In this document: piece after piece, positions 1 to 64,000 of the stretch | Layout of the letters: every line of letters begins with the position of its first letter | Position numbering within the stretch: position 1 is the first letter of the stretch | Origin: a virus | Taxonomy: Duplodnaviria > Caudoviricetes | Strand: one strand, 5' to 3' | IMG/VR virus record: IMGVR_UViG_3300005512_000001 | Location: 128,001-192,000 of that record | Length of the DNA stretch: 64,000 nt | Notes under the pieces: model-generated | What the model was told of the DNA's origin: nothing | The model's input: only the letters and a program-made list of their open reading frames with translations | Databases searched by the model: none | Made by a program: the position numbers and the translations under genes

Positions 1-200
1 GAGTAGAGAGAAGCGATTTAAGCATGAAGCCGAACATTATGCATGGATGGCGAATAATATACCAAAGCCGGTGCGGAACACGATAACATTTTGCACACGG
101 TATAATACCTGGCCATTTATAAAATCATTCGAGCAATTAGACCACATCGCAGCTATTAGCAAGATTTCTGATAGGCATACTGATTTAAGTACATAGTCGT

Positions 201-473
201 ATGAATATGTTGCTTAAACTCGGTAAAAATGGCCATCCAATAACTAGAAAAATAAAAGTTCCATTAAGCCATTTAGAACTTAAGCTCATTGATAATTGCG
301 GTGTGGATATTGAAATTGGCGACAGGAAACCAATAATGACTCATATGTTTCTTGTGCGCGGACCTGGAATAAACTCAAATCTTGTTAAAAGTGTTAAGTT
401 ACCAAAACTAACATATGACGACGCATGTGAAGCTATTGCTATTGTAGAATCATACGTCTTACATGGAGATTAA
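201..473 (+). CDS. hypothetical protein
   Basis: 90 aa ORF converging on the large Ser-rich gene; no recognisable motif. Confidence 0.55.
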   Translation: MNMLLKLGKNGHPITRKIKVPLSHLELKLIDNCGVDIEIGDRKPIMTHMFLVRGPGINSNLVKSVKLPKLTYDDACEAIAIVESYVLHGD

Positions 474-3400
474 GCAGAATCACCGTCAATTGCCTCGTAT
501 GCACCCATATCGACCCTTGAACCCTGCGGCCTAGTGACACCATTTATACCAACACTGATATCTTCACCATATAAGTAGAAATACAAGTCAATGTATTCTT
601 GGAGTGACCCATTTCCAGTTCCGCTTGGAGCACCAGCATTAATAGCTGGCGATATTATACTGCCATCTTTAAGGTCGAAGTCATTATTAACTAAATCAAC
701 AAACTCGGGGTCTCCCTCTATGCAACCTTCGCCCTTGCCAGTAGCATTCTGGAAGTCAACTATTGAGGCATAAACTCCACTCCAAAGCATTCTAATGGTA
801 GAATCGCTATGTGGGTCTAATAAATTATATTCCATATCAGAAGTGCTGGCAGTAGAACCCTCAAAATTGATGTGATAATTTCCATCTGTTATCTCGGCTA
901 CGATGTTGTTTATTAAATTAATGCCATTATTAAAGCCAGCAGTTAGTCCAACGTCGCAATTACTTATTGTGTTGTTTATGAAATAAGTGTTGATTGAATT
1001 TCTCGCATGGAAGCCCACACCAATGGTGTATACACTATCTGGGTCTACTACTACATCACCATGGCTCATATTGTATATCTCATTGCCTATGACGTAAAAG
1101 TTTGTTGATTCAGTGGTTTCTATGCCATTCTCACCATCATGGATGCTGTTATTAATAAACCAAACTCTTTCTGGATTATAATGTATAACATTAGTCGCAC
1201 CAGGTCGCGGTTTGTACGCTCTACCAAATGCATATGTCTCATTTTCTGAACATACAACATCTTGGCACTCTTTTATATCAATAGCGTTTTCGCCTTCATG
1301 GTGCATAGTATTTCTAGCGACATAAATAAATTCATCGCTACTTAAATCATCGTCCATTCCATTAACTTGTATTGAATCGCCACCATTGTGATACATTTCA
1401 TTATCTATAACCCACACTCTACGTGCATATGAGTTCACAGTAACAGCATGAATGTCATTTTCATCTACCGATTGCCAATCACCATTATCATATATGATAT
1501 TATTATAAAATATGATATCATATATATAGTCAGTTGACTCTGTGCAGTAAATTGATACTCCGCCACCATCACGGCATGTGCAAGTCCTAATTATAATGTG
1601 ATGCGCATCATTTCTGCAGGTTGCACTTACTAAATCCAAATTTTCAACTATCAAATAATACGATGGATTATAATAACCTATATTAAGAACTCTATCGAGC
1701 CTTGGTAATTCCATATCGCTAGTACCACGCAAAAAGACTGGTAATTCTGCTGTACCATTTGCATATACGGAATTCTTCCCAGCTGCCCCAAGATACCCAT
1801 CTCCATGTACTTCAACAACACTGCCAGCCGCTAGAGTCTGTGGTATTGTTACTCTAGGTAAACTCGGAGTTCCATAAGTATTGCCACTATCTGTTGCGAG
1901 TGGGTCCTCTCTATCAACATAATGCGTATATGGCCCATCAGACCCAATTTTATATGGCTCTGGCCCAGCACCATAATCATAAGTATATTGTTCTCCAGTC
2001 CCATTCAGCCCGGCGTACATCCAATGTGTTTGTTCTATGCTAAATTCAGGTCTTGGTATACCAGTTGGTTTAACCCATATACCAATGCGTTCAATTTGTA
2101 TATTGTTGGTGGTGTCACTCTCACGCACCTCAACAGTTAATGTTCGCCCACGGATTAGAACAGGGTCGCCAATATTTTTCCATGGCCCTTCGGTATCAAC
2201 ATAATCGTCCGGCGGCACTGTCTGGTCTACCGTTTCAGCTTCAAGTAGGTTTGAAATATCAGAGTTTACATTGTTTACAACCCTATATTCTGCTTCAGTA
2301 GACCCAACTGTATCTGGGTCCCATGTAGCAGAAACTTGGTATTCATAACCAGGAGATAGGTTTTCGAATGCAAATACTGCTACAACACCAGAACTAGAAG
2401 AGCTAGTACTCGATGAGCTAACAGAGCTAGATGAACTGCTAGTACTCAATGAACTCGACGAGCTACTTACCGAAGAACTAGAGCTACTTACTGAAGAACT
2501 AGAACTAGACACCGAAGAGCTAGAACTCGATGAACTAGAAGAATAGCCAGATGAACTTGATGAACTCGATGAGCTACTTACTGACGAACTAGAGGAGCTA
2601 GAGGGCACCGCAACCTCGCCAATAGCACCCATAGAGAAAACAGCCATACTATTTCTTGGTTTAATAAGGTCATAATAACCTCTAGCATGCTCATGGATTT
2701 CACCGGCACTCAACGCCCGATTCCACATAGCCGCCATCCCAACCCAACCGTCCCAATAAGAGGTCTCGGCATTCCGGCCACCTATTATTAACGGATGGGA
2801 AGTATCAGCTATATCACCAGCAGTATCAGCGGCATTTTCCGCCCCTATCTCTCCATTATAATAAATAGCGCTATAGCCACTCTTGCGAACACATGTTAAT
2901 ATAAACCAATTTCTCGGGTCACGACCCGATGCTGGGTCAAGACCTAGAGGCCAGTTCGTCTGCCAATTATCGCCGCCTGTCACATCGCCGAACCATAATA
3001 GATTCTCGCTTTGTTGCCATACTAGCTCAAACGAATCGATACCGCTACCAGAACGATAAAATATATATTCTGAGCCAGTGGTAATCACCCCTTTATAATT
3101 TCTGGCCAAAATACTAACAGTGACTTCATTTACATCTAGCCTAGAATTATTAGCAACCTCAACAATCCCCAACGCCATTGCCTGGCCTTCCCAATCCCAA
3201 TTAGGGCCAGTCGGTGTCCCAAATAGTGTTTGGTCGGCAACGTTCATTACTCTGTCGCCAGTTCCTTCCCAGAAAGGCCAGTAACCTACTAATCCATTAG
3301 AAAGAGGATGCTTATTGTTAATGCCTGGTGCCCATATACGTGGTTTAACCATCGTCAATGCATTAGGTGCACCAGCTGGCGATATTTGAGAACTCGATGA

Positions 3401-4489
3401 GCTACTTACTGACGAACTAGAACTAGACACCGAAGAGCTAGAACTCGACGAGCTGCTAGGCGACACTATACTAGAGCTAGATGAACTACTGTATGGTGGT
3501 GATACTATAGAACTCGACGAGCTACTTACTGACGAACTAGAGGAACTACTTACGCTCGATGAACTACTTACTGACGAACTAGAGGAGCTACTTACGCTCG
3601 ATGAGCTACTTACTGAAGAACTACTGCTACTTATGCTCGATGAGGAGCTACTTACTGATGAACTAGAAGAGCTACTTACGCTCGATGAGCTACTTACTGA
3701 CGAACTAGAACTAGACACCGAAGAGCTAGAACTCGATGAGCTGCTAGGCGACACTATACTAGAGCTAGATGAACTACTGTATGGTGGTGATACTATAGAA
3801 CTCGACGAGCTACTTACCGAAGAACTAGAGGAGCTACTTACGCTCGATGAGCTACTTACTGAAGAACTACTGCTACTTATGCTCGATGAGGAGCTACTTA
3901 CTGAAGAACTACTGCTACTTATGCTCGATGAGGAGCTACTTACTGAAGAACTAGAAGAACTGCTCGCACTAGATGAGGAGCTACTTACCGACGAACTACT
4001 GCTACTTATGCTCGATGAGGAGCTACTTACTGAAGAACTAGAAGAACTGCTCGCACTAGATGAGGAGCTACTTACCGACGAACTACTGCTACTTACGCTC
4101 GATGAGGAGCTACTTACTGACGAACTACTGCTACTTATGCTCGATGAGGAGCTACTTACTGATGAACTGCTACTACTAGATGAGCTTGATGAACTCGGGA
4201 CAAAATCTGGGTCATATATAGTGCTAGTAAATTTGTATGCTGATATTTTGCCAGATAATATAAAATCATTAATTTGCGAGGCATTAAAACGCGTTGCTTC
4301 TATATATATAATTTCATCTATAGATAATGTTATAAGTCCACCAACATAGTGTGGAATTCTAGAATGGACCAATATTCGTGAAGCGGGTATAGTTCCACAA
4401 ATTAATGACAGCCTTTGCCCACTAATATTGGTAACAACTATTATTTCTTTGGTCAGACGAGTCTGATTCGTCTTACGTACCCGCTTCAT
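470..4489 (-). CDS. large poly-Ser surface/virion protein with LamG (ConA-like) domain, golvesin/CBM-like domain and right-handed beta-helix (pectin-lyase-like) domain
   Basis: Two poly-Ser tracts. GLVGYWPFWEG...LIIGGR...WDGWVGMAAMWNRALSAGEI is LamG-like. FENLSPGYEYQVSATW...TVDQT is golvesin-like. Repeated IxxNxIYxN / GGDSIQ / ENAIDIK turns and a C-terminal GDPEFVD..DFDL..SPAINAG..DMGAYE end are typical of beta-helix proteins. Confidence 0.8.
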   Translation of the reverse strand: MKRVRKTNQTRLTKEIIVVTNISGQRLSLICGTIPASRILVHSRIPHYVGGLITLSIDEIIYIEATRFNASQINDFILSGKISAYKFTSTIYDPDFVPSSSSSSSSSSSSVSSSSSSISSSSSSVSSSSSSVSSSSSSVSSSSSSASSSSSSSVSSSSSSISSSSSSVSSSSSSASSSSSSSVSSSSSSISSSSSSVSSSSSSISSSSSSVSSSSSVSSSSSSSVSSSSSSIVSPPYSSSSSSSIVSPSSSSSSSSSVSSSSSSVSSSSSVSSSSSSSVSSSSSSISSSSSSVSSSSSVSSSSSSSVSSSSSVSSSSSSSVSSSSSSIVSPPYSSSSSSSIVSPSSSSSSSSSVSSSSSSVSSSSSSQISPAGAPNALTMVKPRIWAPGINNKHPLSNGLVGYWPFWEGTGDRVMNVADQTLFGTPTGPNWDWEGQAMALGIVEVANNSRLDVNEVTVSILARNYKGVITTGSEYIFYRSGSGIDSFELVWQQSENLLWFGDVTGGDNWQTNWPLGLDPASGRDPRNWFILTCVRKSGYSAIYYNGEIGAENAADTAGDIADTSHPLIIGGRNAETSYWDGWVGMAAMWNRALSAGEIHEHARGYYDLIKPRNSMAVFSMGAIGEVAVPSSSSSSSVSSSSSSSSSSGYSSSSSSSSSSVSSSSSSVSSSSSSVSSSSSSLSTSSSSSSVSSSSTSSSSSGVVAVFAFENLSPGYEYQVSATWDPDTVGSTEAEYRVVNNVNSDISNLLEAETVDQTVPPDDYVDTEGPWKNIGDPVLIRGRTLTVEVRESDTTNNIQIERIGIWVKPTGIPRPEFSIEQTHWMYAGLNGTGEQYTYDYGAGPEPYKIGSDGPYTHYVDREDPLATDSGNTYGTPSLPRVTIPQTLAAGSVVEVHGDGYLGAAGKNSVYANGTAELPVFLRGTSDMELPRLDRVLNIGYYNPSYYLIVENLDLVSATCRNDAHHIIIRTCTCRDGGGVSIYCTESTDYIYDIIFYNNIIYDNGDWQSVDENDIHAVTVNSYARRVWVIDNEMYHNGGDSIQVNGMDDDLSSDEFIYVARNTMHHEGENAIDIKECQDVVCSENETYAFGRAYKPRPGATNVIHYNPERVWFINNSIHDGENGIETTESTNFYVIGNEIYNMSHGDVVVDPDSVYTIGVGFHARNSINTYFINNTISNCDVGLTAGFNNGINLINNIVAEITDGNYHINFEGSTASTSDMEYNLLDPHSDSTIRMLWSGVYASIVDFQNATGKGEGCIEGDPEFVDLVNNDFDLKDGSIISPAINAGAPSGTGNGSLQEYIDLYFYLYGEDISVGINGVTRPQGSRVDMGAYEAIDGDSA
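2390..2603 (-). repeat. second poly-Ser coding tract (linker)
   Basis: About 70 codons of mainly Ser between the LamG and golvesin-like domains. Confidence 0.85.
3385..4197 (-). repeat. low-complexity poly-Ser coding tract with internal tandem duplications
   Basis: Recurrent gagctacttactga(c/a)gaacta units; the block encoding SSSSIVSPPYSSSSSSSIVSPSSS occurs twice. Confidence 0.9.
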
Positions 4490-4513
4490 ATATATATATT
4501 TGTCAGATTTGGA

Positions 4514-5470
4514 TTATGACATAAACCCCCTTATGTCTTCTTTACGCTTTTGTACCAACTTCTTTTTGTCTTTTGGCATATCGCCTTCACCCAAAAGCTG
4601 ATCGCAACCTTCCAAGAAGTATTCATATGCAAAATCATCAGTATACACTCGTTCTTCAGCGGTTCTAGTTTTGACGGATTTTAGAAACCCTTTAAATTCC
4701 TCAAAATAACTACCATAAATATGAAACGAATCGACGATATGAACATATTCCCCTATTTTTATACCAAGTTGTGATGCTACATATGATTGCAACTCTACAA
4801 ACGCATACATATTCATAAATGATGCCTTATAGGCATCATTGCTTCTCATATGGACAGTCATATTTAATTTAGAAATATATCCATTATCACAATTGGCACA
4901 ATGCCCCGACCCATGATTGTTATGGCATGTTTTGCATAACGACTTTTCTATTCTAAACCAAAGCCTTTGTAAGCATGCTGGGTCATGGATGCCTAAATCT
5001 TTCCAACACTGCCATGTGACTGCTTGGGCACGCCTGGTGTGGCCACAATTTTTTAGTATTTTGACGCATTGTTCGATTTGGTTTATTAGTCTTTCTTTTG
5101 GAGAATATGTTCCTTTAAACCTGCCATATTCCCAATCTTCTTCTTTTTCTATAATATCATATTCAAACAACCTCTCATGATATGTATATTCCCATTTACC
5201 AGCTGATGGGTCTACCCAGTGGTCATGGACTCCCAAAAGCACCTCATCTCTGTACTTTTCTAAATCATCTAAACCACCTGGAAATGCTCGATGGATACGT
5301 GGTTCAGCCATTGGGTTCAGGATATGTATCATTGCAGTTACATCACGGCTATTCGGGTCATCTGCCTGATCGTATTCTGTTGGGAACATTGCACCATGCC
5401 TCCAGCACTCAAACACAGCTTTTTCCCAGGCAATTGGCAGCGTATCTTCGACAATATGGATTGTTTTCAA
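4514..5470 (-). CDS. thyA: thymidylate synthase (short archaeal-type ThyA family) with a Cys-rich insertion
   Basis: Motifs YTYHERL, TRRAQAVTW, DPACLQ (catalytic Cys), MRSNDA..FMN (Asn gives dUMP specificity), DSFHIY. Probable TTG start at 5470 after GGAG. Confidence 0.8.
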   Translation of the reverse strand: MKTIHIVEDTLPIAWEKAVFECWRHGAMFPTEYDQADDPNSRDVTAMIHILNPMAEPRIHRAFPGGLDDLEKYRDEVLLGVHDHWVDPSAGKWEYTYHERLFEYDIIEKEEDWEYGRFKGTYSPKERLINQIEQCVKILKNCGHTRRAQAVTWQCWKDLGIHDPACLQRLWFRIEKSLCKTCHNNHGSGHCANCDNGYISKLNMTVHMRSNDAYKASFMNMYAFVELQSYVASQLGIKIGEYVHIVDSFHIYGSYFEEFKGFLKSVKTRTAEERVYTDDFAYEYFLEGCDQLLGEGDMPKDKKKLVQKRKEDIRGFMS

Positions 5471-5557
5471 TTTTAATCTCCAAAATTTGTTGTTGGTTCT
5501 AATACATAACGATGGTATATACTGCAAATATAAATGTGGCACTTTAGGAGTACTGAA

Positions 5558-5791
5558 ATGGTCGAAAAAGAACATAATTACCCAAAAACTAGTAGTACAG
5601 AGATGAAAAAGGTCAACAATGCTGTTGTGGGCGATTCTAAGAAACAAACCACATACAACGGCCCACACTTAAATGGTGGAAAGGGCACTGTATATAACCA
5701 AGCCAAAATCACAAATGGTTTTATGACACAAGATTCAAGACCAGGGCATAAACAGCAAGGAAATATAGAGGATAATGCGACTAATAAGTAG
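5558..5791 (+). CDS. hypothetical small protein
   Basis: AGGAG upstream of ATG 5558; hydrophilic ORF. Confidence 0.55.
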   Translation: MVEKEHNYPKTSSTEMKKVNNAVVGDSKKQTTYNGPHLNGGKGTVYNQAKITNGFMTQDSRPGHKQQGNIEDNATNK

Positions 5792-5806
5792 CTGTATTTA
5801 AACCGC

Positions 5807-6406
5807 ATGAATCTATCAAACACAAAAGTTTATCTATGCGGACAAATTGAAAACGATCCAGAGGCGATGGGTTGGAGATTAGATCTGGCCCGCCGCCTCC
5901 CGCTTATCAACCCAACAATATCTGTTTGGGACCCAATGGTTAAGCCAGAATGGGTTCATCCAGATATTAAAAATAACGAAATGGCCTTCGCATGGAAACA
6001 ATATATCAATAGCAACCCCAGCGATGAGTGGCAAGGCGAAATGTGCCATATTGCTAATAAAAAAGTTCGAAGAATATGCAAACAATTGGCCAATAAATGC
6101 GATTGGATGATTGCTAGAATATGCAAAAAGTTTACATGGGGTAGTATAGATGAGTTGGAAATTGCAATAAACAGGAAAATTCCTGTATTTCTATGGCTAC
6201 CTGATGGATTGATTAGCATATATGGCATAGCTGGAGTCATAGAGGATTACAGCCTGGTCCCATATTATATGCATGAAGATATGGAATCATTACTAACTAC
6301 GATTTCCGATGTAGATAAGGGTATTTCTGATTTGCTGAAGAAAGACCCAGAGACTTGGATGACGTTATCGTGGACTAATGCTGCCTCGGAGACAAATAAT
6401 GCGTAA
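5807..6406 (+). CDS. nucleoside 2-deoxyribosyltransferase / dNMP N-glycosidase family protein
   Basis: N-terminal KVYLCG...WR, WDP, and D-x(9)-GSIDELEIA..RKIPV match the NDT/DNPH1 pattern, with the catalytic Glu retained. Confidence 0.65.
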   Translation: MNLSNTKVYLCGQIENDPEAMGWRLDLARRLPLINPTISVWDPMVKPEWVHPDIKNNEMAFAWKQYINSNPSDEWQGEMCHIANKKVRRICKQLANKCDWMIARICKKFTWGSIDELEIAINRKIPVFLWLPDGLISIYGIAGVIEDYSLVPYYMHEDMESLLTTISDVDKGISDLLKKDPETWMTLSWTNAASETNNA

Positions 6407-7103
6407 AGTAGAATTAGATGTAAACAAACAGTCACAACTAAACAGCGCGACTGAATTTACCAGGAGGCATATGTGTCCTGCGATTGTAGTGTCGCCAGAT
6501 TTGGTTACCGGCGCACATATCGCTAGGTCGGTATCAAGGTCAAACCACAAGATTATCACAGCTGTTGATTGGCCTAAAGGGACGCAATATTTAAGTGATA
6601 AATTCAGGGGAATGCCATCGGAATCAATTAGTGCTGATGGGTTTGAAATTTTACTAACTGCTAATGGAAAGCTTGGCATCCTAAAGGAAATAAAATTCCT
6701 TTCAAATTTCTTTCGTGACCATTTCCCACCAACTATAGAACTTAGGTTTGTCTTGGGGTGGCACATGCAGGATAGAACTGTAGACCAATTTGAGTATATG
6801 GTTGATGCGTGTAAACAAATACCAAATCCTACATTAATCAGAACTACCCACTTAACTAAGATTAGTTCTGCAAATGGGTCTATAGAATCACATAATAGCG
6901 TGATTGATAAAATTCTGGCAATTAGAAATATCCCAATCAAGATTAGTGGCAACATCAACGCTAAATCACGTATTGGCTGCAAAAAAGCTGTAAGATTTGC
7001 ATGCACTTTAGAGCAAGCCACAGTATTACAAAAAGCATTATCAAATAATGCTATTGGTCAAATCAATAAAGCAGTACACGAAGCTGAAGAATCCATTTCG
7101 TAA
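6399..7103 (+). CDS. deoxyribose-phosphate aldolase (DeoC)-like TIM barrel, divergent
   Basis: AIVVSP, AVDWPKG (cf. VIGFPLG), ADGFEIL (cf. ADEIDMV), IKISGNI (cf. VKASGGI). The Schiff-base Lys position appears to be Arg (LIRTT). Confidence 0.5.
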   Translation: MRKVELDVNKQSQLNSATEFTRRHMCPAIVVSPDLVTGAHIARSVSRSNHKIITAVDWPKGTQYLSDKFRGMPSESISADGFEILLTANGKLGILKEIKFLSNFFRDHFPPTIELRFVLGWHMQDRTVDQFEYMVDACKQIPNPTLIRTTHLTKISSANGSIESHNSVIDKILAIRNIPIKISGNINAKSRIGCKKAVRFACTLEQATVLQKALSNNAIGQINKAVHEAEESIS

Positions 7104-7161
7104 ATCTTAGTGTTAAATTCTTTTCATATTGCACCTTCAAATATATCATAGGAGGTGCAAT

Positions 7162-7386
7162 ATGAAAAGAATTATATTAGCACTCATCATCATCTTATTG
7201 TTGCCGGGATGCGGCATATTGGACGGTTCAACCCGTATAGTCCCAGCAGAATCTATGGCCACTAGAGAAATAGAAGAGAAAGGCGAGGGACACACTGCCA
7301 CTGGTGTATTTGTATTTAGGTATTATCCTAAGGGTACGTACCCAAAATTCGCAATGCCTATAGAGGAGAAAAACAATGAGCAATAA
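7162..7386 (+). CDS. small lipoprotein
   Basis: AGGAGG RBS; MKR + hydrophobic stretch + LPGC lipobox. Confidence 0.7.
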   Translation: MKRIILALIIILLLPGCGILDGSTRIVPAESMATREIEEKGEGHTATGVFVFRYYPKGTYPKFAMPIEEKNNEQ

Positions 7387-8266
7387 AGGCATACGAAGAA
7401 CTATCATAGGATTATTGATTAGCACTACCTCGTTGGCTATATTGTGCGTACTATTAACAACGATTGTGATTATGCGGCCAACAGTAATAGAGAAAGTTGA
7501 CTCAGGCCCAGGTGTTGTGACATATGACTTGGGCAATGGCAGGAAAATTACCGCACCAGGCGATGGGATTATAGAATGGAGTGGGAATTTCACTGATATA
7601 ACAACCCCCACATCATTGAGTCGTACAGATGAAGCTGAAGCTGTAGGCGTGGCGTTTAAAGCTACTGGTGCGAATGGCAAGTTTATTTTAGAGATGGACT
7701 TTGAGCTGCCAGAAGCGAACATACCTGATGGCCCAACGAGCTTAGCCGGTCATGCTAATATGGGTGTCAAAGCCATCTTCTCTAATGGCGCAACATCAAT
7801 TTATATTATCGCCGCACTATCGATTTTAGTTGGTTGTGTGCTAGGATTCTGGCTAAAAGCTTGGAAAGTTGGGCTAGGGTTTATAGTTGGCGGCGTGACG
7901 ATGTTTGCAGTCGCAAAATTTTTCACAACATATCCTTGGGTGTTACTCATATTGTTTTTTGTGGTGATAGCTGTAGTCGGATTTATATTATGGGATTACT
8001 GGAAGAAACGAAAAACCGGCGAGACAATGGACGCCATTATTGCTGCTGGCGAGGGCTTGCCAACAAAAGTCAAGGCTGCTTTTACTAAATTAGTAAGTGC
8101 AGAGGCGCAGGCACGTGGTGTTAGCAGCACGGCTAAGAAGATTGTAAGTGAGCTTAAAACTAAGTCTGCAGTGCCGCTAGCTAAAATAGATTTAAGCGAT
8201 GAGTTAAAAGAAATATATGAGACGTTAAAAGAGCAACCAAATAATCTATCGGAGGATGAGGGTTAA
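7376..8266 (+). CDS. multi-pass membrane protein
   Basis: One N-terminal and three central hydrophobic helices; overlaps the lipoprotein gene. Confidence 0.7.
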   Translation: MSNKGIRRTIIGLLISTTSLAILCVLLTTIVIMRPTVIEKVDSGPGVVTYDLGNGRKITAPGDGIIEWSGNFTDITTPTSLSRTDEAEAVGVAFKATGANGKFILEMDFELPEANIPDGPTSLAGHANMGVKAIFSNGATSIYIIAALSILVGCVLGFWLKAWKVGLGFIVGGVTMFAVAKFFTTYPWVLLILFFVVIAVVGFILWDYWKKRKTGETMDAIIAAGEGLPTKVKAAFTKLVSAEAQARGVSSTAKKIVSELKTKSAVPLAKIDLSDELKEIYETLKEQPNNLSEDEG

Positions 8267-8318
8267 ACATTCACGCTGTTTCTTGATGTATTTATTATTA
8301 TATAGATTAGGAGACAGC

Positions 8319-9569
8319 ATGTTTAATACAAACTTCGTATTTCATCCAGGGAAAATAGCAGTACTGCTAGATGGTGGTGCTGGTTCTAGCGGCAAAGGCA
8401 AATTAGCATCTTTTATAGGTGAAAACGCCAGTAATTGGCAATTTTGCTGCCAAGCATTTATGTCGAACGCCGCGCATTGGGTAATCGACGATGATGGCAA
8501 TAAATATCTATACCAAGCCCTAAACTCGGTGGCACACCTAAAAGACAAATATGAAAAGATGTATATCTGCGGTGGTGCTGTTTTAGAACTAGAGCCGCTT
8601 CTAAAAGAAATCGAGCTACATGGGCTGACACCAGATAAACTTGGCATACATCCTGTTGTTGCGATTGTGCAGCAAAAAGATGTGGATTATGAGCGTGGGG
8701 TGTGCAATTTTGAGGGCGATCCGTTTGACAATATTGTTCAATCAGATTGTATGAAGCTTGGTTCCACATTACATGGGGTCGGAGCGGCTAGAGCTAGAAG
8801 AATTTTGAGGCGGTCAGATATCTTGATTGCTAGAGACGTACCAGAGCTGCAACCTTTCCTATGTCAAACAGACTGTGAGATGATGGATAGGTTAGAACGC
8901 GGCCAAGCAGGGCTATTGGAGATAGCCCAAGGCTACCAGCTCGGCTATCTCACAAAGTTCTATCCCAAAACCACATCTCGCAATTGTACTGTCGCAGCCG
9001 GGTTGGATGATTGCGGACTACCACCATCCGTAGTACAAGATGTTCTTATTAACTTTAGAACATTCCCAATTAGAGTTAACAATAATAAATATATTCATGC
9101 TGAAACTGGTGCAGTGCTTACAGGCCAGGATATGGATGAGATGCGGGCCGCTGGCAATGCTGATATGATTAAGACACTCAAGGGCGACTCCGGTGGTTGT
9201 TATGATGACCAAGAAGAAGTGACATGGGAGTATATTACCGAATCAAGTGGCGTTAAGAATCTAGACCCAACAAGGGAGATTCGCGAGAGAACATCACTCA
9301 CAAAACTAGAACGTAGAGCATACACTTTTAGCAAGCAAAATCTACAAGATGCGATAAGGTTCAATCGTGGTAATGGCCACACATATCTATCTATCAATTT
9401 CATAAACTATGTTGATATGGCAATTGAAGGAAAACGTGGCGGGCCTGAGCAATTGACCGACAAAATCAAGACATGGATAGACGCAAATATTGAAATTATA
9501 AACCCAGAGACAGAGACTCTGAAATTCCTGGGTACCGGCGCATTAACAAACGATATGGTCGTATTATAA
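8319..9569 (+). CDS. purZ: N6-succino-2-amino-2'-deoxyadenylate synthase PurZ (adenylosuccinate synthetase paralog)
   Basis: PurA fold motifs NAAH, LGST..GVG, EIAQG, YP.TTSR, RTFPIRV. PurZ-type substitutions: GSSGKG (Ser where PurA has Asp in GDEGKG), TSLTKLERR (Leu where PurA has Arg in TTGRxRR), NFINY replacing the GTP-specific TKLD. AGGAG before ATG 8319. Confidence 0.85.
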   Translation: MFNTNFVFHPGKIAVLLDGGAGSSGKGKLASFIGENASNWQFCCQAFMSNAAHWVIDDDGNKYLYQALNSVAHLKDKYEKMYICGGAVLELEPLLKEIELHGLTPDKLGIHPVVAIVQQKDVDYERGVCNFEGDPFDNIVQSDCMKLGSTLHGVGAARARRILRRSDILIARDVPELQPFLCQTDCEMMDRLERGQAGLLEIAQGYQLGYLTKFYPKTTSRNCTVAAGLDDCGLPPSVVQDVLINFRTFPIRVNNNKYIHAETGAVLTGQDMDEMRAAGNADMIKTLKGDSGGCYDDQEEVTWEYITESSGVKNLDPTREIRERTSLTKLERRAYTFSKQNLQDAIRFNRGNGHTYLSINFINYVDMAIEGKRGGPEQLTDKIKTWIDANIEIINPETETLKFLGTGALTNDMVVL

Positions 9570-10006
9570 TGGCAAAATTATCTATTGCTACTGGTATAAT
9601 CGCAGATGAGCCGACAAATTGCTTAACTACGTATCCAAAAGAGGTTTTGGAAAAAGCAGTTAAGCAATTTAATAATCGTACGGCCAAAAATCCTATAAAA
9701 GGTGGTGTATTAGACCTATCTAATATAGACGAGATAGGCGAAGCAACACACATCACACGCAGGATGTTTATAAACGAATCCGGAATGTTATGCGCTGAAA
9801 TTGAGACGCTAGATACTGACGCTGGACGCGAATTATTAAAGAAGATACGCGGTAATTCTAGGGTCATAGCTAGACCAATTATGTGTGTTCCCGCATATAT
9901 CGATATTTTAAAATCGCAACCAAACAGGAAAGACCCACTAGAGGTAACTAAAATTAACAGTATCATGAGGATACAGATACAGGCGGAATGCGATGAAGCT
10001 AAATGA
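9569..10006 (+). CDS. degenerate T4 gp21-like prohead protease homolog
   Basis: YPKEVLEKAV...ATHIT...EIETLDTDAGRELLK resembles gp21-family motifs, but the catalytic ELxHP and SSRG motifs are absent. Confidence 0.4.
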   Translation: MAKLSIATGIIADEPTNCLTTYPKEVLEKAVKQFNNRTAKNPIKGGVLDLSNIDEIGEATHITRRMFINESGMLCAEIETLDTDAGRELLKKIRGNSRVIARPIMCVPAYIDILKSQPNRKDPLEVTKINSIMRIQIQAECDEAK

Positions 10007-10184
10007 GGCAATTGAGAAAATAACAAAAGCTGGGCCAAATAATGTTAGAATCGTTTCAGACAAGTCACGATACAAGATAGAAGCTAAAATAGGCGGAGTT
10101 TGGATTTCTGTTATTGATGGCGTAGAAAAATCAATAGCAGAAAACCTGGTCCGAAAAGCTTTAAACAGGACAATATTAGGATGA
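9993..10184 (+). CDS. hypothetical protein
   Basis: Translationally coupled small ORF. Confidence 0.6.
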   Translation: MKLNEAIEKITKAGPNNVRIVSDKSRYKIEAKIGGVWISVIDGVEKSIAENLVRKALNRTILG

Positions 10185-10567
10185 GTAAAAACAAAGCCTA
10201 TGTATTTGCATTTGGCGGCAAAATATTAGAGTGTGAATCGCTACTAGAGTTGCGCAGCGGTATTTCTGAGGAAGAATGGAGCATGATAGTAGCTCAGACT
10301 GCAGAATTTTATCTGCAGCTAAATGCTGTGCACCAGTCTAGTGTATCACTAGATAGAGCTGACCATATGATTATGCGGCAACTCAGTAGAACACTTAAAT
10401 TCATAAAAAAACTGGACCCGATATCATATTCGCAGCTTAATATTGAAGAAAGAAAGCAGGAGTATAAAACAATTGCTAATAACGAAATACAAAACACTAT
10501 AGATATAAGCTATGGTAATGAGCCCAATAAACATGTCGATATTGTATCTGTCAATAGGCTTGACTAA
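10181..10567 (+). CDS. hypothetical protein
   Basis: ATGA overlap with the previous gene. Confidence 0.6.
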   Translation: MSKNKAYVFAFGGKILECESLLELRSGISEEEWSMIVAQTAEFYLQLNAVHQSSVSLDRADHMIMRQLSRTLKFIKKLDPISYSQLNIEERKQEYKTIANNEIQNTIDISYGNEPNKHVDIVSVNRLD

Positions 10568-10869
10568 TGCCGCAATATGATGAGATAACGATAAAATGGC
10601 CAAATGCTATTTTAAAAGTAGTTGGTGAATTTACTGAATTTGCCGACCACGTTCGATTTGATGCCATATTAATTTATCAATCAGAAAGTTACAACGATAA
10701 ATTAATATATAAGACATGGGTTAGGAAGAAACTAGGATATTTTGACCCAGACTCTATGCTGGCAATCCCAGACCCAAAATTAGTCAAAATTGCCCATAAG
10801 TTTGAAAAGATGGGCCAACAAATTTTTAATATTCGCTTCCAGTCGCTGCTAAATGCCCGCAAGTTATAA
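10567..10869 (+). CDS. hypothetical protein
   Basis: TAATG overlap with the previous gene. Confidence 0.6.
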   Translation: MPQYDEITIKWPNAILKVVGEFTEFADHVRFDAILIYQSESYNDKLIYKTWVRKKLGYFDPDSMLAIPDPKLVKIAHKFEKMGQQIFNIRFQSLLNARKL

Positions 10870-10907
10870 CACCAAACTCACCAATATATGTGGTTTGGTG
10901 TTCTTTT
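10868..10907. terminator. putative intrinsic terminator between convergent genes
   Basis: aacaccaaac...gtttggtgtt stem followed by ctttt. Confidence 0.55.
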
Positions 10908-10977
10908 AACCTTATGTGTACCAAACCTTTCGAGATGCTCATAATATATATAGAATATTAGAGCGGGCACGTGATGG

Positions 10978-13900
10978 TCATTCTATCAAACACGCACCGC
11001 CTGCACAAGCCTTCTCAGAACGCAGTGTTGTGTTGTCGTCTTCTTCCCTAAATTTCGTCCAGTCGATTGATTGGCTATTATTAATTAAATTCTGCCAGAT
11101 AGTTTTATCTGATTCTGTCTTAACCTCTTCCCTTGGTGCGTTAACATATTCTTTATCGCCTGTGTCTGGCAACATTGATACGCCGCTGAAGAATTTACGG
11201 TGCCGCCATAGGAATTCTTTTACATCATCCCATTCATCTTGCTTTACAGTAATGGTGTTAGAAACATTATGTGTCACACCAGGTGACGAATTTGGTTTTG
11301 CAGTTCCAGGAATAACCCAATTACGCTGGGTCATTAATACCTTTTCTAAGAATTCAATCGCTGTTAGGTCATGCCTAGTAATAGCATTTTCAGGTGCTTT
11401 GATAGGGAATGTGATTAGGTCTTTCCTGGCATCAACTGAAATGCACATATGTGGGTTCTTATTTTTAAAATGTTTATAGACTGGGCAGTCTGGGTTGGCA
11501 CGCACTCTCCTGAAATATTTCTCTGCATGATGAGTATGAATGCCACTACCAACTGCACCTAATACAATAGATGCAGAACCGCTTGGCTTAATACATGTGA
11601 CTCTGGCTGCGGTGTTAATTCCGATTCTATTTGCAATATCAATATTGGTTTCGACTGCTACCTGTGCAGCGTTTCTCTGGATTTCCGGATTTAGTGCGAT
11701 ATCAGGATTATCCATAACGCCGGTCATCGATACACCAAGTAGTGCCTCTTTATTGCAAACTGCTTCACTTACCCATCCAAGATATTTAAAATCAGTATAG
11801 CCAGCTTGAGCTGTGCCGATAATCGCAGCAGCCTTTACACGCTCATATAGCTCTTGTTCGTTATCAACATCAGATACATTTACTTCTGTTAGGTTGCACA
11901 TCTGCCATCCCCAATGGGTGGCATTTACTTTCAGGTTTGGGAGTTTGCGGTTAGTTGATGCTGCCCACTTGCTGAGGGACATCTTCAATTCTGGTGTGAT
12001 GGTCAACTTCGGATTCATCCCGATTTCTACACAATTATGAACATACAACCCATTAGCGTCAAAAGCAGATGGGCCTGGCACCGTACAATCATACACTGGA
12101 TGAATACCTATATGATCTATTGATTTGATGGTGTCATATATATTATCAGACCAAAAGTTATTGTCTTTAATCTCTTCTAATTTTTTGGCTTTTTGTGCGT
12201 TGCTAAACCCAACCTGTGACGCGAACCTTTTAATCGATTTACCAGATATGATTAAATCATGCGTCGCTGCACAAATTACTTTTTTATATCCACCATGACC
12301 ATTAGGCATTGGAATGCGACGTTCTGCATGCCTTTCTTTAGCAATATTAGATTTTATGCCAAAATAACTTAATATGAGTTGTACTTTTTTTAGGTTATCT
12401 AGTTGATTAGAACACAATCTAATACTATATCTTCCTTTAGACGCGATAGTAACAGTTCCATCTGCATCAAAATATCCAGTCAGAAACCCTCTTAATAACG
12501 ATTTGGATGACTTCAATAATTGATCAGATATATGCTTACCACCACCCTTTAAATTTAAATCTCTGAATAGATGATATGAAACTGCTAAATTATATAATTT
12601 TTTGCTTTCTGATTGCACATAAGGATTTGCAATAATTGCTTTACTAAATTTTTCTCTACTATAATTCGGATGATTTTCGGAATTAAGTCCAGATTTTTGT
12701 AAAATATCATTGGCAAATACCCTATCTTGATATTTATCATCACCCCAAAATTTTATTTGTGCTGAATTGCCACGTGCTCTTTTAACAATATTTCCATCAC
12801 CAATAAACCATCCCAATACCAGCCCCTTGCCCCATTCTTTTTCATCTGAATATTGGTTTGATGCAGAATGGCTACTATGATCATGCAATTTGATGTTGTC
12901 ACCAACCATCAAATTTCCAACAGATTGCCACCCATTATTAGTCATGACTTTGTGATTAGCAGTAATATCAATATGTCGGCCACTTTTCATCTCAACACGT
13001 AACACTTGTTTTGATCCTGTTGGGAAGAACCCATTAGATTTGAACTTTTTACCGTCAACTACTGCTTTAAATGGCACGTCAAGTAGGTCACATACTTGTT
13101 TTAATCCATCATCGGTGCTAACCCAAGTATCGCCAGTAACACATGGGTTTGCGCCGGTATCTTCATCATCTGTAAAATAAAATCCTGGCTCGCCCCATTG
13201 CTCTGTGGCTTTAAAGATTCGACAGAATTGTCTTTTCTTGATGTCTTTGCGATGCAAAACGACAGAATTATTTGCTCTAGCACGCCATGGATGTGTACTA
13301 TACCAGTTGCCAGTTTTTGAATTCATCATCTCACCATCATCTAGTGAGAATAAACAAATCATTGCTGCTTCTCTGATTCCGCCAGCATAAACGGCGTTAG
13401 CTAGCATACACATAATATCATAACATTCGATTGGTTTTAGTTGTCTACCTTGAGCATTTTCAAGCACCTTTCTGACATTGTTTAATGACGACTTCAATGG
13501 CAGATGCCCAGGTGCTCTTCCACCTGACGTTTTGAGTAATGCACCTTGTGGCCTGATTTTGTTGTATGCGAATTCAACATATACTCCTGTACGTAAGTAT
13601 GACCTAATAAGCTCATGGGCAGCGTCGGCCCATCCTTCTATAGTATCAGGTACTATATGGTGAATAACGTTTTTCTTGTCAATAAACTTGACAGGTTCTA
13701 GCTGGTCAATGTGCTGGAATTGGACTGAAAATCCAACGCCTGTTCCACTAAGTAGAAGCCAGAATGCTTCTGAGAATGCACGCGCCCTGTTTATAATAGA
13801 AAAGCTACAGTTATAACCTTTAGCATTATTTGCCTCCATCGCTGGGCCGCCAAACTGCATAGACCTCATTGATGGTAAGACTTGCTTCGCCCGCACTTTA

Positions 13901-14373
13901 TTAAACGCCCATTCCAATTCTTTTGTGATAGAAGGATATCTATCTATATGCATTTGCTCTACACGGTCGACTATTTCTGGGAAAATTTCCCGTCGATTGA
14001 GTTCTGGTTTAAAACGTGAGTATCGCGTCATAGTTACATAATCGGCCATCATTTCAGTGTTTGGCTCTATGCGTAATTTAGCTTGCCTATCACTAAAGAG
14101 GATGAAAGCTTCTGCTACCTCATGGTATTGGTAATCCATTAACTTGCGTTTGACAATACCAGTAATAACATCGGTAGCGATTACACCATTATCAGCGGTA
14201 ATAGCAGCCTCATTGATGATAGATTCGATCAGATTTTCAAATTTACCATTTATGTCATGGCCGGTTTCTGCCGCTGACCTTTTAATCCCATACTCAATTT
14301 TAGACTTGTCAAAATCGACTAATGAACCATCACGTTTTGACACCTTTGGTGTAGTTGCAACAGAAGTGGGCAT
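10978..14373 (-). CDS. nrdJ: class II (B12-dependent, monomeric RTPR-type) ribonucleotide reductase with N-terminal ATP cone and an intein
   Basis: ATP cone VSKRDGSLVDFDKSKI; YNCSF, GTGVGFS, DTIEGWA, GEPGF, NP|C..E, CNLTE, TCIKPSG; C-terminal CAGGAC. Confidence 0.9.
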   Translation of the reverse strand: MPTSVATTPKVSKRDGSLVDFDKSKIEYGIKRSAAETGHDINGKFENLIESIINEAAITADNGVIATDVITGIVKRKLMDYQYHEVAEAFILFSDRQAKLRIEPNTEMMADYVTMTRYSRFKPELNRREIFPEIVDRVEQMHIDRYPSITKELEWAFNKVRAKQVLPSMRSMQFGGPAMEANNAKGYNCSFSIINRARAFSEAFWLLLSGTGVGFSVQFQHIDQLEPVKFIDKKNVIHHIVPDTIEGWADAAHELIRSYLRTGVYVEFAYNKIRPQGALLKTSGGRAPGHLPLKSSLNNVRKVLENAQGRQLKPIECYDIMCMLANAVYAGGIREAAMICLFSLDDGEMMNSKTGNWYSTHPWRARANNSVVLHRKDIKKRQFCRIFKATEQWGEPGFYFTDDEDTGANPCVTGDTWVSTDDGLKQVCDLLDVPFKAVVDGKKFKSNGFFPTGSKQVLRVEMKSGRHIDITANHKVMTNNGWQSVGNLMVGDNIKLHDHSSHSASNQYSDEKEWGKGLVLGWFIGDGNIVKRARGNSAQIKFWGDDKYQDRVFANDILQKSGLNSENHPNYSREKFSKAIIANPYVQSESKKLYNLAVSYHLFRDLNLKGGGKHISDQLLKSSKSLLRGFLTGYFDADGTVTIASKGRYSIRLCSNQLDNLKKVQLILSYFGIKSNIAKERHAERRIPMPNGHGGYKKVICAATHDLIISGKSIKRFASQVGFSNAQKAKKLEEIKDNNFWSDNIYDTIKSIDHIGIHPVYDCTVPGPSAFDANGLYVHNCVEIGMNPKLTITPELKMSLSKWAASTNRKLPNLKVNATHWGWQMCNLTEVNVSDVDNEQELYERVKAAAIIGTAQAGYTDFKYLGWVSEAVCNKEALLGVSMTGVMDNPDIALNPEIQRNAAQVAVETNIDIANRIGINTAARVTCIKPSGSASIVLGAVGSGIHTHHAEKYFRRVRANPDCPVYKHFKNKNPHMCISVDARKDLITFPIKAPENAITRHDLTAIEFLEKVLMTQRNWVIPGTAKPNSSPGVTHNVSNTITVKQDEWDDVKEFLWRHRKFFSGVSMLPDTGDKEYVNAPREEVKTESDKTIWQNLINNSQSIDWTKFREEDDNTTLRSEKACAGGACLIE
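12034..13143 (-). mobile_element. intein with LAGLIDADG homing endonuclease in NrdJ (370 aa)
   Basis: GANP|CVTGDT ... ITANHKV ... LGWFIGDG ... LTGYFDADG ... VYDCTV ... VHN|CVE. Confidence 0.9.
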
Positions 14374-14590
14374 CTATGGCCTTCCTATATCTATGTAAGT
14401 ATTTCTATTAATTAGACTTAAGTATTTTCGAACTGTCTTCCACATGGCCGCTGGGTTTATTTTTGAGCAACCGATATGTTAGGCACATTATTGTTCTCTG
14501 AACCCTGTCCCGAGCGTTTAGAATACTATCCGAAAAATCATAAAGTATTTAATACAAACACGAGATCTACTAATTTTCGAGGATGAAAGA

Positions 14591-14884
14591 ATGAATAATT
14601 GCCCTGAACCTGTAAGTGGGGCTGTGCCACAAGATAGCCCACTTACTATTATTACTACTAAGATTAAACAGGCTAATTTATTTTCTATAGAATTAATAAA
14701 GCAAGCAGAATCTATATTACAAGTTCTCGATCGTAAGCTGCTTGGCAATCAAGCAACTGACGACGATTGTAAAGACAATCTTAAATCGATTGATGAAGAA
14801 TATATTATGCCGTATTTATGTGATACAGAAGCAAATCTTGGAAAGCTAGAAGCAATAATAATAAAGATAGCAGCACTAATCTAA
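14591..14884 (+). CDS. hypothetical protein
   Basis: 97 aa ORF with GAGGA upstream. Confidence 0.55.
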   Translation: MNNCPEPVSGAVPQDSPLTIITTKIKQANLFSIELIKQAESILQVLDRKLLGNQATDDDCKDNLKSIDEEYIMPYLCDTEANLGKLEAIIIKIAALI

Positions 14885-14914
14885 AGCAAAACTAAGACGC
14901 GCAAAATAGCAAAA

Positions 14915-14983
14915 CAATTACGAAACTCAGCAATTACGAAACTCAGCAATTACGAAACTCAGCAATTACGAAACTCAGCAATT
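14915..14983 (+). repeat. tandem direct repeat, 4.3 x 16 bp CAATTACGAAACTCAG
   Basis: Perfect copies at 14915, 14931, 14947 and 14963, plus a partial CAATT; no spacers. Confidence 0.95.
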
Positions 14984-14999
14984 TGTTCGCAGCAGAAGT

Positions 15000-15375
15000 G
15001 TTAAAAGGCCACGATCGGCATAAAGACAGCTCGCCGTCCAGAAGATGGCAGCGGTGAAATCCAATGATGATAGAGTGCCCGGTGGCCTCTTTTTACCAGG
15101 TAAAAGCCACCATAAAGAAGCGCAGGATCCCCTGGCCGACCAGAACCGTTAGGTTGGTGCAACGGGCCTATCGTTGGTTAGTACCCTAAGGATTAGAAAT
15201 TAGGCTCTACTAAGGAGCTGGAGAGAATCCGGCTGTAACCGAAAGTTCTTAAGTTGGCCACACTTAAAGGGTGAGGTGCGCTGGTACGGTATGGCCCCTC
15301 AGCCTGTGGTGGGTAGTTCACTATACTTAGAATATCCTTTCTTTTCTTTGTGAAACCTACCCCTGCGCAACTAAA
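15000..15375 (+). ncRNA. putative large structured non-coding RNA or structured DNA element, family unknown
   Basis: GC-richer, ORF-free stretch with stems at 15033-15049, 15081-15111, 15134-15168, 15249-15267, 15269-15304 and 15312-15361, and a long-range helix gcgcagg(15120)/cctgcgc(15362). Strand is a guess. Confidence 0.55.
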
Positions 15376-15462
15376 GGAGACCTGACTATTCTGATTGTAT
15401 TTAATGTTGGGAAAGATTACTAAAGCATTAAAGCATTAAAGAACTCAATAATCGGAGATACG

Positions 15463-16137
15463 ATGAGAGTACCAATTCGTGATGCGGATAGGTTCTTTGT
15501 TGAACTTGATGAGATAGAAAAAATACACTCATACAATATTGATATTAGAAATAGGGAAATATTCATATCTGGGGAGGATGGGCTTGACCCAGATATAGAG
15601 CCTGGCGTTAATTATATTATGTCTGCTAGGTTGATACGTAATCTCCGAATATTAGTTAATCGCAGTAATAAGCCAATATTAATTCATATGAAAACATGTG
15701 GGGGCAGTTGGAACGAGGGGATGGCCATGTATGATGCAATCAAATCATGTCCAACCCATGTTACTATATTGAACTATACTCACGCACGTAGTATGAGTTC
15801 ATTGATATTGCAAGCTGCAGACAGACGAGTTATGATGCCACATTCTGAATTTATGTTTCATCATGGGACATATAGCGATGACGGCGAGATGGTAACTGTT
15901 ATGTCCAACTTAGATTGGTACCGGCGCACAATAGATGTTATGTGCGGCATCTATGTTGATGTTATGAAGGAAACTCCAGGCAGTAAATGGGTAAAGGTTT
16001 CAAAAGATAAGATTAGGCAATGGCTGGATGAGCAGATGGAAAAGAAAAATGATGTATTTATGTCTGCCGAAGATGCTGTGTGCAATGGGTTTGCTGATGC
16101 GGTATTCGACAATGATTGGGGAAAGTTAGTTGGATGA
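15463..16137 (+). CDS. clpP: ClpP-like serine protease
   Basis: REIFISG, PILIHMKTCGGS...GMAMYDAIK, ARSMSSLIL (catalytic Ser), MMPHSEFMFH, DVFMSAEDAV..GFAD. Confidence 0.85.
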   Translation: MRVPIRDADRFFVELDEIEKIHSYNIDIRNREIFISGEDGLDPDIEPGVNYIMSARLIRNLRILVNRSNKPILIHMKTCGGSWNEGMAMYDAIKSCPTHVTILNYTHARSMSSLILQAADRRVMMPHSEFMFHHGTYSDDGEMVTVMSNLDWYRRTIDVMCGIYVDVMKETPGSKWVKVSKDKIRQWLDEQMEKKNDVFMSAEDAVCNGFADAVFDNDWGKLVG

Positions 16138-16724
16138 TTGTTTCAAAGAAGCACAAGTTTGCTTTTGTACATATTCCGAAAACTGGTGGGACTTCTATTA
16201 CGTTGATGCTTAAGCCATATCTTGGTAGTGGGCCGACCCATGGCCGAGGGTGGCAAAAGGCATATCATAAATATGAATTACATTCCCCATTAATGCCATT
16301 TAATCATATGGGTAATTATTTTAAATTCGCATTTGTTAGAAATCCGTGGGATTGGCTGGTCTCGTTATATCATACTGGTGCGATTAATAGGATGATAGGC
16401 CGAGCTAAAAGGGCTAAAAAACCAGCATGGAATGAATTAATACGAATGATAAATGCTGGGGCTGTGTCAGTTAGATGCCAATCAACATGGCTCAAATGCC
16501 ATGCTGTGTCAGTTGATTATGTTGCAAGATTTGAACAATATGAAAAAGAAGTAGCATATATCTTTAACCGATTGGGACTTAAGTACAAAAATATACCACA
16601 TAGATTGAACAATGGAAGGAAGCGGCAACATTATACTGAATGGTATGATGCTAATAGCCGACGGGTGATTGGGCGGCTGTTTAAACATGATATAACTGCT
16701 TTTAAATATAAATTTGGGAAATAA
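16134..16724 (+). CDS. sulfotransferase family 2 protein
   Basis: FVHIPKTGGTS and FVRNPWDWLVSLY (PAPS-binding motifs). Confidence 0.85.
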   Translation: MIVSKKHKFAFVHIPKTGGTSITLMLKPYLGSGPTHGRGWQKAYHKYELHSPLMPFNHMGNYFKFAFVRNPWDWLVSLYHTGAINRMIGRAKRAKKPAWNELIRMINAGAVSVRCQSTWLKCHAVSVDYVARFEQYEKEVAYIFNRLGLKYKNIPHRLNNGRKRQHYTEWYDANSRRVIGRLFKHDITAFKYKFGK

Positions 16725-16732
16725 TAATAATA

Positions 16733-16951
16733 ATGTTACAATTATTAAAAAAATGGCTAAAGCGTGAGACTCATGTGTTTGTACATTTTGATGGCCCTAT
16801 AAATATAAATATTTCCGGCGAGTATACAAGTTCACAAAATGCAAGTATTTTAAAACAAGGTACGAACGCTGAAGATGATGTTCAGGTTGAGCCAGTATTA
16901 GGCAATATTGAGCTACCTGTGGCAGACTTCGGACAGAACATTAAAGGTTAG
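16733..16951 (+). CDS. hypothetical protein
   Basis: 72 aa ORF directly upstream of the actin-like gene. Confidence 0.55.
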   Translation: MLQLLKKWLKRETHVFVHFDGPININISGEYTSSQNASILKQGTNAEDDVQVEPVLGNIELPVADFGQNIKG

Positions 16952-16953
16952 AT

Positions 16954-18018
16954 ATGGCCACTGAATACAATAGAATCGGATTAGACCTTGGGACCAAAAC
17001 CATTGTGTGTGCGATCAGGTCTGGTGATGGTAGACTTACATTTCGCAAAGAAATAAATGGATTTTTTGTGTTTCCTAAGAAAGATGCGTTCACTAGGAAT
17101 ATGTTAGTGAAGCAGAAGATTCCGTTTATAGAGCGAGATGGGAGATTTATTGCCCTCGGGTCTAGGGCGGAACAATTTGCGTATGCGATTAACTCGACAT
17201 TACGTAGGCCAATGGCTGAAGGCACTGTTAGTAGAGAACAAGAGGCCATAAATATTATGGCTTCGATTGTTCAAGCACTTATTGGCAAGCTTGAAAAAGA
17301 TACGATTTTATATTATTGCATCCCAGCAAACGCACTTAATAAACAGACGAATGTGCAATACCATGATAAGGTTGCTAGGTTGATATTTGATAGTTATAAG
17401 AGGTCCGAAGTCACAATTAATGCATACTCAATTAATGAGGCTAGGGCGATTGCAATTGGCAGTGACGAACCTTTAGCGGTTGCAATCTCTTGGGGCGCTG
17501 GCATGATTAATACATGCTATACGATGTTTGGTGTGCCGATATTTGAATTCTCGTTGGTGGGGTCAGGTGACTGGATTGATACTGAAGCTGCAAAGCAATT
17601 TGGTTACAATCCTGATAACCCAACTCAGAAATCTCAAGAAACTCCTACTAGTATTTGCCATCGGAAGCATGATATTGATTTGACAGTTCCTTTGAAAGAA
17701 GCTAATAGGGTTGACCAAGCAATAATGTTGCATTACCAGCTTCTGATTGAGAATGTCATTAATGGCATTATTAATGGATTTGAAAGCAACATCGATAAAG
17801 CCAGAATCGAGCAACCAGTTCCAATCATAATGGCTGGTGGCACAGCTTCACCTGTTGGCTTCAAGGAATACTTCACTCAAATCCTTAACAATCATACATT
17901 GCCGTTTGAGGTATCTGAAGTTAAATTGAGCCCAAAACCTTTGTTTGCAGTCGCAGAAGGCTGCCTTGTTGCCGCTGAGATGCATGAAGTTGAGGAATCA
18001 GAAGAGGCAGAAGGTTAG
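16954..18018 (+). CDS. actin-like ATPase (MreB/FtsA/ParM superfamily)
   Basis: Phosphate-1 IGLDLGT, LRRPMAEG, connect-1 INEARA, phosphate-2 SWGAGMIN, GSGDWID, adenosine IMAGGTA, connect-2 AVAEGC. Confidence 0.8.
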   Translation: MATEYNRIGLDLGTKTIVCAIRSGDGRLTFRKEINGFFVFPKKDAFTRNMLVKQKIPFIERDGRFIALGSRAEQFAYAINSTLRRPMAEGTVSREQEAINIMASIVQALIGKLEKDTILYYCIPANALNKQTNVQYHDKVARLIFDSYKRSEVTINAYSINEARAIAIGSDEPLAVAISWGAGMINTCYTMFGVPIFEFSLVGSGDWIDTEAAKQFGYNPDNPTQKSQETPTSICHRKHDIDLTVPLKEANRVDQAIMLHYQLLIENVINGIINGFESNIDKARIEQPVPIIMAGGTASPVGFKEYFTQILNNHTLPFEVSEVKLSPKPLFAVAEGCLVAAEMHEVEESEEAEG

Positions 18019-18593
18019 AACTTAGGTTTTTTAATCATTGACTTTAGACTTTGCGGCGATTTGACCTTCAGTAGATTCCATACTTTTGACATTTCAGAAT
18101 CCACATCGTCTAATAGTGATTCATACCGAACCATAGCAGATTTTCTCGGATATTCTTTACAGAACATAGAGAATCGATTGTTCATCAATTGGTGAAATGG
18201 TTTGTATATTTCTTCCGGTATAAAGCCGCGTTTTATATTGGCATCTTCTTTTTTATATGACCTATAATTACTATCGGCATTCCTAGAAATAAATATAAAT
18301 CTAGCTTCTGGAAATAGTCTCTCAAGCCATACCCATTCCAACGCATCTATTCCTGGGTTTAGGACTAATTTGGCACCTGACCACTTTGGTAATTTGTCGA
18401 ATGATTCTAAAACTTTAGTATGATATGGTGAGTTTTTATATCTTCGAATCTTCAATAATTGAGCCGCATGCAAAATTTCATGCGGCTCGAACAACACTTT
18501 TTTGACCTGTGGTGATTTAGCAACTAGGTTCCTAAATATTGATGTCCCACTTCTTCTAAGACCTATTAAGAAAAATTTTCCAATCCCAATCAT
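18015..18593 (-). CDS. sulfotransferase-like P-loop protein
   Basis: IGLRRSGTS, FPEARFIFISRN, VRYESL. Confidence 0.75.
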   Translation of the reverse strand: MIGIGKFFLIGLRRSGTSIFRNLVAKSPQVKKVLFEPHEILHAAQLLKIRRYKNSPYHTKVLESFDKLPKWSGAKLVLNPGIDALEWVWLERLFPEARFIFISRNADSNYRSYKKEDANIKRGFIPEEIYKPFHQLMNNRFSMFCKEYPRKSAMVRYESLLDDVDSEMSKVWNLLKVKSPQSLKSMIKKPKF

Positions 18594-18636
18594 ATTATAT
18601 TTACACCTGATATATTAGTAAAGGTAAATATAATAT
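18592..18636. promoter_or_regulatory. perfect 13-bp inverted repeat = divergent GTAAATATAATAT promoter-like motifs
   Basis: atattatatttac (18592-18604) and gtaaatataatat (18624-18636) each lie just upstream of a divergent start codon; resembles the T4 late promoter TATAAATA. Confidence 0.55.
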
Positions 18637-18649
18637 TTGGAGAGAAGTT

Positions 18650-19309
18650 ATGATTCCTATGCAATTCACGGGCACAGAATGCGTCAGACCCAAATTAAAT
18701 GAAGCTAGTTATATGTCATTTCATGAAAATTTGGTTGGTGTTGATTGGGGAGCATCAACATTGTTTTTGAACATAGACCCTCTTCCAAAGGGTGCTGATC
18801 CCACTAAGGTCATCGAAGTTGCCGAGAAATTTTTTGGGACTGTTAAACCTAGAATCACACGTAAACCGAATGCGACTGCGGCGCTACAATGGTGTTGGTT
18901 ACAACCAACTGAACCATACTTCTTTCATCTACAAGCAGATTGGGCATTAAGAAAGAAATTTAATATACGAAGCATGATTAAGCTTCTGGTAAAACAGAAA
19001 TTAATAGCAGTTAATTTGCGTTGTTATAGCAAAAAGAAGTTTGAACTATGTCTGTCGCCATCATTGGTTCGCACGCGAGAAGCTAAAAGAATTGCAAGGG
19101 CTTTGAGGCTGGATTGGAATGCAGAACGGCAACTTAGGAAGAGAAAGAAGAATAATCCGAATGGCCGCGATTTACAAGGCAAAATGCGGTCTATACATAT
19201 TCCGCCAAGAGGCAAAGTAATATTCGATATTGGCCGAGCATGGCTTAACGAACACAATTATAAGCGTAATGATGGGTGTAATTTCACCACTTGGGCTAAT
19301 AAGAGATGA
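18650..19309 (+). CDS. glycosyltransferase, GT-A fold
   Basis: LNIDPLP, YFFHLQADW, DIGRAW; paralog of 25070-25711. Confidence 0.6.
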   Translation: MIPMQFTGTECVRPKLNEASYMSFHENLVGVDWGASTLFLNIDPLPKGADPTKVIEVAEKFFGTVKPRITRKPNATAALQWCWLQPTEPYFFHLQADWALRKKFNIRSMIKLLVKQKLIAVNLRCYSKKKFELCLSPSLVRTREAKRIARALRLDWNAERQLRKRKKNNPNGRDLQGKMRSIHIPPRGKVIFDIGRAWLNEHNYKRNDGCNFTTWANKR

Positions 19310-20178
19310 TAGTTGCTGTTGAATCTAGACACAAAATAGGTATCTTAAACCAGATTAGCAAGTCTCTTGATGCTGCTGGGTTTAAAGTTGTTAGGTATGC
19401 CAGCCCGATGCATGATAACTTTGCTGTTGTGCCGAATTGCGATGTTACAATTGTGTTTAATGGCACACATCATAAATATTGTAAGATTATTAAAAATGCT
19501 AAAAAACGCGGCATTAAGATATTATATGTCGAGCTAGGTTGGCTGCCACAACGTCAATATAGGCAACTTGATTTTAGCGGGATAAATGCTGATGCTTCAT
19601 GGGTAAATGATGAGCTACCAGAATCAAAACATGTACCTTTAAAAATTCGTAGTGGTGGTATATTAGTGCCGCTGCAAAATGATAATGACACATCTATAAA
19701 ATCACATTCACCGTGGTTTGGAAATATGTTTAAATTTTTGCAACACTTAATAAGTTGTTCTACTATGCATATAAAAGTCCGTAAGCACCCTAGACATATT
19801 AAAAAAACAGACCCAAGAGTCATCAAATTAGTTAATAGAAATAAAAAAACTAGTTGGGACTCATCTGGATCGTTTGCAGAGGCAGTACGGTCCGTTAGGG
19901 CTGTAGCTACTATAAATAGCACATCTGGCTTAGAAGCTATAGAAATGGGGTACCCAGTATTGTGTTTTGGTCATGCGATGTATAGAAGGAGCGATGTTTC
20001 GATATGTTTATCAAATAATGTAAAGAACACTATTAAGGCAATAAAAACTATAGAGCGTGGCGATGTTAATCTTAATGGTGGCAATTTAAAATCGTTTATA
20101 AAACTTGTAAAGTCGAAACAAGTATTGTTTGCTGATGTTGCTACTAGGGTGGTTGAGATGTTGGGTGGTTTGTCATGA
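19306..20178 (+). CDS. KpsC/KpsS-like (beta-Kdo-transferase-like) capsule biosynthesis protein
   Basis: VELGWLP, VPLQNDND, VRKHP, TINSTSGLEA..GYPV..FG. Confidence 0.75.
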   Translation: MIVAVESRHKIGILNQISKSLDAAGFKVVRYASPMHDNFAVVPNCDVTIVFNGTHHKYCKIIKNAKKRGIKILYVELGWLPQRQYRQLDFSGINADASWVNDELPESKHVPLKIRSGGILVPLQNDNDTSIKSHSPWFGNMFKFLQHLISCSTMHIKVRKHPRHIKKTDPRVIKLVNRNKKTSWDSSGSFAEAVRSVRAVATINSTSGLEAIEMGYPVLCFGHAMYRRSDVSICLSNNVKNTIKAIKTIERGDVNLNGGNLKSFIKLVKSKQVLFADVATRVVEMLGGLS

Positions 20179-20951
20179 AATGGTTTTATCAAGATGTTAG
20201 GTGGGGCCTTGGTAATTTTGTGATGGCTACTCCTGCGCTTAGATTAAAATCTGCTAATGATAAGGCGAACATTAAGGTGTTTTTTGGGTCGCCTCATGTT
20301 GGCGATTTATTTGATTATTGCCCGTTTATAAAAAGATTGCATCAAAAACCTGCGGGACCTCCTACTATGCAAATAAGATGCCCCAAGAGGCATGCTGGTG
20401 AGACTGATGCAGAGGCTTGGTGTAGAATATTGTGTGGACACATACCAAAGCCGATGCCAAATACATATGTTGACCGAACTATAACAAAGAGGTTAAATAA
20501 GGTCACAGGAAAGCGGTATATAGCAATTTTTCATGGCTGCTTGAATATGAAAGCTGGGCCGATTGCTAAAAAAGATATTGGTGGGTATGCCAGGCAACAC
20601 ATGATTAATGCAGTATTAAATCGTTCTATGATTCCAGTATTATTGGGTAGCGTAGAAGATTTAAAACGGTTTTGGTGCGATATAAACACAAAAAAATGTG
20701 TTAATTACGTCGGGAAATTATCTTTGAAAGATAGTACCAGCATCCTTGCACAATGTGATAATTTTATGTCGAATGATACTGGTCTATATCATGTGGCTGG
20801 TGCACTAGAAGTTCCAGGGCTGGTTATATGGCGTAAAACTGATATGCTGAAGAATCGGGCTGTTTTTGGTGATATTAAGCATGTTGTGAGTAAGGATATT
20901 AAATTTAAGCATTTGAGATCACATATTGATAAGTATTTGGATTCGCTATGA
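20175..20951 (+). CDS. GT9 (heptosyltransferase-like) glycosyltransferase
   Basis: GLGNFVMATP, GKLSL, SNDTGLYHVAGAL. Confidence 0.8.
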   Translation: MKWFYQDVRWGLGNFVMATPALRLKSANDKANIKVFFGSPHVGDLFDYCPFIKRLHQKPAGPPTMQIRCPKRHAGETDAEAWCRILCGHIPKPMPNTYVDRTITKRLNKVTGKRYIAIFHGCLNMKAGPIAKKDIGGYARQHMINAVLNRSMIPVLLGSVEDLKRFWCDINTKKCVNYVGKLSLKDSTSILAQCDNFMSNDTGLYHVAGALEVPGLVIWRKTDMLKNRAVFGDIKHVVSKDIKFKHLRSHIDKYLDSL

Positions 20952-21925
20952 ATATAGTATTCTTAAGGGGTGCAGTGCCCCCGAAATCAGAACACCCTGA
21001 AAAGCTATTATACAATGAGATTGATGATTGCGAAGATGCATGGACGCAGTTATTTTATCGCTTGACGAAGCTGCTTAATGCGAATGGCCAGTTATTATAT
21101 CAAGGTAAATTTAGGCGTTTTGTAGTTGATGAGTCATTTATCGAAATATGGGTGCCATCTTTTGGGAAATATGTTCCAGACACTAAACCAGACCTGATTA
21201 TATGTCGTGGTGGGTTCCCGTACTATGATGCGTTTGTAAAGATGTTTCCAAACGCAGTTAAGATATATTATGGCGCTGGGAAGCGATTTTATCCAACTAG
21301 ATATGATAACTACAATTTATTTTTAGTTGATTCTAGAAAACAATTAAAAACTATTAGGGCTAAGCACAAAAGGGCTGCTTTATTTATCAAGCCAGCTGCC
21401 ACCTTATTCAAACCAGTCAATGTCGAAAAGAAATACGACATATGCTTCGTGGCAAATGCTGGGCAGGCTAAAATCAAACGACACAACTTGTTTCTTAGGG
21501 CATTTGCTGGGTCGCGATTTAAAATTCTAAACCTTGGTAATACCAATAAGAAATTAATCGCATTAGCAAAAGAGCTGAAAGTCGATATTGAATGGGGTGG
21601 ATGGTCTTTGCGAAAGGACTTGCCACGTAAGATATCACAATGCAAAGTCGGTGTCTGTTGCTCTACTAATTATGACTCGTGCCCACGTGTGATACCGGAG
21701 TATTTAGCATGTGGTATACCAATTGTGGCGACTAAAAACATGAATTTTTGGCACGAGAAATATATCACACCAGCTACTGGCATATTGGCATCTGAAAACA
21801 AATTACTTGCAGCAACTAAACAAGCACTAGCAATAAAATCAGACGTACGACATTATTATGATCAAAATCTATCCTTAGATGCAGCTTCAAAATATCTTGC
21901 TGGTGTAGTCCAGGAAATATTATGA
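20948..21925 (+). CDS. GT-B (GT4-like) glycosyltransferase
   Basis: KKYDICFVA, DSCPRVIPEYLACGIPIVAT. Confidence 0.75.
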   Translation: MNIVFLRGAVPPKSEHPEKLLYNEIDDCEDAWTQLFYRLTKLLNANGQLLYQGKFRRFVVDESFIEIWVPSFGKYVPDTKPDLIICRGGFPYYDAFVKMFPNAVKIYYGAGKRFYPTRYDNYNLFLVDSRKQLKTIRAKHKRAALFIKPAATLFKPVNVEKKYDICFVANAGQAKIKRHNLFLRAFAGSRFKILNLGNTNKKLIALAKELKVDIEWGGWSLRKDLPRKISQCKVGVCCSTNYDSCPRVIPEYLACGIPIVATKNMNFWHEKYITPATGILASENKLLAATKQALAIKSDVRHYYDQNLSLDAASKYLAGVVQEIL

Positions 21926-22833
21926 GAATTATTTTTAATGCACATCGTGTTGGATTTGGCAATAATGGTGGTAGTAGGACGCTTATTAGGTGTGGGGAAA
22001 CATTGTCGTCGATGGGCAATGAAGTTGTGATGTTTGGTGCGAATAAGTATTCATGGCATAAACCCAGAGGCATAAAGTTTATAAATTGCAGTATATGCCC
22101 AAAATGCGATGTAGTTGTGGCTACAGGGTATCGTAGCGTTCATAGTACTATGTGCACAGATGCTAGTAAAAAATTTTATTATATCCGAGGCTTGGAATTG
22201 TGGGCCGCAAAAGAGTCTCAATTATTGAAGTCTTTTAAATCCTTAGAATGTGTTGTCAATAGCCAATGGTTATATGGGTTTTTAAAAGAACATGGAATAC
22301 AGTCCCGTATAATTTATCAAGGCGTTGATTTTAATAGGTTTTATGACTTAGGCATACCCAGAGATGGGATGGGGTCATTATTTCACCGAAAACACAAAAC
22401 TAAAAGACATGTTGATGCCAACATAGTGGCTGGCATAGCAAATTGTAGTCTAAAATTATTGAATAAAGACATAAAAAATGCGAATGATGCGCAACTAAAT
22501 AATTGGTATAATTCAGTGAAAGTTTGGTTCGCACCAACTGAGCTAGAAGGGCTGCATAATCCGCCGATGGAAGCAGCATTATCTGGTTGTGCTTTAGTAT
22601 GTAGTGATCACCATAGAAATGGCATGGCAGATTATGCTATTGATGGGAAGACTGCACTAGTTTACCCAGCACGTAATTTACAAGTCGCGTCGAAACATGT
22701 ACGACAATTGTTGAATGATGATGACTTGAGGCAGAAGTTGAATACAAACTTGGTAAATCTTTTAAAAAATAAAATAGGTACCAGAATTGCGAATATGCGG
22801 AAATTATTGAAAGTATTTACAAATGAAGGTTGA
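21922..22833 (+). CDS. GT4 glycosyltransferase
   Basis: NNGGSR, EGLHNPPMEAALSGCALVCSD. Confidence 0.8.
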   Translation: MRIIFNAHRVGFGNNGGSRTLIRCGETLSSMGNEVVMFGANKYSWHKPRGIKFINCSICPKCDVVVATGYRSVHSTMCTDASKKFYYIRGLELWAAKESQLLKSFKSLECVVNSQWLYGFLKEHGIQSRIIYQGVDFNRFYDLGIPRDGMGSLFHRKHKTKRHVDANIVAGIANCSLKLLNKDIKNANDAQLNNWYNSVKVWFAPTELEGLHNPPMEAALSGCALVCSDHHRNGMADYAIDGKTALVYPARNLQVASKHVRQLLNDDDLRQKLNTNLVNLLKNKIGTRIANMRKLLKVFTNEG

Positions 22834-23482
22834 AAGTCGAGGGCGAAGTGATTTAGAAATACTTAGAGACAATGAGTGTTTTTTTAATAACGCACTAAAT
22901 GATAATGGTGATTACCATTTGTTGATGGGTAGTTGTTATGTTGATCATATATTTAATCTAACTAATAAATATAAATGGTATCTATGTAGAATAATAAATG
23001 TCAGAAGGCATTTACCACAATTAGTGGAATTTTGCAAGTTAACACCAATTGGTGTGTTGTTCGTGACAGCCTTAGGCAATGCGATGGCGATATTGACTAA
23101 AAAACAACTAAGGATTCATCCGCCGTTGTGGCGGAAAGTTGTTGATGATATCGACAAAATTGGAGCCCCAGTATTAATGATTGATATGCCGGCCGCATTC
23201 CATCGTTGTAATATTAATAAAAAAGGATTTTTAAAATTTGCAGCAAGAAGACGCGAAGAATATAAATCATATGTTGTTGGAAAACGCCATAACATCACAC
23301 ATATTGACCTTATGGATTTTGTTAGCCATAAATATAGTGACATAATCGAAAATCGCGATAACAGTCGTCGCACTAAAGCACCATGGCACATCGGGGAATG
23401 CACTTTACGACATATTGTGAAAGCATATGATATGTTTATGAATGGGCGACTTGACCCGAGCTACTTTAACCGATTGTGTTGA
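22823..23482 (+). CDS. hypothetical protein in glycan cluster (possibly SGNH-like)
   Basis: LLMGSCY near the N-terminus and PWH near the C-terminus; weak. Confidence 0.5.
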   Translation: MKVESRGRSDLEILRDNECFFNNALNDNGDYHLLMGSCYVDHIFNLTNKYKWYLCRIINVRRHLPQLVEFCKLTPIGVLFVTALGNAMAILTKKQLRIHPPLWRKVVDDIDKIGAPVLMIDMPAAFHRCNINKKGFLKFAARRREEYKSYVVGKRHNITHIDLMDFVSHKYSDIIENRDNSRRTKAPWHIGECTLRHIVKAYDMFMNGRLDPSYFNRLC

Positions 23483-24277
23483 TTACCCATCCCATCTGCC
23501 TTTTTGATATTTTCGCTGGTCATTCTCACACGGCAGCATATTATCTATACTGCAGTTTACCTGCGATTCTTCGAAGTAATCAGCAAATTTACGTAGTTCA
23601 GCCATCTCATCTGGTAGTATAGCGAATTGATTATCGCGGCCTGGTAACTCGTGGTCGATGGTGAAGTGCTTCTCTACTATGGTTGCACCAGATGCTATAG
23701 CTACAACAGCATCCCATATGGTAGGTGAGTGCCCACTAAATCCCCACTGCTTAGATATCGACTTGATGAAATTCATTTTATTTGGATGGAAATTGCATGA
23801 ATCACATGGGTATGATGATATGCAATGCAATAATATGACGTTATCGAATTTAGCTAGGTATTCATATTCATCGCGTTTAGCCGTCCCGGTCGATATAAAT
23901 ATTCGTTTGAACATTTTAATTGCGGCCGATGTTAACTCTTTATTACTAGATTCTGTGCCTGGAATTTTTAATTCATCAGTGAATTGTTTTATGAGATTCA
24001 GGTCGCGTGATGAAAAACATGATGTGAGGAATTTTATGTTATTTGCTACACATATATTTTTTAGAAGCTTATGTCTCTCTTCCGTCAGTTCAGCCTGTTC
24101 ATAAATCTGTCTACGGCCATCATGGTCCCATGGGCCTGGTGTGAGTCTATCCACTTTCCAAGTCTGGAATTTGGCGTAGTCTGCACCAGCTTTAGCCGCT
24201 GATTCTATCATTTTTGTAGCAACTTCCATATTGCCCATGTGATTCCAGCCGATCTCAGCTATAAGTTCAATAGACAT
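23483..24277 (-). CDS. neuB: N-acetylneuraminate/nonulosonate synthase (NeuB family, no C-terminal SAF domain)
   Basis: IAEIGWNHMG, AKFQ, ISTG, LLHCISSYP, GFSGHS, IVEKHFT. Confidence 0.88.
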   Translation of the reverse strand: MSIELIAEIGWNHMGNMEVATKMIESAAKAGADYAKFQTWKVDRLTPGPWDHDGRRQIYEQAELTEERHKLLKNICVANNIKFLTSCFSSRDLNLIKQFTDELKIPGTESSNKELTSAAIKMFKRIFISTGTAKRDEYEYLAKFDNVILLHCISSYPCDSCNFHPNKMNFIKSISKQWGFSGHSPTIWDAVVAIASGATIVEKHFTIDHELPGRDNQFAILPDEMAELRKFADYFEESQVNCSIDNMLPCENDQRKYQKGRWDG

Positions 24278-24318
24278 AATAGGTGGCCCTTATTCTAGTC
24301 GTAAAAATATATACTTAT

Positions 24319-25077
24319 ATGAATAATTATAAAGTGCATAGTAGAGCCGAAACATGTAAATTGATTGAGTCGTCAATTCAAAATGGCGATAGGCTGGTTG
24401 TGTCTAGATATAGTGATGGTGAAGTGAATATAATGTCAGGTATTGATGCCAGACCATCACTTGCTACTGGCAATGAAAATCCGAAATTTTTGGCCAATAA
24501 ACTAATTAATGCTATTGCTACAAAAGGGCAACTTGTGTGTATTAATGAATTAAAAGCCAAAAACATCGCTCGTAATGATAAGTGGGTTGGGGTTCAACGA
24601 TTTTTAGCAAATGCTGGTAAACGGAATACATATGGCGCAGCTAATTGGAACATTTATGATTTCCAAAATGGTTCGAAGATTTTGTCGCATCTATTTTCTG
24701 GCAAGCTGCTTGTCATAACTGGTTACGATATGATAAAAGGTGTGTTAAAGAGATATAGATCGCATTTTGATATATATAAGACGCCATTAAAAGAGATGTC
24801 CGCTAGGTTTGATGAGCATGCTATGGCTATTAATAAAATGGCTAAAAATAATTATGACAATATTTTATTTTGTTGTGGGCCATCAGGTAAAATTATTTTG
24901 TCGAAGCTTATTGGCGTATGTGAATCAAATTTGGTTGATTTAGGGTCAGTAATAAATGCTATTATAACTGGTCTTGGTAAGGCTGATATCACAAAGAGAT
25001 GGAATATGAGTTGGGTTTCTAATGTTGATCTCAATAAGTGTGCTATGCAATTTGTAAAAGGGCTTAAAAATGTGTAG
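24319..25077 (+). CDS. GT-D fold (DUF1792-like) glycosyltransferase
   Basis: SRYSDGE, CCGPSGK, VDLGS. Confidence 0.7.
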   Translation: MNNYKVHSRAETCKLIESSIQNGDRLVVSRYSDGEVNIMSGIDARPSLATGNENPKFLANKLINAIATKGQLVCINELKAKNIARNDKWVGVQRFLANAGKRNTYGAANWNIYDFQNGSKILSHLFSGKLLVITGYDMIKGVLKRYRSHFDIYKTPLKEMSARFDEHAMAINKMAKNNYDNILFCCGPSGKIILSKLIGVCESNLVDLGSVINAIITGLGKADITKRWNMSWVSNVDLNKCAMQFVKGLKNV

Positions 25078-25711
25078 CATTGTCTTTACGACCACAGCAA
25101 CAAATAGGCCAGAGATATTACGCAGAACTTATGCATCATTTTCTGCGAATCTAGTCGGCCTTAATTTAAAAGACATTGATTTATTGATTAATATAGACCC
25201 ACTACCAAATAAAATCAATATCAACGCAAATGTTGATGTTGCGAAATCATTTTTCAAAACTGTCAGAGTCAATACTCCTGATAAACCTAGCTTCTCAACT
25301 GCTATAAATTGGCTCTGGAGCGAGGCACAATCACCGTATATTTTCCATCTAGAAGATGATTGGATACTATTAAAGCCAATTAAGGTAAAGTCGTTATTGA
25401 AAAATATGGGCAATAAGTTACAAATTATTTTGAGAGCTTATGGATATAAATATGATAAAATGGTGTTGTCTCCGAGCATTATTAGACATGAATTGTATTC
25501 TCGAATTGGTGGTAGATTAGATGAAACTATAAACCCAGAAATTCAATTGCGTAATCCATCTATTGTTGGCGTTAAAATCGATAAATCAATGTTGCTTGAT
25601 TTTCCTCAGAATAAGATTATTGTTAAAGACATAGGCAGGAAATGGATGGACCAGCAAGATTTCAAGAAACCAGATAAGAAATTTAAATTTTATAGATGGA
25701 TAAGAAAATGA
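25070..25711 (+). CDS. glycosyltransferase, GT-A fold
   Basis: TTTATNRP, INIDPLP, FHLEDDW, DIGRKW. Confidence 0.65.
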   Translation: MCSIVFTTTATNRPEILRRTYASFSANLVGLNLKDIDLLINIDPLPNKININANVDVAKSFFKTVRVNTPDKPSFSTAINWLWSEAQSPYIFHLEDDWILLKPIKVKSLLKNMGNKLQIILRAYGYKYDKMVLSPSIIRHELYSRIGGRLDETINPEIQLRNPSIVGVKIDKSMLLDFPQNKIIVKDIGRKWMDQQDFKKPDKKFKFYRWIRK

Positions 25712-26832
25712 AAAAACTACTATTTATTGCGACTATATATCGGCCCGGCGAAAAAGTATATCCAATACTACCCCGATTGGCAGAATTTTGTGATGTCGAC
25801 GTTTATTTATTCAACCAGATGAGCCCAACAATGGAGTGGCAAGGCAATATTGATATACGGGAGAAATTCTACCGGTCTGCTAGGCAGCATGCTAATGAAG
25901 TTATTGTCGGCCCAACATACCATAAAGTCCATAGAGAGCATAGAACAAGCGGATTTAAAAATCTAATAAACAAACAGATAAATTTTTCAAAATATGACTT
26001 GGTATTTATTGATGATAATGTATCTAAACCAGCATGGGGTACTCCATTATTATATAAAAAAGCTAAGAATGCTGGCGTGTTGGTGGTTGCGCAACCACAT
26101 GGTAACAGAGAGTTTAATTTATATGTGTCTCGGTATATTTTTAAGTCATTTGATATGTCTTTTGTTTTTGGGCCAAAAGAAGTTAGGAAATTTAATAGCG
26201 GCAAGATGAAGGGGCGCATATTTGGTGGCGGCATCCCTGCTAATGACAAACTAAAAGACTATAAACGTGGAAATAAGTATATTCTGGTAATACCAAATCA
26301 TACTTCTGTTCCAAAGAGCAGAACTGGATATTTAAGATTTACTAGTGAGTCTTTTGCGCAATGTGGGGCTTTACAACTTAGCCAGAAGCTAGGATGCCCT
26401 ATAGTTGTGAAAATGAAGACTAGACCAAGTTGCATGAAAGATAAACGGAGATTTGAATCTGATTTAGGGACACTAGCAGGGCGAGGTGTTAAGATATTAT
26501 TAGATGTTGATGATGATAATGAGTTAATAATGAATGCAGCATGTGTAATTAGCTCCCCATCAACATTAGCGTTTAAATCTATCCAAGCTGGCATCCCTAC
26601 CGCTGTTCTAAATAAACAAGGAATGATTGGGAATTTTGCTGACTACCCTGGTTTGGTGCCATGTAAGCCAAAGCTAGTTCTTAAAACAATTATAAATCAG
26701 ACGAAGATTGGTAGGCTTACGGATTGGATTGTTGATAATTTAGATGGGGGCATTGATTATTCATCGACGGATATTTACCTAAAAAAGCTCAGGTGGTTGC
26801 TTTATAATCGCAATGTTTCTCTAAATATATAG
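25708..26832 (+). CDS. GT-B fold protein (sialyl-/glycerophosphate-transferase-like)
   Basis: QPHG, GGIPAND, VISSPSTLAFKSIQAGIP; glycan cluster context. Confidence 0.5.
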   Translation: MKKLLFIATIYRPGEKVYPILPRLAEFCDVDVYLFNQMSPTMEWQGNIDIREKFYRSARQHANEVIVGPTYHKVHREHRTSGFKNLINKQINFSKYDLVFIDDNVSKPAWGTPLLYKKAKNAGVLVVAQPHGNREFNLYVSRYIFKSFDMSFVFGPKEVRKFNSGKMKGRIFGGGIPANDKLKDYKRGNKYILVIPNHTSVPKSRTGYLRFTSESFAQCGALQLSQKLGCPIVVKMKTRPSCMKDKRRFESDLGTLAGRGVKILLDVDDDNELIMNAACVISSPSTLAFKSIQAGIPTAVLNKQGMIGNFADYPGLVPCKPKLVLKTIINQTKIGRLTDWIVDNLDGGIDYSSTDIYLKKLRWLLYNRNVSLNI

Positions 26833-27576
26833 ATGTGGGTGTTTTAAATAGTGTCTATCTTTAGGGTCATTAGTGACTTTGTATGATGGGTCGTTAAATG
26901 GTGGGGTAGGCCCGAATAACTTTTTTGATAGTTTCAATATTTGTTTATTGAACATCGATAAATAGAATTGATCTCCAGCGTATGTTTTCCACCGGTTGAG
27001 AACATCCATATTTTGTGCTTTGCCATTGTATCGTGTTTTATCGAAGCTACTACCAGCACCATGTTTTGTTACTTTGTTTATGGATTTATCCTTGCATGAT
27101 AAACCTAAAGATTTTGCCAGCTTATCACGGTATGGTCTTTCGCTGAACCATTTATTATAATTAACAAAAATGGAATTAGATGGAAGATATGATGATAAAC
27201 TCAATGCTTCGGTGGCAAATTCTATCCATCCAGTCTGAATGTCATTGATGGTTTTCCGCACCCAATTTCTGCTTGGTGCCACCCCCCAAGATCTAATTTG
27301 CGACGCAAATAAATTAAATGGGTCACGCAGTACATAGGTTATAATTTTGTTTGTATCCCTATGAGGATTTTGTTCCGATAATATTTTGAATTGTTTGAGA
27401 GATACAGTCCCCTGCTTTATAACCACTGGGCAGCGTGATTTTTGCTCAAAATATCTAATGTACCCATCTTTTGTTGATACTCTGGATTTTACCTTCGTAT
27501 TTGCATTAATCCAATATAATACTGCACTCGAACCAGACCGGCCTAATGCAAATAGATAAATTTCTCTATATTTCAT
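26821..27576 (-). CDS. sulfotransferase-like protein
   Basis: ALGRSGSSAV, LRDPFNLFAS, VNYNKW, GAGSSFD. Confidence 0.65.
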   Translation of the reverse strand: MKYREIYLFALGRSGSSAVLYWINANTKVKSRVSTKDGYIRYFEQKSRCPVVIKQGTVSLKQFKILSEQNPHRDTNKIITYVLRDPFNLFASQIRSWGVAPSRNWVRKTINDIQTGWIEFATEALSLSSYLPSNSIFVNYNKWFSERPYRDKLAKSLGLSCKDKSINKVTKHGAGSSFDKTRYNGKAQNMDVLNRWKTYAGDQFYLSMFNKQILKLSKKLFGPTPPFNDPSYKVTNDPKDRHYLKHPHLYI

Positions 27577-27631
27577 ATAATATTTTTTAATAGAATATTC
27601 TCATATGTGATGTTTCTGGTAAATATCATAT

Positions 27632-28405
27632 ATGAGTAGAACACAAACCACTATTACGTGCAGAGATTGTGATTATATCCCTAAAGTGCCAAATGCTGGT
27701 GAAGTTATAGGTAATTGCCAGATCATGCATAATGGCATTAAAGTGTATATTGGTGGGTATTATGGCAAATGGATGACTGATATTATACATGAGCTTAAGG
27801 GGCATCATGAGCCACAAGAAGAAAAAGTTTTCTTTGAGATTTTAAAGAGAATCAAGCCGGGCTCAACTATGATTGAATTAGGAAGTTTTTGGGCTTATTA
27901 CTCTATGTGGTTTAACAAATCAATTAAAAATGCTAATAGCATTATGGTGGAGCCTAGTCCCAACAAGCTATTATTAGGTAAAAAACATTTTAAACTTAAT
28001 AATATGACTGGAACTTTCATTCATGCTGCGGCTGGTAATTGCTATAAGGATTCTATGGCGTTTAAGGACTGGAAAGGTAAGATTAGAGACATATCCCAGG
28101 TTTCAATTGATTATTTAGTGAGCGAATTAAAACTTGAAGATATACATATTGTGCATTCAGATATTCAACGCGCTGAAGTTGATATGTTGCGTGGGTGTGC
28201 AAAATCATTTGGGAAAGTACATTACTTCGTTATTTCTACACACGGCGATGATAATCATAGGCGGTGCCTTAAGATTTTAGAAAATAGGAAGTTTAATATA
28301 ATAGCACAACACAAACCATCTCAGAGTTATTCTGTTGATGGTTTGATAGCGGCTGGCAACCCACGTAAAGTTGAAGCGTTTAATATAGAAATTAGTCGGA
28401 GATAG
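27632..28405 (+). CDS. FkbM-family methyltransferase
   Basis: MIELGSFWAYYS, MVEP, VHSDIQRAE, ISTH. Confidence 0.8.
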   Translation: MSRTQTTITCRDCDYIPKVPNAGEVIGNCQIMHNGIKVYIGGYYGKWMTDIIHELKGHHEPQEEKVFFEILKRIKPGSTMIELGSFWAYYSMWFNKSIKNANSIMVEPSPNKLLLGKKHFKLNNMTGTFIHAAAGNCYKDSMAFKDWKGKIRDISQVSIDYLVSELKLEDIHIVHSDIQRAEVDMLRGCAKSFGKVHYFVISTHGDDNHRRCLKILENRKFNIIAQHKPSQSYSVDGLIAAGNPRKVEAFNIEISRR

Positions 28406-28408
28406 GTA

Positions 28409-29059
28409 ATGCCAAAGTTTTATGGTCAACATCGTGAAGATCGCATTTTAGCTAACTTTTTTAAGAAAAATACCGGGTTTTATGTTGATGTTGGTGCTGC
28501 TAGCGGCATTAAACTTAGCAACACTTATCATTTTGAGTTATTGGGTTGGGATGGAATTTGTGTTGAACCATACCAACCATTTTTTAAGCAATTGAGGCGA
28601 AATAGGAATGCAATTGTGGTTTTTGGTGCGGCATATGATCAGACTGGTAAGGTGGTATTGTATGGTCATGAGAAAGGGTTTATAAGTACAACTGAAATTG
28701 ATGATGCAGTAAAGATGCGACGTAAAACCAGAAGGGGATGTGGTACTGATAAGTCAGAATATAATGGTCGTGTGGTGCCGAGTTTTAGAATTGCCGATAT
28801 TCTCGATGAACACAATGCACCAAATAATATAGACTTATTCTCTCTTGATGTTGAGGGTGGAGAGTTCAAAGTCCTTGATGGGCATGATTTTGATAAATAT
28901 GATGTGAGAGTATTTGTGATTGAAGCGAATACAACATCACAACGTGAACAATTAAATAGTCGAATGAGTGAACATGGATATGAGTGCGCATTAGTACATA
29001 AATGCAACTGCTTTTATTCTAAGCATAATGATGTTTTAGGATTAAGGAATTCGAAATGA
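28409..29059 (+). CDS. FkbM-family methyltransferase
   Basis: GFYVDVGAASG..SNT, GICVEP, IDLFSLDVEGGE. Confidence 0.85.
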   Translation: MPKFYGQHREDRILANFFKKNTGFYVDVGAASGIKLSNTYHFELLGWDGICVEPYQPFFKQLRRNRNAIVVFGAAYDQTGKVVLYGHEKGFISTTEIDDAVKMRRKTRRGCGTDKSEYNGRVVPSFRIADILDEHNAPNNIDLFSLDVEGGEFKVLDGHDFDKYDVRVFVIEANTTSQREQLNSRMSEHGYECALVHKCNCFYSKHNDVLGLRNSK

Positions 29060-30021
29060 GTATTGGCGTCTATTTGACTAGCCGAAATAATTACAATATG
29101 TTGGACCAATATTGGGCACCGAACTTGAGGCCATTTCTAACGCCAAATATGCGTGTGCTTAATATTGATGAGGATTCTAGCAAAGAAGAGAAACATAAGG
29201 GTCGGAAGATATGCAAGAAACACAATATAATATATATGGACCGAGAAGAAAAAGGCATGAGTTTTAATGCAGTGTCTGCATGTAACTTCTTCAATGCTGA
29301 CTGGCTAATTTGGTTCCAACACGACTGTTGGCCTATTACACCCGGTTTTTTTGAAAAGTTCGACGCAATGGTAGTTAGTGGTGCATTAGATAAATTTGGT
29401 GCGGTAGGTTTTAATACAGTTGCGGCTGATGTGGAAACTGATTATGACACAACTATTGTGGCAGCGAAGAAGGGAGAAAAACCACTTGCATTGATTGGCA
29501 GAAGTGGCCTTACACCATATAGATGGTACACAGGGCGTCCAATAAAGCGGAATGCAATGTTGCCGAAACCAAGAAGATGGCGCAAGCCATCGGCTGTAGA
29601 ATCAATCGCTTGGATGGCCATAGCCATTAATGTTAAGTTGTATCAGAAACATATCATACCAACAACAGATTTTCTGTTCTTCCATGCTTGGGATGATGTG
29701 TGTTATCAATTTTTGGCTAAAAACATATATAATGTAGCAATACCTAGCTTATATATAGACCATAGGCCAGGCTTGAAAGGCCAAGCTGGCTTGCCGAAGT
29801 CATCTACTAAAGTGGCTAAGAGAGGCATAGAAACTTATCATCCAGGTAAATGGACACATTTAAAAACATGGAAGAACAAATGGGGGTGGGATTGGCGTAA
29901 TCCGCAATCTTTCGCTAAAGTGGCTAAGAAGTATAGAAATACATTGCTGCATGAATTTTTTAATCATAATTTTGCTACTGGCCCATTAGCAACATTTGAT
30001 GTGCCTGGCGGCAGCATCTGA
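29056..30021 (+). CDS. GT2-like glycosyltransferase
   Basis: NIDEDS, WFQHDC, WDDVCY. Confidence 0.65.
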   Translation: MSIGVYLTSRNNYNMLDQYWAPNLRPFLTPNMRVLNIDEDSSKEEKHKGRKICKKHNIIYMDREEKGMSFNAVSACNFFNADWLIWFQHDCWPITPGFFEKFDAMVVSGALDKFGAVGFNTVAADVETDYDTTIVAAKKGEKPLALIGRSGLTPYRWYTGRPIKRNAMLPKPRRWRKPSAVESIAWMAIAINVKLYQKHIIPTTDFLFFHAWDDVCYQFLAKNIYNVAIPSLYIDHRPGLKGQAGLPKSSTKVAKRGIETYHPGKWTHLKTWKNKWGWDWRNPQSFAKVAKKYRNTLLHEFFNHNFATGPLATFDVPGGSI

Positions 30022-30032
30022 GGAGATATATC

Positions 30033-30740
30033 ATGATTAATGGTAAGAAGGTTTTAGCAATTACTTTGGCTAGGGGCGGGTCAAAGAGCATTCCACGTAA
30101 GAATATTATAGATATAAATGGCAAACCACTATTGCAATATACAACTGATGAGGTAGCCAAGAGTGCATATATAGATGATTATTATTTATCTACTGAAGAT
30201 TCTGAGATAATGTCAGTAGGACGCAATCTTGGTGTGCCTATAATTGAAAGGCCGACTGAATTAGCATCAGACACTGCTACTTCGTATGATGCAATAATGC
30301 ATGCTATAGACCATCTAGACGCGTGGGGTGTGTACGACTATATAGTAGAGGTGATGGTAACTAATCCATTGAAAACTGTTGATGATATTGATGCATGCAT
30401 CAGTAAATTGTATTCTAGTGGTGCTGATAGTGTCACATCTGTGGTAAGAATTTACGACCACCACCCATCACGTGTTAAATATATTCAACACGATAGGATG
30501 ATGAGTTTTTATCCGGAGCAGCCTGAATCTAGAAGACAAGATTTATTGCCGCCAGCATATGTGCGTAATGGATCGATTTATGCAATAACTTTGTTGGCTT
30601 TTAATAAGTATAAGTCTAGAGTAGGTGCTGATGCTGTTCCGTACATAATGCCGCAAGAAAGGACTGTTAATATTGATGAACCTGCTGATTTGAAATTAGC
30701 TGAGCTTCTAATTACTGGGTCCATGGCGTTTAGGAAATAA
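30033..30740 (+). CDS. neuA: CMP-N-acylneuraminate cytidylyltransferase
   Basis: LARGGSKSIPRKN, STED, RPTELASD, TNP, RRQDL, YVRNGSIY, NIDEPAD. Confidence 0.9.
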   Translation: MINGKKVLAITLARGGSKSIPRKNIIDINGKPLLQYTTDEVAKSAYIDDYYLSTEDSEIMSVGRNLGVPIIERPTELASDTATSYDAIMHAIDHLDAWGVYDYIVEVMVTNPLKTVDDIDACISKLYSSGADSVTSVVRIYDHHPSRVKYIQHDRMMSFYPEQPESRRQDLLPPAYVRNGSIYAITLLAFNKYKSRVGADAVPYIMPQERTVNIDEPADLKLAELLITGSMAFRK

Positions 30741-30741
30741 C

Positions 30742-31680
30742 ATGAAAATTTTATGTGTGACGCCGGTTAAACATATTGCTGGAGTTTGTGAAACTCTTAA
30801 TTCATATGGCGATGTCACATATGAAGAGGCTGCCAATAAATCTGAAGTGCAGGAATTATTACATCATAATTATGATGTCCTATATGTGAATCCCAATAAG
30901 ATGACATATAGAATAGATGATGATTTATTAGGCGATGCTTGCACTCTGCGTGCTGTTTGCACCGCATCAACCGGCACAAATCATATCGATAAGGATATGT
31001 GTAAAAGACGCGATATAAAAGTTCTATCTTTAACAACAGACTACGCTACGATAGAACGCATTAGTTCTACAGCAGAACATGCATTTTGTTTGATGATCTC
31101 ATTAGTTCGTAATTTACCAAGTGCATTCGCTGCAGCGCAACAGTTTAAGTGGGATTATACTAAATTTATAGGGCGGCAATTAAACCATCTGACTGCTGGA
31201 ATTGTTGGATATGGTAGACTTGGCAAAATGATGGCAGGATATTGTGAGGCATTTGGTATGGAGATTTTGGTCTGCGATCCATATAAAAATACTGATGGAT
31301 TCCCAAACTTAGAATTAAGTGAACTGTGTTCTAAAAGTGATGTTGTGTCTATGCATGTTCATTTAAACAATGAAACGACGGATATGATTAATCACCGTAT
31401 CATCAAAAAATGCAATGATGCATATTTGATTAACACATCACGCGGGGGTGTTGTCAATGAAGTTGATGTGGTGGATGGTCTGGAATCTGGCTACTTACAT
31501 GGGTATGCGACTGACGTAATAGGCGATGAACTAGGCAATGTCGCCCGTAGTATCTTGATTGAAAAATCTAAAGATTTAAATATCATAATAACACCACATA
31601 TCGGTGGGATGACCACGGAGGCGCAGGAAATCGCTTATAATAGTGCCGCAAATAAAATTGGAGATTTAATAGATGAGTAA
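30742..31680 (+). CDS. D-isomer-specific 2-hydroxyacid dehydrogenase
   Basis: TGTNHID, TAEHA, GIVGYGRLG, INTSRG, ATDV, ITPHIGG. Confidence 0.88.
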   Translation: MKILCVTPVKHIAGVCETLNSYGDVTYEEAANKSEVQELLHHNYDVLYVNPNKMTYRIDDDLLGDACTLRAVCTASTGTNHIDKDMCKRRDIKVLSLTTDYATIERISSTAEHAFCLMISLVRNLPSAFAAAQQFKWDYTKFIGRQLNHLTAGIVGYGRLGKMMAGYCEAFGMEILVCDPYKNTDGFPNLELSELCSKSDVVSMHVHLNNETTDMINHRIIKKCNDAYLINTSRGGVVNEVDVVDGLESGYLHGYATDVIGDELGNVARSILIEKSKDLNIIITPHIGGMTTEAQEIAYNSAANKIGDLIDE

Positions 31681-32263
31681 ACATTTGGATTATTGGCGAA
31701 AAAGGAATAAAGCTGGGTATCAGAGGCTAATTGCGACACAACCGTTTTTACATGAGAATTCAGAGGAATTGATTAAATTTCTTGATGAGAATAATATATT
31801 CTTTGATGGTATCTCGGTTTTCGAAATTGGTTGTGGGTGCGGGCGTAATTTGAAGTATATGGCAGATGCACAACCAACTGCTAGGCTTGCTGGTAATGAC
31901 CTTAGCAAAGCATTGTGTTTTAAGCATATGGCGAAAAACCTAAAAAAAGTAATAGATTTCCGCGAGATTGACACCAAATCATTATTTTCCGGCAAGCCAT
32001 ATCAATGTGATTTGCTAATATCGTCAGACCATATGATGCATTTAGACCCAGATACTGCACAGTTTGTATTGAGGGCAATATGTGATTCATGGAAACCTAA
32101 GTATTTTGTTACTAGGGAGTCAAAACGCGACCGCATCGTAAAAGGCAAGGCGATTAAATATGCGCACGATTATTCTGTGCTGAATACAACATATGATTTA
32201 GTTGCTGAGAAAGTAAGTGCACAAGATGATAGCTATAACATAAGGATATATCAAAAGAGATGA
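31673..32263 (+). CDS. class I SAM-dependent methyltransferase
   Basis: VFEIGCGCGRNL, GNDLS. Confidence 0.75.
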   Translation: MSKHLDYWRKRNKAGYQRLIATQPFLHENSEELIKFLDENNIFFDGISVFEIGCGCGRNLKYMADAQPTARLAGNDLSKALCFKHMAKNLKKVIDFREIDTKSLFSGKPYQCDLLISSDHMMHLDPDTAQFVLRAICDSWKPKYFVTRESKRDRIVKGKAIKYAHDYSVLNTTYDLVAEKVSAQDDSYNIRIYQKR

Positions 32264-33138
32264 GATATTGTTATGTAGCTTGTTTATCAAGGGGTGGATC
32301 AAATCTATTAGCAGCCCTGATGCACAACAATCCTGTTGTTTATGCCGTTGCTAAACGAGATTGGCGTAGATTTTATAAATCAAAAGTGCTTACACCAGGT
32401 ATATTAGGGCATGTTGCGAAAACTAAAAAATCTATATATTTTAGGGGTGGTTTTTACAAAAATCTTGACGACATAAACGTTTTTATGCTTGATAAGTTTT
32501 TAGAGAAGGGTTTCGGTTTTAAAATTCCGCCACATGATAATGTTGTTGGGTTGATTAGGAACCCGTTTGCTATTATTAATTCAATGAATAGGTATGGGCA
32601 CAAATACAAATTCAAACAATGGTGCATGACGCCCGCAAAGGTCTATCGTGTCATTAACAACCGATTTGTGTCTTTGATTAGATATTGTAATTCGCATCAA
32701 AATGCAAAATTATTCTGGTTTAATGATATTGTTACAGATACTAATGCTGTAATAAATGAGGTATCAGTATTTCTAGGTATTGAACCACACACACACATAA
32801 GCTTCTCCAAAACATTCAATGATAATGGTTGTGTGCATTGTGGCGGTGAATTTAGCACAGTAATGTCGGATTGTGCTGATGCCTCGAATGTATTGCTTGA
32901 ACGTGGCATGAAGTATCGGCCTAGTAACCATTTTTATTGCCCTAAATGCAAATTGCTTACACTTGGGTATGGTAGTTTTAATCCATGTAAAGAGATAAAA
33001 CAACCCGAAGGGTGGAGCCAAATACCAGATAATCTTAGGAAGGCTGTTAGGTCTGTGTTGATTAAGGAATTTGGCAAGAAAATCGCGACGCGATTTGAGA
33101 AAAATAATATAACAAAAGAAATCATAAGAGGTTTGTAA
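32260..33138 (+). CDS. sulfotransferase-like protein with Zn-finger insertion
   Basis: SRGGSNLL, LIRNPFAIINS; CVHC...CPKC. Confidence 0.55.
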   Translation: MRYCYVACLSRGGSNLLAALMHNNPVVYAVAKRDWRRFYKSKVLTPGILGHVAKTKKSIYFRGGFYKNLDDINVFMLDKFLEKGFGFKIPPHDNVVGLIRNPFAIINSMNRYGHKYKFKQWCMTPAKVYRVINNRFVSLIRYCNSHQNAKLFWFNDIVTDTNAVINEVSVFLGIEPHTHISFSKTFNDNGCVHCGGEFSTVMSDCADASNVLLERGMKYRPSNHFYCPKCKLLTLGYGSFNPCKEIKQPEGWSQIPDNLRKAVRSVLIKEFGKKIATRFEKNNITKEIIRGL

Positions 33139-33196
33139 TATCACATCGTATTTTAAGTATCAGACGCTATTTATATGGGCCAACTGATTTGCTCAC

Positions 33197-33360
33197 TTAG
33201 GCACATTCAGGGCATCCTTGACCATTAAGGTGTCCGTTTGGTTTTTGTGAGAATCCTCCGTGTTTAGTACAGATTTTGCTTTGGTCGATGTATTAAAACC
33301 ATATTGTTGTGAATTTTATTGGTTTTATTAATGAATTCCGCTGCTGGAAGCTTTTGCCAT
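33197..33360 (-). pseudogene. frameshifted remnant of a DUF723-type zinc-binding module of a homing endonuclease
   Basis: Minus strand encodes KLPAAEFINKTNKIHNN in one frame and KICTKHGGFSQKPNGHLNGQGCPECA* in another. Confidence 0.7.
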
Positions 33361-33406
33361 TATATGAACACCTGTGCTGTATTTATATTGAATAAATGAC
33401 GATACA

Positions 33407-34786
33407 ATGAAAATGCCCGTAAAAGAAATTAAAGCATGCATAAAATACACAGGCCCAACTGAGTTTGTTCACTTACATTGTCATACCGTCTATTCAACTC
33501 TAGATGGTGTGCAGACGCCGGAACAACTATTTGCTGCATGTGCTGAACGCGAATGGCCCGCTATTGCGATCACAGAGCATGGTGTGTTATCGTCTGTACC
33601 TGATAATTATTTTGCGGCGAAAGCGAATGGGGTTAAGTATATCGCAGCTTGTGAGATATACTTTAACGACTTTGAGCCATTAAGGCAAGAAATTATAGCT
33701 AATGGCGATACACTTAGTTCTATAAAACAGTCTGACCCTATGTTGCATTCTAGGATAGTTCGTAATCGGCATCTTACATTATTGGCTAAGAACATGACGG
33801 GCTTCAGTAACCTTATTAGGATGGTTACTGAAGCCCATAAATTTGGATTTTATGGCAGACCTAGAATATGGTTTGATAAACTACTTGAATATAAAGAGGG
33901 TCTGATAGTATTGTCTGGATGTTTAAATGGGCCAGTATCTCATGAGATTAGGCAAGATATATTACGGTCGGACAATGGGCGTGGTGCTATAGATTATGTG
34001 TTGAAATTTAGAGAGGCATTCGGAGATGATTATTATCTAGAATTACAAATGCCATGTCTTCCGGATGCTGATGCTAAAGATAAACCAGCGTTTTGGGTAT
34101 TAGACAAAATCTCTAAGAAGTTCAACATTCCATCTGTTTTGACTAATGATGCGCATTATTTAAACCGGGAAGATTTTCAAATCCAAAAACTAATGATGGC
34201 CATTAGTCAGAATTTGACAATAGATTCTCCTGATTTATTCCACGTCAATAGTGATGAACAATTCCTAAAAACTAGGGCTGAGCTATATGATACTTTCAAG
34301 CGGCATGGTTATGACAAACATACTGGCGATGACCGATTCGAAATCATGTGCGACAATACGTTGGCTGTGGCTGGTAAATGTGAATATTTCGAACCAGACC
34401 TAGAGCCGAAAATACCCACTGGCGACGGCGACCCCGTAAAATTGAAACAAATGGTTGTTCGAGAGCTTATGCGTCGTGGTTTGCATAAATGTGCTGATAA
34501 ATATGTTGTTGATAACCGCGAAGTTACATATTTTGAACAAGCTAAGATTGAACTCAATAGGTTCATAGAAAAGGGGTTCGCTAGTTATTTTTTAATTACC
34601 CGAGATTTGATACAGTTTAGTCTATCTAATGGATGGCCTATAGGGCCTAGAGGTAGTGTGGGTGGCTCGCTAGTATGTTATTTGCTTGGCATCACAGAAT
34701 TAGACCCATTGAAATGGGGGCTATCGTTTAATAGGTTTTTATCGCCATCGCGTGGTGGCTACATGTTAAATATAAAGGCTGAATAA
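33407..34786 (+). CDS. dnaE: DNA polymerase III alpha, N-terminal half (PHP domain to first palm segment)
   Basis: HLHCHTVYSTLDG, TEHG, HLTLLAKN, TNDAHY, GFASYF, GPRGSVGGSLVCYLLGITELDP, FNRFLSPSR; ends before PDID. Confidence 0.9.
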   Translation: MKMPVKEIKACIKYTGPTEFVHLHCHTVYSTLDGVQTPEQLFAACAEREWPAIAITEHGVLSSVPDNYFAAKANGVKYIAACEIYFNDFEPLRQEIIANGDTLSSIKQSDPMLHSRIVRNRHLTLLAKNMTGFSNLIRMVTEAHKFGFYGRPRIWFDKLLEYKEGLIVLSGCLNGPVSHEIRQDILRSDNGRGAIDYVLKFREAFGDDYYLELQMPCLPDADAKDKPAFWVLDKISKKFNIPSVLTNDAHYLNREDFQIQKLMMAISQNLTIDSPDLFHVNSDEQFLKTRAELYDTFKRHGYDKHTGDDRFEIMCDNTLAVAGKCEYFEPDLEPKIPTGDGDPVKLKQMVVRELMRRGLHKCADKYVVDNREVTYFEQAKIELNRFIEKGFASYFLITRDLIQFSLSNGWPIGPRGSVGGSLVCYLLGITELDPLKWGLSFNRFLSPSRGGYMLNIKAE

Positions 34787-35247
34787 TGTCTAAATTTACA
34801 AAATTAGCTGCTATGCTTAGGCGAGAATCAGAATATTCGCATTGGGCATATGCAAATGGGTCCGCTGTGTGGTCCAAGATTGTTAAATGGTTGGCGGAAA
34901 TTGAAAAATCATCTGAATTAGACTTTGATGAGTATCAATCAAAATCGCGGGCGACAGCCATTTACCCAAACTTAAATGACAATATTGCATATCCGGCTTT
35001 AGGATTGGCCGGTGAGTCTGGGGAAGTATGTGAGAAAGTCAAAAAGATTATTCGTGATAAAGATGGTGTTATTGATGATGATGATAGGTCAGAATTAGCG
35101 AAAGAGCTTGGGGATGTTTTATGGTACCTATCTAATATAGCATCTGAACTTAATATAAGCCTAGGTGGTGTGGCAAGAATAAATATTGATAAACTTGAAA
35201 GCAGAATGAAGCGTAATGCGCTTCATGGTGATGGTGATAATCGATGA
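34786..35247 (+). CDS. mazG: MazG-like nucleotide pyrophosphohydrolase
   Basis: LGLAGESGEVCEKVKK...KELGDVLWY...NIDKL. Confidence 0.85.
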   Translation: MSKFTKLAAMLRRESEYSHWAYANGSAVWSKIVKWLAEIEKSSELDFDEYQSKSRATAIYPNLNDNIAYPALGLAGESGEVCEKVKKIIRDKDGVIDDDDRSELAKELGDVLWYLSNIASELNISLGGVARINIDKLESRMKRNALHGDGDNR

Positions 35248-35621
35248 ACAATAAAAATCTTATAGAGCGTTATCCAGAGGCTATTAATGTTCTTAAGCGT
35301 AGTTTACGTATATTGACATCGTTAAAAGTGGAACTTGCCGCTGCGGCGATATCGATGAAATTGGTGGATGTATTAGACTGTCTAGTTAAGAAAGATTTCA
35401 AACAGTCACTTGATGATTTATGGGCATGCTCACTAGTTGTGCAGCGCATTTTGTATGATGCGTTTTCGGAGAAGATTGGGAAAGAGTCTGAGCGAGCTAT
35501 TGTTGCGAAGTGCGCTGCTGATGATGGGGAGTTTGAAAAAGCCGCTAGGCAATATATACTAGCAAACACAGAAATTACTAAATTAACTGGGTTTAGTTCT
35601 CTATTTTTGGATAAAAAATGA
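35244..35621 (+). CDS. hypothetical protein
   Basis: Coupled ORF. Confidence 0.6.
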   Translation: MNNKNLIERYPEAINVLKRSLRILTSLKVELAAAAISMKLVDVLDCLVKKDFKQSLDDLWACSLVVQRILYDAFSEKIGKESERAIVAKCAADDGEFEKAARQYILANTEITKLTGFSSLFLDKK

Positions 35622-35998
35622 GGTCGATAGCATACATAGTTACAGGACGCCCTAAGAATAGGGCTGATTGTTTAGATTACGCATTTAAGCGTAATCTAAT
35701 GTATATTTCTTATGAGCTACATGTTAGGGGTGTTGCTAACGAAGATTATGCATATAAAGAATTATATGCGACATTCGTATGGAGATTTGATAGCACAACG
35801 ATAGCATATGATGAGGTGTATGGGGCATGGTATTATCATGAAGATGATGAAAGGAAAGGGATTAGCATTGAAAATGCGAACCGCCGGTTAAAACATGCAG
35901 TTGACGTTATAAATAGCAGAATCGGAACTGATTTACAATATGACAAGCAGTTTGAGCATAGCTTAATTATTGATGGAGATAACGATGAGGCAAATTGA
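35618..35998 (+). CDS. hypothetical protein
   Basis: Coupled ORF. Confidence 0.6.
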   Translation: MRSIAYIVTGRPKNRADCLDYAFKRNLMYISYELHVRGVANEDYAYKELYATFVWRFDSTTIAYDEVYGAWYYHEDDERKGISIENANRRLKHAVDVINSRIGTDLQYDKQFEHSLIIDGDNDEAN

Positions 35999-36401
35999 AA
36001 TTTTTGCAGCAAGTAGTAGAGACAATCAAATGGCAAGTTATGGTGCAGTGCTGCATGATGCCACTTTAGATGAGAAGTTTGAGTCATCGCAAATAATTGG
36101 TGATTATTCAAGGAACCAAGCAGATTTGATTGCTATGGTAATGGCATTGCGATGTGTTAAGACTGAATTTAAAGATGCCGAGATCATATTACATAGTCCG
36201 CCAGCATATGCCTCGCAGGTGGTTGAGAGGAACGACGATAACAAGTGGGTTTCAAACTCAAAAGCGAATATAGATATTGTGCGAGAGGTCCGGGGTTTGA
36301 TTGAAGAGTTTCCCAATTTGATGATTAAAAAATCTAGCGCCAACGAGGCGGCATTCAAAAGATGCATTGAGATTGCTAAAATATGTCTAAACAACAAGTA
36401 A
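35985..36401 (+). CDS. RNase HI-fold protein, apparently catalytically degenerate
   Basis: YGAVL, SRNQADLIAMVMAL, W...KANIDIV align with RNase HI, but the DG and TDS acidic residues are missing. Confidence 0.55.
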   Translation: MRQIEIFAASSRDNQMASYGAVLHDATLDEKFESSQIIGDYSRNQADLIAMVMALRCVKTEFKDAEIILHSPPAYASQVVERNDDNKWVSNSKANIDIVREVRGLIEEFPNLMIKKSSANEAAFKRCIEIAKICLNNK

Positions 36402-38899
36402 GTTGGAGCAAATTAAAAAAGCTCGCCACTATGCTTGCTGAGAAAAGGAAGCTTGATGCTGAGTATGTACGTAGACTCAAATTCGAGATAAAGGAAATTG
36501 AAAAACAGGGTGCCAATACATATTGGACCGAGCAATTTAATGATGGCAATAAATACGATACCAATAAAAACGGATTAGTATTGCCATGGTTAATTGGACT
36601 CACCCCTGTTGACCCCTTGAAGTCTGAACATGAGATTATTAGGTCGACCGATTTGCCAGATATTGATGTTGATTGTTTACCGCAGGCAAGAGATAAGATT
36701 AAAGCATATGCGGCTGAAAAGTATGGCAAAGAATATGTATGTAGTGTTGGCACATGGTTGACATATAAGTTTCGGTCTGCACTTCAGGATGCCGCGAGAG
36801 GTCTTGGTAGTGATTTCCGAGACGCGATGATAGTAACAAAAACGCTGCCTGACGATATAGATGACTTAAAAGATGGTGGGTATGCAGCATGCTCTAATTG
36901 CGGCAATAAGCATAAGCGTGTGCAATGTCCGTCATGTGGTAGTGTCGATACTGAAGGCATCACTATTGGCCAGATGTTGGAAGAACATGAAACTTTAAAT
37001 GCATATTATACACAGAATCCTGATGTTGTTGATAAAGCGGTGCTGCTTGTTGGTAAAATTAGGGCTATGGGCAAGCATGCAGGTGGCGTGATTATAACGA
37101 ATCGTAAGCTCATGGGCAATGTGCCGATGGGAATCAGTAAAGGGTCCGATGGCGAAGCACAATGGACTAGTATGTGGACTGAAGGCCGGAATACTCAACT
37201 ATCCAAACTTGGATATGTAAAATGGGACTTGCTTGGGTTAAAGACACTTCAATATATTCATGATGCTTGTAAGTTAATAGAACAGACACGCGGTTATAAA
37301 TTCAATATTCTACCGTGGCAGGACAATGACCCGACAGCTAATTTGGTTGGTTGGTATTTAGATGATAATGGCGAGCGGCATGATGTACAGATGGACGACC
37401 CAGATGTTTTTAAGATGATAAATGATTTAAGGGTTGAAACGTTATTCCAATTCGAGACCGACGTGCAACGCAATGTGCTGTCTAATGGTGTGAGAAATTA
37501 TTATGATTTACAGGTTTTTAATGCTATGGGCCATCCTGGGCCGATTGCATTTATACCAGAGTATGTGGAACGCAGAGATGATAATAATCAGACCTGGAAG
37601 CGCTTAGAACATCCAGATATAGCTGCGGAATTGGAAGATACGCACGGCATTATTGTTTATCAAGAGCAATTGCAGAAGATATGGCAAAAATTTGCCGGAT
37701 TTACAGCCCCCGAGGCTGAAAAAGCTAGAAAAGCTGTAGCCAAAAAATGGCGCGAACAGCTTAAGGGTATAGAGGCACATTGGAAGACTGGTGCGGCTAA
37801 AACATTAGGTGTCAAATGGGCTGATATAATGTGGGACCGCATGATTAGTTTTGGTAGGTATGCCTTCAACTTAAGCCATAGCTGTGCTTATATTTTGGTG
37901 GCGTATTGGTGTGCATGGTTAAAAGCACATTTCCCGCCAGAGTGGTGGGCAGCGGTAATGAGCGGGTGCCATCCCGATCGAATACCGAAATATATGAACA
38001 CCGCCAGGCTAGAAGGAGTGAAATTCGGTGCTATAAGTGCAGAGGAGCTTACTAAAAACTTTTCTGTGGCACCGAATTTAGAAGTAACACCAGGTCTTAC
38101 GAGCATTAAAGGAATTGGTGCTAAAGCTGCTGTGAAATTAGAAGGCCGCCATGCATTTAAAGACATAGATGAATTTATTACGGTTGTAGGCAAGGACAAA
38201 CGGGTAATGGAGCCTCTTATTAAATTAGGGGCATTTTCAAAATATCATCAAAATCTAAAAGCAACATGGATGTGGTATCAATTCAAGTATTGTACAAGCA
38301 AAGCAATAACGGCGTTAAAGAAGGAAATTAAAGAAAAATTAGTCGCACACTGGACCCCGGAAGCGATTGAAAAGCAACGGAAGCTTTTTGTAGATGGTTT
38401 TAAAGCAGAATTTCCAAAACGCAAAGTTCCAGCGAAGACGCTAAATTGGAAGCCAAAACCAGACCCCACCCGGAAGAATGTGATGGCGTTGTTTGAGGAT
38501 GACTTCTCTTTGAAAGAGCGGTTGGATTTTGAAAGGCAGTATTTAGGATATTATTGGCACTCGCCATTAGACCTCTATGATATTGATGGGTTGACAATAC
38601 AATCTGTTAAAGAAGCGATTGGCAATAGAGGTAGGATTGAAGTAGTGGTTGAGAGTCTGACTATTGGTAAGACTAAAACCCAAAAGAGGATGGGTAGGCT
38701 GAAAGTAACAGATGGGTTAGCGGACTGTACGATTATCTTATGGGCCAACCAGTTAGAAGTGCTGGGGCCATATTTAAAAGAAGGTGTCGGCATACGATTA
38801 GATGTTAAGTATGACCCATCTAGAAATAGTTTTACGTTAGGGCAACGTGATACAGTGCCGATTTTGCTGAGGCCGAGGTCTGATGAAAAATCAGAATAA
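36383..38899 (+). CDS. dnaE: DNA polymerase III alpha, C-terminal half (catalytic palm, fingers, HhH, OB fold) with Zn-ribbon insertion
   Basis: LPDIDVD, GKHAGGVII, VKWDLLGL, LFQFE, THGIIVYQEQ, YAFNLSHSCAY, WLKAHFP, IKGIG, ERQYLGYY; CSNC..CPSC insert. Confidence 0.9.
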   Translation: MSKQQVSWSKLKKLATMLAEKRKLDAEYVRRLKFEIKEIEKQGANTYWTEQFNDGNKYDTNKNGLVLPWLIGLTPVDPLKSEHEIIRSTDLPDIDVDCLPQARDKIKAYAAEKYGKEYVCSVGTWLTYKFRSALQDAARGLGSDFRDAMIVTKTLPDDIDDLKDGGYAACSNCGNKHKRVQCPSCGSVDTEGITIGQMLEEHETLNAYYTQNPDVVDKAVLLVGKIRAMGKHAGGVIITNRKLMGNVPMGISKGSDGEAQWTSMWTEGRNTQLSKLGYVKWDLLGLKTLQYIHDACKLIEQTRGYKFNILPWQDNDPTANLVGWYLDDNGERHDVQMDDPDVFKMINDLRVETLFQFETDVQRNVLSNGVRNYYDLQVFNAMGHPGPIAFIPEYVERRDDNNQTWKRLEHPDIAAELEDTHGIIVYQEQLQKIWQKFAGFTAPEAEKARKAVAKKWREQLKGIEAHWKTGAAKTLGVKWADIMWDRMISFGRYAFNLSHSCAYILVAYWCAWLKAHFPPEWWAAVMSGCHPDRIPKYMNTARLEGVKFGAISAEELTKNFSVAPNLEVTPGLTSIKGIGAKAAVKLEGRHAFKDIDEFITVVGKDKRVMEPLIKLGAFSKYHQNLKATWMWYQFKYCTSKAITALKKEIKEKLVAHWTPEAIEKQRKLFVDGFKAEFPKRKVPAKTLNWKPKPDPTRKNVMALFEDDFSLKERLDFERQYLGYYWHSPLDLYDIDGLTIQSVKEAIGNRGRIEVVVESLTIGKTKTQKRMGRLKVTDGLADCTIILWANQLEVLGPYLKEGVGIRLDVKYDPSRNSFTLGQRDTVPILLRPRSDEKSE

Positions 38900-39407
38900 T
38901 GATGGAATATTTTGCGATTATTGCGGTAGTGAGGTAAAAGGTGACTTTATATATTATTCATTTGATTTTTATGAAATCAAAATCATGAATAAATTTACAA
39001 GGTCATCTGACGCTACTGTGATGTCTGTTGATTTATGTGAGATGTGTATGGAGTTATTTCGTCAGCGATTATTGAATGTAGCAGGGGTTGTTCAACAATC
39101 ACCAACGCGGTGTGATGTCACTGGCAAAAATTTCGGTACGCATGACCAAGTTTACTATAAATGCAAAATTTCGAGTGTTGAAGTAGATTTATCTGGTCAG
39201 CCGTATTTGTGTGCTAAATGCAATAAACCAAGAGACCCACAAGCAGGGCCATGTGAATGCTCTAGTGATGCTAGAGAATTAATTAAAATTGCAGATGTTC
39301 GCCAAGATGATGGGTATCTTGAGCTAATATTCTGCAGTGAAATATTTGCTAAATTCAAAAAGCATGTGGAATACATAGGAAATTTAGGAGAAGCAGAATG
39401 GTCATAG
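38883..39407 (+). CDS. Cys-rich zinc-binding hypothetical protein
   Basis: CDYC, DLCEMC, CAKC, CEC. Confidence 0.65.
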   Translation: MKNQNNDGIFCDYCGSEVKGDFIYYSFDFYEIKIMNKFTRSSDATVMSVDLCEMCMELFRQRLLNVAGVVQQSPTRCDVTGKNFGTHDQVYYKCKISSVEVDLSGQPYLCAKCNKPRDPQAGPCECSSDARELIKIADVRQDDGYLELIFCSEIFAKFKKHVEYIGNLGEAEWS

Positions 39408-39967
39408 ATGATGTTAATCCATTTAGCCTGGTTGAAATAGTTGTTGGTGGAGCTGCTGTTTATGGTAGGCCAGTAGAATGGAATAAAGAAATAATTGATA
39501 GCGAAGGCCATATTGATGATGGGTCGATAGCGAAAGTTACTATGCTTGAAACGGTTTGCCCACAGTGTGGGCAGATGGTATTGTTTAATACCATCTATGA
39601 TGCCATACAGTGCCCAGAATGTTCGGCTGGTGAGGATGTTTTAGCCGACACTATGACTGCGTTTATGGACCCCGGCAAATACGGAAGTGCCACAGACTCT
39701 GACCCACAAGATGGTGTGGAGGTCATAGAGGCAGAAGAAGTCCCTATCCCTGATGTTGTTATTGATAAAGAAGAAATCTTAGCGATTGTGGAAGAGGAAG
39801 ATATTGTTCCTGACGAAGAGGAAGATGTCGAAGAAGAGCTAGATGAAGAAATAATAGAAGATGTCGTTCCTGGTGATGAAGAACCAGAAAGCCTACAAGA
39901 GGAGCCAGAGGAAGATATTGAAGATATGAATGCGTTATTGGATTCGATTGAAGAGATTTCAGAATGA
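39398..39967 (+). CDS. zinc-ribbon protein with acidic tail
   Basis: CPQC..CPEC; D/E-rich C-terminus. Confidence 0.65.
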   Translation: MVIDDVNPFSLVEIVVGGAAVYGRPVEWNKEIIDSEGHIDDGSIAKVTMLETVCPQCGQMVLFNTIYDAIQCPECSAGEDVLADTMTAFMDPGKYGSATDSDPQDGVEVIEAEEVPIPDVVIDKEEILAIVEEEDIVPDEEEDVEEELDEEIIEDVVPGDEEPESLQEEPEEDIEDMNALLDSIEEISE

Positions 39968-40854
39968 AAATCATACTTGGTGGTGGTTTAATAGGTTTAA
40001 TCGCACGTGATATATTAGGTAGTGATTGGATTATTATCCCGATTGGAAGAAGTAGGTATTATTCGTTCGACCCACCATTAGCAGATAATTATGTTGTCAG
40101 AGATGACCTGATTGATGAGTATATGCGGGAGTATACTATCGTGCCATGCCTATACAGAATTGGGTATTCTTATGGCGGGCAGATATTATTTAATACTACC
40201 ATACCGTTATCGCCGTACTTAGATAAGCTATATGGCGGCAATGTGCCACCGCATGCATCATCGTATTGGGGCAATAGGATTGATTTGTGGGGTTATGGTA
40301 ATTGTATTGATATGTATATGCGATTACAAGAAAAATACAAAGATGAAATATTAAATAATAATAATATATATGGGGTTCCCAGTAAGATTAGCGACCATAC
40401 CATAACGGCCAATAAGCAGTTCGAATATGATGAGATTATATCGACTGTGCCACTCCCGGCGTTGTTGGGATGGATGAATGTTAGTTGGCCAGAGTTAAAA
40501 GCTAAGGACGTCTATTGTTATCATGTTCGCACCGACTGTCTTGATTTTGAAGGTGCGACACATCTGTTCGTGGCCGACCCGGAAATTGAATTCTTCAAAG
40601 CTAGCATGATAAATAAGCAGAATTACATCTTTTATGCTCAGAAGAAAATAGAACAACCTGGGCAATATTTCATGGGGTTTATGAAGAGGTTTGAGCTAAT
40701 AGCGGAGACATCTGTGCCAGAATCTATATGTTGTGGCCATATCCCTGCTATATCGGACATAGATGATGCAGACATAACATGTGTCGGTAGCTCTGCAGTA
40801 TGGGATGATTGTTTAGATGTTGGTAGCTGTATAAAAAGAATATTAAAATTATGA
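39964..40854 (+). CDS. FAD/NAD(P)-binding oxidoreductase-like protein
   Basis: IILGGGLIGL, YDEIISTVPL, C-terminal CVGSSAVW (amine oxidase/UDP-galactopyranose mutase-like). Confidence 0.6.
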   Translation: MKIILGGGLIGLIARDILGSDWIIIPIGRSRYYSFDPPLADNYVVRDDLIDEYMREYTIVPCLYRIGYSYGGQILFNTTIPLSPYLDKLYGGNVPPHASSYWGNRIDLWGYGNCIDMYMRLQEKYKDEILNNNNIYGVPSKISDHTITANKQFEYDEIISTVPLPALLGWMNVSWPELKAKDVYCYHVRTDCLDFEGATHLFVADPEIEFFKASMINKQNYIFYAQKKIEQPGQYFMGFMKRFELIAETSVPESICCGHIPAISDIDDADITCVGSSAVWDDCLDVGSCIKRILKL

Positions 40855-41483
40855 GTGGACTAGATGCTGCTAATGAACGTTATAAGATGTTGGCACATTT
40901 GAAAGATGCGTGTGCTGAATGTAAAATGTGTGAGTTAGGTTGGAGAAAAGCAACACGCGGTGCTTATAATTACAACCCACATGTTTTTAGCAACTACACT
41001 CCTATGTCGCCTACTGCGAAGTTCATGATAGTTGGCCAGAATCCGGGATGGAATGAAGTAAAGGAAGGAATGCCATTTATTGGTGCGGCTGGCAAAAATT
41101 TTGATGATGCATTACTAAAAAATACCAGATGGACACGTGGTGATTTTTATATTACCAATAGCATTAAATGCTTTACAAAAGATAATAAGCCGCCATCACA
41201 CCAGAATTTAAATAGGTGTGAGCCATTCTTAAGAATGGAAATATCGATTATTAAACCGAAGCTAGTAATAACTTTTGGGTCTGTAGCATTTGGGATATTG
41301 TGTGGCTGTAAATTCTCAGACAATATAGGCAAAATTGTTGATAGCGACAAATTTGGGGTTAAGGTCTTCACCACATATCACCCATCGCCACTGAATCTGG
41401 CCAATCCACAACGGAAGAAAAAATTTTATCAAGATATTCGTACTATTGGTAAAATTATGGACCACTATCTGTCACCATTCTAG
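40851..41483 (+). CDS. uracil-DNA glycosylase family 4
   Basis: CAECKMCEL, VGQNPG..E...GMPFIGAAG, YITNSIKC, TYHPS. Confidence 0.9.
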   Translation: MSGLDAANERYKMLAHLKDACAECKMCELGWRKATRGAYNYNPHVFSNYTPMSPTAKFMIVGQNPGWNEVKEGMPFIGAAGKNFDDALLKNTRWTRGDFYITNSIKCFTKDNKPPSHQNLNRCEPFLRMEISIIKPKLVITFGSVAFGILCGCKFSDNIGKIVDSDKFGVKVFTTYHPSPLNLANPQRKKKFYQDIRTIGKIMDHYLSPF

Positions 41484-41493
41484 GGAGAATATT

Positions 41494-41751
41494 ATGCACC
41501 AACTAGTTGTGCATTGTAAGCGATCTAAATACGATATTTATATTGGTAGACCTTCTAAATGGGGGAATCCATTTAATATTGGAGAAGACGGCACTAGAGA
41601 TGAGGTCATTGAAAAATATAAAAAGTGGATTTTGGCGAGGCCCGATTGGGTGTCACAGTGTAAACTGGAATTAAAAGGTAAAGTTTTAGGGTGTTGGTGT
41701 GCACCGCAAAATTGCCATGGTGATGTATTGGCGGAGATCGCTAACAGCTAG
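41494..41751 (+). CDS. DUF4326 family protein
   Basis: YIGRPSKWGNPF...LKGKVLGCWCAPQNCHGDVL. Confidence 0.85.
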   Translation: MHQLVVHCKRSKYDIYIGRPSKWGNPFNIGEDGTRDEVIEKYKKWILARPDWVSQCKLELKGKVLGCWCAPQNCHGDVLAEIANS

Positions 41752-41782
41752 GTGTGTATTCAAAAATATATTTGGTGATATA

Positions 41783-42418
41783 ATGGCTATACAAGTAACA
41801 GACACAGCATTTCGCGGTGGTGGGATGACCATGACCTTTAGTGATGGGTCGGTTGCAGAATGCCGCATTCAATTGGTTGATGGTATATTGTCGTTAACCG
41901 GACTGAACGACGAGCAACTCGCAGCAGCAATTGCAATGCAAACAAATGCTAATCATTCATGCGAAGCGGATCCGCGACTATCTAATATGCTAATAAAAAG
42001 AGGAGTATTTGCAGCACTAGAGAGTTCTGCAAATACTACTATTGTAAGTGCCGGGACTTATTATCCGATTAATGGGACTTTTTCAAATTCACCAATGGAA
42101 TCATTTGATTTTGTTAGCGGGCCAGCAATCAGATATACTAATACATATGCTTTTTATGCTGAGATTGATTGGCATGCTACTATAGTCGTGGTCCCTGGAA
42201 ACGCCAACGTAATAGTAGGTATCAAAAAGAATGGGGTACTTATACCATCGAGTCGTATGGGCACATTTGCAGCAGCAATTTTAATACAAATGTCAGGCAC
42301 CGTAGTCGTGCAGTTACAGCATCATGACACTATCCAATTAGTGGTGACATCAGATGCTGATGGGGATGTTGTTACATTTCATAGTTTTACTACCACCATC
42401 CGCAATTTTTTTGGGTAG
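41783..42418 (+). CDS. hypothetical, possibly virion protein with C1q/BclA-like C-terminal domain
   Basis: Beta-rich C-terminus: IKKNG..IP.S...VVVQLQHHDTIQLVV. Confidence 0.5.
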   Translation: MAIQVTDTAFRGGGMTMTFSDGSVAECRIQLVDGILSLTGLNDEQLAAAIAMQTNANHSCEADPRLSNMLIKRGVFAALESSANTTIVSAGTYYPINGTFSNSPMESFDFVSGPAIRYTNTYAFYAEIDWHATIVVVPGNANVIVGIKKNGVLIPSSRMGTFAAAILIQMSGTVVVQLQHHDTIQLVVTSDADGDVVTFHSFTTTIRNFFG

Positions 42419-42796
42419 TCAGCCGATATTGCCAATAATTGAAGCTTTAGTGATACAATAAATAGTGGAGACACCACTGCCGCTTTTTGTTAGGGTATAT
42501 AGATTATCTTTTTTAAGGCGGTTCCTGATTCTAATAACTAATGAGATAATATTTTCTGATTCAGAAGCAGCCAGTAGATTTGCCCTGCTGACGCCTTCTG
42601 GGCTTTCCAGAAGCTCTGCTATAGCTGCTTCAGTACCTTTATCTGCTGCCGTTTTTTCATTATTCTTTTGCTGTCTCGCTTTTTGCGCCTCGACGGCTTT
42701 AGATAGAATCGATTTTATAGTGTCTATATTATCATCTGTAAGTTGTGGGTTTGGGATTGGCGGTTCTTCGATTAATTGTATAGGGATATGACTCAT
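42419..42796 (-). CDS. hypothetical protein, possible winged helix
   Basis: EGVSRANLL...ISLVIRIRNRL...KSGSG..TIY; start MSHIPIQ. Confidence 0.5.
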   Translation of the reverse strand: MSHIPIQLIEEPPIPNPQLTDDNIDTIKSILSKAVEAQKARQQKNNEKTAADKGTEAAIAELLESPEGVSRANLLAASESENIISLVIRIRNRLKKDNLYTLTKSGSGVSTIYCITKASIIGNIG

Positions 42797-43586
42797 GGAA
42801 ATACCAAAACATTGTGTTTTTAGTGGTTCAGATATTAATTTAAATACATCTATGACTGTGAAACTTGACGACGGCACTAAAGTTGAAGCATGGATATCTG
42901 ATGACTACTTAGAATCTGCGACACCGTTGAAAGTAAAAGCTGCAGTTATTGAAATTATAAACAACCAACAAAACAATCAACGAGAAATAGATGAATTATT
43001 GGCGCGGGTTAAAGCACTTGGGTATGAGATAATGCCAAAAGGGGCAGTGCCAACACCTGTGTCAACAGTAGTTGCGCCTATATCGCCGCAGCCTGGCCCA
43101 ATCAATGAGAGTATCGAGTTATTAGACCCATCTCATAGACTTGTTGATGGAAGGATGGCTGATGCACGTAGTGTGTCGCCGAATGTTCAAGGTAATGTTA
43201 GTGCACTTGGTGGGAGTGTTAGTGGTAGTGGGTCGGAATATGCGATAACGTCGGCCGATAAGCCAACTACTGATTTAAAAGAAGGTGAGCAAGCAGAGAT
43301 TGGTACAGTACGTGGCAGGGCTGGGATGGAAATCGCTATACCAGTTAGGCGTGTCGGGAAGACTGGTGAGACCAGGGTGTCTGTTATTAATACTGGTGGC
43401 GATGCTGGGTTGCAACAAAGGTTTAAGGCTTTGGCGAGTCAGTCAGAGATAGACCCGCCGGATTTCATTCATGGTGGATACCAAGTTAAGACCATAACGT
43501 GCGGCTTGTGTCGTGGCCAGGGCAAAACTATGGGTAAGGAATGCCCGAAGTGCCATGGTGCTGGCTCATATGATGTGGAAGCCTAA
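42795..43586 (+). CDS. hypothetical protein with C-terminal DnaJ-type zinc finger
   Basis: CGLCRGQG..CPKCHGAG. Confidence 0.65.
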   Translation: MEIPKHCVFSGSDINLNTSMTVKLDDGTKVEAWISDDYLESATPLKVKAAVIEIINNQQNNQREIDELLARVKALGYEIMPKGAVPTPVSTVVAPISPQPGPINESIELLDPSHRLVDGRMADARSVSPNVQGNVSALGGSVSGSGSEYAITSADKPTTDLKEGEQAEIGTVRGRAGMEIAIPVRRVGKTGETRVSVINTGGDAGLQQRFKALASQSEIDPPDFIHGGYQVKTITCGLCRGQGKTMGKECPKCHGAGSYDVEA

Positions 43587-44266
43587 TATGGAATTTGCGG
43601 TTTGTCTAGCCCGAAGAATTTTCTATGGCGTGGTTTGTTGGGCACCGGAGATGTATTTATCCTTGGCCCAGACGGATATGCCTGGCCTAATCTTTTGCGC
43701 CGTGTTTTTTGTGTGTCTCTAGCGAATGATTTTTTGCCAAACAGAGCCAGCCCCATTGCTTTAGATATTTTGAGACCCAGATTCTTTGAACTACGAAATG
43801 CTACGCCTTCGGGTGCTTCCTCATATAATGATTGTAGCCTATGCGACGATTCTGTTGTAGTCTTTGGTTCAACAGCTATAGTGATGTGAAATTCATGGCC
43901 GTTCTTCTTTTTCGCCAACCCGTATTTTTGTCGTAGGTTTTCTAGTTCTGGTGACTTTACCGAGATGAAGTATACTTGTTTCATCTCGTCCCAACCATCA
44001 GGGTTGACTTGCTCCATGCGATATAATGTATATTCTATCTCATCGCCTATTTCAGAAACAGTTTGGCCACCCAATTCGTCTGTGTTGGTGACGGAAATAT
44101 GGGCACCGACTTTATTGAACTTTTTTGAGAAATATGGCGGTTTTTTGACATCGCCAGAAAGAATAGTATAGAATCCATGTAATATTTCATCAGGCACATC
44201 TAAATAAACAAACCCATCGCTAGTTTGTTTAAGCTTGCCGGTTAACTTAACTGTTTTATTTGGCAT
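43583..44266 (-). CDS. 2H phosphoesterase family protein
   Basis: Two HxT/S motifs: AHISV and FHITI; SPELENLRQKYGL. Confidence 0.75.
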   Translation of the reverse strand: MPNKTVKLTGKLKQTSDGFVYLDVPDEILHGFYTILSGDVKKPPYFSKKFNKVGAHISVTNTDELGGQTVSEIGDEIEYTLYRMEQVNPDGWDEMKQVYFISVKSPELENLRQKYGLAKKKNGHEFHITIAVEPKTTTESSHRLQSLYEEAPEGVAFRSSKNLGLKISKAMGLALFGKKSFARDTQKTRRKRLGQAYPSGPRINTSPVPNKPRHRKFFGLDKPQIPY

Positions 44267-44951
44267 TAGCTTGGTAGTCTGCATGAATTTCTTCGAACAG
44301 TTCGTGCATCCTTGCCCGGATTACATATTCTATAGCTTCATTATCATATGCTTCCCAAAACGCATTATTTGATGTGCACTCGCACCCGATTTCCTCTAAG
44401 AATGGTTTGATGCGTTTGTCGACCGCTTCCCAAAAGTATTGTTTGTTATCAATCCATTTTCTAACATCTTTATCTCTATAGAACCCATGCTCGTGGCTAT
44501 AATTGTCGGTATCTTTTATGATTGATTCATCGATTTGTGGTGGTTGTGATATTTTTACGATTTCATCTAAATCCGGATTCCATCCAGCGTCTTTCTCATC
44601 TTTTTCAGCTAGCATTTTCTCTTTGATTTTGCCCATAGCTTCCAAAGCAGCAGTCATATCTTCCATAGGGACGGCTCTAGCTGTCATCTCTTTTTTAAAT
44701 GATAGGGCAAAGCTTGGGTCATCTAAATATTTATGGCTATGTATTTTAGCAAATGCTGAACATACGGATTCTTGGTGGTCTAAGTCTATGGTTTCCAGCC
44801 TATATGCTTGTTCGATTTCTTCGTGCAAAAATGTGAAGGTGTTTGCCCGTTCTTCATCTTGGCCTTTATGTGCATCGACCCCAAGGGCGGTGTCGTCCAA
44901 CATATTTTTAATTGCCTCGGAGAGCATTTGTTCGTTTCGGTTTAATGACAT
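44256..44951 (-). CDS. hypothetical protein
   Basis: GAGGAGG RBS before MSLNRNEQ. Confidence 0.65.
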   Translation of the reverse strand: MSLNRNEQMLSEAIKNMLDDTALGVDAHKGQDEERANTFTFLHEEIEQAYRLETIDLDHQESVCSAFAKIHSHKYLDDPSFALSFKKEMTARAVPMEDMTAALEAMGKIKEKMLAEKDEKDAGWNPDLDEIVKISQPPQIDESIIKDTDNYSHEHGFYRDKDVRKWIDNKQYFWEAVDKRIKPFLEEIGCECTSNNAFWEAYDNEAIEYVIRARMHELFEEIHADYQANAK

Positions 44952-45002
44952 CTGCGCAACCTCCTCTGGTGTATTTTTGACATAATAAATGGGTTTACAA
45001 TA

Positions 45003-45269
45003 ATGCCATATTATGAAATACGACAATTTGATAAGATTAAATTACGTACCACTAAAAATATCCGTTACTTATCGGCACCGCCCAATGAGATGCCAAGCCC
45101 GCATGGTATCTGGACTGTAGTGGCTAATATAAATAAGGATTTATTAATTTGTAAAGGCGATGCTATATGTAGAGTGCCAGTCTCAGATGTTGTTATCGCC
45201 GGACGATCAGAAATAGACCGTATACTGGAGAGAATAGATGGCAAAAAAGCAAAAGCCAAATCAGAGTAG
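45003..45269 (+). CDS. hypothetical protein
   Basis: First ORF of the recA-helicase operon. Confidence 0.6.
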   Translation: MPYYEIRQFDKIKLRTTKNIRYLSAPPNEMPSPHGIWTVVANINKDLLICKGDAICRVPVSDVVIAGRSEIDRILERIDGKKAKAKSE

Positions 45270-46929
45270 AGAATTTGACAATAAAGAAGATGTCATGAAA
45301 GCTATTGATGACAAATTTGGGAATGGTGCTATAACATTGGGAGCTGGACCGGCACTTGATGTTCCATCTATTAGTACTGGATCGGCTTCACTTGATTTGG
45401 CATTAGGGGTATGGGGAATGCCAAAAGGCCGTATCGCTGAAGTATATGGCCCAGAGAGTAGTGGTAAGACCACATTATGCTTATCAATAATCAAGGAGTG
45501 TCAGAAGCAAGGTGGCGTAGCTGCTTTTGTTGATGCTGAACATGCGTTAGACCCAACATGGGCAAGCAATATAGGTGTTGATATTGACAACCTAATGATT
45601 AGCCAGCCATCATCTGGTGAAGAGGCATTAAGTATTGTTGAGATGCTGGCCGGTTCAAAACAGGTTGATCTTATTGTGGTTGATTCAGTTGCTGCGTTGA
45701 TTCCTCAAGCTGAAATTGATGGTGAGATGGGCGATAGGCAGATTGGTGCCCAGGCTCAATTAATGAGCAAGGCTATGCGTAAGCTTGTTAGTATAACCAA
45801 TAAATCCAATTGTACAATTATATTTATCAACCAAATTAGAATGAAGATTGGTGTTATGTTCGGTTGTTTGCATGGCGATACATTGATTAATTTTGTTGAT
45901 GGTAGTGCATTGCCAATTAAAGATGTTGTTGAAAAGAAAATTGAAGGCGATGTCTGGTGTTATGACGAAGGAAGCAATAACTTTGTTGGACGCAAGATTA
46001 TTGATTGGCACAATAATGGTGATGTTCTTGATAAATGCGATTTTCTGTCTATATTGTTGAGGGGGCCAGGCAATGGCAATGGGCGTATGAATATATGTGT
46101 TACGCCAAATCATCGCGTTTTGACCGATAATGGATGGGCTGAAGCCGGTGACTTGATAATTGGTGATAGAATAATGACGAAGCAAAAGAATATTCTATCT
46201 GGTGATTCGCATTGTATGAGAAGGAAATTACCAGATGGCGTAGATGATTGTAGGGAGTGTACACTACATGTGACTGGCCAATATAGCACCACCTATGCGG
46301 AAGTGGTATCTATTAGAACGGCTAGTAGCAGACAGTTTAGAACAAAAGGGAAATATGATATAACTGTTGATGGCTGCCACAATTATTCCGCTGGTGGTCG
46401 CCATAATGGTGTGATTGTTCATAATTCGCCGGAGACCACACCAGGCGGCCGGGCATTGAAATTCTATTCTTCCATTAGACTTGATATTCGGCGTGCCGGT
46501 GCGATCAAGAAGGGCGATGATAACATTGGGAACTCAATTAAGGTAAAAGTTGTTAAAAATAAGGTTGCGCCGCCATTTAGGCAAGCTGAATTCGGACTAT
46601 ATTTTGGGAGAGATGGATATCCGAGTGGTATTGATTATGCTAGTTCGTTGGTTGATATTGCAGTTGATGTCGGCATTATCAAACAACAAGGGTCGTGGTA
46701 CAATTATGGCGAAATGAGACTTGGGAATGGCCAAGAGAATGCCTATGGCATGATTCGTAGTAATATTGATTTGATGGCAGAGATTAGCGATAAAGTGCGA
46801 GCGGCTTTTAGTCCTGATGGTGTCGATACGGATACAGAAGATACAGAAGATAAAGATATAGAAGATAAAGATATAGAAGATAAAGATATAGAAGATAAGT
46901 CTGATGTATTAGAGGATTTCGAAGAATGA
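45238..46929 (+). CDS. recA: RecA recombinase with mini-intein and acidic repeat tail
   Basis: ISTGSASLDLALG, GPESSGKTT, DAEHALDP, VDSVAAL, FINQIR.KIGVMFG|...|SPETTPGGRALKFYSS, KNKVAPPF. Confidence 0.95.
   Translation: MAKKQKPNQSREFDNKEDVMKAIDDKFGNGAITLGAGPALDVPSISTGSASLDLALGVWGMPKGRIAEVYGPESSGKTTLCLSIIKECQKQGGVAAFVDAEHALDPTWASNIGVDIDNLMISQPSSGEEALSIVEMLAGSKQVDLIVVDSVAALIPQAEIDGEMGDRQIGAQAQLMSKAMRKLVSITNKSNCTIIFINQIRMKIGVMFGCLHGDTLINFVDGSALPIKDVVEKKIEGDVWCYDEGSNNFVGRKIIDWHNNGDVLDKCDFLSILLRGPGNGNGRMNICVTPNHRVLTDNGWAEAGDLIIGDRIMTKQKNILSGDSHCMRRKLPDGVDDCRECTLHVTGQYSTTYAEVVSIRTASSRQFRTKGKYDITVDGCHNYSAGGRHNGVIVHNSPETTPGGRALKFYSSIRLDIRRAGAIKKGDDNIGNSIKVKVVKNKVAPPFRQAEFGLYFGRDGYPSGIDYASSLVDIAVDVGIIKQQGSWYNYGEMRLGNGQENAYGMIRSNIDLMAEISDKVRAAFSPDGVDTDTEDTEDKDIEDKDIEDKDIEDKSDVLEDFEE
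45865..46425 (+). mobile_element. mini-intein (187 aa) in RecA, no intact endonuclease
   Basis: FG|CLHGDT ... VTPNHRV ... KYDITV ... IVHN|SPE; no LAGLIDADG motif seen. Confidence 0.88.
46846..46898 (+). repeat. 3.5 x 15-bp tandem repeat GAAGATAAAGATATA (EDKDI)
   Basis: Directly visible at the recA 3' end. Confidence 0.9.
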
Positions 46930-47264
46930 GCGCACCACTGTTTGAAATAGAAGATGTAGTGTATTTGGTTGAGTCCGCGAAAGTGGGGTCAATTGAATCT
47001 TACCAGATAAGCGGGGTTAGGCAAGGCCCAAGTGGCAGTTGGATGTATAGGATATCAGTAGCCCAACGTCCTCCGAATGGTGCGCCGACATATGGTGACC
47101 GCAACACTTTAAGAAGAACATTAGATTTTGAGTTGTCGGAATCTGAATTGACCACATATTGTGCGGCGCTTGACCTTGCGGAGATTGCTGCGATGTCAAA
47201 TTTGGCCGCTATACGGAGTTTGAAGGCAGCACATTGTACTGATGGAACAGGCGGTACTGGATGA
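46926..47264 (+). CDS. hypothetical protein
   Basis: Coupled ORF. Confidence 0.6.
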   Translation: MSAPLFEIEDVVYLVESAKVGSIESYQISGVRQGPSGSWMYRISVAQRPPNGAPTYGDRNTLRRTLDFELSESELTTYCAALDLAEIAAMSNLAAIRSLKAAHCTDGTGGTG

Positions 47265-48607
47265 TTGAAGCATTAAAACGGGCTGATCATAATGCTAAAC
47301 AACCGTTTGGTGAATATGAAGAGGAAGCGATAGTATCGCTTCTTATCGACCACCCGGAATTCTTCACAAATGTTGCTAGATTTCTTACGCATGAATTATT
47401 CAATCGGACTGAAGTACAATATGTAATAGCCCACATCACAGAATATTATGAGCAATATGGGGTGTTTCCGACCAGAGGCATATTGGTTGATAGTATTAAA
47501 CACAGTCTCACTGTCGACGACATAGCATACCAAGATATTATCGACATAGCATCAAGACCCTCAAACCCGCGAGAGGTTCCTTGGCTTAAAGATATAATTT
47601 TGAAATGGGCTAGGTCTAAAGCATATGGCTTAATATATGATGTTGATACTATCGCCAAGTATAAAGATGGTAATTTTGAAGCTATAGAGGCTGTGTTCAA
47701 TCAGGCACGCAATATACAAGATATCGGAAGTGGTACACTCTGGTTTTTTGATGAGTTAGAAAAACTGTTTGCCCACGACCTGATAGAAAAATTTACGACT
47801 GGTTTTGCGCAATTAGATGCATGTATGCATGACGACCAAGATGAGCGTGGCCCAGCACGCAAAGAAATGGTAGTTTGGATGGCACCGACTGGTGTTGGCA
47901 AGTCTATTATGCTGATTAATAATGCGATTTCCAATGTATTGAGGGGCAGGAACGTGTTGTATATCACATTGGAATTGTCAGATGCAATGTCTGCTTTACG
48001 CGGGATGGGTGTTATATCGAATAAACCAATAAAGCGTAGATTCGATTTGAAGAATGAGATTATAGCAATAATAAATCACATTAAAAGTGATGGAAATATT
48101 GGTGACCTTGCGTTTCATGAATTTCCACCAGATGAGATATCAGTTGATGAAATCTATGCATTAGTTGACCATTTAAAAAGGTCAAAAGGCTGGGTGCCAG
48201 ATATCATATGTATTGATTATCTTGAATTGATGATTAGTAGACGCCAATCTGATAATGCTGATTCATATATGAAGCAAAAAGGTGTATCCACTCAAGTTAG
48301 AGGGCTTGCGAAGACTGAAAATGTGTTGGTATTCACCGCGACACAGACAAATAGAGGTGGAAACGATTCCGAGATTATTGATGTAACAAAGATTGCTGAG
48401 AGCTATGGTAAGTCAATGGCGATGGATTATTTGATAAGTCTTAATCAAACCCGCGAAGAATACCAATCAGTTTTAGACCATAATGGCATAGCAGTGCATC
48501 CAGCGCCAGCGCGAATGTATATAGCTAAGAATAGGAATGGAGCTAAATTTGTCACTATTCCTGTGAAGATTAATTATTCAACAATGAAGATACAGGAGAT
48601 GACATGA
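47261..48607 (+). CDS. replicative helicase, DnaB/T4 gp41-like
   Basis: TTGFAQLD, APTGVGKS, YITLEL, IDYLELM, TATQTNR, IAESYGK, KNRNG. Confidence 0.9.
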   Translation: MIEALKRADHNAKQPFGEYEEEAIVSLLIDHPEFFTNVARFLTHELFNRTEVQYVIAHITEYYEQYGVFPTRGILVDSIKHSLTVDDIAYQDIIDIASRPSNPREVPWLKDIILKWARSKAYGLIYDVDTIAKYKDGNFEAIEAVFNQARNIQDIGSGTLWFFDELEKLFAHDLIEKFTTGFAQLDACMHDDQDERGPARKEMVVWMAPTGVGKSIMLINNAISNVLRGRNVLYITLELSDAMSALRGMGVISNKPIKRRFDLKNEIIAIINHIKSDGNIGDLAFHEFPPDEISVDEIYALVDHLKRSKGWVPDIICIDYLELMISRRQSDNADSYMKQKGVSTQVRGLAKTENVLVFTATQTNRGGNDSEIIDVTKIAESYGKSMAMDYLISLNQTREEYQSVLDHNGIAVHPAPARMYIAKNRNGAKFVTIPVKINYSTMKIQEMT

Positions 48608-48933
48608 GTGATGTGATTAAACTGAAGCCAGTTGGGGTTCTTAATGATTATGTTGCTGTTATGAAGCTGCTCGATGTGCCAGATGGCATTGAAGTAGATA
48701 AAGAAGCAATGGCAAAGATGTCGAATGAAGGTGTTGTGGTGGGGGTTGGACCCGATGCGAAAGGCGTGGTAGAACTTGGCGACAGGGTTATTATAAATAA
48801 AAGGCAATACTTGGGCATATGTCCAGCTAGTGGCGGGTATGAAGGCCAAATCGTTGCTATGGTTAAGAAGCCCGATTTAGTAGTGAAACTTGGTGTAAGT
48901 GATAAATACAGATTTATAGATGAGGCAGAATGA
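48604..48933 (+). CDS. groES: co-chaperonin GroES-like
   Basis: LNDYVAV, EGVVVGVGPD..VELGDRVI. Confidence 0.7.
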   Translation: MSDVIKLKPVGVLNDYVAVMKLLDVPDGIEVDKEAMAKMSNEGVVVGVGPDAKGVVELGDRVIINKRQYLGICPASGGYEGQIVAMVKKPDLVVKLGVSDKYRFIDEAE

Positions 48934-49295
48934 AACGTTATTTTATATGCTTAGAATGTATAGAACGCTCGACCGGCAAATCAGCATATGATTTGCCGGT
49001 CGAGCAATTTAATGAGATTCGAGCTAAGTTAGCGTTTGAATCTGAAACGGCTGTATGCACTTGTTGTGGTAGTAAAAATTTGAAACCTGTGCTTGGCTTA
49101 GAGACTTCCTATGTAAGAGGATACGGTTTTGCCGATAAAAAGGGTGTCAAACGTGATATGGATATTCACGCTATGACCACTGATAGAGACCCTTATAAAG
49201 AGCATCGTCAGCTTGGCGAATCTAGAGAAGTGGTAACTAAATTGCAGCGAGACAGAGAGCATCATAAAAAGCCTAAGACTATTGGCATGGGCTAG
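48930..49295 (+). CDS. FmdB-like zinc-ribbon protein
   Basis: YFICLEC...CTCCGSKNL..YVRGYG. Confidence 0.55.
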   Translation: MKRYFICLECIERSTGKSAYDLPVEQFNEIRAKLAFESETAVCTCCGSKNLKPVLGLETSYVRGYGFADKKGVKRDMDIHAMTTDRDPYKEHRQLGESREVVTKLQRDREHHKKPKTIGMG

Positions 49296-49311
49296 TAGTA
49301 TTGTAAATAAC

Positions 49312-50478
49312 ATGCTATATGTCTATACGTTATTCGATGAACGACGAGATTCATATCCATTAATGTCGGCCATTTATGATGGCGAACTTAGTAAGCTAGA
49401 ATTTTTCACATTTTATTTGCCAGGCACCAAGAAATCGATTTACGATATAGAAGCTACCTGTGATCGATTTTCTAAAATCATATCAAATAATAATGTGATG
49501 CTCAATGATTTCAAGCAGCATTGCGTTGCATTCGCACCGAAGCCCAATTGCAAGGTGTTTGATGTCGACCTCCCGACTTTCACGCCGAAGGATATAAAAT
49601 CGTGTCGTAAGAATATAGCTACTATTATAAATAAAATGAAGCTGATAAAACCACGATACTGGCATCTAGTGCGTGCTATGGCTTCTGAGGTATATGGGCA
49701 TCTACAAACACGTGGGGCTATGTACTCGTACCAATTGAGACACTCAATTTGGGGCCGGGTTTATTCTGGTAGGAGCAAGACTAGTGGGTTTAATATACAA
49801 GGTCTTGGAGAATGCTATTTATCTAATATTAATGGCGATGACATACTTATAAACTTCGACTGGATTGCTGCTGATATGAGAGCAATTGCAATCATGAGTG
49901 GCGATAAGAAGTTAAATATGTCTTTCGATGAGAGTGACCCATATATAGTATTGTTAAACCATTTGAATTCAGGGGTTCAAAACGACAAACTGCGCAGGGA
50001 TGAAGCTAAGAGATTAATGTTCTCATCTATCTATTCTTTCGATGATGATAATCCAGCATTGGATTTTTATAATGGTTTTAGGTCTTGGATACAGGTATGC
50101 CGCAATAGATTAAGAGAAGATAAATATCTCAAGAGCATACTAGGCAGACGATTCTATGTTGGTAGGGGTCGCACTGAACGCTCTGCGTTTAATGCGATGG
50201 TACAGGGCTCAGTTGCTAATGCTATGCAGATATGTATTAGAAAAGTATGGGAATTGTTTCCAGATAGCATATTGACAGAAAACCATGACTCATTAGTAGT
50301 GACATCCAAGAAATCTGATTTAGCCTTCAAATTGCATGAGGTTGCCAAAATAATGACACAACCATTTTGTGGTATTATAAAAAGTAACCCGCAATTTCCG
50401 ATTAAAATTAGCATCGGACGTAAATATAAAGGCTGGAAGGAATATAAAAGATATGACAACTGTGGGCAGGTCAAATAA
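49312..50478 (+). CDS. family A DNA polymerase catalytic domain without exonuclease domains
   Basis: SGRS, motif A NFDWIAADMR..SGD, motif B RDEAKRLMFSSIY, SILGRR, AFNAMVQGSVA, motif C NHDSL. Confidence 0.75.
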   Translation: MLYVYTLFDERRDSYPLMSAIYDGELSKLEFFTFYLPGTKKSIYDIEATCDRFSKIISNNNVMLNDFKQHCVAFAPKPNCKVFDVDLPTFTPKDIKSCRKNIATIINKMKLIKPRYWHLVRAMASEVYGHLQTRGAMYSYQLRHSIWGRVYSGRSKTSGFNIQGLGECYLSNINGDDILINFDWIAADMRAIAIMSGDKKLNMSFDESDPYIVLLNHLNSGVQNDKLRRDEAKRLMFSSIYSFDDDNPALDFYNGFRSWIQVCRNRLREDKYLKSILGRRFYVGRGRTERSAFNAMVQGSVANAMQICIRKVWELFPDSILTENHDSLVVTSKKSDLAFKLHEVAKIMTQPFCGIIKSNPQFPIKISIGRKYKGWKEYKRYDNCGQVK

Positions 50479-50674
50479 AAAACGCAAACATGAACTTAAG
50501 CGTAAGGCGCATAGAACTGTGGTGCGTAAAGCAAGATTGGCCAAGAAGATAAAAGATTCTAAACCTAAGATGAGCGATAAAATGGGTGTTGCTCATTCTA
50601 CAGCTACTAACGCGGGCACCACAAAAATCGCTGAAGGCATTGATAAGGCAGCATGGGGTATACAAAATGGCTAA
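50453..50674 (+). CDS. small basic hypothetical protein
   Basis: K/R-rich coupled ORF. Confidence 0.5.
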   Translation: MTTVGRSNKKRKHELKRKAHRTVVRKARLAKKIKDSKPKMSDKMGVAHSTATNAGTTKIAEGIDKAAWGIQNG

Positions 50675-51167
50675 ACGTCGCAAACAACCAAAATGGTTTG
50701 ATGAATATGTGCCAAGCGAAGTTGCGAATAGTACGCTATTTAAATTTAAAATAAAGATTGGGCCAAGTCAGGTTATCGAAGTTGATATGCGGTCTGACCT
50801 AGAAGTAGATTATAAGATTGTGCAGGACCAATTAGAAGATACACCATCTGAATTCGCTTACTGGGCTGCTATTTATAGCGAATTAAAATTGCAGGTCAAT
50901 AAACTAGAACGCCAGATTAAAGCCAAACGCGGTAAATTAATTGATAAGGCTGTGAAAGAAGCAGCTCAGGCAAATGTAAGGTTGACGGACAAGCAAGTAC
51001 AAGCAATAATAGAAGCAGACAAAGAATTAAATGTGCTAGAAGCGAAATTGATGTTAATGAATAAGCATTGTGGCAAGATGTATTTTATGGTTGAAGCGAT
51101 AAGAATGAAGTCAGACAATCTAAGGTCATTAGCTGGATTTGCACGTATAGAAATGAGCAGCAGCTAA
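50667..51167 (+). CDS. UvsY-like recombination mediator
   Basis: Helical: YWAAIYSE...LTDKQVQAIIEAD..L...VEAIRMKSDNLR; lies between recA/helicase and SSB genes. Confidence 0.6.
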   Translation: MAKRRKQPKWFDEYVPSEVANSTLFKFKIKIGPSQVIEVDMRSDLEVDYKIVQDQLEDTPSEFAYWAAIYSELKLQVNKLERQIKAKRGKLIDKAVKEAAQANVRLTDKQVQAIIEADKELNVLEAKLMLMNKHCGKMYFMVEAIRMKSDNLRSLAGFARIEMSSS

Positions 51168-51181
51168 ATCAAACATAAAAT

Positions 51182-52561
51182 ATGAAGAATAATGATGTGA
51201 TAGACGCAAAATGTAGTGTTTGCAACACCATTTCCAAAATAAAATGCGAATCATATAAGCGGACCCTAAAGCGTAGCGGTAAATATCGATGTTTATCTTG
51301 CGCAACTTCACAGGCTCTCAAAAAATCACCACGCAATACAGATAAGCTGATTGGATGGTCCAAGAGCGATGCAGGGCGAGCTGCAGCATCGCGTGTACTA
51401 AAGCAGAGGTGGGAGGATAACTACGACGAACTTTTGGGGTATATTAATGCTAATTGGAAAAACCAAGAGACTATCAACAAGCAAAAAGAAATACATGAAT
51501 TTTCCAATCGCCCTGACCTCCGTGTAAAATTTAGGAAGATATGGGCGTCAAAAGAATATCGGGAAGCTGTTAGTGATGGTGTTCGAAGATTGTGGGAAAA
51601 CCCAAAATATAGAGAAAAAATGGCTGCGTCTAGGATTAGGTATAGAGGCATTGTATCTAATATCCAGAAAATATTGTATTCATTGCTTGATGACTTGGGG
51701 ATAAAGTATTATAGAGAATATAATGGGCATAGTGATCCACAATGTAAAATCGGACCATGGACTTTTGATTGTGTAGTCCCGAGAAGCAATAAACCAGACC
51801 TATTAATAGAGTGCCAAGGCGATTATTGGCATTCTCTGTCAGAAAATATGCAGCGTGACCGGCAAAAGGCATCATATATCTCAAATAATTTGAGTGGTCG
51901 ATATGAATTGAAGTATATTTGGGAACATGAATTTTATGCGAAAGACCGAATACGAATGCTTTTGGCGTATTGGGTTGGTTTGAAGCGACATGATATTATT
52001 GACTTCAATTTTAAAGATGTTGCTATTAGAAAATGCGTAGCTAAAGATTATAAATTGTTGTTGTCTAAATACCACTATCTTGCGAATGCTGGGAGAGGAG
52101 GGATTGCTTATGGGGCATATGTGGGAGATAGACTTGCCTCTATATGTGTTTTCTCACCACTACCTAGACAGAATATTGCTAAATCACTAGGCTGTTTAGA
52201 TAAAGAGGTGCGTGATTTATCTAGATTATGTATTCACCCTAATTATCAAAAGAAAAATTTTGCTTCTTGGTTTGTGAGCCGATGTATAAAACTACTCCCA
52301 CCACAATATGCAATAGTCATCGCATATTGTGATACTACATTTGGGCATAACGGGGTTGTCTATGAAGCGTCTAATTTTAAATTAGATAAAGAAATTAGAC
52401 CCGATTATTGGTACACAAAGCCAGATGGATGGATAATGCATAAAAAGACGTTGTATGATCGTGCTGTGAAAATGGGGATTAAAGAAAGGGAATTTGCTGA
52501 ATTGCATGGATATATTAAAGTAAAGGGTGATAAGAAATATAGATATGTTTTTAAAAGATAA
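51182..52561 (+). CDS. DUF559/Vsr-like endonuclease fused to Mom/Hef-like GNAT-fold domain (copy 1)
   Basis: NUMOD-like W-x-x-P-x-Y-R helical repeats; WTFDC...IECQGDYWH...RD..K...YIWEHE; KYHYL...DLSRLC...AYCDTTFGHNGVVYEASNF...PDYWY. Confidence 0.75.
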   Translation: MKNNDVIDAKCSVCNTISKIKCESYKRTLKRSGKYRCLSCATSQALKKSPRNTDKLIGWSKSDAGRAAASRVLKQRWEDNYDELLGYINANWKNQETINKQKEIHEFSNRPDLRVKFRKIWASKEYREAVSDGVRRLWENPKYREKMAASRIRYRGIVSNIQKILYSLLDDLGIKYYREYNGHSDPQCKIGPWTFDCVVPRSNKPDLLIECQGDYWHSLSENMQRDRQKASYISNNLSGRYELKYIWEHEFYAKDRIRMLLAYWVGLKRHDIIDFNFKDVAIRKCVAKDYKLLLSKYHYLANAGRGGIAYGAYVGDRLASICVFSPLPRQNIAKSLGCLDKEVRDLSRLCIHPNYQKKNFASWFVSRCIKLLPPQYAIVIAYCDTTFGHNGVVYEASNFKLDKEIRPDYWYTKPDGWIMHKKTLYDRAVKMGIKEREFAELHGYIKVKGDKKYRYVFKR

Positions 52562-52632
52562 CAATAATTTGATGTATTTGAAACTCAGCAGCTAATGAGT
52601 GTCAAAAAGCTCAAAGCAGAAAGGAAAATGAA

Positions 52633-53712
52633 ATGAGCAAGTATGATGTAGCAAAAGTACGCAAGAAGTTGCAGGAAAAGCAGGGTAGTCGGTTTAAGGA
52701 CCCCAATGAGTTCAAGCCGCCCCAAGCATCTGATGGGGACACGATCAAGTATCGTTTCTATGTTCTACCGCCACTTAAGAAGGGCGATGTTTGTGCTGAT
52801 GGCACGGCTAGTAGAACCATGGAATTATTCTATGTTCAGAACGGTGCTCATTGGTTGAATAACCGGACGCATGCATGTCCACGTGTGCATGATGAGGAAG
52901 AATGCCCGATTTGTTCGTTGGGGTTCGACCTAATGGGAGAGACTGACGACAAAGACCGTCGTCGTGATATTGCCAGGCAGTGGCTCCCACGCACCCAGTA
53001 CGCCGTAAATGTTTACTTCCCGAAGGATAAGGTTAATCCTGAAGAAGTTGGCGGGAAGGTTATGTGGATGAATGCGTCTAAGCAGCTTTATGACGCATGG
53101 GAAGCATGCATCATGAATGATGATGCTGGCGATCCAGATGACCCGCAAGCATTTGGCGTCTTTTTTGATGAGGAAGATGGATATCTCTTCCAACTCCAAA
53201 TCAAGAAGAAAAATAAATGGAATGATTATAGTACCTCTAAATTCCTTGCTAGCGTTGGAAAGCGTCCAATTGCAAGCAAGGGAGGCAAGCCACTGCCAGA
53301 ACGCATTGAGACTATTTTGAGCCAGCGGCACGATTTGTATACTAAGTTCCAGCCTAGGGACCCAGAGGCTCTGCAGAAGATGCGTACTGTGTTTGAGAGC
53401 GGCGAGCCTGAAGATGACAATGGTTTTGACGAGGACGACACCTCCTCTGCGAGTAAGGTTGCAGACGCTACGACGACAACTGCAACTACGAAACCTGCTA
53501 ATGAGCCTGAAGCAGTTGTTGCAGAAGAAGCCATCTCTGACGCCACTACACCTAAGACAGTCGTGGATGATGCTGTTGATGATGCTGTTGATGATGTTGA
53601 TGACGATGCCGGTGACGATGTTGTTGATGGTGACGATGCCGGTGACGATGCCGGTGATGTTGTTGAAGATGTTGAATTACAAAGTTTGCTCGAGCAGATT
53701 GAAGAAGAGTAG
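52633..53712 (+). CDS. single-stranded DNA-binding protein, T4 gp32-like
   Basis: RFYVLPP, HW...CP...CPIC, YAVNVY, DYSTSKF; long acidic tail; AAGGA RBS. Confidence 0.8.
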   Translation: MSKYDVAKVRKKLQEKQGSRFKDPNEFKPPQASDGDTIKYRFYVLPPLKKGDVCADGTASRTMELFYVQNGAHWLNNRTHACPRVHDEEECPICSLGFDLMGETDDKDRRRDIARQWLPRTQYAVNVYFPKDKVNPEEVGGKVMWMNASKQLYDAWEACIMNDDAGDPDDPQAFGVFFDEEDGYLFQLQIKKKNKWNDYSTSKFLASVGKRPIASKGGKPLPERIETILSQRHDLYTKFQPRDPEALQKMRTVFESGEPEDDNGFDEDDTSSASKVADATTTTATTKPANEPEAVVAEEAISDATTPKTVVDDAVDDAVDDVDDDAGDDVVDGDDAGDDAGDVVEDVELQSLLEQIEEE

Positions 53713-53719
53713 ACAAAAA

Positions 53720-53763
53720 CAGATACACACTGGGGCACCAATTGGTGCCCCAGTGTGTATCTG
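53720..53763. repeat. perfect 44-bp palindrome
   Basis: cagatacacactggggcaccaa|ttggtgccccagtgtgtatctg with no spacer. Confidence 0.9.
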
Positions 53764-53774
53764 GGGGATTTAAG

Positions 53775-54635
53775 ATGGAAAACATATTGTTGATTGATGG
53801 CAAAAACACTGCTTACAGGGCGCTGTTTGCTTCACGTGGGAATAGAGAATTCAGGACTAAGGGTTATCATCCATTCACAACGTGGGTGAAGCTGTCTCAT
53901 GTATGGTTGGAAAAATTTAAGCCGTCGTCTGCTCATGTTTTCTGGGATTGTCCAAAAAATGAGGTATGGCGCAAGAAGCTACTGTCTGAATATAAAGACC
54001 ATAGAGATGCTATGCCACATTATGATAATGACGTGCAGGAGCAATTACATAAGTTAATCGATGCTGCCAGTGCGATATTGTCGCATATGGGCGTCAGGCA
54101 ATATACCCGGCCGGGACAGGAAGCTGATGATTTGATTTACTCAGCATGCCGACTTTTGACGCCGACAAAATCAGATACGCGTAAATTAATAGTAATATCG
54201 AGTGATTCAGATTTCGCACAATTGCAATGGTATATGCCATATGTTTCAGTTTACGACCCACGGAAAAACAAATTTATTGACTCGCCAGAATGTAATCCCG
54301 CAGTACAAAAAGCTCTGTGTGGCGATCGAGCTGATAATATAGATGGGTTTAGAGGTATAGGGCCAGTTAAGAGCAATCAAATAGCTTCAGACCCTAAAAA
54401 ACTAATTGAATTCCTGGATTTGTCGGATGCGCGTAAATTTAAACGCAATTTAGCTTTAATAGACTTATCAATGAATCCATCAAGGTTAAATAATGAATTA
54501 TATATGTTACGAGTGTTATCTAATGATGCGGAATTTGACAAAGCTGCTATCAACCAATTGAGCATCGACCATAAAATTAGAGGTTTAATGTCTGAATACC
54601 CTAACATATCATTAGAATATAAACGGTTAAAGTAA
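53775..54635 (+). CDS. 5'-3' exonuclease / T4 RNase H (FEN family)
   Basis: LLIDGKN..YRA, WR..L.SEYK..R, EADDLI, ISSDSDF.QL, GDRADNIDG..GIG. Confidence 0.9.
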   Translation: MENILLIDGKNTAYRALFASRGNREFRTKGYHPFTTWVKLSHVWLEKFKPSSAHVFWDCPKNEVWRKKLLSEYKDHRDAMPHYDNDVQEQLHKLIDAASAILSHMGVRQYTRPGQEADDLIYSACRLLTPTKSDTRKLIVISSDSDFAQLQWYMPYVSVYDPRKNKFIDSPECNPAVQKALCGDRADNIDGFRGIGPVKSNQIASDPKKLIEFLDLSDARKFKRNLALIDLSMNPSRLNNELYMLRVLSNDAEFDKAAINQLSIDHKIRGLMSEYPNISLEYKRLK

Positions 54636-55052
54636 ATCTTTATTCTCTTTTAATAAATTAGATAATTCAATATGTTTTTCCATAAAGTTTGTTGATTGCT
54701 CTGTAATAACATCCCAATTGCTAAATTGTGACATCAACCACTCCCATTGTTCTGGATTTTTTTGTTGCAGCAACCATGCCAATCCAAATGCGCCTTTGTG
54801 GCCAGACACCTTACGCCCCCACTTGTGATGTGCTGGGCACAATGAGACGCCATTGAGTGGTTCATGTCTTAGTTGCAAAACCCATCTATCTATAATATGG
54901 TGTGCTTGTAAATTTTGGTCTGTGCCGCAGACAAAGCAGTTATTCCGTCTTATTAATAAAGACCAAGATTTGTCTGCCTTATTCCGCCAATACTTGGAAT
55001 TGGGGTTTGCTTTAGCCTTAGCCAATTTACTTATTTTTTTCTTTTTTGCCAT
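54627..55052 (-). CDS. HNH nuclease (NinG-like)
   Basis: CFVCG...LQAHH...NGVSLCPAHH. Confidence 0.75.
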   Translation of the reverse strand: MAKKKKISKLAKAKANPNSKYWRNKADKSWSLLIRRNNCFVCGTDQNLQAHHIIDRWVLQLRHEPLNGVSLCPAHHKWGRKVSGHKGAFGLAWLLQQKNPEQWEWLMSQFSNWDVITEQSTNFMEKHIELSNLLKENKDLL

Positions 55053-55187
55053 ATTATTATTTACATATTGTAAGTATTCAGCAAACAAATGCGATATGTG
55101 CGTTTGAGTAAATAAATTGCAGCCGAATCCATCAATATTTCGGTGGAAAGATATATAAATGGTTGCTTATTATATGAGGTTTAAATC

Positions 55188-55475
55188 ATGGGATGCGGTT
55201 GTAGAAAAAAACGTAGTAGTGCTACGGCACGTACTAGAAATGTTGTGAAATCTAAACCAGCTAAAGCCCGCACTATAGCACAACGCAAGGCTACGCGTGC
55301 GGTTTCCAATATTGGGAAACGTGTTGGGAATATTAGAAGCATAGCTATGGATGCGAAAGCTGGCTTACGATGCCCTATTTGCAAGGCCACTATGAAACGT
55401 GTCTCTAGGTCTGGACATGGAGACTTGTTGCAATGTGTCAATCCTAACTGCCGGCATATTAGTAAAAGGAAGTGA
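55188..55475 (+). CDS. basic zinc-ribbon protein
   Basis: MGCGC start, K/R-rich, CPIC..CVNPNC; GAGG RBS. Confidence 0.6.
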   Translation: MGCGCRKKRSSATARTRNVVKSKPAKARTIAQRKATRAVSNIGKRVGNIRSIAMDAKAGLRCPICKATMKRVSRSGHGDLLQCVNPNCRHISKRK

Positions 55476-55879
55476 TAATGAAGATTAATGCGGACCAGAT
55501 TGTAACAGTTAATACATTGAGTGATATCAAAAGTGCTATTCAAGAATTTTTACCGAGCAGTACGACCGCGCCAGAGGTTCATTCGACTATTAAAGCAGAG
55601 GGCAAGACTTACAAATTGTCTGCGCCGACATCATGTGGTTATAGAGATATGCTGATTGAGGGTTTTGGTATAGTCAAGAAAAGATTGGAAGCTAAGAACC
55701 CATCCCAAAACGCTGAACTGGGAATAGACCCGGTAAGTGTTGATGGGCATATGTGGCTTGACGAACTTATTGGCAGAAGATTAGGTGGCAAACGAGATGG
55801 TGTGAGAGTCAGATGGGATGTCGTAGAAGGCACATTTTATTTTGACCCGTTTTCAGGAAAGCTGACTAAATGTTCATAA
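55472..55879 (+). CDS. hypothetical protein
   Basis: Coupled ORF. Confidence 0.6.
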   Translation: MIMKINADQIVTVNTLSDIKSAIQEFLPSSTTAPEVHSTIKAEGKTYKLSAPTSCGYRDMLIEGFGIVKKRLEAKNPSQNAELGIDPVSVDGHMWLDELIGRRLGGKRDGVRVRWDVVEGTFYFDPFSGKLTKCS

Positions 55880-56061
55880 CAGACACTATAATCCTAGCAT
55901 TATTTATTACCGGGTTGTGGTCGTTAATCTCAATATTAGTTAAGATACATATGACTTGGCAATACGCTTTGCGGTTTATATTGCCGATGTCCTTTTTTGT
56001 GGCTTTAGGAATGATATATTTCGGGATAATGCAATGGATAGGAAAGTTGATGCTGAGTTAA
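55870..56061 (+). CDS. small membrane protein
   Basis: Two hydrophobic helices. Confidence 0.55.
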   Translation: MFITDTIILALFITGLWSLISILVKIHMTWQYALRFILPMSFFVALGMIYFGIMQWIGKLMLS

Positions 56062-56348
56062 TTCGGTATCGCAGCATGCGAGAATGGGTTCCAGCTGTTG
56101 GGGATGTCATTATCAAGCATGGATGGATATTTAGAACAAAATGGTTTGGTGTGATAAATTTTGTTCGGCCAGATGGCACGTTGGATATTATAAAGGATGG
56201 AATGTTGAGATTGCTAGTCACGACAGCGCCAGATTCTGTTCGCAAGAAGGCAATAACTATAGTTCCAGATGTTATACGAGCTGCTGCTGCTGGTAGTTAT
56301 GCTGTAATGCAATATGACCCTAATAATTCGGTGGTGTGGTATGTTTGA
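56034..56348 (+). CDS. hypothetical protein
   Basis: Coupled ORF. Confidence 0.55.
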   Translation: MDRKVDAELIRYRSMREWVPAVGDVIIKHGWIFRTKWFGVINFVRPDGTLDIIKDGMLRLLVTTAPDSVRKKAITIVPDVIRAAAAGSYAVMQYDPNNSVVWYV

Positions 56349-56874
56349 AGTCCCATCATTATTGCCGTACCCAGTGATTCGCGACCTGAATGAATGCCCG
56401 GAAATTCATGGCATATTTTGTTATATCATAGATAAATATGCTCCTGGTATATCTGCAGTTATTAAATTAGATGCTAATGATGCTGGGATTATTGTTGGAA
56501 ATTGGGATGGTGAAAATGCAAGCCCTAAAAATAAAGATGAATGGGAGAAGGTTGAGCATTTTTTAAATCATACAGCATATGATTTAATTAAAATTATGAG
56601 GCATATACGTTTACAGCAAGCAGAATTCTTCATTTCTGATAATGGTCGTCTCGTTGATGTCCAATTGTCGTTGAATAAATTTATTGGCCCTGGGATGTTA
56701 AAAGATTTATTCGCCCCGGTAGTGAATATACAAAATTCAACAGAACTAGCTGTTTTAGACCCCGATAAAATTGCTGAACTTAATAACGGTGAAAGGCGAT
56801 TTATTTTAAAGCCCAGTAAAAGCAGGCATTATATGCATGATAACAAAGTATTGCCACTCTATGCGTGTATTTGA
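56341..56874 (+). CDS. hypothetical protein
   Basis: Coupled ORF. Confidence 0.55.
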   Translation: MFEVPSLLPYPVIRDLNECPEIHGIFCYIIDKYAPGISAVIKLDANDAGIIVGNWDGENASPKNKDEWEKVEHFLNHTAYDLIKIMRHIRLQQAEFFISDNGRLVDVQLSLNKFIGPGMLKDLFAPVVNIQNSTELAVLDPDKIAELNNGERRFILKPSKSRHYMHDNKVLPLYACI

Positions 56875-57422
56875 TAGATATGTTTATTATACTTGTAGGA
56901 TATCCTGGGGCTGGTAAATCGACATTTGCTGACCTAATTAAATCTAATGATGAGTCGGTCGATATTATGAGGCCAAGCGATTGGTACCCAAATAATATCG
57001 AAGAGATGCCAAGCAAAGCACAGATGGACTATAAAATAGCGTGTTGGGAGCATGCTATAGATAAAACATCTAACTGGTTGGGATCGAATTCACCGAGTAG
57101 CGTTGTTATCTTGGACACATGTGGGGCATCTGCTAAATCACTTACAACACTATTCGCTATGGCCGCATTGCATAAGCATAAGACCATATGTATGATTGTG
57201 CATACGCCGATGTCAATATGTGCATCGAGGTCTGACCCTGGCGTGGTTCAAAAATATACTAATAAATTAAAAGTCGCAATCCCAGAGTATAAAGAAAAAT
57301 GTGATGAGATTATCGTGGTTCGTTATGACTCGCTAGATAAATGGCAAGAATTAAGCAACGAATTATGCCGAAAAATATTAGCACCACAAAACAACCAAAA
57401 GCCAGCTGGCACGAACCAATAA
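56865..57422 (+). CDS. P-loop kinase (AAA_33 / polynucleotide-kinase-like)
   Basis: ILVGYPGAGKSTFA, VILDT, TP..IC..R. Confidence 0.75.
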   Translation: MYLIDMFIILVGYPGAGKSTFADLIKSNDESVDIMRPSDWYPNNIEEMPSKAQMDYKIACWEHAIDKTSNWLGSNSPSSVVILDTCGASAKSLTTLFAMAALHKHKTICMIVHTPMSICASRSDPGVVQKYTNKLKVAIPEYKEKCDEIIVVRYDSLDKWQELSNELCRKILAPQNNQKPAGTNQ

Positions 57423-58243
57423 TCGGCAAATATTGCGTTGTGACTGGATGCGATTCAAACCATGATTGGATATTGGAATGGTGGTACAATCACTATAAAC
57501 AAGACAATAAGTATCCATTGTACTTTGCTGATTTTGGGATGAGTCTAGAAGCACGCAAGTGGTGTGCCGAAAGAGGTCAATTAATTGACCTTCGGTTCAA
57601 GCATCGTCGTAAGAATTGGTTTAAAAAGCCATTGGCGATATTGGCTTGCCAATATCAGAAGATATTGTGGGTTGATAGCGATTGTGAAGTTCGCGGTGAC
57701 TTATTGCCACTACTTGAGTTTGCCGACCAAGGTGTGGGCCTCACTCTTGACCCACATAATCCGTGGATTAAGACTGATAATTGCGTTGCGAGCGGTGTTG
57801 TATCAGTATCGCATAGCAATAAACTTATGATAGATTGGGCTAGAGACTGTTTAGCTGCTAATAGGATACGTGGTGACCAAGAAGTTTTAAACCGGCTGAT
57901 ACAAGAGCGAAATCGTAACATAGTTATTATGCCACCGGAATACCAGTGGCTTCGTATTGATGGCGACAATCCAGATGCATTGATAATGCATTGGACTGGT
58001 GTAAGAGGTAAGGATTATATACGAAGAAGCATTGGACTACAACCAACATTTTATAGACAACGTGTTACAACACCTAGAACACGGAGACGCAATCTTAAGG
58101 CTGGTGCTGGAAGAAGCGGTCGCGATGTGGCGAGGGCGCTGTCGCTGAGTACCAAAATCAACAGAAAGCGAGTAAGGCCATTAAAATCGAAGCCAAAGCC
58201 AATTATAGAAGGCAAAATCTCGCTACATAAGCCGAAGCGTTAA
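57341..58243 (+). CDS. GT-A glycosyltransferase (GT8/GT77-like) with basic C-terminal tail
   Basis: FADFG, WFKKP, LWVDSDC, GDQEVLN, IMHWTG. Confidence 0.75.
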   Translation: MARIKQRIMPKNISTTKQPKASWHEPIIGKYCVVTGCDSNHDWILEWWYNHYKQDNKYPLYFADFGMSLEARKWCAERGQLIDLRFKHRRKNWFKKPLAILACQYQKILWVDSDCEVRGDLLPLLEFADQGVGLTLDPHNPWIKTDNCVASGVVSVSHSNKLMIDWARDCLAANRIRGDQEVLNRLIQERNRNIVIMPPEYQWLRIDGDNPDALIMHWTGVRGKDYIRRSIGLQPTFYRQRVTTPRTRRRNLKAGAGRSGRDVARALSLSTKINRKRVRPLKSKPKPIIEGKISLHKPKR

Positions 58244-58272
58244 AGTGTTGCATCAGCTCGGCTATCTCACAT

Positions 58273-58614
58273 TCATATCTCATTCCATTCACCTTCACCT
58301 GGCGGTGGGCGGTCGTTATTTGGAACTGTAGAATTATTTGATTGCAGGTCTTTTAAGTCTTCTACAGCATCATCGATATTACAGCACGCGATAGTTTCGG
58401 TAAGCTCCAGCCATTCTTGTACACCAAATTTCCCGCCAGCTAGTCTAGCTCCGCCCGTTTTAGCTGTTAGTGATGATATAGCTATATTTGGATTTTCTGT
58501 GACCGCATCATTGAGTGACACTGCGGACTTATTTTTCTCTAGGTTGTTTGGTAGCTGCACGAAGCCGTTAATTATTGGTAACTGTCGTGTTATAGTGATT
58601 GTTTCGAATGACAT
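58273..58614 (-). CDS. hypothetical protein
   Basis: GAGGA RBS; 113 aa. Confidence 0.6.
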   Translation of the reverse strand: MSFETITITRQLPIINGFVQLPNNLEKNKSAVSLNDAVTENPNIAISSLTAKTGGARLAGGKFGVQEWLELTETIACCNIDDAVEDLKDLQSNNSTVPNNDRPPPGEGEWNEI

Positions 58615-58654
58615 AATTAATCCTCTTTATACTATTTTTGCTAGTAGATAATAT

Positions 58655-59299
58655 ATGTCTAAAGTATTTATTATTGGCGGCGGCCCCAGCCTGGGGGGAT
58701 TTAATTTTAAGTCCTTAGATGGACATGACTGCATAACTATCAATAAATCGTTATTTAATGTGCCAAACCCAAAATATTTTATTACTATTGACCATAGCTT
58801 TTTGAATAAAACAAAAGGTGTTAGACGACAAATAGCTGAGTCGAGTGCTAATTCATTTTTTGTTTCGAACTATGCTGGTGGGACTCTAAAGGATGATGAT
58901 GGCAGGATATTATGCACGAAGACCAAGCGACATTATAATCTGGCCGGGTTCGATGTAATTATCAAAAGCAAGAAGCATGCTGGAATTGGATTCGATTGGG
59001 GCGATTTTAGGAATGGCAATTGTAGCGGTTATTGTGCGATGCAATTAGCGGTATTATTGAGATATGATGAAATTTATATGCTTGGGATAGATTTAGCAAC
59101 TAGCGGCAATAAAACGCATTATCACAATGGTTATGGCACAAGACTTGACAAAATGGTGTCGTCATTGGACGGATATTTTAAATATTTTAGGGATGGTGTT
59201 AAAGTAGCTCTGAACAACAATATTAAGATATTTTCTTGTTCTAGCATAAGCCGGTTAAATGGGATTATACCATTTGTTGATTCTTCAACGGTTTTATAA
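58655..59299 (+). CDS. DUF115/Maf-like (sialyltransferase-related) protein
   Basis: IIGGGPSL, ITIN, NCSGYCAMQLA..LRYDEIYMLGIDL, HYH. Confidence 0.7.
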   Translation: MSKVFIIGGGPSLGGFNFKSLDGHDCITINKSLFNVPNPKYFITIDHSFLNKTKGVRRQIAESSANSFFVSNYAGGTLKDDDGRILCTKTKRHYNLAGFDVIIKSKKHAGIGFDWGDFRNGNCSGYCAMQLAVLLRYDEIYMLGIDLATSGNKTHYHNGYGTRLDKMVSSLDGYFKYFRDGVKVALNNNIKIFSCSSISRLNGIIPFVDSSTVL

Positions 59300-60638
59300 A
59301 GTCATTGAAGAACTCATCTACTTGTTCAACTGCACGGCCCACTAAGATGTCGTTTTGATATTCGCTAATGTCGATGTCTTTTAGCTCTTTCATCGCCGAG
59401 AGTTCCTTTATCAATTCATCGCCAGAATAATTCAATGAGCATTGTCGTAGCTTCTCATGCAATTCTTGTCGGTCAGCTCCACGTTTGACGGCAGCCATTA
59501 GAATTTTTTCGACAGTCATGAGTGCGATTTCGGTGTTGAGATTGTCAGCGATGGCTGTGTGATTTACTACCAGACCACCAAATATTTTTATCATTGTGTT
59601 CAATATGCCATCGACCGATAAGAAGATTTCTGGCAATACTAATCTGCGGGCACTAGAATCATCTAGTGAGCGTTCCAACCATTGTTCTGATGCTGTAATT
59701 AAAGCGGTTGTTGATAACCCAATGGCAAATTTTGCAATACCGCATACTCGTTCGCAATATAGCGGGTTCTTTTTGTATGGCATTGCAGATGAACCAACTT
59801 GTTTAGCTCCAAATCCTTCGGCTAATTCTTTCTTACCGGCTAACAGCCGTATGTCTGTGGCTATTTTTTGACATACTGCGGCCAGTGACGACATCAGACA
59901 TACTAAAATAGAATCGTCTATTCTTGGGTAGACTTGACCAGTAACAGCATACTTGTTTTGCCCAAATCCCATCATATTGCAAATTAGAGTATCCAGCGAC
60001 TTGACTTTGTCGTGATTGCCGTCGAATAATTCCAAATATGATGCTTGCGTTCCTGTCGCCCCTTTTACTCCGCGTGCCTTTAGATTAAGATATTTATGAT
60101 TAATCTCAGACAGAACTAGATATAGGTCATATGCCCACAGCGAGGCTCGTTTGCCAACTGTTGTTGGTTGTGCTGGTTGGAAATGTGTTAGCCCCAGTGT
60201 CGCTACTGACTTATGGTTGTTGGCAAATTCGCCAATATTTACAATTAATGATTTTAATTTTGTGATGATTAGAGACAACGATGTTTTAATTCGCATTGAA
60301 TCAGCATTGTCTACCACGAATTGGCTCGTGGCACCTAGATGGATGATTCCACGCGCAGATGGTGCTTGGTCGCCAAACGCCTTGATATGTGCCATTACAT
60401 CATGATGTAATTCTTTTTCATACTCTTCTGCACGCCCCATATCAGCATCTTTCAGAGCAGACTCTAGTTCATTTAATTGTTTGTTTGTAATAGATAACCC
60501 CAATTGCGATTGTGCGCGTGCTAAATTGCACCACAACTCTCTCCATAAATTGAATTTATATTCATCGCTCCATATATGTGCCATTTCTGGTGATGCACTT
60601 CTGCCGACTAGTGGTGACTGATATATGCTCATAGACAT
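59265..60638 (-). CDS. purB: adenylosuccinate lyase
   Basis: YQSPL, HDVMAH, IIHLGATSQFV.DN, THFQPAQPTTVGKR, GVKGATGTQAS, SSAMPYKKNP, ERSLDDS. Confidence 0.95.
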   Translation of the reverse strand: MSMSIYQSPLVGRSASPEMAHIWSDEYKFNLWRELWCNLARAQSQLGLSITNKQLNELESALKDADMGRAEEYEKELHHDVMAHIKAFGDQAPSARGIIHLGATSQFVVDNADSMRIKTSLSLIITKLKSLIVNIGEFANNHKSVATLGLTHFQPAQPTTVGKRASLWAYDLYLVLSEINHKYLNLKARGVKGATGTQASYLELFDGNHDKVKSLDTLICNMMGFGQNKYAVTGQVYPRIDDSILVCLMSSLAAVCQKIATDIRLLAGKKELAEGFGAKQVGSSAMPYKKNPLYCERVCGIAKFAIGLSTTALITASEQWLERSLDDSSARRLVLPEIFLSVDGILNTMIKIFGGLVVNHTAIADNLNTEIALMTVEKILMAAVKRGADRQELHEKLRQCSLNYSGDELIKELSAMKELKDIDISEYQNDILVGRAVEQVDEFFNDFIKPLKNQQMV

Positions 60639-60657
60639 CAAATACACTATACTTGTT

Positions 60658-62163
60658 TTATAAGTGCAGGATAAATCGTTTCTTTTGAGACCCATGCACT
60701 TTTGTATATCCGAATTTTTCGGCGAATTCTGATTCTTTCATCCCCATTTTAATAGCGCGATTATATAAAGTTTTTTTATGCATGACCCATTTATCTTGAG
60801 AGACATACCAATAGCTAGGCGGGATTGTTTTATCTAGTTTAAAGTTGCATGCTAGATACAACGACCCCGTGTGGTTAAATGTAGTATCAGTATATGCGAT
60901 AATGCATTTGTATTTCTTGGGCAATTTGTTTATGCATTTAGATATTAACCATGACCCAAAATTTTTCTTCTGGTATTTGGGGTGTATGCAGAATCTTGAC
61001 AATTCTCTTACGCACGACTTGTTATAATTAGCGATTTGGATGTTTTGTCTAACCAATGGCGAGAAAATGCATATAGCAATTAATTTGTTCTCCAAATATG
61101 CCCCGTAAGCGATTCCACCACGTCCTGCGGTCGCTAGATAGTGGTATTTTGCAAGTAGTGGTGTGTATTCGTTCGATTTTGATTTATGTATTGCAACATC
61201 ATCGAAACTAAAGCTTATAAGTTTGGTATTGCTTATATTGAGCCAATATTCTATAGTATTAATAATCTTGTTGTGTTGGTAAAATTCGTGTTCCCATAAG
61301 TATTTAAGCTCATATTCGGATGCCAAATAATTTTTCACATATTCTTGCTTTCTGATGTCTCTTAATTTCGTCTTTGTATTATTGTGCCAATAATCGCCTT
61401 GGCATTCAATTAGTAATGTTTTGCTATTGGGTCTTGGTATAACACAATCGAATGACCATGGCCCTATTCTACATTGTGGGTCATCAGGCTTGTCATTATA
61501 TTCTCTGAAGTATGTTATGTTTAAATCATCTAATATTGAATATAACATACTTTGAATATTGGATACTTTTGGTGTATTGGCGAGCCTAATAGCTTGTTTT
61601 TCTAAATATTCAGTTGTTTTATGCGACTTTATTTGTTTCTCTATGAATCCTGGTTTTCTTATAGCTTTGTAATACTTGCTTCTGTGTTCTGGTGACTTCC
61701 ATAAATGGTTTGATATGCTCCTTAACTTTTCTATTTGCGATGCATTAATTGTGGCCATTTTTTGTTTGAATTCTGGGTCTAGCCATAACTTCCGCAATGA
61801 TTCGGTTATTTTTTGTCCGAATTCTGGGTCTTGCCACAATTTTTTGGATTTTTCGCTTATTTTCTTTTTAGTTGCAGGCGAGTGTGGTTGTTTATTTTTT
61901 GGCACTTTTTTATTGGCCCTATAAGATTGGTCCTGCCATACCCTCTTCATGTTGTCAGATTGCTTTGTTTTGTATTTGTCGCTTTTATTAACACAGGCCC
62001 TACATACATAAATTGGGTTCTTTTTGCGCAGCAATTTATATCCTTTATAATTCTGTTGTGTAATTTTATTGCATTTAGAGCATTGAATAATAACACTGTC
62101 TTTATTTTTTGCAGTTTCCTTTGTGATTCCATATTTTTTCTTGGTTTTGTCCCACAATATCAT
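60658..62163 (-). CDS. DUF559/Vsr-like endonuclease fused to Mom/Hef-like GNAT-fold domain (copy 2)
   Basis: NUMOD3-like HSPATKKKISE, WQDPEF repeats; WSFDC..IECQGDYWH; KYHYL..ELSRFC..AYTDTTFNHTGSLYLACNF. Confidence 0.75.
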   Translation of the reverse strand: MILWDKTKKKYGITKETAKNKDSVIIQCSKCNKITQQNYKGYKLLRKKNPIYVCRACVNKSDKYKTKQSDNMKRVWQDQSYRANKKVPKNKQPHSPATKKKISEKSKKLWQDPEFGQKITESLRKLWLDPEFKQKMATINASQIEKLRSISNHLWKSPEHRSKYYKAIRKPGFIEKQIKSHKTTEYLEKQAIRLANTPKVSNIQSMLYSILDDLNITYFREYNDKPDDPQCRIGPWSFDCVIPRPNSKTLLIECQGDYWHNNTKTKLRDIRKQEYVKNYLASEYELKYLWEHEFYQHNKIINTIEYWLNISNTKLISFSFDDVAIHKSKSNEYTPLLAKYHYLATAGRGGIAYGAYLENKLIAICIFSPLVRQNIQIANYNKSCVRELSRFCIHPKYQKKNFGSWLISKCINKLPKKYKCIIAYTDTTFNHTGSLYLACNFKLDKTIPPSYWYVSQDKWVMHKKTLYNRAIKMGMKESEFAEKFGYTKVHGSQKKRFILHL

Positions 62164-62265
62164 ATGTGAATTCCTTTATTGAAAGGTTCGCATTATATTA
62201 TTTTTGAATACTGGCACACATCAAAAATAATATAAGGTGTTTGTCCTGAGTAAAGGAGAAAGAAA

Positions 62266-62673
62266 ATGGCAAGTCAGCCACTAAACACACAGATTCAAGT
62301 TTTCCGCAGGGTTAGGGCGCAACGCGAACCGCAGCGTCATGACTCAATCAAGAACATCACGGGCAAGCTTCGTCGGCTAATCTTAATTGCGCCGGGTGAA
62401 GAAGTAAGGACAGCAGTCGTATCGCGTGATACTAGCGTTACCGACTTCTCGACCTACATGGGAGAGGCAAGCGCAGTGGCACAAAGAGGTCATCCAATTG
62501 TTGTTGGGGTCCAGGCGGTCAAGGACTTCAGCGTGGTCCAGCAAATTTCTGGCGTCGATTTCCCAGTCGAAATCGGTGGCGACAAATTTGTTCAGGAAAC
62601 TGCAGCTACCGTTGGTGGCGACGTACATCAGGACGCTCGCGACACTACCGGTGGTACAACCAACAGGCTGTAA
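62266..62673 (+). CDS. hypothetical, probably highly expressed (structural) protein
   Basis: AAGGAG RBS, distinct C-ending codon bias, own terminator. Confidence 0.65.
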   Translation: MASQPLNTQIQVFRRVRAQREPQRHDSIKNITGKLRRLILIAPGEEVRTAVVSRDTSVTDFSTYMGEASAVAQRGHPIVVGVQAVKDFSVVQQISGVDFPVEIGGDKFVQETAATVGGDVHQDARDTTGGTTNRL

Positions 62674-62704
62674 GCCTGTTAAAATTAAACTTGACAAACA
62701 CCAA

Positions 62705-62740
62705 GAAGGGCCAGGAAACTGGCCCTTCGTTTTGTATTTT
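62705..62740 (+). terminator. intrinsic terminator
   Basis: gaagggccag-GAAA-ctggcccttc followed by gttttgtatttt. Confidence 0.8.
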
Positions 62741-62762
62741 AATTAACCGATAGAAATGATTA

Positions 62763-64000
62763 ATGGCTAATTTAGAGCGGAAAATTTGGCGTAATTCTGA
62801 ATGGTTATATGACCATTATTATAATAAAAAATTATCATATTCGCAGATGTCAAATATTGTTGGGGTTTCGAAAAGAGCTATGATTTTCGCATGTAAACAA
62901 TTTGGGATTAAATCTAGAAGTACATCAGAATCGTTATCTGCACCTATGCCTACCCGAAAAGATTTAGAGAAGCTATATTGTACTCAACAATTAAGCCAAT
63001 CCCAAATATCTAAAATTTATGGGGTTTCACAATCAGTAGTCCATAAATGGATGAAAAAATATGGCATTAAAAGTAGAGACCATAAAAATGCTACCCAGAT
63101 AAGATTGGGATATGGTAAGAAACCATTATGCGAATGGGCAAATTCGCAATGGTTGATAGAACAATATGAAAGTAAATCTGTATCGGAGATAGCATCGGGT
63201 GTTGGCTGGTCAACTACTTTTGTGCATGACACGATGGCGGAGCTTGGCCTTGAAATGAGGTCCAACTCTGAAGCCATGCTGATGCAATCTAATAAGATAT
63301 CAAAGAGGATGCGTGATAAATGGTGTGACCCTGAATATCGCAAATTTATGCTCGCTAAAATGGCAGCATATCCGAAAGTATCTTCATTGCAGACAAAATT
63401 ATATGGCATATTAGATGAGATGGGAATTGAATACTATAGAGAACATAATGATAAAGAAGACGATGTGCAATGTGTAATTGGGTATTGGCATTTTGATTGT
63501 GTGATTCCGAAGCATGATGCTAAAAATCTTATAATTGAATGTAATGGTGACTATTGGCATTCGCTGCCAGAAGTAGTGGCAAATGACCGCAGAAAATCGA
63601 ATTATATTTATAAATACCAGAATGATGCTTATGACTTAAAATATTTATGGGAACATGATTTCGCTAATATAGATAGAGTGAAACAATTAATTAGATATTG
63701 GGTTGGATTGCATAAACTAGATGTTATTAAGTTCCAATTTAATATGGTAAATATACGTCAAATTAACTATGTTGAGGCTATTAAACTGCTTGGTGCCTAT
63801 CACTATATAGGCACAGCCAGAAAAAATTCCAAAAATTATGGTGCATTCCTTGGAGATGAATTGATTGCAGTTGGGTCGTTTGGTCCAATCACTAGAAAAC
63901 AATCAGCAGATAGACTTGAATTAAAATATGACGAATTAATAGAATATACCAGACTATGTATTCACCCAAGCTATCAGAAGAAGAACTTTGCGACCTGGTT
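62763..64000 (+). CDS. endonuclease-Mom/Hef-like GNAT fusion (copy 3), truncated by the window end; absent from the ORF track
   Basis: My translation from ATG 62763: MANLERKIWRNSEWLY.., HTH-like repeats, WCDPEYR, WHFDCVIP, IECNGDYWHS, YLWEHD, AYHYIG, EYTRLCIHPSYQKKNFATW. Confidence 0.75.
   Translation, partial: MANLERKIWRNSEWLYDHYYNKKLSYSQMSNIVGVSKRAMIFACKQFGIKSRSTSESLSAPMPTRKDLEKLYCTQQLSQSQISKIYGVSQSVVHKWMKKYGIKSRDHKNATQIRLGYGKKPLCEWANSQWLIEQYESKSVSEIASGVGWSTTFVHDTMAELGLEMRSNSEAMLMQSNKISKRMRDKWCDPEYRKFMLAKMAAYPKVSSLQTKLYGILDEMGIEYYREHNDKEDDVQCVIGYWHFDCVIPKHDAKNLIIECNGDYWHSLPEVVANDRRKSNYIYKYQNDAYDLKYLWEHDFANIDRVKQLIRYWVGLHKLDVIKFQFNMVNIRQINYVEAIKLLGAYHYIGTARKNSKNYGAFLGDELIAVGSFGPITRKQSADRLELKYDELIEYTRLCIHPSYQKKNFATW

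Follow-up and report, generated by a model that had tools for sequence, protein, structure and literature searches.

Two overlapping genes of an uncultured jumbo phage, ORF1 and ORF2, are best explained as a translationally coupled module of two enzymes through which a PurZ-encoding, DatZ-less phage edits its pool of deoxynucleotides, a reading in which our belief and our doubt are about evenly balanced. It is the account that we find to fit best with the folds, the conserved residues, the coupling of the two genes and their co-occurrence with purZ, all of which were observed. Within the module ORF1 would be a dNMP N-glycosidase of the NDT-superfamily type, analogous to DmtZ, and ORF2, as a descendant of deoxyribose-phosphate aldolase (DERA), would dispose of the deoxyribose 5-phosphate (dR5P) that ORF1 produces. 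The genes lie in a 64,000-nt stretch of DNA (the window) from a complete 341-kb genome whose replicative polymerase is of the split DnaE type.

Table 1. Features of the locus and of the window, in window coordinates.
Feature	Coordinates	Strand	Basis
ORF1, divergent NDT-superfamily protein (ORF1/c59 type), 199 aa	5807..6406	+	AF2, Foldseek, VIA, conservation
ORF2, DERA-fold TIM barrel, 234 aa (241 aa from 6378)	6399..7103	+	AF2, Foldseek, VIA, residue mapping
Gene junction: GGAGA Shine-Dalgarno-like sequence inside the ORF1 3' end, then ORF2 ATG overlapping the ORF1 stop (ATGCGTAA)	6388..6406	+	sequence reading
ThyA-like gene, 384 aa	4514-5668	-	PF00303, E 7.5e-13
PurZ-type (2-amino)adenylosuccinate synthetase homologue, 437 aa, P-loop GSSGKG	8256..9569	+	phrog_1211, PF00709, PDB matches
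MazG-domain protein, 153 aa	34786..35247	+	PF03819, E 2.4e-11

An original prediction for this DNA had described overlapping NDT/DNPH1-like and DeoC-like genes between thyA and purZ; the overlap is there, both folds could be assigned, and a ThyA-like and a PurZ-like gene flank the pair. Two starts are available to ORF2, at 6378 and at 6399, and both alignments of homologues and the GGAGA at 6388-6392 point to the ATG at 6399 as its probable true start, with which the two reading frames overlap by 8 nt (ATGCGTAA). The layout of this junction suggests translational coupling, and genes of the ORF1 and ORF2 types also overlap or abut in the related loci L118, L119, L120, L126, L127 and L128. Both are real genes, because relatives of each exist and both gave confident AF2 models. 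A promoter and terminator scan of the DNA returned scores not above those of shuffled sequence.

Comparison of the ORF1 AF2 model (pLDDT 92) with known structures identified a fold of the NDT/DNPH1/MilB type. Foldseek matched the model to CtNDT with an E of 4e-6, and VIA superimposed approximately 135 aa on NDT structures with Z scores of 14.0-14.4 and rmsd values of 2.4-2.6 Å, and gave a Z of about 12 against DNPH1. Searches of Pfam, PHROGs and PDB with the ORF1 sequence gave no significant match, none of 50,697 phage records was matched by megablast/tblastn, and no relatives turned up when IMG/VR was scanned for a pattern of the ORF1 family. ORF1 itself scores below the Pfam NDT thresholds (PF15891, 15.4 bits against a 30-bit cut-off), and among 33 family members weak Pfam matches were found to PF15891 in 12 and to PF05014 in 10, the best having an E of 1.8e-4. 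The relatives that were found numbered 34. Y9, E15, P43 and E116 are invariant across the 33 sequences of the family, and E116, which lies within FTWGSIDELE, aligns with E76 of the PF05014-type neighbours and, in hhalign, with E103 of DmtZ; the catalytic Glu is thus kept, as had been predicted. The third residue of the NDT triad is an Asp or Asn about 24-26 residues upstream of the Glu. At this position hhalign puts Cys91 of ORF1, and other conserved residues that might fill it are D42, N84, D99 and D115. By analogy, ORF1 is a candidate DmtZ-like dNMP N-glycosidase or dR5P transferase.

ORF2 has the fold of DERA, in line with the DeoC-like barrel that had been proposed. Its AF2 model (pLDDT 88) matched DERA in Foldseek with an E of 4e-9, and VIA aligned 199 aa to DERA at a Z of 20.3 and an rmsd of 2.6 Å, with the next family at Z 16 and with DERA or DERA-derived designs making up all of the top 48 entries. 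A search of the ESM Atlas with ORF2 similarly returned DeoC clusters (TM 0.76); structural neighbours of the Atlas's own ORF2 model were discarded because that model was poor (pLDDT 0.40). At the sequence level, searches of Pfam, PHROGs and PDB gave nothing significant, megablast/tblastn found no match among the same 50,697 phage records, and a profile search of PDB sequences retrieved no DERA. The Pfam DeoC model PF01791 matched 0 of 35 family members even at E<=10, and an hhalign comparison of the family with the single E. coli DeoC was non-significant; a DeoC profile built from 80 loci, all enterobacterial and at least 89% identical, brought little gain. Relatives of ORF2 nevertheless form 229 clusters at 50% identity (E<=0.001), all of them from uncultured large phages. 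The longer ones (about 290-360 aa) have C-terminal extensions without a Pfam domain and offered no Rosetta-stone clue.

Mapping of the active site placed Arg148 of ORF2 at the Schiff-base Lys167 on β6 of E. coli DERA; this assignment comes from a low-stringency alignment (E 0.2) that was accepted only for its register with the structural ranges. The original prediction had likewise read an Arg here, and of 160 relatives 153 (95%) have Arg and 7 have Lys at this site. The β5 lysine of DERA, Lys137, is Arg116 in ORF2, and K181, which is 92% conserved among the 160 relatives, aligns with K201 on β7. An equivalence of E83 with D102 of DERA is proposed from a manual strand-by-strand alignment, and hhalign placed this segment otherwise. 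Near-invariant across the 160 relatives are E5, D57, K68, D80, E/D83, E97, R116, R148, K181 and Q206, and at least 11 near-invariant charged residues line the barrel, in a family whose identity to ORF2 falls to about 24% in the 35-sequence alignment. The retention of charged barrel residues across such divergent relatives argues for enzymatic activity of ORF2 or for a role as a specific binder. A non-catalytic pseudo-aldolase that binds dR5P, a nucleotide or the NDT enzyme, and so acts as a regulatory, scaffolding or product-sequestering subunit, would agree with the change of both the Schiff-base and the β5 Lys to Arg in 95% of the family, with the lack of a DeoC HMM match and with the adjacency and overlap of the NDT gene, which suggest a complex. 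We think this decidedly unlikely, however, as the near-invariant residues of 160 divergent sequences resemble an active site and, in one clade, a Lys is again found where the Schiff base would form, together with compensating changes at 116 and 181. A strict rule of a single lysine, on either β6 or β7, was softened because 4-5 family members have Lys at neither 148 nor 181. Taking ORF2 as an enzyme, we speculate, as a possibility that we still regard as rather doubtful, that the DERA-fold proteins constitute a new class of enzymes: a DERA descendant in which the nucleophilic lysine has moved off β6 (to K181 on β7 or to K68 in a loop, with Arg148 as charge partner), and an obligate partner of NDT-type dNMP N-glycosidases in a "dNMP incinerator" (dNMP to base, triose phosphate and acetaldehyde) that base-replaced jumbo phages would use instead of DatZ-type triphosphohydrolases. 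We found no description of the DERA-like partner in the DmtZ paper or in the literature searched.

Phages with Z (2-aminoadenine) genomes need to synthesize dZTP and also to exclude dATP from their DNA, and two solutions to the second task are known, DatZ on the one hand and DutZ with DmtZ on the other. The PurZ-like protein of the window matched phrog_1211 (E 1.7e-35) and PF00709 (E 3.6e-12), and its best PDB matches were the PurZ proteins of phiVC8 (E 4e-23) and S-2L. In its P-loop a Ser replaces the catalytic Asp of PurA (Asp13), and a P-loop of the form GS[SCT]GKG is present in 23 of 23 syntenic PurZ homologues. The earlier observation that the window holds no HD-domain DatZ was confirmed and can be extended to the complete 341-kb genome, in which we found neither an HD_3/YfbR-like match (PF13023, PF12917) nor a match to the DUF550 model. 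The only HD match, an ORF elsewhere in the genome, was considered as DatZ and rejected, being of the polyA-polymerase/CCA-adding type. The MazG-domain protein, for which a PDB search was uninformative, may be a dNTP pyrophosphohydrolase and as such a source of dAMP or dGMP; it is not adjacent to the pair. Flavobacterium phage MaF61, which gave the closest cultured match to the PurZ-like protein, was also examined as a carrier of the pair and was rejected, the pair being absent from it.

Nearly every DERA-like gene has an NDT-fold gene as its immediate upstream neighbour. A PF05014 NDT gene stands immediately upstream in 20 of 23 IMG/VR loci, and an ORF1-type NDT occupies this place in the window and in L026, L117-L120 and L126-L128 (A1 HMM, E 1e-19 to 1e-40). 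Co-occurrence with purZ, which had been put forward as a check on the original prediction, was observed: a PurZ-type gene is present in each of the 23 IMG/VR records, in the two complete genomes (G000 and G001) and in 5 of 8 additional metagenome contigs longer than 10 kb. In 22 of the 23 IMG/VR loci this gene follows downstream at a distance of 0.5-5 kb, and in the 23rd it stands at another site of the complete genome. In three partial contigs, L126, L128 and L129, the DERA-like gene is followed directly by a DCD/dUTPase-fold gene and there is no purZ within 8 kb; the NDT partner is present in L126 and L128, and none is shown in L129. Because of these contigs the module may extend beyond Z phages. 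A canonical datZ elsewhere, combined with the pair in purZ-negative relatives, had been named beforehand as evidence against the proposal; no canonical datZ is found in the complete genome, whereas the three partial contigs do have the DERA-like gene without purZ within 8 kb.

It is also these contigs that speak for a reading that we consider unlikely, in which the pair is a general module for disposal of canonical dNMPs and is not bound to adenine or Z. The NDT-fold enzyme would then destroy whichever dNMP the phage replaces (dCMP, dTMP/dUMP or dGMP), the DERA-like enzyme would handle the dR5P, and the link to purZ would reflect a shared DNA-metabolism neighbourhood. Mom-like, methyltransferase, glycosyltransferase and ThyA genes are among the neighbours in L126, L128 and L129, the ThyA-like gene adjoins the pair in the window, and the module is located in a conserved replication/repair block adjoining an SbcC-like gene, all of which would suit such a role. 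However, the ThyA-like gene is inserted in this genome only and does not belong to the module, the three exceptions are partial contigs, and the DCD-type neighbour also occurs in L026 and L120, both of which carry purZ. The presence of a PurZ-type gene across the IMG/VR records, the complete genomes and most of the additional contigs likewise tells against a general module.

For a module that edits the deoxynucleotide pool of a PurZ-encoding phage, we propose the substrates, the direction of the reactions and all of the ORF2 chemistry as follows. A MazG-like or dUTPase-fold enzyme would yield dAMP and dGMP from the triphosphates, and PurZ would convert dGMP to the dZ precursor. Glu116 of ORF1, positioned by Tyr9, would attack C1' of a dNMP, most likely dAMP, to release the base and leave a deoxyribosyl-5-phosphate-enzyme intermediate, which would be resolved by water to give dR5P or possibly by 2-aminoadenine to give dZMP. 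ORF2 would dispose of the dR5P, probably through a retro-aldol-type reaction that uses a lysine outside β6 (K181 or K68), with Arg148 supplying a neighbouring positive charge. Against this account stand, besides the three contigs, Cys91 at the triad position of ORF1, the scores of ORF1 below the Pfam NDT thresholds, the loss of the β5 and β6 lysines of DERA from ORF2, the lack of DeoC matches in its family and the members that have Lys at neither 148 nor 181. The chemistry of the original prediction, a dAMP N-glycosidase or an exchange of adenine for Z, is sound and is no longer new, since a paper in NAR of February 2026 demonstrated it by experiment with DmtZ, an enzyme of PurZ0 actinophages that converts dAMP to adenine and dR5P and also transfers the dR5P to Z (PMC12884076). 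This transfer by DmtZ (PMC12884076) would also be in keeping with an anabolic pair, in which ORF1 is chiefly a transferase of dR5P (dAMP and Z or G to dZMP or dGMP and A) that feeds dZTP synthesis, and ORF2 performs another reaction of the PurZ pathway, for example on a succinylated intermediate. P43 of ORF1, in its (W/Y)(D/E)P motif, resembles the water-excluding Pro57 of DmtZ, and a polyanionic ligand would fit the two Arg and two Lys in the barrel of ORF2. Such a role nevertheless seems to us very improbable: free Z base has no known source, ORF2 has the fold of DERA and retains in part its phosphate-loop motifs (KISGN and RFACT), which point to a phospho-sugar, and nothing in these results ties ORF2 to lyase chemistry.

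If the pool-editing reading is true, the NDT-like/DERA-like module would be a third arrangement for exclusion of dATP, one with a wide distribution among uncultured jumbo phages (about 230 clusters at 50% identity), in which a glycosidase like DmtZ would be coupled with a remodelled barrel of the aldolase type. The NDT half is already known, which limits the surprise. The module is a small, defined protein pair and is testable, and the ORF2 family offers a natural experiment in how the active site of a class I aldolase changes upon loss of the Schiff-base lysine. Furthermore, in metagenomes the presence of the module would serve to flag jumbo phages that may have Z-DNA or DNA with some other replaced base.

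Compared with known systems, ORF1 appears from profile alignments to be only a distant relative of DmtZ. The relation is marginal, with an hhalign E of 0.0043 and a probability of 8% for ORF1 (A1) and an E of 1.2e-4, a probability of 55% and 48 columns for the extended family; the canonical NDT neighbour family aligns to DmtZ with an E of 1.8e-5 over 99 columns. The two proteins have in common the NDT fold, a purZ-bearing phage without DatZ, catalytic Tyr and Glu residues, the motif WG...E.E.A, a shared D...S and close linkage to a second pool-editing gene. By eye, and in a region outside the hhalign alignment, E15 and P43 of ORF1 match the spacing and motif of DmtZ D12, the acceptor of adenine N6, and P57: each acid follows the Tyr at a distance of six residues, and each Pro ends a (W/Y)(D/E)P motif (WDP in ORF1). 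ORF1 differs in that Cys91 stands opposite DmtZ Asn77, in a helical insert of about 45 aa, in its DERA-fold partner, where DmtZ has a fused or adjacent dUTPase-like DutZ, and in its host, a 341-kb jumbo phage with a DnaE-type polymerase as against a 45-kb siphovirus with DpoZ.

ORF2 shares with DERA/DeoC (PF01791; PDB 6D33, 1JCL) the TIM-barrel fold and a series of strand-end motifs: P after β2, (F/W)P.G after β3, an acid on β4, the β7 Lys (K201/K181) and RF(G/A) on β8. In contrast, both Lys167 and Lys137 are Arg in ORF2, and its family is without HMM-level similarity to DERA, has an additional near-invariant Lys68 in the β3 loop and occurs only in phage contigs, with an NDT-fold gene almost always beside it. 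DNPH1/Rcl and MilB/BcmB have the fold of ORF1 (Z 11-12), and ORF1 has a small hydroxyl residue, Thr110, six residues before the catalytic Glu, a position that we take to be that of the phosphate-binding Ser of DNPH1 and of an Asp in nucleoside NDTs; these proteins have no significant sequence similarity to ORF1, whose helical inserts are longer and which has a C-terminal extension. Finally, the locus resembles the PurZ-DatZ-MazZ(-DpoZ) clusters of S-2L and phiVC8 in its PurZ-type synthetase, with Ser for the catalytic Asp of PurA, and in the presence of a MazG-domain gene in the genome. It departs from them in having no DatZ, no DUF550 protein and a split DnaE-type polymerase, and exclusion of dA would here proceed via dAMP rather than by hydrolysis of dATP to dA.

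The original prediction described overlapping genes for an NDT-like protein (ORF1) and a DeoC-like, here DERA-like, protein (ORF2), and alignments together with AlphaFold2 models and structure searches confirmed the open reading frames, their overlap and both folds. Comparison of either protein with Pfam, PHROG and PDB sequences gave nothing significant, ORF1 having one sub-threshold match to PF15891 (E 0.024). Both are real genes, since relatives of each were found: 34 metagenomic proteins for ORF1 (39-68% identity) and 23 near relatives for ORF2, for which a profile search collected 229 clusters (50% identity), of which 205 reached E<=1e-10. The favoured ATG of ORF2, at 6399, is the start of the gene caller's product and of the relatives' alignment, with GGAGA 6 nt before it; from this start the overlap of ORF2 with the ORF1 stop is 8 nt (junction ATGCGTAA). 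These data suggest that ORF1 and ORF2 form a translationally coupled NDT-fold/DERA-fold pair, and the active sites of both look intact.

Coordinates of features in the window (unprefixed), elsewhere in its genome (C1) and on other contigs (L-numbers)
Feature	Position	Strand	Details
Laminin_G_3/lectin-like and ThyA-like proteins	470-5668	-	1339 aa and 384 aa
ORF1	5807-6406	+	199 aa
ORF2	6378-7103 as ORF; 6399-7103 from favoured ATG	+	234 aa on 6399 start
Lipoprotein-signal ORF and multi-pass membrane protein	7129-8266	+	85 aa, lipobox LPGC; 296 aa
purZ	8256-9569	+	PurZ-type synthetase
Class II (B12-type) ribonucleotide reductase	10978-14373	-	1131 aa, ATP-cone
DnaE-type Pol III alpha, two pieces	33407-34786 and 36383-38899		piece 1, PHP and start of NTPase domain; piece 2, rest, fingers and HhH
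MazG-domain gene	34786-35247		flanked by the two DnaE pieces
PolyA-polymerase/CCA-adding type enzyme	C1:91984-93396		outside window; 470 aa, HD domain
AP_endonuc_2-like example	L005:12506-13291		equivalent position occupied in 19 further IMG/VR loci
DCD/dUTPase-fold gene	L120:10693-11175; L126:8884-9465; L128:8945-10246; L129:6963-7523; L026:10662-11135		directly after DERA-like gene

The AlphaFold2 models were built with alignments of the relatives of each protein. That of ORF1 (pLDDT 92.2, pTM 0.88) resembles nucleoside 2-deoxyribosyltransferases (Chroococcidiopsis NDT, Foldseek E 4e-6); VIA-align gave Z 14 and an rmsd of about 2.5 Å over about 135 residues with NDT, which was followed in the structure ranking by YtoQ, DNPH1/Rcl, MilB and BcmB (Z 11-12.6). 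Invariant positions in 33 sequences of the ORF1 family include Y9, G12, E15, W23, R24, P43, W49, R88, C98, A103, the block FTWGSIDELE (109-118), P126, Y139 and G140. In profile alignments, E116 occupies the catalytic Glu position both of the PF05014-type proteins that neighbour other DERA-like genes (E76) and of DmtZ (E103), the published dAMP hydrolase/deoxyribose-5-phosphate (dR5P) transferase of other Z phages. With Y9 invariant as well, ORF1 therefore keeps both the Tyr and the Glu of the NDT triad, in agreement with the prediction of an NDT-family protein that keeps its catalytic Glu; in the profile alignment with DmtZ, the position of the third triad residue (Asp/Asn) falls on Cys91.

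For the ORF2 model (pLDDT 88.1, pTM 0.84), the top 48 structure matches were all deoxyribose-phosphate aldolases (DERA) or DERA-derived designs, the best having Z 20.3 and an rmsd of 2.6 Å over 199 residues; homocitrate synthase was the next family (Z 16), and an ESM Atlas search concurred (DeoC clusters, TM 0.76). Against the DeoC Pfam model no family member gave a match, even with the cut-off relaxed to E<=10. Among 160 relatives, K68 (99%), R116 (95%), R148 (95%) and K181 (92%) are conserved and position 83 (Glu or Asp) is acidic in 100%, the other top positions being G81, E97, D57, E5, D80 and Q206. A low-stringency hhalign alignment with enterobacterial DeoC (1-224 against 12-258) is in register with the structural alignment, in which model residues 1-216 lie on E. 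coli DERA 12-250. The hhalign alignment sets LIRTT of ORF2 against FIKTS of DeoC, so that R148 falls on K167, the Schiff-base lysine; its other pairs are IKISGN with FKPAGG (K181 on K201), VDWPKG with TNFPHG and RFACT with RFGAS. Strand-by-strand reading would also place R116 on K137 and E83 on D102 of DERA. The earlier caveat that Arg stands at the Schiff-base Lys was therefore correct and applies to the whole family, whose barrel is shaped like DERA but lacks the canonical Schiff-base lysine. In a small, well-supported clade (proteins P0158, P0160, P0163, P0177 and P0191), position 148 is Lys, position 116 is Cys or Ile and position 181 is Val, Ile or Thr, in place of the usual Arg-Arg-Lys (116, 148, 181), a sequence pattern that resembles a coupled shift of the active-site lysine to another position; a few other family members have Lys at neither 148 nor 181. 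With Arg at both DERA lysine positions, we suggest that the ORF2 nucleophile may be K181 or K68, with Arg148 as charge partner; the rival explanation is that ORF2 is a non-catalytic partner.

Co-occurrence with purZ, which the original prediction proposed as a check, was examined by a pattern scan of IMG/VR, in which 23 contigs (30-388 kb) proved to carry the ORF2 family. In 22 of these, a PurA-like gene follows at a distance of 0.5-5 kb (in one, the contig end cuts the gene); in the last, the complete 371-kb genome L026, it is 175 kb away. In all 23 contigs and the window this gene encodes GS[SCT]GKG, with Ser for the PurA catalytic Asp, a substitution that marks the PurZ group (PMC12884076), and the window's protein has its closest crystallised matches in the PurZ of phiVC8 and S-2L. 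One PurZ-like ORF (L008:11708-15346) reaches 1212 aa, roughly three times the normal size; its PurZ matches are at the two ends, so an insertion, for example an intein, probably interrupts it. In 20 of the 23 loci, the gene immediately before the DERA-like gene codes for a protein of 125-220 aa that scores above the PF05014 threshold (E 1.9e-9); in the window and L026 this slot holds the ORF1 type. Another ten ORF2 relatives, more distant and located on metagenome contigs, were inspected, eight of them with DNA. In seven of the eight, an ORF1-family gene abuts or overlaps the DERA-like gene (E 1e-19 to 1e-40 with the A1 HMM, the profile of this family), and for the two relatives without DNA an upstream gene of 191-199 aa is annotated with PF15891/PF05014 matches. 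purZ is a few kb away in five of the ten contigs and was not found in the 14 kb examined of the partial contig L118; the tenth contig is only 1.9 kb. Both purZ and a DCD/dUTPase-fold neighbour are present in L026 and L120. From this census of 23 IMG/VR loci and ten distant relatives we conclude that the constant core is an NDT-fold gene plus a DERA-like gene, with purZ as a very frequent third member and the dUTPase-fold gene as an alternative or additional one. As to purZ-negative relatives, every IMG/VR contig has purZ, whereas the partial contigs L126, L128 and L129 lack it within 8 kb; these three lend support to a rival explanation, in which the module disposes of dNMPs generically and has no particular tie to Z.

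The window's genome and the IMG/VR contigs share the upstream gene order, in which four conserved genes come after an SbcC-like gene. Compared with the 23 IMG/VR loci, the lectin-like and ThyA-like genes are an insertion between this block and ORF1. The pair does lie between thyA and purZ, as first described, but the ThyA-like gene, being within the insertion, is thus not part of the module; its product, long for a thymidylate synthase, is possibly a dNMP hydroxymethylase. The lipoprotein and membrane protein genes form another insertion, between ORF2 and purZ, that is missing from the syntenic loci of other phages. Directly after purZ, 20 loci encode a 224-295-aa protein weakly matching AP_endonuc_2 (xylose-isomerase-like TIM barrel), of which no homologue was found in the window's genome.

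The source record (341,434 bp, direct terminal repeats, rated 100% complete), of which the window covers bases 128001-192000, is an uncultured jumbo phage, and the region has no similar record among 50,697 GenBank phage records. The genome encodes a split DnaE-type DNA polymerase, an intein-bearing class II ribonucleotide reductase, ClpP, a CCA-adding enzyme and, far away, a dUTPase-family gene. The reductase intein contains a LAGLIDADG endonuclease domain, and the stretch separating the DnaE pieces (34786-36401) holds several small ORFs besides the MazG-domain gene. The absence of DatZ from the window extends to the complete genome, where the DatZ families HD_3 and YfbR-like had no match, nor did DUF550; the single HD-domain match was rejected as DatZ because the ORF is of the polyA-polymerase/CCA-adding type. 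In this genome, which lacks DatZ, the pair and a PurZ-type gene are linked.

We propose that ORF1 would cleave dAMP or exchange its base, and that ORF2 would dispose of the dR5P freed, the natural DERA ligand. Growth of E. coli deoC mutants is inhibited by dR5P accumulation, and a phage destroying a quarter of the dNMP pool would release a great deal of it, which would provide a rationale for disposal by ORF2. A rival here is an anabolic base-exchange role for the pair. Taken together, the evidence supports part of the original interpretation, whose NDT half a 2026 paper has already overtaken; the DERA-like partner and the jumbo-phage arrangement add a variation to a type of system already described.

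DmtZ, with key residues Y6, D12, P57, N77, E103 and W124, acts downstream of the dUTPase-like DutZ, which converts dATP to dAMP (Poubanne et al., PMC12884076). PF05014 NDTs are statistically associated with dZ contigs, and one was shown to have dA-preferring transferase activity (Yang et al., bioRxiv 10.1101/2025.10.22.683976). An aldolase-like partner is mentioned in neither paper, the "aldolase" of PMC12884076 being only the E. coli DeoC of a coupled assay, and literature searches that combined PurZ with jumbo phages or aldolase found nothing else relevant. DmtZ sequences from phages Ghobes, Sapo, Hiyaa, HunterDalle and Wayne matched the jumbo phages' PF05014-type neighbours at an hhalign E of 1.8e-5 over 99 columns, with a common (D/E).(..)AWT.HG stretch. 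The match to the ORF1 family, confined to the surroundings of the catalytic Glu, had E 0.0043, or 1.2e-4 (probability 55%) once distant members were added, and the DmtZ HMM scored 13-20 bits with some members. By eye, ORF1 and DmtZ have in common a Tyr, an acid six residues on, (W/Y)(D/E)P, WG...E.E.A and D...S, and Asn77 of DmtZ corresponds to Cys91. Based on the shared motifs, the weak profile match and this Asn/Cys difference, ORF1 plausibly works like DmtZ yet is not assignable to the DmtZ family. Furthermore, the DCD/dUTPase-fold gene that follows the DERA-like gene in five contigs recalls the DmtZ-DutZ linkage.

Follow-up and report, generated by a model that had tools for sequence, protein, structure and literature searches.

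Does a 341-kb phage that carries a homologue of adenylosuccinate synthetase replace the adenine of its genome with 2-aminoadenine (Z)? The question arose from a 64,000-nucleotide stretch of viral DNA (the window; positions 128,001 to 192,000 of IMG/VR record IMGVR_UViG_3300005512_000001), in which the gene at 8319-9569 had been read as purZ. The phage genome that hosts this gene is complete, is 341,434 bp long and has terminal repeats. To our knowledge, the demonstrated Z genomes and the enzymology behind them come so far from phages of about 40-50 kb, which replicate with DpoZ or PrimPol. The residues, gene neighbourhood and restriction-site palindromes described below make Z-DNA in this much larger phage probable.

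Table 1 Features of the window, with positions counted from its first nucleotide
Feature	Coordinates	Strand	Length (aa)	Content or evidence
Divergent thymidylate-synthase-like enzyme	4514..5668	-		
NDT/DNPH1-fold N-glycosidase-like protein, first gene of module	5807..6406	+	199	AlphaFold pLDDT 85; synteny with purZ-like genes
DERA/DeoC-fold TIM-barrel protein, second gene of module	6399..7103	+	234	AlphaFold pLDDT 93.5
PurZ-clade succino-amino-deoxyadenylate synthase homologue	8319..9569	+	416	Stop-free translation; residues and tree
Class II (B12) ribonucleotide reductase with LAGLIDADG intein	10978..14373	-		ATP-cone, RNR-II insertion domain, Intein_splicing, LAGLIDADG_3
DnaE N-terminal piece	33407..34786	+		PHP and start of pol III alpha domain
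MazG-domain NTP pyrophosphohydrolase	34786..35247	+	153	Pfam MazG 44 bits
DnaE C-terminal piece	36383..38899	+		Pol III alpha, fingers, HhH
Minimal family A polymerase without exonuclease domain	49282..50478	+		Pfam DNA_pol_A 53 bits, C-terminal motifs only
Second Mom-family copy	51182..52561			
PurB, adenylosuccinate lyase	59265..60695	-	476	Pfam Lyase_1 and ADSL_C; E 3e-117 to solved adenylosuccinate lyases
Gene with Mom-family GNAT domain, adjoining PurB	60658..62163			

Identity and phylogeny of the PurZ-like protein

We confirmed the adenylosuccinate synthetase homologue. An AGGAG ribosome-binding site lies 6 nt 5' of the ATG at 8319, and the N-terminus of the product has the same start as in its homologues. 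Because more than 300 homologues were found, with up to 74% identity at full length (E 1e-216), this reading frame is no chance ORF; many of these homologues carry the source annotation "adenylosuccinate synthase". The protein belongs to the superfamily of Pfam Adenylsucc_synt (PF00709; 46.4 bits against a cut-off of 27) and matched PHROG 1211. Its best NCBIfam model was PurZ NF038379 at 140.9 bits, under the curated cut-off of 300 bits, followed by the archaeal PurA model at 118. All PDB matches were PurZ and PurA chains, headed by PurZ of phiVC8 (6FM1, E 3.6e-23) and of S-2L (7ODX).

A tree of PurA, PurZ and PurZ0 sequences (supports are UFBoot/SH-aLRT) included 12 PurA references, 11 of them archaeal sequences with GDEGKG, gathered through a 16S probe scan. 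All Ser-type enzymes formed one clade (100/99). The crown PurZ clade (100/99) contained S-2L, phiVC8, PMBT28, SH-Ab 15497 and phage OH together with the family of our query, itself supported at 100/99. Archaeal GDEGKG PurA and actinophage PurZ0 fell outside it, with all 12 PurA references excluded at 100/99 and PurZ0 forming a separate clade (100/100). This nested position agrees with the original prediction of PurZ rather than PurA.

We then scored the positions published as separating PurZ from PurA (PMC8342488; bioRxiv 10.1101/2025.10.22.683976) and counted conservation over 116 members of the query's PurZ-like family. The query has 11-12 of the 13 PurZ signature positions, and the three motifs from which PurZ had been recognised (GSSGKG, TKLERR and NFINY) are all present at the functional positions claimed for them. 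Ser23 of GSSGKG aligns with Asp13 of E. coli PurA; the residue is Ser in 116/116 family members and Asp in all 12 PurA references. Leu330 of TKLERR aligns with E. coli Arg303, which contacts the 2'-OH, and is Leu in 105 of the 116 members, as in S-2L, SH-Ab and PMBT28. N360-F-I-N-Y364 stands where PurA has the guanine-selecting T-K-L-D and corresponds to the ATP-type pocket N-F-x-N/Q-Y (N294 in 116, F295 in 115, N297 in 109 and Y298 in 116 of 116). PurA guanine-pocket residues K331 and D333 are thereby Phe and Asn, the latter being Asn363 at the position where PurZ0 keeps Asp. PurZ-specific P233, Y244, W252 and T262 are found as P250, Y295, W303 and T325 (family counts: S14, Y244 and W252 116 each, P233 115, T/S262 114). 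The catalytic residues K16, H41 (His53 in the query), T129, R143, Q224, T239, T301 and R305 are each invariant (116/116).

The family departs from characterised enzymes at F12, the aromatic residue that lines the 2-amino pocket in phiVC8 PurZ: 108/116 members have Ala there, Ala21 in the query. The T42 position is Trp in 88/116 members, all of which (88/88) have a non-aromatic residue 12, and this Trp may possibly compensate for the lost aromatic side chain. In addition, the G256 position is Thr, and an insertion of about 35 residues follows the IRV strand, close to the loop that binds the sugar and contacts C2'. Judged from residues and tree together, the phage gene is a genuine PurZ-clade gene. 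The query shares with PurZ of phiVC8, S-2L, SH-Ab 15497 and PMBT28 the Ser P-loop, the TSR(N/D)CT motif, P233, Y244, W252, T262, the NFxNY ATP pocket and all catalytic residues, together with Leu/Lys at the Arg303 position. It differs from them in sequence (27-29% identity), in being about 60 residues longer with the 35-residue insertion, in Ala at F12 and Trp at T42, and in its NF038379 score. Its family occurs in 100-430-kb phages, compared with 40-50 kb for the characterised PurZ, and no datZ, mazZ or dpoZ adjoins it at the query locus.

Conserved NDT-fold and DERA-fold genes beside purZ

In the same orientation (+), purZ is preceded by an NDT-fold gene and then a DERA-fold gene. The top Foldseek matches of the NDT-like model were nucleoside 2'-deoxyribosyltransferases, DNPH1, YtoQ and MilB, with probability 1.0 to NDT, DNPH1 and YtoQ. 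Y9, E15 and E116 do not vary among 14 homologues, so that the protein has both the superfamily fold and its catalytic Tyr and Glu. For the DERA-fold model, the PDB matches listed through rank 48 were all deoxyribose-5-phosphate aldolases or DERA-derived (E 2e-10, TM about 0.7). With equivalence assigned from motifs and strand order, the beta6 position that holds the Schiff-base Lys (K167) in E. coli is Arg in 15/19 sequences, Lys in 3/19 and Asn in 1/19. The beta7 position (E. coli Lys201) is Lys in 16/19 and Val in the three sequences with beta6 Lys, making the two lysines mutually exclusive. E. coli DeoC gave no significant match to the DERA-like profile, with a local N-terminal match only. 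No role in controlling nucleotide pools has been described for a DERA-fold protein of this kind, with its putatively displaced active-site lysine.

The NDT-DERA-purZ module is conserved across many large IMG/VR phages. Starting from the NDT-like protein, a purZ-like gene lay within 6 kb in 17/20 IMG/VR loci and anywhere in 20/21 records. Starting from purZ-like genes, the 66 loci contained an NDT-like gene in 15 (tblastn) or 17 (HMM) cases and a DERA-like gene in 20 (tblastn) or 24 (HMM). The module was found with three PurZ subclades, interleaved on the tree with relatives that have DatZ and/or MazZ adjoining purZ (L187, L193 and L198). L187, from a 307-kb IMG/VR phage (G021) in the sister clade, has the exact datZ-mazZ-purZ cluster. 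Purifying selection on the purZ module is strong.

Like the canonical datZ-mazZ-purZ cluster of S-2L (PMC8342488), the module is a compact set round purZ that should supply the precursors of dZ and clear those of dA; unlike in S-2L, NDT-fold and DERA-fold genes replace datZ and mazZ, and PurB is phage-encoded. NDT-family enzymes have been tied experimentally to Z phages, as DmtZ is an NDT-family dAMP hydrolase (PMC12884076) and NDT-M2 prefers dA (bioRxiv 2025). The PurZ0 actinophages Wayne and Ghobes use a DutZ/DmtZ/DUF5664 system, in which an NDT-superfamily dAMP N-glycosidase excludes adenine at the monophosphate level and a dUTPase-family dATP/dGTP pyrophosphatase acts upstream (PMC12884076). 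Our phage resembles this system in its NDT-fold gene beside purZ and in a dUTPase-family gene whose product is 42% identical to Ghobes-type DutZ and equally similar to ordinary dUTPases. It differs in that DmtZ and its own NDT-fold protein are not orthologous (hhalign probability 5.7%) and its PurZ lies in the ATP-type crown clade, not with PurZ0. No Z phage in the literature examined has been described with a DERA-fold partner.

Replication and nucleotide-metabolism genes

The expectation that the replication genes would differ from those of known Z phages, with a family C polymerase, held up: the replicase is a split DnaE. No PolB was found in the complete genome, no exonuclease-bearing polymerase of the DpoZ type gave a significant match there (the minimal family A polymerase included), and the phage genome gave no evidence of PrimPol. 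The description of the phage as T4-like stood for the Gp23-type capsid gene and failed beyond it. The predicted gp41/gp32-type neighbours were borne out by a DnaB-like helicase and a gp32-like SSB, while the recombinase proved to be an intein-containing RecA rather than UvsX.

The proposed search for an HD-domain DatZ was run over the whole genome and returned no match by PF12917, tblastn or a custom HMM for YfbR-like HD proteins; beside purZ, the conserved NDT-fold and DERA-fold pair was found instead. MazZ/DUF550 likewise gave no PF04447 match in the complete genome, and no phage-encoded guanylate kinase was found. In G000, a Pfam scan of 92500-100500 yielded only a CCA-enzyme-like HD protein, and family searches gave a weak MazG match at 89368 and a Nudix match at 90031. 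The phage also encodes an adenosine-deaminase-family (A_deaminase) gene. We consider the NDT-fold, DERA-fold, dUTPase-family and A_deaminase genes candidate substitutes for DatZ, and the MazG-domain protein would be a candidate supplier of dGMP and/or dAMP. PurB was rejected as an obligate PurZ partner, being carried by only 8/25 related records and 3/12 complete ones; among phages, its nearest relatives come from gut-phage contigs that gave no PurZ match.

Restriction-site palindromes and sequence tracts

We counted 6-mer palindromes genome-wide, a test that has few controls and cannot tell A from T. G/C-only palindromes were purged from this genome (38 observed vs 222 expected, ratio 0.17), whereas A/T-containing ones were not (0.91). 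The G/C-only and A/T-containing values were 0.27 vs 0.89 in the closest relative, 0/176 vs 0.94 in a DatZ/MazZ jumbo phage, 0.35 vs 0.88 in the proven Z phage phiVC8, and 0.54 vs 0.94 in Acinetobacter phage 53. Unmodified T7 avoids both classes, with 10/35 A/T-containing words below 0.25 as against 3/54 in the 341-kb genome. The exceptional words GAGCTC and CTCGAG are the same in our genome and phiVC8. The PurZ-like jumbo phage G018 showed no palindrome signature. That A/T-containing palindromes are unavoided throughout the genome speaks for most A:T pairs being modified, and the phiVC8-like signature lends independent support to the predicted Z genome. The contrast between the two classes might allow genomes with modified A:T pairs to be picked out from sequence alone.

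T-free and A-free tracts were also enriched (42 observed vs about 7 expected), many of them over promoter/5'UTR regions, several of which are spanned by T-free tracts of 30-50 nt. phiVC8 is likewise tract-enriched, but within coding Gly-rich repeats, and we drew no inference on Z from such tracts.

A proposed route to Z-DNA and its alternatives

The reading that we favour, and hold to be reasonably likely, is a functional PurZ and a Z genome built by DnaE, with the NDT/DERA pair in place of DatZ/MazZ. PurZ would join dGMP and aspartate, using ATP, to give N6-succino-2-amino-2'-deoxyadenylate (dSMP), and PurB of the phage or of the host would then release dZMP from dSMP. Phosphorylation by kinases would turn dZMP into dZTP, and the DnaE-based replisome would insert Z for adenine in the genome. 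Meanwhile the NDT-fold N-glycosidase would split dAMP into adenine and deoxyribose-5-phosphate, and the DERA-fold enzyme would dispose of the released sugar phosphate. MazG, dUTPase-family and adenosine-deaminase-family proteins are candidate enzymes for converting dNTPs to dNMPs and for removing adenine. What the sequences establish is family membership, conservation at catalytic and specificity positions, the recurrent gene module, the partner folds and the genome-wide palindrome signature; all substrates, the way the flux runs and Z as a component of virion DNA are inferred. The route of dATP exclusion is conjectural because DatZ, DUF550/MazZ and DpoZ are absent from the complete genome, and Z substitution could be only partial.

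Giant phages thus probably also carry Z in place of adenine, with other genes supporting the exchange. More tentatively, with somewhat less than even confidence, we propose that jumbo and large T4-capsid-type phages with DnaE make Z-DNA and exclude adenine via an undescribed NDT/DERA(/deaminase) route, a third independently recruited helper set beside DatZ/MazZ and DutZ/DmtZ. On this reading, destruction of the sugar phosphate by the DERA-fold enzyme would make dAMP loss irreversible, the deaminase-family enzyme may recycle adenine toward guanine nucleotides feeding PurZ, and a family C polymerase would be able to replicate a Z genome. If the module works as predicted, Z-DNA would extend to 100-430-kb phages from many environments, adenine exclusion would have evolved a third time with unrelated enzymes, and a DnaE-type replisome would have to copy a genome with three hydrogen bonds at every base pair. 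The module's enzymes could also serve for making Z-DNA.

Several observations count against the Z model. The phage's class II ribonucleotide reductase would also yield dADP/dATP; PurB occurs in 3/12 complete relatives, the NF038379 score is below cut-off and F12 is Ala; the palindrome signature would follow equally from thymine modification and is missing from the PurZ-like jumbo phage G018; and the DERA-fold protein has Arg at the putative Schiff-base Lys position. Some of these features would suit a PurZ-derived enzyme with a shifted substrate or purpose, acting on GMP or another 2-substituted purine nucleotide, giving partial substitution, or serving pool manipulation or counter-defence rather than the genome, with partners in another salvage or modification route. 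The altered F12, T42 (Trp) and G256 (Thr) positions, the insertion beside the C2'-contacting loop, the DERA-fold Arg, the absence of DatZ, MazZ and DpoZ from the complete genome, and a DnaE replicase, whose Z selectivity is not documented in the Z-phage literature examined, fit such an enzyme. We nevertheless regard it as unlikely: all catalytic and nearly all PurZ-specific residues are invariant across 116 sequences, including Leu at Arg303 as in S-2L, close PurZ relatives pair with canonical DatZ/MazZ, and the unavoided A/T-containing palindromes would argue for modification of most A:T pairs.

It is less probable still, at long odds in our estimate, that hypermodification of thymine (or another pyrimidine) by the thymidylate-synthase-like enzyme causes the palindrome signature, with PurZ adding little or nothing to genome chemistry. 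This TS-family protein, encoded 140 nt upstream of the module, is nearest to the CMP 5-hydroxymethylase MilA, and both the T-free promoter/5'UTR tracts and the blindness of the palindrome test to A vs T leave room for such a role. However, its similarity to hydroxymethylases is weak (E 1e-6, 48 residues), no downstream hypermodification genes were identified, the purZ module is itself under purifying selection, and the same signature and exceptional words occur in the Z-modified phiVC8; both kinds of modification might also be present together. An ordinary auxiliary PurA/PurB pair that raises AMP synthesis from IMP during infection would explain why the genome has a PurA-superfamily enzyme and PurB, and would match the source annotation of many homologues. 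We find it very improbable, given the replacement of catalytic Asp13 by Ser in 116/116 members, Phe and Asn at guanine-selecting K331 and D333, the exclusion of all 12 PurA references from the clade (100/99), and neighbours that are deoxynucleotide-type enzymes.

Related observations

A Mom-family GNAT domain is present in the gene adjoining PurB. We dropped a PurB-linked Mom adenine modification, as a second Mom-family copy lies elsewhere, and read both as mobile nuclease-type genes. Flavobacterium phage MaF61 (PQ858689), a 168-kb myovirus for which the published paper reports nothing on DNA modification, was the only cultured member of the PurZ-like family found. The NDT/DERA pair was absent within the 25 kb examined in MaF61. 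Its PurZ-like protein is 33% identical to the query within the same family clade (100/99), and MaF61 also encodes PurB. The phage offers a cultured way into the family.

Phylogeny and active site of the PurZ-like protein

The purZ gene is a 416-residue open frame without stops, and its ATG at 8319 is preceded by AGGAG at a 6-base distance. Because homologues start at the same N-terminus, this ATG is favoured over the in-frame ATG at 8256. The product scored over the cut-off of Pfam Adenylsucc_synt and matched PHROG 1211. Its best NCBIfam model was PurZ (NF038379; 140.9 bits vs. a curated 300), followed by an archaeal-type PurA model at 118 bits. Among solved structures, with chains named according to PMC12884076, phiVC8 PurZ ranked first (E 3.6e-23), ahead of S-2L PurZ (1.5e-19), Pyrococcus PurA (4e-18) and a Gordonia-phage PurZ0 (1.4e-8).

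More than 300 metagenomic homologues were found, with full-length identity of up to 74%; many sit on 100-430 kb contigs and several carry inteins. The sole family member in the phage collection, at 33% identity, came from MaF61, a 168-kb Flavobacterium myovirus that also encodes PurB and whose paper is silent on DNA modification. Megablast of the window's initial 20 kb gave no match. Across the nearest 150 representatives from 1.8 billion proteins, the P-loop read GS.GKG wherever it was detected, and none carried GDEGKG. Homologues P0122-P0133, from other phages (750-820 aa), appear to be interrupted by an insert the size of an intein, in most cases around residue 221 within the AQG(F/Y) region.

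We built a careful tree of 64 rows (LG+G4; ultrafast bootstrap/SH-aLRT) that included E. coli PurA, eleven archaeal PurAs found by a 16S probe and family search, PurZ from S-2L, PMBT28, SH-Ab 15497, phiVC8 and phage OH, and PurZ0-type enzymes from one Gordonia and one Arthrobacter phage. The Ser-type enzymes formed a single clade (100/99), and the actinophage PurZ0 group stood apart (100/100). A crown clade (100/99) united every characterised PurZ with the family of the query (itself 100/99), whose sister group (96/67) takes in PurZ of a 307-kb IMG/VR phage, L187. Two quick trees with more rows agreed.

PurZ differs from PurA at S14 (Asp13 of PurA), F12, T262, F295, Y298, N297, P233, Y244, W252 and S273, and loses Arg303, which contacts the ribose 2'-OH in PurA (PMC8342488; bioRxiv 10.1101/2025.10.22.683976). 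Over 116 full-length family members, Ser14, Y244, W252, N294 and Y298 were invariant, as were the catalytic residues K16, H41, T129, R143, Q224, T239, T301 and R305. P233 and F295 were each kept in 115 members, T/S262 in 114 and N297 in 109, and the Arg303 position was Leu in 105, as in S-2L. Judged from the alignment, the purine-pocket wall is remodelled. Position 12 is Ala in 108 of the 116, T42 is replaced by Trp in 88 (never together with an aromatic residue at position 12), G256 is replaced by Thr, and the PurZ-like protein has an insertion of about 35 residues following the IRV strand. This conservation indicates that the protein is strongly constrained as a PurZ-type, ATP-using enzyme. 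The original prediction of PurZ rather than PurA is thus borne out by both the tree and the retained PurZ-specific residues, and the query very probably belongs to the PurZ clade and keeps its PurZ-type active site intact, an assignment we regard as well supported.

Genomic context

The source is a single IMG/VR record of 341,434 bp, of which the window covers bases 128001-192000. The record carries direct terminal repeats and has a completeness rating of 100%. Besides the replication genes listed in the table, the window encodes a DnaB-like helicase, a minimal family A polymerase, a gp32-like SSB and FEN; no family B polymerase was found in the genome. This gene content makes the proposed replication context right in substance, with DnaE, gp32-like SSB and DnaB-like helicase all present and the UvsY-type gene putative, and the description "T4-like" holds for the Gp23-type major capsid gene only. 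Two nuclease-GNAT paralogues look like mobile or homing-type elements, not purine-pathway parts. A 1339-aa protein, whose sole match is a Laminin_G_3/concanavalin-like domain and which has no PHROG match, probably serves as a fibre or in receptor binding.

Features of the window, of the whole genome (G000) and of the jumbo phage locus L187
Feature	Location	Strand	Remarks
Laminin_G_3-like protein	window 470-4489	-	1339 aa
Thymidylate-synthase-family protein	window 4514-5668	-	384 aa, divergent
NDT/DNPH1-fold gene	window 5807-6406	+	model pLDDT 85
DERA-fold TIM barrel gene	window 6399-7103	+	model pLDDT 93.5
purZ	window 8319-9569	+	
Class II RNR	window 10978-14373	-	intein, LAGLIDADG domain
DnaE, two ORFs (PHP/N-terminal; C-terminal)	window 33407-38899	+	MazG gene (34786-35247) and three small unassigned ORFs in between
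RecA	window 45238-46929	+	intein
Nuclease-GNAT paralogue	window 51182-52561	+	REase_MTES_1575-type domain fused to Mom-family GNAT domain
Nuclease-GNAT paralogue	window 60658-62163	-	same fusion
Adenosine/AMP-deaminase family (PF00962)	G000:291442-292362	-	outside window; E 1e-38
L187 MazZ	5113-5439		
L187 PurZ	9980-11320		
L187 DatZ	12622-12921		

Candidate helper genes upstream of purZ

The HD-domain DatZ that the original prediction proposed to look for was absent from the complete genome, and neither MazZ/DUF550 nor DpoZ was found there by tblastn, Pfam-family searches or custom HMMs. Two overlapping genes precede purZ. The product of the first matched the folds of nucleoside 2'-deoxyribosyltransferases, DNPH1, YtoQ and the NMP glycosidases MilB and BcmB, and its Tyr9, Glu15 and Glu116 are invariant in homologues. 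A similar arrangement, Tyr/Asp/Glu, has been reported in DmtZ. The protein is not a DmtZ orthologue. Z phages have been linked to NDT-family enzymes twice, through DmtZ, the dAMP hydrolase of PurZ0 phages (PMC12884076), and through an NDT with dA preference from dZ-enriched contigs (bioRxiv 10.1101/2025.10.22.683976).

For the second protein, all listed top PDB matches to rank 48 were deoxyribose-5-phosphate aldolases or DERA-derived, and profile similarity to E. coli DeoC was confined to N-terminal motifs. Judging lysine equivalence from motif and strand order, we found Arg at the Schiff-base position (beta6) in most of 19 homologues. Lys then lies on beta7 (16 sequences, with Arg or, in one, Asn on beta6), three sequences have Lys on beta6 with Val on beta7, and no homologue in the alignment has both; one lysine is kept in 18 of the 19. 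The protein is not a canonical DERA, and the family looks like one whose active-site lysine has migrated.

Among 66 IMG/VR loci retrieved with the PurZ-like family, the NDT-like gene occurred in 15 by tblastn (17 by HMM) and the DERA-like gene in 20 (24 by HMM). In nearly all module loci the three genes share a strand in the order NDT, DERA, purZ, within 1-4 kb. In the reverse search from the NDT-like protein, a purZ-like gene lay within 6 kb in 17 of 20 loci and anywhere in 20 of 21 records, the exception being a fragment 31% complete. The module occurs with PurZ proteins from three different subclades, and its genomes interleave on the tree with loci L187, L193 and L198, whose purZ has flanking DatZ and/or MazZ, as expected if both helper sets do the same job. 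The roles we propose for the two partners are putative; we base them on the folds and conserved residues of the proteins, on synteny and on analogy. A literature search of limited reach found no report of a jumbo-phage PurZ or a phage DERA-like partner.

L187 (IMGVR_UViG_3300037110_000087; 307 kb, 98% complete; genome G021) is in its own right a strong candidate for a Z-genome jumbo phage, with a YfbR-like DatZ 1.4 kb downstream of purZ and a DUF550/MazZ 4.5 kb upstream.

Other nucleotide-metabolism genes

The PurB of the genome belongs among the long adenylosuccinate lyases (E 3e-117). Only 3 of the 12 complete relatives carry PurB, which means that the host enzyme must often serve. A second, weak MazG, a Nudix and a dUTPase-family protein are also present, the last with 42% identity to a Ghobes-type DutZ and equally close to ordinary dUTPases. 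The adenosine-deaminase-family gene is shared with the closest relative, G013, and missing from G021; no guanylate kinase was found in the genome. The thymidylate-synthase-family protein, encoded on the opposite strand and 140 nt ahead of the module, may be a pyrimidine hydroxymethylase, its nearest solved relatives being the CMP 5-hydroxymethylase MilA (weak E 1e-6).

Palindrome depletion

Z often blocks enzymes that read an A:T pair, and G/C-only sites remain exposed; a Z genome exposed to restriction should therefore purge G/C-only palindromes alone. We compared observed 6-mer palindromes with counts expected from a maximal-order Markov model.

Observed/expected ratios of 6-mer palindromes
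Genome	G/C-only	A/T-containing
G000	38/222 = 0.17	0.91
G013 (closest relative)	0.27	0.89
G021 (DatZ/MazZ jumbo phage)	0/176 = 0.00	0.94
phiVC8 (proven Z)	0.35	0.88
Acinetobacter phage 53 (SH-Ab 15497-like)	0.54	0.94
T7 (unmodified)	0.25	0.60
G018 (436-kb phage with PurZ-like gene)	1.01	0.98

For G000 the Mann-Whitney p was 1.4e-6, and the ratio fell below 0.25 for 6 of 8 G/C-only words vs. 3 of 54 A/T-containing words; in T7, 10 of 35 A/T-containing words did so. Three further phage controls showed no contrast or had low counts. The purged A/T-containing words are few and recur across these genomes (AGGCCT, CTCGAG and GAGCTC), the latter two being absent from phiVC8 as well. With few controls, the contrast supports genome-wide modification of A:T pairs in G000, a pattern that Z and thymine modification would share and that does not discriminate between them. 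On balance, we consider it probable that G000 virion DNA is largely Z-substituted.

GATC is strongly under-represented in G000 (215 observed vs. 1204 expected) and likewise rare in phiVC8 (4 vs. 152). G000 also contains 22 runs without T and 20 without A of at least 30 bases, where about 3-4 each are expected (for example G000:64111-64154, 53026-53069, 24327-24361 and 102717-102759(-)). Many of these start at a -10 position of CACnAC-like sequence, with a TTG -35 further upstream, and extend on the sense strand as far as the next gene's ribosome-binding site; the template strand is A-free there.

Follow-up and report, generated by a model that had tools for sequence, protein, structure and literature searches.

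A probable new family of large structured RNAs upstream of the Volactin operon in a sub-clade of T4-like jumbo phages

The locus and its genes

The stretch of DNA analysed here (64,000 nucleotides, the window) comprises bases 128001-192000 of a phage record that measures 341,434 bp, ends in direct terminal repeats, and has a T4-type Gp23 as its capsid gene. The phage genome carries 44 tRNA genes, most of them inside one region of about 30 kb at genome positions 305-335 kb, outside the window, while ARAGORN gave no tmRNA either in the 64-kb window or in the whole genome, and a search of the 341-kb genome for a reverse transcriptase with RVT_1 gave no match. Between a 97-aa orphan ORF (14591-14884, + strand) and a ClpP-like gene (15463-16137, + strand) lies an ORF-free gap of 578 nt (14885-15462); few non-tRNA gaps of the 341-kb genome are longer, in agreement with the unusual length claimed in the preliminary description of this DNA. 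The GC-richness claimed there was also borne out, with a GC fraction of 0.515 at 15000-15299 against 0.34-0.39 in the flanks, and of about 0.51 at 15025-15392. The same description had placed a structured non-coding element at 15000-15375, and a conserved element is indeed present there, although its limits are slightly shifted, to 15025-15392 on the + strand, the span of the covariance model R2 described below. A coding reading of the stretch was rejected because its open frames carry no Pfam or PHROG signal, and it is further disfavoured by 1- and 2-nt indels within the conserved blocks.

Downstream of the element are found a small ORF, a homologue of the Volactin-type actins, and genes of glycan synthesis; in the window, no terminator-like site separates the element from the gene that follows. 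The 72-aa ORF and the Volactin-type actin homologue (16733-18018, + strand; Pfam Volactin, 1.7e-49) are separated from the element by ClpP and a sulfotransferase gene (together 15463-16724). Pfam recognises no DNA-binding fold in the small ORF, and our literature searches found no report of such an RNA or of phage Volactins.

Upstream, a perfect tandem repeat of 16 nt × 4.3 (14915-14983, detected with TRF) adjoins the element without being part of its conserved portion; this repeat is unique in the genome, and its 11-mer GAAACTCAGCA recurs once, at 52580-52590, upstream of the next ORF. Further upstream, on the - strand, positions 10978-14373 encode a 1131-aa ribonucleotide reductase that reads, by its translation, as class II (NrdJ). 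The NrdJ copies of the relatives have the Pfam ATP-cone and RNR-II insertion domains and measure 758-765 aa, so that the window copy is about 370 aa longer; given the LAGLIDADG-like motifs in this extra part, it is probably an intein. Elsewhere in the window, a RecA homologue (45238-46929, + strand) is interrupted by an intein, with the Pfam Intein_splicing domain lying between the RecA core and RecA_C, and a DnaE-type DNA polymerase III alpha is encoded in two separate pieces, by ORFs that lie about 1.6 kb from each other (33407-34786 and 36383-38899, + strand), one with the PHP domain and the start of the NTPase domain, and the other with the NTPase, finger, and HhH domains. A 459-aa protein (51182-52561, + strand) has a Mom-family domain and a REase_MTES_1575-like domain, a combination that suggests a function in DNA modification.

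Five copies of the element

Sequence searches did not reveal relatives of the element. No match was obtained by blastn of the gap against GenBank phages or against 47 related IMG/VR records (capsid similarity 73-90%), the matches of a 16-mer scan over viral contigs were all chance ones in coding sequence, and homologues of the neighbouring ClpP elsewhere are not accompanied by the element. Degenerate patterns made from the translated open frames of the RNA (six per scan) were run over metagenome and genome contigs and found no relative either, the sole match, L112, being rejected as a chance PAS-domain gene, and scans with conserved-block motifs gave either the relative G006 or chance matches. 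The first homologue came to light through a single hairpin, h5, when the raw MFE fold of the window copy was made into a single-sequence covariance model (R1), which gave one significant partial match, restricted to this hairpin, in G006 (E 1.8e-5). This recovery of only one hairpin also indicates that much of the MFE fold is wrong. The G006 locus (L114) has tandem repeats, then an ORF-free stretch of about 450 nt with the conserved blocks and visibly compensatory hairpins, and then a 73-aa ORF and a Volactin-family actin homologue, with the actin homologue 62% identical to that encoded at 16954-18018 in the window, and the small ORF 32% identical.

With the Volactin protein as a handle, contigs of closer relatives were fetched, and three of them carry the element: L138 (Volactin 82% identical), where it is followed by a sulfotransferase gene; L135 (79%), where the order is NrdJ on the opposite strand, the gap, a 74-aa ORF, and Volactin; and L141 (73%), with the same gene order as L135. 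The second covariance model (R2), built on the window sequence with the helices of the sequence-only alignment and three 3' hairpins, matches its positions 1-368 end to end in L135, L138, L141, and L114 of G006, with scores of 142, 142, 107.5, and 46.6 bits, respectively, and E values of 4e-41 to 2e-12. Together with the window copy (G000), this makes five members (46.6 to 489 bits), all of which combine a full-length R2 match, with Ha, Hb, h2, h5, and the 3' block present, with a position upstream of a small ORF and a Volactin-type actin gene. The model found nothing else in the remaining loci or in 43 further related records. Several relatives with Volactins 70-79% identical (L136, L137, L139/140, L142, and L157) have the same operon without the element, while the more distant G006 (62%) carries it, and more remote relatives have coding sequence at its position; in L142, a reverse-transcriptase gene (RVT_1, 8120-9038) lies about 3 kb downstream of Volactin. 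The element must therefore be dispensable or replaceable, given that close relatives keep the operon without it, and the family is small and patchy, with five members in a single sub-clade of T4-like jumbo phages.

In every member, the strand of the element is that of the next gene. Its 3' end lies 10-23 nt before the small ORF in L135, L141, and G006, and about 70 nt before ClpP in G000 or the sulfotransferase gene in L138. The interval occupied by ClpP and the sulfotransferase gene in the window contains only the sulfotransferase gene in L138, and neither of the two in G006, L135, and L141, which suggests that genes were inserted immediately 3' of the RNA. Neither ClpP nor the 97-aa ORF is found in the nearest large relatives, from which it follows that ClpP is a later insertion.

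Helices, covariation, and fold

A plain sequence-only MAFFT alignment of the five copies was submitted to RNAalifold, which departed from most of the single-sequence MFE fold and predicted instead the 5' hairpin Ha, the long-range helix Hb enclosing hairpin h2, hairpins h5 and h6, and a 3' hairpin. In this alignment, 91.3% of the cells form standard pairs compared with 79.3% after shuffling, and double changes occur in 31 of 57 pairs compared with 12.2 ± 2.6 in the shuffles (0/500), whereas sliding the partners by 1-3 columns leaves at most 9. When the alignment was fitted with the covariance model, which is the only way to align the 3' third (h8-h10), 93.8% of the cells form standard pairs (75.4% shuffled), and double changes occur in 43 of 80 pairs (19.4 ± 3.1 shuffled, 0/500; at most 11 with partners slid by 1-3 columns). 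These tests rest on five sequences of one clade, with a shuffle control that ignores phylogeny. Compensatory changes thus support at least nine helices across the five sequences, far above both shuffled and slid controls, and the blocks in loops and junctions are conserved as well, while the flanks are unalignable.

From 5' to 3' on the + strand, the element opens with hairpin Ha (15029-15052; GCU.GCCGUC / GAUGGC.AGC), which has a conserved CAGAA(G) loop, double changes in six of its nine pairs, and 97.6% of cells paired, and which is predicted on the sequence-only alignment as well as on the CM-fitted one. Helix Hb joins the segments CC, AUGAU, AG, and GCCC at 15061-15080 to GGGC CU AUCGU. 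GG at 15164-15177; here GCCC/GGGC and AG/CU are invariant, while the 5-bp and 2-bp segments covary, with double changes in five of seven pairs. Inside Hb, hairpin h2 (15081-15111; GGUGGC..UUUUAC CAG GUAAAA..GCCACC) has an outer stem that is paired in 100% of cells and doubly changed at four of six pairs. Beyond Hb follow hairpin h5 (15179-15212; UAGUA.CCUAA, loop GGAUUAGAAA, UUAGG CUC UACUA), with double changes in eight of ten pairs, and hairpin h6 (15216-15234), with a conserved GAGAGAA loop, 100% pairing, and double changes in four of seven pairs, which is absent in G006. A conserved UAACCGAAAG lies 3' of h6 (15237-15246).

The 3' third consists of hairpin h8 (15249-15267; UUAAGU [UGGCCAC] ACUUAA; 88.9% paired, double changes in three of six pairs), the length-variable hairpin h9 (15272-15301; UGAGG / CCUCA; four of five pairs), and the A/U-rich terminal hairpin h10 (15311-15362; GGGUAG UUCAC / GUGAA..CUACCC; nine of eleven pairs, 82.9% of cells paired), all three seen with the CM-fitted alignment only, although a long hairpin stands at the position of h10 in all members. 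The element ends in a conserved purine-rich block, AAAGGGGACCUGNCUA; the 3' block at 15373-15388 (AAAGGAGACCUGACUA, consensus CAAAGGGGACCUGNCUA) is conserved in the five members.

Of the stems drawn in the preliminary description, gccgtc/gatggc is thus Ha and ggtggc..gccacc is h2, both supported by the compensatory changes given above, and ttaagt/acttaa, tgagg/cctca, and ggtag-ttcac/gtgaa-ctacc reappear as h8, h9, and h10 in the CM-fitted alignment. The nested acc-aacc/ggtt-ggt is specific to G000, gctc/gagc conflicts with two covarying hairpins, and the pseudoknot proposed between gtacc and ggtac finds no support since it overlaps the strongly covarying h5 (15179-15212). Another helix, 15133-40/15253-60 ("Hc"), looked conserved by eye and failed the best-helix test against shuffles.

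The long-range helix gcgcagg/cctgcgc, which we call P1, pairs GCGCAGG (15120-15126) with CCUGCGC (15362-15368), and had been proposed to close a domain of about 250 nt. It occurs in one register in all five members and is the best helix between corresponding windows, but its support is only moderate, with window-shuffle p values from 0.004 to 0.93. Its form is GCGCAGG/CCUGCGC in G000 and GCGCAAG/CUUGCGC in L141 (7 pairs each), GCGGAG/CUCCGC in L135 (6 pairs), GCGC/GCGC in L138 (4 pairs), and ACCUUGGA/UCCAAGGU in G006 (8 pairs), and it closes the unconstrained MFE fold of the core in both G000 and G006. Since Hb closes a loop that contains the 5' strand of P1 but not the 3' strand, P1 crosses Hb, and a pseudoknot results if both helices form, so the RNA is probably pseudoknotted via Hb and P1. 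The 3' strand of P1 also overlaps an alternative 3' hairpin, CCCCU (15360-64)/AGGAG (15375-79), which is present in most members and, in the sequence-only alignment, is 88% paired with double changes in three of five pairs. Because of this overlap, P1 and the 3' hairpin would be mutually exclusive and may form a switching element.

Folding energies agree with a structured + strand. Positions 15000-15375 fold at -130 kcal/mol (z -2.70, equalled by 0/100 shuffles) compared with z -0.40 on the - strand, and the 249-nt core (15120-15368) reaches z -3.04 on the + strand (0/200 shuffles) compared with -0.66 on the - strand, so that only the + strand folds better than its shuffled controls. Nonetheless, values of about -2.2 to -2.4 are reached by other gaps of the same genome, which makes the fold z unexceptional, suggestive rather than decisive, and the case for the element rests on conservation and covariation in four homologues and not on z alone. 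In the G006 copy, both strands fold equally well, and the + strand is favoured by the 15 G.U cells against 5 A.C cells in the alignment. The strand, the ends, and the leader status of the RNA are thus inferred.

Possible roles and relation to known RNAs

An element conserved in sequence and synteny, covarying and strand-biased, therefore exists upstream of the Volactin operon, and we are confident that 15025-15392 (+ strand) is a functional structured RNA. No Rfam 15 family (4227 models) reaches its gathering threshold anywhere in the window, where ARAGORN likewise gives no match, and at E<=10 the copies of G000, G006, L138, and L135 give chance miRNA, snoRNA, or viral matches only. Hence, with five full-length members and strong compensatory covariation, the idea of a new phage ncRNA class gained support, and the element is most likely a member of a previously uncatalogued family of structured RNAs of about 370-410 nt in a sub-clade of T4-like jumbo phages.

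Being co-directional with the operon and just 5' of it, with no terminator before the next gene and no origin signal in the GC skew, the RNA is best read as a cis-acting 5' leader of the Volactin operon, a role to which we give an even chance. Such a leader, on binding either a small molecule or a protein, would control the expression, processing, or stability of the operon mRNA. Like the regulatory leaders already described (cobalamin riboswitch, T-box, glmS, and the T4 gene 32 pseudoknot), the element immediately precedes a co-directional operon, folds into many helices with a probable pseudoknot and conserved junctions, has a P1 that competes with a 3' hairpin, and, in three members, continues into an A/U-rich unstructured stretch leading to the start codon. 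In contrast to them, it matches no Rfam leader, it is, at about 370 nt, larger than most riboswitches, and its Shine-Dalgarno-like block is too distant for classic sequestering. In three members, 22-38 nt separate this 3' block from the start codon, and in the other two the next gene is 70 nt away, so that every conserved start codon is too distant for a simple model of RBS sequestering to fit; and as the block occurs only once in the 341-kb genome, a general promoter motif is rejected as well.

The main rival to a leader is a stand-alone large ncRNA gene, trans-acting or structural, of the "ornate" kind of GOLLD, ROOL, and OLE, that happens by chance to precede the Volactin operon. The element does have the look of such RNAs, with its ~370 nt, many helices, probable pseudoknot, and highly conserved loops and junctions; its patchy distribution resembles that of a mobile accessory gene; and in G000 and L138, it is directly followed by genes other than the small ORF. 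We nevertheless find this only a possible account, appreciably less probable than a leader, given that the element shows neither a promoter nor an intrinsic terminator that could be recognised as its own, is always co-directional with the next gene at 10-70 nt, and always occupies the same operon slot. Compared with the ornate ncRNAs (GOLLD, ROOL, OLE, HEARO, and raiA), it is likewise large, highly structured, phage-borne, and recognised by covariation only, but it matches none of their Rfam models (GOLLD, ROOL, and OLE included), is smaller than GOLLD, ROOL, and OLE, is tied to one operon slot rather than to tRNA clusters or IscB-type proteins, and is so far limited to five members, narrowly and patchily distributed. 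In the way it would work, the element comes closest to a large regulatory leader or an ornate ncRNA, and it belongs to no described family.

More specifically, the RNA might represent a riboswitch or ligand-responsive ribozyme of a new class, in which a pseudoknotted aptamer of ~370 nt would gate the actin-like and glycan-decoration operon by switching between P1 and the 3' hairpin; the sensed metabolite would be, for example, a nucleotide-sugar, PAPS, cobalamin, or a nucleotide signal. We consider this rather unlikely.

The element might instead act at the DNA level, as a replication origin or as a par-type centromere for the actin-like protein, with the repeats as iterons and the hairpins as protein-binding or cruciform sites, or as the template of a primer RNA. 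Actin-like systems of the ParM type have repeat centromeres upstream of their operon, and here too perfect tandem repeats stand just upstream of the element in G000 and G006; the equal folding of both strands in G006 would also suit this proposal. We judge it improbable, however, because strong arrays are found only in G000 (16 nt × 4.3) and G006 (8 nt × 8.4 and 16 nt × 2.8), that is, in two of the five members, whereas repeats are weak in L135 and L141 and absent from the portion of L138 examined, and all of them lie outside the conserved block, with units of differing sequence. Moreover, G.U exceeds A.C by 15 to 5, the fold excess of G000 is strand-specific, and a long-range helix with a pseudoknot suits single-stranded RNA and not duplex DNA. 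Unlike the parC, ParMRC, and Alp systems, with which it shares the position upstream of an actin-homologue operon and, in two members, the adjoining repeats, its conserved part is a covarying single-strand fold of ~370 nt and not an iteron array, and the small ORF has nothing in Pfam of a DNA-binding fold. The origin-associated RNA suggested earlier found no support, and a replication origin was rejected on GC skew: the minimum of the cumulative GC skew is reached at genome position ~134000, about 9 kb from the element, and follows gene orientation, while the element travels with the small ORF and the Volactin operon.

Less probable still is that the element is a highly diverged representative of some known class, be it the cobalamin riboswitch, the glmS ribozyme, a group I intron-like ribozyme, tmRNA, or RNase P RNA. 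The motifs GGUGAAAUCC, GCCCG, and GGAGACCUG resemble the core and the B12 box of the cobalamin riboswitch, a likeness that serves only as a lead, and the AdoCbl-dependent NrdJ is the divergent neighbour in three members. Against this, RF00174, RF01482, and RF01689 have no match at E<=10 in four members, ~320 nt separate GGUGAAAUCC from GGAGACCUG, and the element is oriented away from NrdJ, from which it is also distant in G006. The crossing of Hb and P1 resembles the P3/P7 topology of group I introns, but no exons flank the element in the window, since ClpP is full length compared with its homologues (100% coverage) and the upstream 97-aa ORF is separate and complete; the flanks of the other members are non-coding DNA and the start of the small ORF, and Intron_gpI gives no match.

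In favour of a tmRNA, the phage has 44 tRNAs and no detected tmRNA; such an RNA has an acceptor stem with G3.U70, a T-arm with a 7-nt loop, a 3' (N)CCA, and a tag reading frame. Both ARAGORN and Rfam are negative, the acceptor-like P1 has no G3.U70 and is variable in sequence (positions 1-3 are G-C, C-G, and G-C, varying between members), and the hairpin next to P1 has a loop of ~28 nt. The RNA of bacterial RNase P is recognised by its P4 pseudoknot, formed from CR-I (GGAAAGUCC-type) and CR-V; no such model matches at E<=10 in four members, and no CR-I- or CR-V-like blocks occur among the invariant columns. The glmS ribozyme gave no Rfam match at E<=10 in the same number of members, and the ncRNA of a retron, DGR, or DRT was discarded for want of any RVT_1 match in the 341-kb genome. 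This agrees with the preliminary description, in which the element could not be matched to tRNA, tmRNA, RNase P, introns, or a riboswitch.

That the stretch is conserved filler without function, or the remnant of a decayed gene, is hardly credible and is largely refuted by the covariation: related phages do lack it, and other gaps of the genome do fold with z near -2.4, but double changes in 31-43 pairs far exceed the shuffled and slid controls, loop and junction blocks are conserved beside unalignable flanks, and the 1- and 2-nt indels within conserved blocks come with no protein-family signal.

To our knowledge, it is rare to find a large and intricately folded RNA that covaries strongly and falls into no known class, and earlier RNAs of this kind have led to new riboswitches, ribozymes, or RNA-protein machines. 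The operon that hosts this one joins an actin homologue with a large glycan-synthesis island, in environmental T4-like jumbo phages, and should the RNA serve in sensing or processing, it would reveal how the timing or tuning of cytoskeleton and surface-glycan genes is achieved in a huge phage. With ~370 nt and compact long-range pairing, it is also a practical target for cryo-EM and ligand screening.

One more observation concerns the same operon slot in a sister phage with a Volactin 74% identical, where L139 (40-420, + strand), and also L140, has an unrelated GC-rich stretch of ~400 nt. It matches neither Rfam nor R2 and folds with z -2.68 on the + strand (0/100 shuffles) compared with -1.47 on the - strand. 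This stretch may be a second, different leader RNA, and finding a different structured element in the slot of a sister phage hints that this gene neighbourhood has a set of leader RNAs in rapid evolution.

What the first reader, a model, noticed from the sequence alone, without database searches (positions are those of the whole stretch)
33407..38899. DnaE split into two intein-free genes, with a degenerate duplicated junction
Seen: gene 1 has the PHP domain with intact metal ligands plus GPRGS and FNRFLSPSR, then stops. Gene 2, about 1.6 kb and four genes later, has PDIDVD and the third Asp (KWD). Neither junction shows intein motifs. Gene 2 starts with a decayed copy of the gene 1 end (RRLKFEIKEIEKQG..YW...LVLPWLIGLTPVDPLK vs AKIELNRFIEKGF..YF...LVCYLLGITELDPLK) that lacks the GS and FxRFL motifs. 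Known: those motifs bind the dNTP triphosphate, and cyanobacterial split DnaE is joined by trans-splicing. Inference: the active site is assembled from two polypeptides, possibly by domain swapping. This enzyme is the candidate Z-accepting replicase.
Basis: partly seen in the sequence, partly recalled or inferred. Interest (0 to 1): 0.8.

Follow-up and report, generated by a model that had tools for sequence, protein, structure and literature searches.

The report
Two-gene DnaE polymerase of jumbo phage
This 341-kb uncultured phage, like a large clade of relatives, encodes its bacterial-type (DnaE) DNA polymerase as two proteins cut through the catalytic centre with nothing to splice them together, so the active site is most likely built from both chains; that has not been shown experimentally for this polymerase family.

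Summary
Gene 1 (33407-34786, 459 aa) has a PHP domain with all nine metal ligands, plus the nucleotide-binding part of the palm (GS motif, RF...R). Gene 2 (36383-38899, 838 aa) has the PDIDVD and KWD aspartates, fingers, HhH and an OB fold. AlphaFold models of the two tile Thermus Pol III alpha: residues 5-461, then 460-1122.

Gene 2 also has an extra 86-residue helical head. It resembles the gene 1 end weakly but collinearly. It is not decaying: it is conserved across the family and present in every relative examined.

None of 37 related virus loci has the halves fused. Gene 2 lies 0.5-4.4 kb downstream in 35 of them. No fused form turned up in an exhaustive protein search. I found no Hint domain and no intron.

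Each half keeps exactly the catalytic residues the other lacks, and a relative has an intein inserted at the gene 1 GS motif. Best reading: a non-covalent heterodimer with a composite active site.

All 20 relatives tested also carry a PurZ-like gene and a small PolA-like gene, and none has PolB. The Z-DNA replicase idea is therefore plausible but untested.

The closest published case is the PHP-less minimal split Pol III alpha of group 2.2 jumbo phages. This scan has already found the same split on other genomes.

The parts
33407..34786 (+). Gene 1, DnaE N-subunit (459 aa): PHP domain plus the nucleotide-binding first part of the palm
   Evidence: Pfam PHP 2.4e-37 and DNA_pol3_alpha profile positions 5-98. 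The AF2 model has pLDDT 90 and aligns to Thermus Pol III alpha 5-461 (Z 35.7, rmsd 6.6, 388 aligned).
33461..34396 (+). PHP domain (about residues 19-330) with all nine metal-ligand positions: H22, H24, D33, H58, E83, H122, C172, D248, H250
   Evidence: Direct reading. Conservation. Structural matches to PHP phosphoesterases over model residues 17-330.
34646..34657 (+). PRGS, the GS (triphosphate-binding) motif of the Pol-beta-like palm, residues 414-417
   Evidence: R415, G416, S417, G420 and S421 are invariant in 70 homologues. A relative (P0056) has a mini-intein inserted exactly at GPRG|S.
34727..34753 (+). FNRFLSPSR motif, residues 441-449 (canonical FERFLNPER)
   Evidence: R443, F444 and R449 are invariant. 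It aligns to Thermus 450-458.
34754..34783 (+). Gene 1 C-terminal tail GGYMLNIKAE, specific to the split forms; candidate docking strand
   Evidence: G450 and G451 are invariant and the tail is conserved. The same RGG.ML ending occurs in distant split N-halves but not in full-length DnaE. It has pLDDT below 50 in the monomer model.
34786..35247 (+). MazG-like nucleotide pyrophosphohydrolase. Its start overlaps the gene 1 stop (TAATG).
   Evidence: Pfam MazG 2.4e-11 and phrog_229 5.9e-38. Junction sequence.
35244..35621 (+). Small ORF (125 aa) of unknown function, conserved between the two halves in relatives
   Evidence: BLASTP to the ORFs at the same position in L010 (47% identity), L011 and L007. 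No Pfam or PHROG hit.
35618..35998 (+). Small ORF (126 aa) of unknown function. No counterpart found among the intervening ORFs of the five relatives compared.
35970..36401 (+). RNase H-fold protein (143 aa) lacking two catalytic carboxylates. It overlaps the gene 2 start and is conserved at this position in relatives.
   Evidence: phrog_531 1.2e-8. Atlas structural TM 0.82 to RNase H. In the alignment to E. coli RNase HI, D10 is replaced by A and D70 by P. Homologues in L010, L011, L012 and L007.
36383..38899 (+). Gene 2, DnaE C-subunit (838 aa): helical head, metal-binding part of the palm, thumb, fingers, HhH and OB fold
   Evidence: Pfam DNA_pol3_alpha 12-260, finger and HHH_6. The AF2 model has pLDDT 90. 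Model residues 87-830 align to Thermus 460-1122 (Z 21.9, rmsd 4.7, 584 aligned).
36383..36646 (+). Head of gene 2 (residues 1-88): an all-helical module, collinear with but only weakly similar to the gene 1 segment 345-436. It lacks the GS and FxRFL motifs.
   Evidence: similarity. (conservation). (helices 8-21, 26-42, 45-53, 66-70, no strand; pLDDT 80-94). (not included in 10 of 11 structural alignments to DnaE).
36656..36673 (+). PDIDVD, catalytic aspartates (D95, D97), residues 92-97
   Evidence: P92, D93, D95 and D97 are invariant. It aligns to Thermus PDIDTD 461-466.
37220..37228 (+). KWD, third catalytic Asp (D282) with K280
   Evidence: K280 and D282 are invariant. Position read.
38585..38878 (+). 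C-terminal OB fold (residues 735-832)
   Evidence: Structural matches to RPA and SSB OB folds, Z 10-11.

Best explanation
The phage makes a DnaE-type (family C) DNA polymerase as two separate subunits from one tightly packed six-gene block.

Subunit N (gene 1) carries a PHP domain with a full metal site, so it is the likely proofreading exonuclease. It also carries the first part of the Pol-beta-like palm, including the GS turn and the RF...R arginines, which are known to hold the dNTP triphosphate.

Subunit C (gene 2) carries the three catalytic aspartates, the thumb, the fingers, the HhH domain and the OB fold.

The two subunits associate non-covalently, so one active site is built from both chains. 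In this model the strand and GS turn of subunit N complete the catalytic sheet of subunit C, next to the DxD strand. The conserved but unstructured tail of subunit N and the conserved helical head of subunit C form the interface.

The head is probably a remnant of a partial duplication of the palm entry that was kept for a structural role.

Shown: the anatomy, the exact tiling of the canonical fold, the complementary conservation, the absence of splicing elements, and the conservation of the split. Inferred: the heterodimer itself, the interface, the origin by duplication, and the role as the replicase.
For: - Tiling. The gene 1 model matches Thermus alpha 5-461 and gene 2 residues 87-830 match 460-1122. 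Sequence alignments agree.
- Complementary invariant residues. Gene 1 has R415, G416, S417, G420, S421, R443, F444 and R449. Gene 2 has D93, D95, D97, K280 and D282.
- A mini-intein sits at GPRG|S in a relative's N-half. Interruptions at about the same gene 1 position occur in four IMG/VR loci. Inteins typically sit in functionally essential motifs (general knowledge).
- The split is ancient and universal in the clade. There are 758 gene 1 homologues at E <= 0.001, and nearly all of the 120 best are about 430-530 aa long. In the exhaustive search there is no fused form before the drop to full-length DnaE at 40-43% identity.
- Of 37 IMG/VR loci, 35 have gene 2 downstream on the same strand, 0.5-4.4 kb away. 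None is fused. The five further contigs fetched from gene 1 homologues of more than 50% identity show the same layout.
- The head has no beta strand, so it cannot supply the strand that precedes the GS turn.
- The gene 1 tail is conserved, yet it has pLDDT below 50 when modelled alone. That is typical of a segment that folds on a partner.
- The stop and start codons overlap all along the block.
- No Hint domain and no intron were found. The overlap of the two sequences would be duplicated in any spliced product.
- Family searches found no PolB, beta clamp or DnaX-type (DNA_pol3_delta2) clamp loader in the genome.
Against: - No complex prediction and no biochemistry. The interface is inferred.
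- One structural alignment (5fkv_A, Z 18.3) starts at model residue 38, aligned to E. coli residue 327. In the monomer model the head might therefore lie near the canonical palm-entry position, where it would compete with the gene 1 segment.
- A conserved roughly 400-aa PolA-like gene exists, so DnaE is not the only candidate polymerase.
- No sliding clamp was detected, which is unusual for a processive DnaE replicase.
Confidence: 0.78

Rival explanations
1. Gene 2 is a self-sufficient polymerase whose own head completes the palm without a GS motif. Gene 1 is a separate accessory subunit, a PHP proofreading exonuclease or pyrophosphatase, and its palm fragment serves only as a docking piece.
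For: The head is collinear with the canonical palm entry. One structural alignment places residue 38 near the homologous E. coli helix (row 11). The PHP site is intact. Separate proofreading subunits are normal for E. coli Pol III (general knowledge).
Against: The GS turn and the arginines are invariant in gene 1 and absent from the head. The head has no strand. An intein targets the gene 1 GS motif in a relative. Ten of eleven DnaE structural alignments leave the head out. To my knowledge the GS motif is close to universal in Pol-beta-fold nucleotidyltransferases.
Confidence: 0.1
2. The two products are joined covalently by protein trans-splicing, RNA splicing, or translational bypass of the 1.6-kb insert.
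For: Inteins are active in this clade. RecA in this window carries one, and relatives have inteins in both DnaE halves. Cyanobacterial DnaE is trans-spliced (general knowledge).
Against: Gene 1 ends 10 residues after R449 with no Hint blocks. The gene 2 head is helical, not a Hint fragment, and has no HN plus Cys/Ser/Thr junction. No intron family matches. The insert holds four conserved or annotated ORFs, and its content differs between relatives. A joined product would contain the palm entry twice.
Confidence: 0.03
3. The head of gene 2 is not a copy of the palm entry at all. It is an unrelated helical domain whose likeness to the gene 1 end is chance or convergence.
For: hhalign probability is only 20%. 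A head profile finds no DnaE in the PDB, and only 8 of 44 heads touch PF07733.
Against: The motifs are collinear, the spacing up to PDIDVD is right, and the alignment to Thermus 359-527 is continuous. The enrichment over shuffled heads is about 200-fold. BLASTP gives E = 6e-5.
Confidence: 0.15
4. Assembly artefact or a recently broken pseudogene.
For: None found.
Against: The same split occurs in hundreds of independent metagenome contigs at 41-72% identity, with both halves under strong conservation.
Confidence: 0.01

Closest known systems
Minimal split DNA polymerase III alpha of group 2.2 (T4-like) jumbo phages (Iyer, Anantharaman, Krishnan, Burroughs, Aravind 2021, Viruses 13:63, PMC7824862)
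   Same: A Pol-beta-fold family C catalytic module encoded as two proteins, cut between the N-terminal NTP-binding subdomain and the C-terminal Mg- and template-binding subdomain. It is predicted to reconstitute one enzyme and has never been tested biochemically.
   Different: That version is minimal, with no PHP or other Pol III domains. Its genes lie far apart, and it accompanies a family B polymerase. Here the N-subunit has a full PHP domain and the C-subunit has fingers, HhH and OB. The genes are 1.6 kb apart in one block, no PolB is present in this phage or in 20 relatives, and gene 2 has an extra conserved head.
Cyanobacterial split DnaE joined by the DnaE split intein (general knowledge)
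   Same: DnaE is encoded in two genes.
   Different: There the cut lies much further along the protein and the halves are ligated by a split intein. Here the cut is in the palm, just before PDIDVD, and no Hint fragments are present.
Fractured genes with split inteins and a free-standing endonuclease (Dassa et al. 2009, PMC2677866)
   Same: A gene for an essential enzyme is interrupted by other ORFs, in metagenomic phage-like DNA.
   Different: No split intein halves flank the break in this window. The intervening ORFs are a MazG, an RNase H-fold protein and small proteins of unknown function, not a homing endonuclease.
One-piece DnaE of Thermus aquaticus, E. coli and M. tuberculosis (PDB 2HPI/3E0D, 2HNH, 5LEW/7PU7)
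   Same: The same domains in the same order. The two models tile the solved structures. The PHP ligand positions match those of the M. tuberculosis DnaE1 PHP exonuclease site as I recall them (my knowledge, not aligned here).
   Different: Two polypeptides, an extra head, a special RGG.ML tail, and no detectable beta-clamp gene.

Membership tests
Family C DNA polymerase, DnaE type (Pol III alpha) | N-terminal PHP domain | tested here: met
   Pfam PHP at 129 bits against a cut-off of 26.4. All nine ligand positions are present. Structural Z is 35.7 to 3e0d_A.
Family C DNA polymerase, DnaE type (Pol III alpha) | Pol-beta-like palm with a GS motif and three catalytic Asp | tested here: met
   All are present and invariant, but they are shared between two chains: GS and the arginines in gene 1, and D95, D97 and D282 in gene 2.
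Family C DNA polymerase, DnaE type (Pol III alpha) | Fingers, HhH and C-terminal OB fold | tested here: met
   PF17657 at 108.6 bits and PF14579 at 31.7 bits against a cut-off of 25.6. OB fold at Z 10-11.
Family C DNA polymerase, DnaE type (Pol III alpha) | Catalytic subunit is one polypeptide | tested here: not met
   Two ORFs lie 1,597 nt apart here, and the halves are separate in all 37 related loci. No fused form appears in the exhaustive search.
Split-intein (trans-spliced) DnaE | Hint N-fragment after the N-extein, and a C-fragment ending in HN followed by Cys/Ser/Thr | tested here: not met
   Gene 1 ends 10 aa after R449. The gene 2 head is helical and has no intein Pfam hit.
Minimal split Pol III alpha of group 2.2 jumbo phages | Cut between the NTP-binding and the metal-binding subdomains of the palm | tested here: met
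   The cut lies between FxRFLxPxR and PDIDVD. Compared with the paper's description only. Their sequences were not at hand.
Minimal split Pol III alpha of group 2.2 jumbo phages | No PHP or other Pol III domains; accompanies a family B polymerase; genes far apart | tested here: not met
   PHP, fingers, HhH and OB are all present. There is no PolB in this genome or in 20 relatives. The genes are 1.6 kb apart.
Fractured gene (split intein plus endonuclease) | Split intein halves flanking a homing endonuclease gene | tested here: not met
   No Hint or endonuclease family was found among the four intervening ORFs.
Z-DNA replicase (DpoZ-like function) | Preference for dZTP over dATP | not testable with these tools
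   Only context is available. A PurZ-like gene is present here and in 20 of 20 relatives. No HD_3 or YfbR-type dATPase was found.

The most novel reading that the evidence does not exclude
A whole clade of uncultured jumbo phages (about 230-410 kb) replaces adenine with 2-aminoadenine and replicates that DNA with a two-subunit DnaE. The nucleotide-binding half of its active site sits on the PHP proofreading subunit, apart from the catalytic-metal half. The split, together with a MazG or Mom gene placed between the halves, would be part of how the phage controls which purine enters its DNA. This would be a third, unrelated type of Z-DNA replicase, after DpoZ and PrimPol.
Probability: 0.25. Interest if true: 0.85.

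Novelty: new variant of a known kind. Interest (0 to 1): 0.62.

Why it matters
To my knowledge, and in the papers I could search, family C replicases have only been studied as single catalytic chains. Here a full DnaE, PHP domain included, is cut between the triphosphate-binding and metal-binding halves of the active site, and the cut has been kept for a long evolutionary time in hundreds of phages.

- It is a natural experiment in how the Pol-beta-fold active site can be assembled in trans.
- It offers a handle for engineering split polymerases.
- It bears on proposals that the ancestral Pol III was modular (Iyer et al. 2021).
- Every relative tested also has a PurZ-like gene and no PolB. This enzyme is therefore the leading candidate for copying a possibly Z-substituted jumbo genome, which the Z-DNA literature I could search does not mention.

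Tried and rejected
- DNA-level search of the phage collection with the whole locus found nothing. tblastn found only relatives at 35% identity or less, so the collection holds no cultured relative.
- A single-sequence pattern scan of viral contigs with gene 2 found nothing. The alignment-based scan worked.
- An Rfam search for introns across 30-42 kb gave only a sub-threshold CrcZ hit.
- The promoter and terminator scan gave promoter-like counts at the chance level and no convincing terminator between the genes.
- A head-only profile against the PDB gave nothing for DnaE, and head-only scans against Pfam were only marginal.
- A PDB sequence search with the MazG returned only spurious polyubiquitin hits.
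- Atlas look-alikes for the 125-aa ORF were uninformative: the model has pLDDT 0.49 and scores were 0.87 or less.
- The genome search could not reach the metagenome contigs fetched by the look-up of encoding contigs.
- I could not place the head in 3D relative to the palm.
- A literature search for DnaE or Pol III in PurZ phages found nothing.

Full report
WHAT IS THERE

The window is bases 128001-192000 of a 341,434-bp virus record with direct terminal repeats, that is, a complete jumbo phage. Six ORFs on the + strand run from 33407 to 38899, and each stop overlaps or abuts the next start:
- gene 1, 459 aa
- a MazG-like pyrophosphohydrolase
- a 125-aa ORF of unknown function
- a 126-aa ORF of unknown function
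- a 143-aa RNase H-fold protein
- gene 2, 838 aa

Pfam and PHROGs agree on the two large genes:
- Gene 1 is PHP plus the first 98 of 260 profile positions of the Pol III alpha catalytic domain.
- Gene 2 is profile positions 12-260 of that domain, plus fingers and HhH.

THE CUT

Against Thermus aquaticus Pol III alpha, gene 1 aligns to residues 6-458, ending at FERFLNPER. Gene 2 residues 5-157 align to 359-527, and PDIDVD falls on PDIDTD.

AlphaFold2 models built on 70-sequence alignments are confident, with mean pLDDT about 90 for both. The structural matches are:
- Gene 1 model residues 18-450 match Thermus 5-461 (Z 35.7, rmsd 6.6, 388 aligned).
- Gene 2 model residues 87-830 match Thermus 460-1122 (Z 21.9, rmsd 4.7, 584 aligned).

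The two proteins therefore tile a canonical DnaE with no gap. The break lies between the triphosphate-binding part of the palm and the strand that carries the first two catalytic aspartates.

THE EXTRA HEAD

The first 86 residues or so of gene 2 are surplus to this tiling. They form four helices and no strand, with pLDDT 80-94. In 10 of 11 DnaE rows the structural alignment starts only at residues 87-92.

The head is collinear with gene 1 residues 345-436: a helix of the type LxFEIxEIEKQG, a Y-W pair, then GLVLPWLxGxxxxDP. The GS turn and the FxRFL motif are gone.

The likeness is weak, though above chance:
- BLASTP gives E = 6e-5.
- hhalign gives E = 0.0011 and probability 20%.
- An HMM of gene 1 tails hits 21 of 106 real heads at E < 1e-3, against 1 of 1,060 shuffled heads.
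- On its own the head is barely recognisable as DnaE.

I take it as a probable (about 85%) remnant of a partial duplication.

It is not decaying:
- Its conservation (0.61 mean top-residue frequency) lies between that of the catalytic core (0.69-0.71) and the C-terminal part (0.54).
- It has invariant residues E35, Q42, L65 and P78.
- The gene 2 match starts within query residues 2-28 in all 35 related loci that have a gene 2 match, so at least most of the head is there.
- It is present in a relative whose N-half is only 47% identical.
- In three distinct relatives (L024, L036, and L039/L044) it is encoded as its own ORF, apart from the catalytic part.

IS THE SPLIT REAL AND OLD?

Yes.
- Gene 1 has 758 homologues at E <= 0.001. 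Nearly all of the best 120 are about 430-530 aa long and 53-73% identical, on contigs of up to 408 kb.
- Gene 2 has a matching family of 830-950 aa proteins that cover 98-99% of the query.
- In the exhaustive search of 1.8 billion representatives, the first 24 or so hits are N-halves. The complete ones end at query position 455-458, and the longer ones carry inteins. Scores then drop sharply to full-length DnaE at 40-43% identity. No fused form appears.
- Of 37 IMG/VR loci of the clade, 35 have gene 2 downstream on the same strand, 0.5-4.4 kb away. None is fused. In two, gene 2 lies outside the 7-kb flank.
- Six metagenome contigs (L007, L009-L012, L014) show one to four ORFs between the halves. 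A seventh (L013, 4.4 kb) shows no C-half on the short contig.
- A homologue of the 125-aa ORF and of the RNase H-fold ORF recurs at this position. The MazG is replaced by a Mom-like gene in two relatives.

NO JOINING DEVICE

- Gene 1 stops 10 residues after R449.
- The head is helical and has no Hint blocks.
- No intein family hits either junction.
- No intron family matches in 30-42 kb.
- Because the two sequences overlap, a spliced product would carry the palm entry twice.

Inteins do work in this phage group. RecA in this window has one. Relatives have them in both DnaE halves, including one inserted exactly at GPRG|S of gene 1. Interruptions recur at about gene 1 residues 416-418 and 248, and at about gene 2 residues 496-498.

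HOW IT MOST LIKELY WORKS

Each half has kept, as invariant residues, exactly what the other lacks:
- Gene 1: R415, G416, S417, G420, S421, R443, F444, R449.
- Gene 2: D93, D95, D97, K280, D282.

From established knowledge of the Thermus ternary complex (3E0D) and of Pol-beta-fold nucleotidyltransferases, the GS turn and the arginines hold the triphosphate, and the aspartates hold the metals.

Three further points fit a composite site:
- The head has no strand, so it cannot replace the strand that precedes the GS turn.
- The last 15 residues of gene 1 are highly conserved, and the RGG.ML ending marks even distant split N-halves. Yet they are unstructured in the monomer model, as expected for a segment that folds on a partner.
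- The PHP site has all nine ligands, so the N-subunit is probably also the proofreader.

I therefore favour, at about 0.78, a non-covalent N/C heterodimer with a composite active site, made in matched amounts from one translationally coupled block.

The main rival, at about 0.10, is that gene 2 works alone, with its head filling the palm, and gene 1 is only an accessory PHP subunit. One structural alignment that starts at model residue 38 keeps this alive (row 11).

THE Z-DNA CLAIM

For the claim:
- The genome has a PurA-family gene (8256-9569). Its best solved relatives are six PDB entries deposited as adenylosuccinate synthetase (6FM1, 6FKO and others), which I recall as the phiVC8 PurZ. The S-2L PurZ (7ODX) comes next.
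- That gene also hits the PurZ PHROG.
- Family searches found no PolB, beta clamp or DnaX-type clamp loader.
- They also found no HD_3 or YfbR-type dATPase.
- All 20 relatives tested have a PurA/PurZ-family gene, and none has PolB.

Against taking it as settled:
- All 20 relatives also have the roughly 400-aa PolA-like gene found here at 49282-50478.
- These are traits of one clade, not independent associations.
- Nothing tested here addresses base selectivity.

The split DnaE is the leading candidate replicase, but not the only polymerase.

COMPARISON WITH THE LITERATURE

The closest published case is the minimal split Pol III alpha that Iyer et al. (2021, PMC7824862) predicted in group 2.2 jumbo phages.
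- Same: the principle of the cut, between the NTP-binding and the Mg-binding subdomains.
- Different: that version has no PHP or other domains, its genes lie far apart, and it sits beside a PolB.

Other comparisons:
- Cyanobacterial split DnaE and the 'fractured genes' (PMC2677866) use split inteins, which are absent here.
- A marine jumbo-phage survey noted PF07733 as a marker of one genome cluster but did not mention a split.
- I found no paper on this full-length two-gene DnaE, or on DnaE in PurZ phages.
- Earlier reports of this scan describe the same split on other genomes. My results agree with them.

VERDICT

This is a real, ancient and widespread two-subunit form of DnaE: a new variant of a known kind, with the mechanism inferred and not yet shown.

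Noticed in passing
window 34786-35247: A MazG-like pyrophosphohydrolase sits directly between the two DnaE halves, with its start overlapping the gene 1 stop. In two relatives (L007, L009) a 611-629-aa Mom-like gene occupies that slot instead. Both are nucleotide or DNA-modification functions placed inside the polymerase block.
   Followed up: partly
window 35970-36401 and 35244-35621: An RNase H-fold protein lacks two catalytic carboxylates (D10 replaced by A and D70 by P, relative to E. coli RNase HI). It and a 125-aa protein of unknown function recur between the halves in relatives. They may be accessory subunits of the polymerase.
   Followed up: partly
window 8256-9569: A PurZ-like adenylosuccinate synthetase homologue with a GSSGKG motif. 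Its best PDB matches are entries deposited as adenylosuccinate synthetase that I recall as the phiVC8 PurZ, followed by the S-2L PurZ. A PurA/PurZ-family gene is present in 20 of 20 relatives that carry the split DnaE. No HD_3 or YfbR-type dATPase was found in this genome.
   Followed up: partly
window 49282-50478: A short (398 aa) PolA-like protein matches only the C-terminal part of the family A profile. It is conserved at 33-41% identity in 20 of 20 relatives, so it is a second candidate polymerase of the clade.
   Followed up: partly
window 45238-46929: RecA carries an intein (PF14890 hit at residues 285-396). A DnaB-like helicase follows at 47261-48607.
   Followed up: no
window 51182-52561: A Mom-family protein fused to an MTES_1575-type restriction-endonuclease-like domain.
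   Followed up: no
window 40851-41483: A 210-aa protein hits polymerase-associated PHROGs (phrog_4335, phrog_17). Relatives have a UDG-family protein at the same position downstream of gene 2 (L007, L009-L011).
   Followed up: no
L036:9331-10800; L039:4864-5500 (same as L044); L024:9168-9900: In these relatives the head of gene 2 is a separate ORF of about 131-141 aa in L036 and L039/L044, and ends at a stop in L024. It carries a beta-rich extension of about 50 aa. In L036 and L039/L044 a small ORF of the form MKI.KIN..RG... follows, and the reading frame breaks right at PD|IDxD. L036 also has a 307-aa ORF on the opposite strand in between. This looks like the scar of a mobile cassette, not a canonical intein.
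   Followed up: partly
L034, L037, L040, L049 (about gene 1 residues 416-418); L048-L050 (about residue 248); L015, L032, L033, L041, L048, L050 (gene 2 residues 496/498): Recurrent insertions of 1-2 kb occur at the same catalytic motifs of both halves: the GS turn, the PHP ligand D248, and the FN|SH finger motif. Some proteins of the family carry intein and LAGLIDADG Pfam domains.
   Followed up: no
L007, L009, L011, L012 upstream of gene 1: A Volactin-family (actin-like) gene and several glycosyltransferases lie upstream of the DnaE block in relatives.
   Followed up: no
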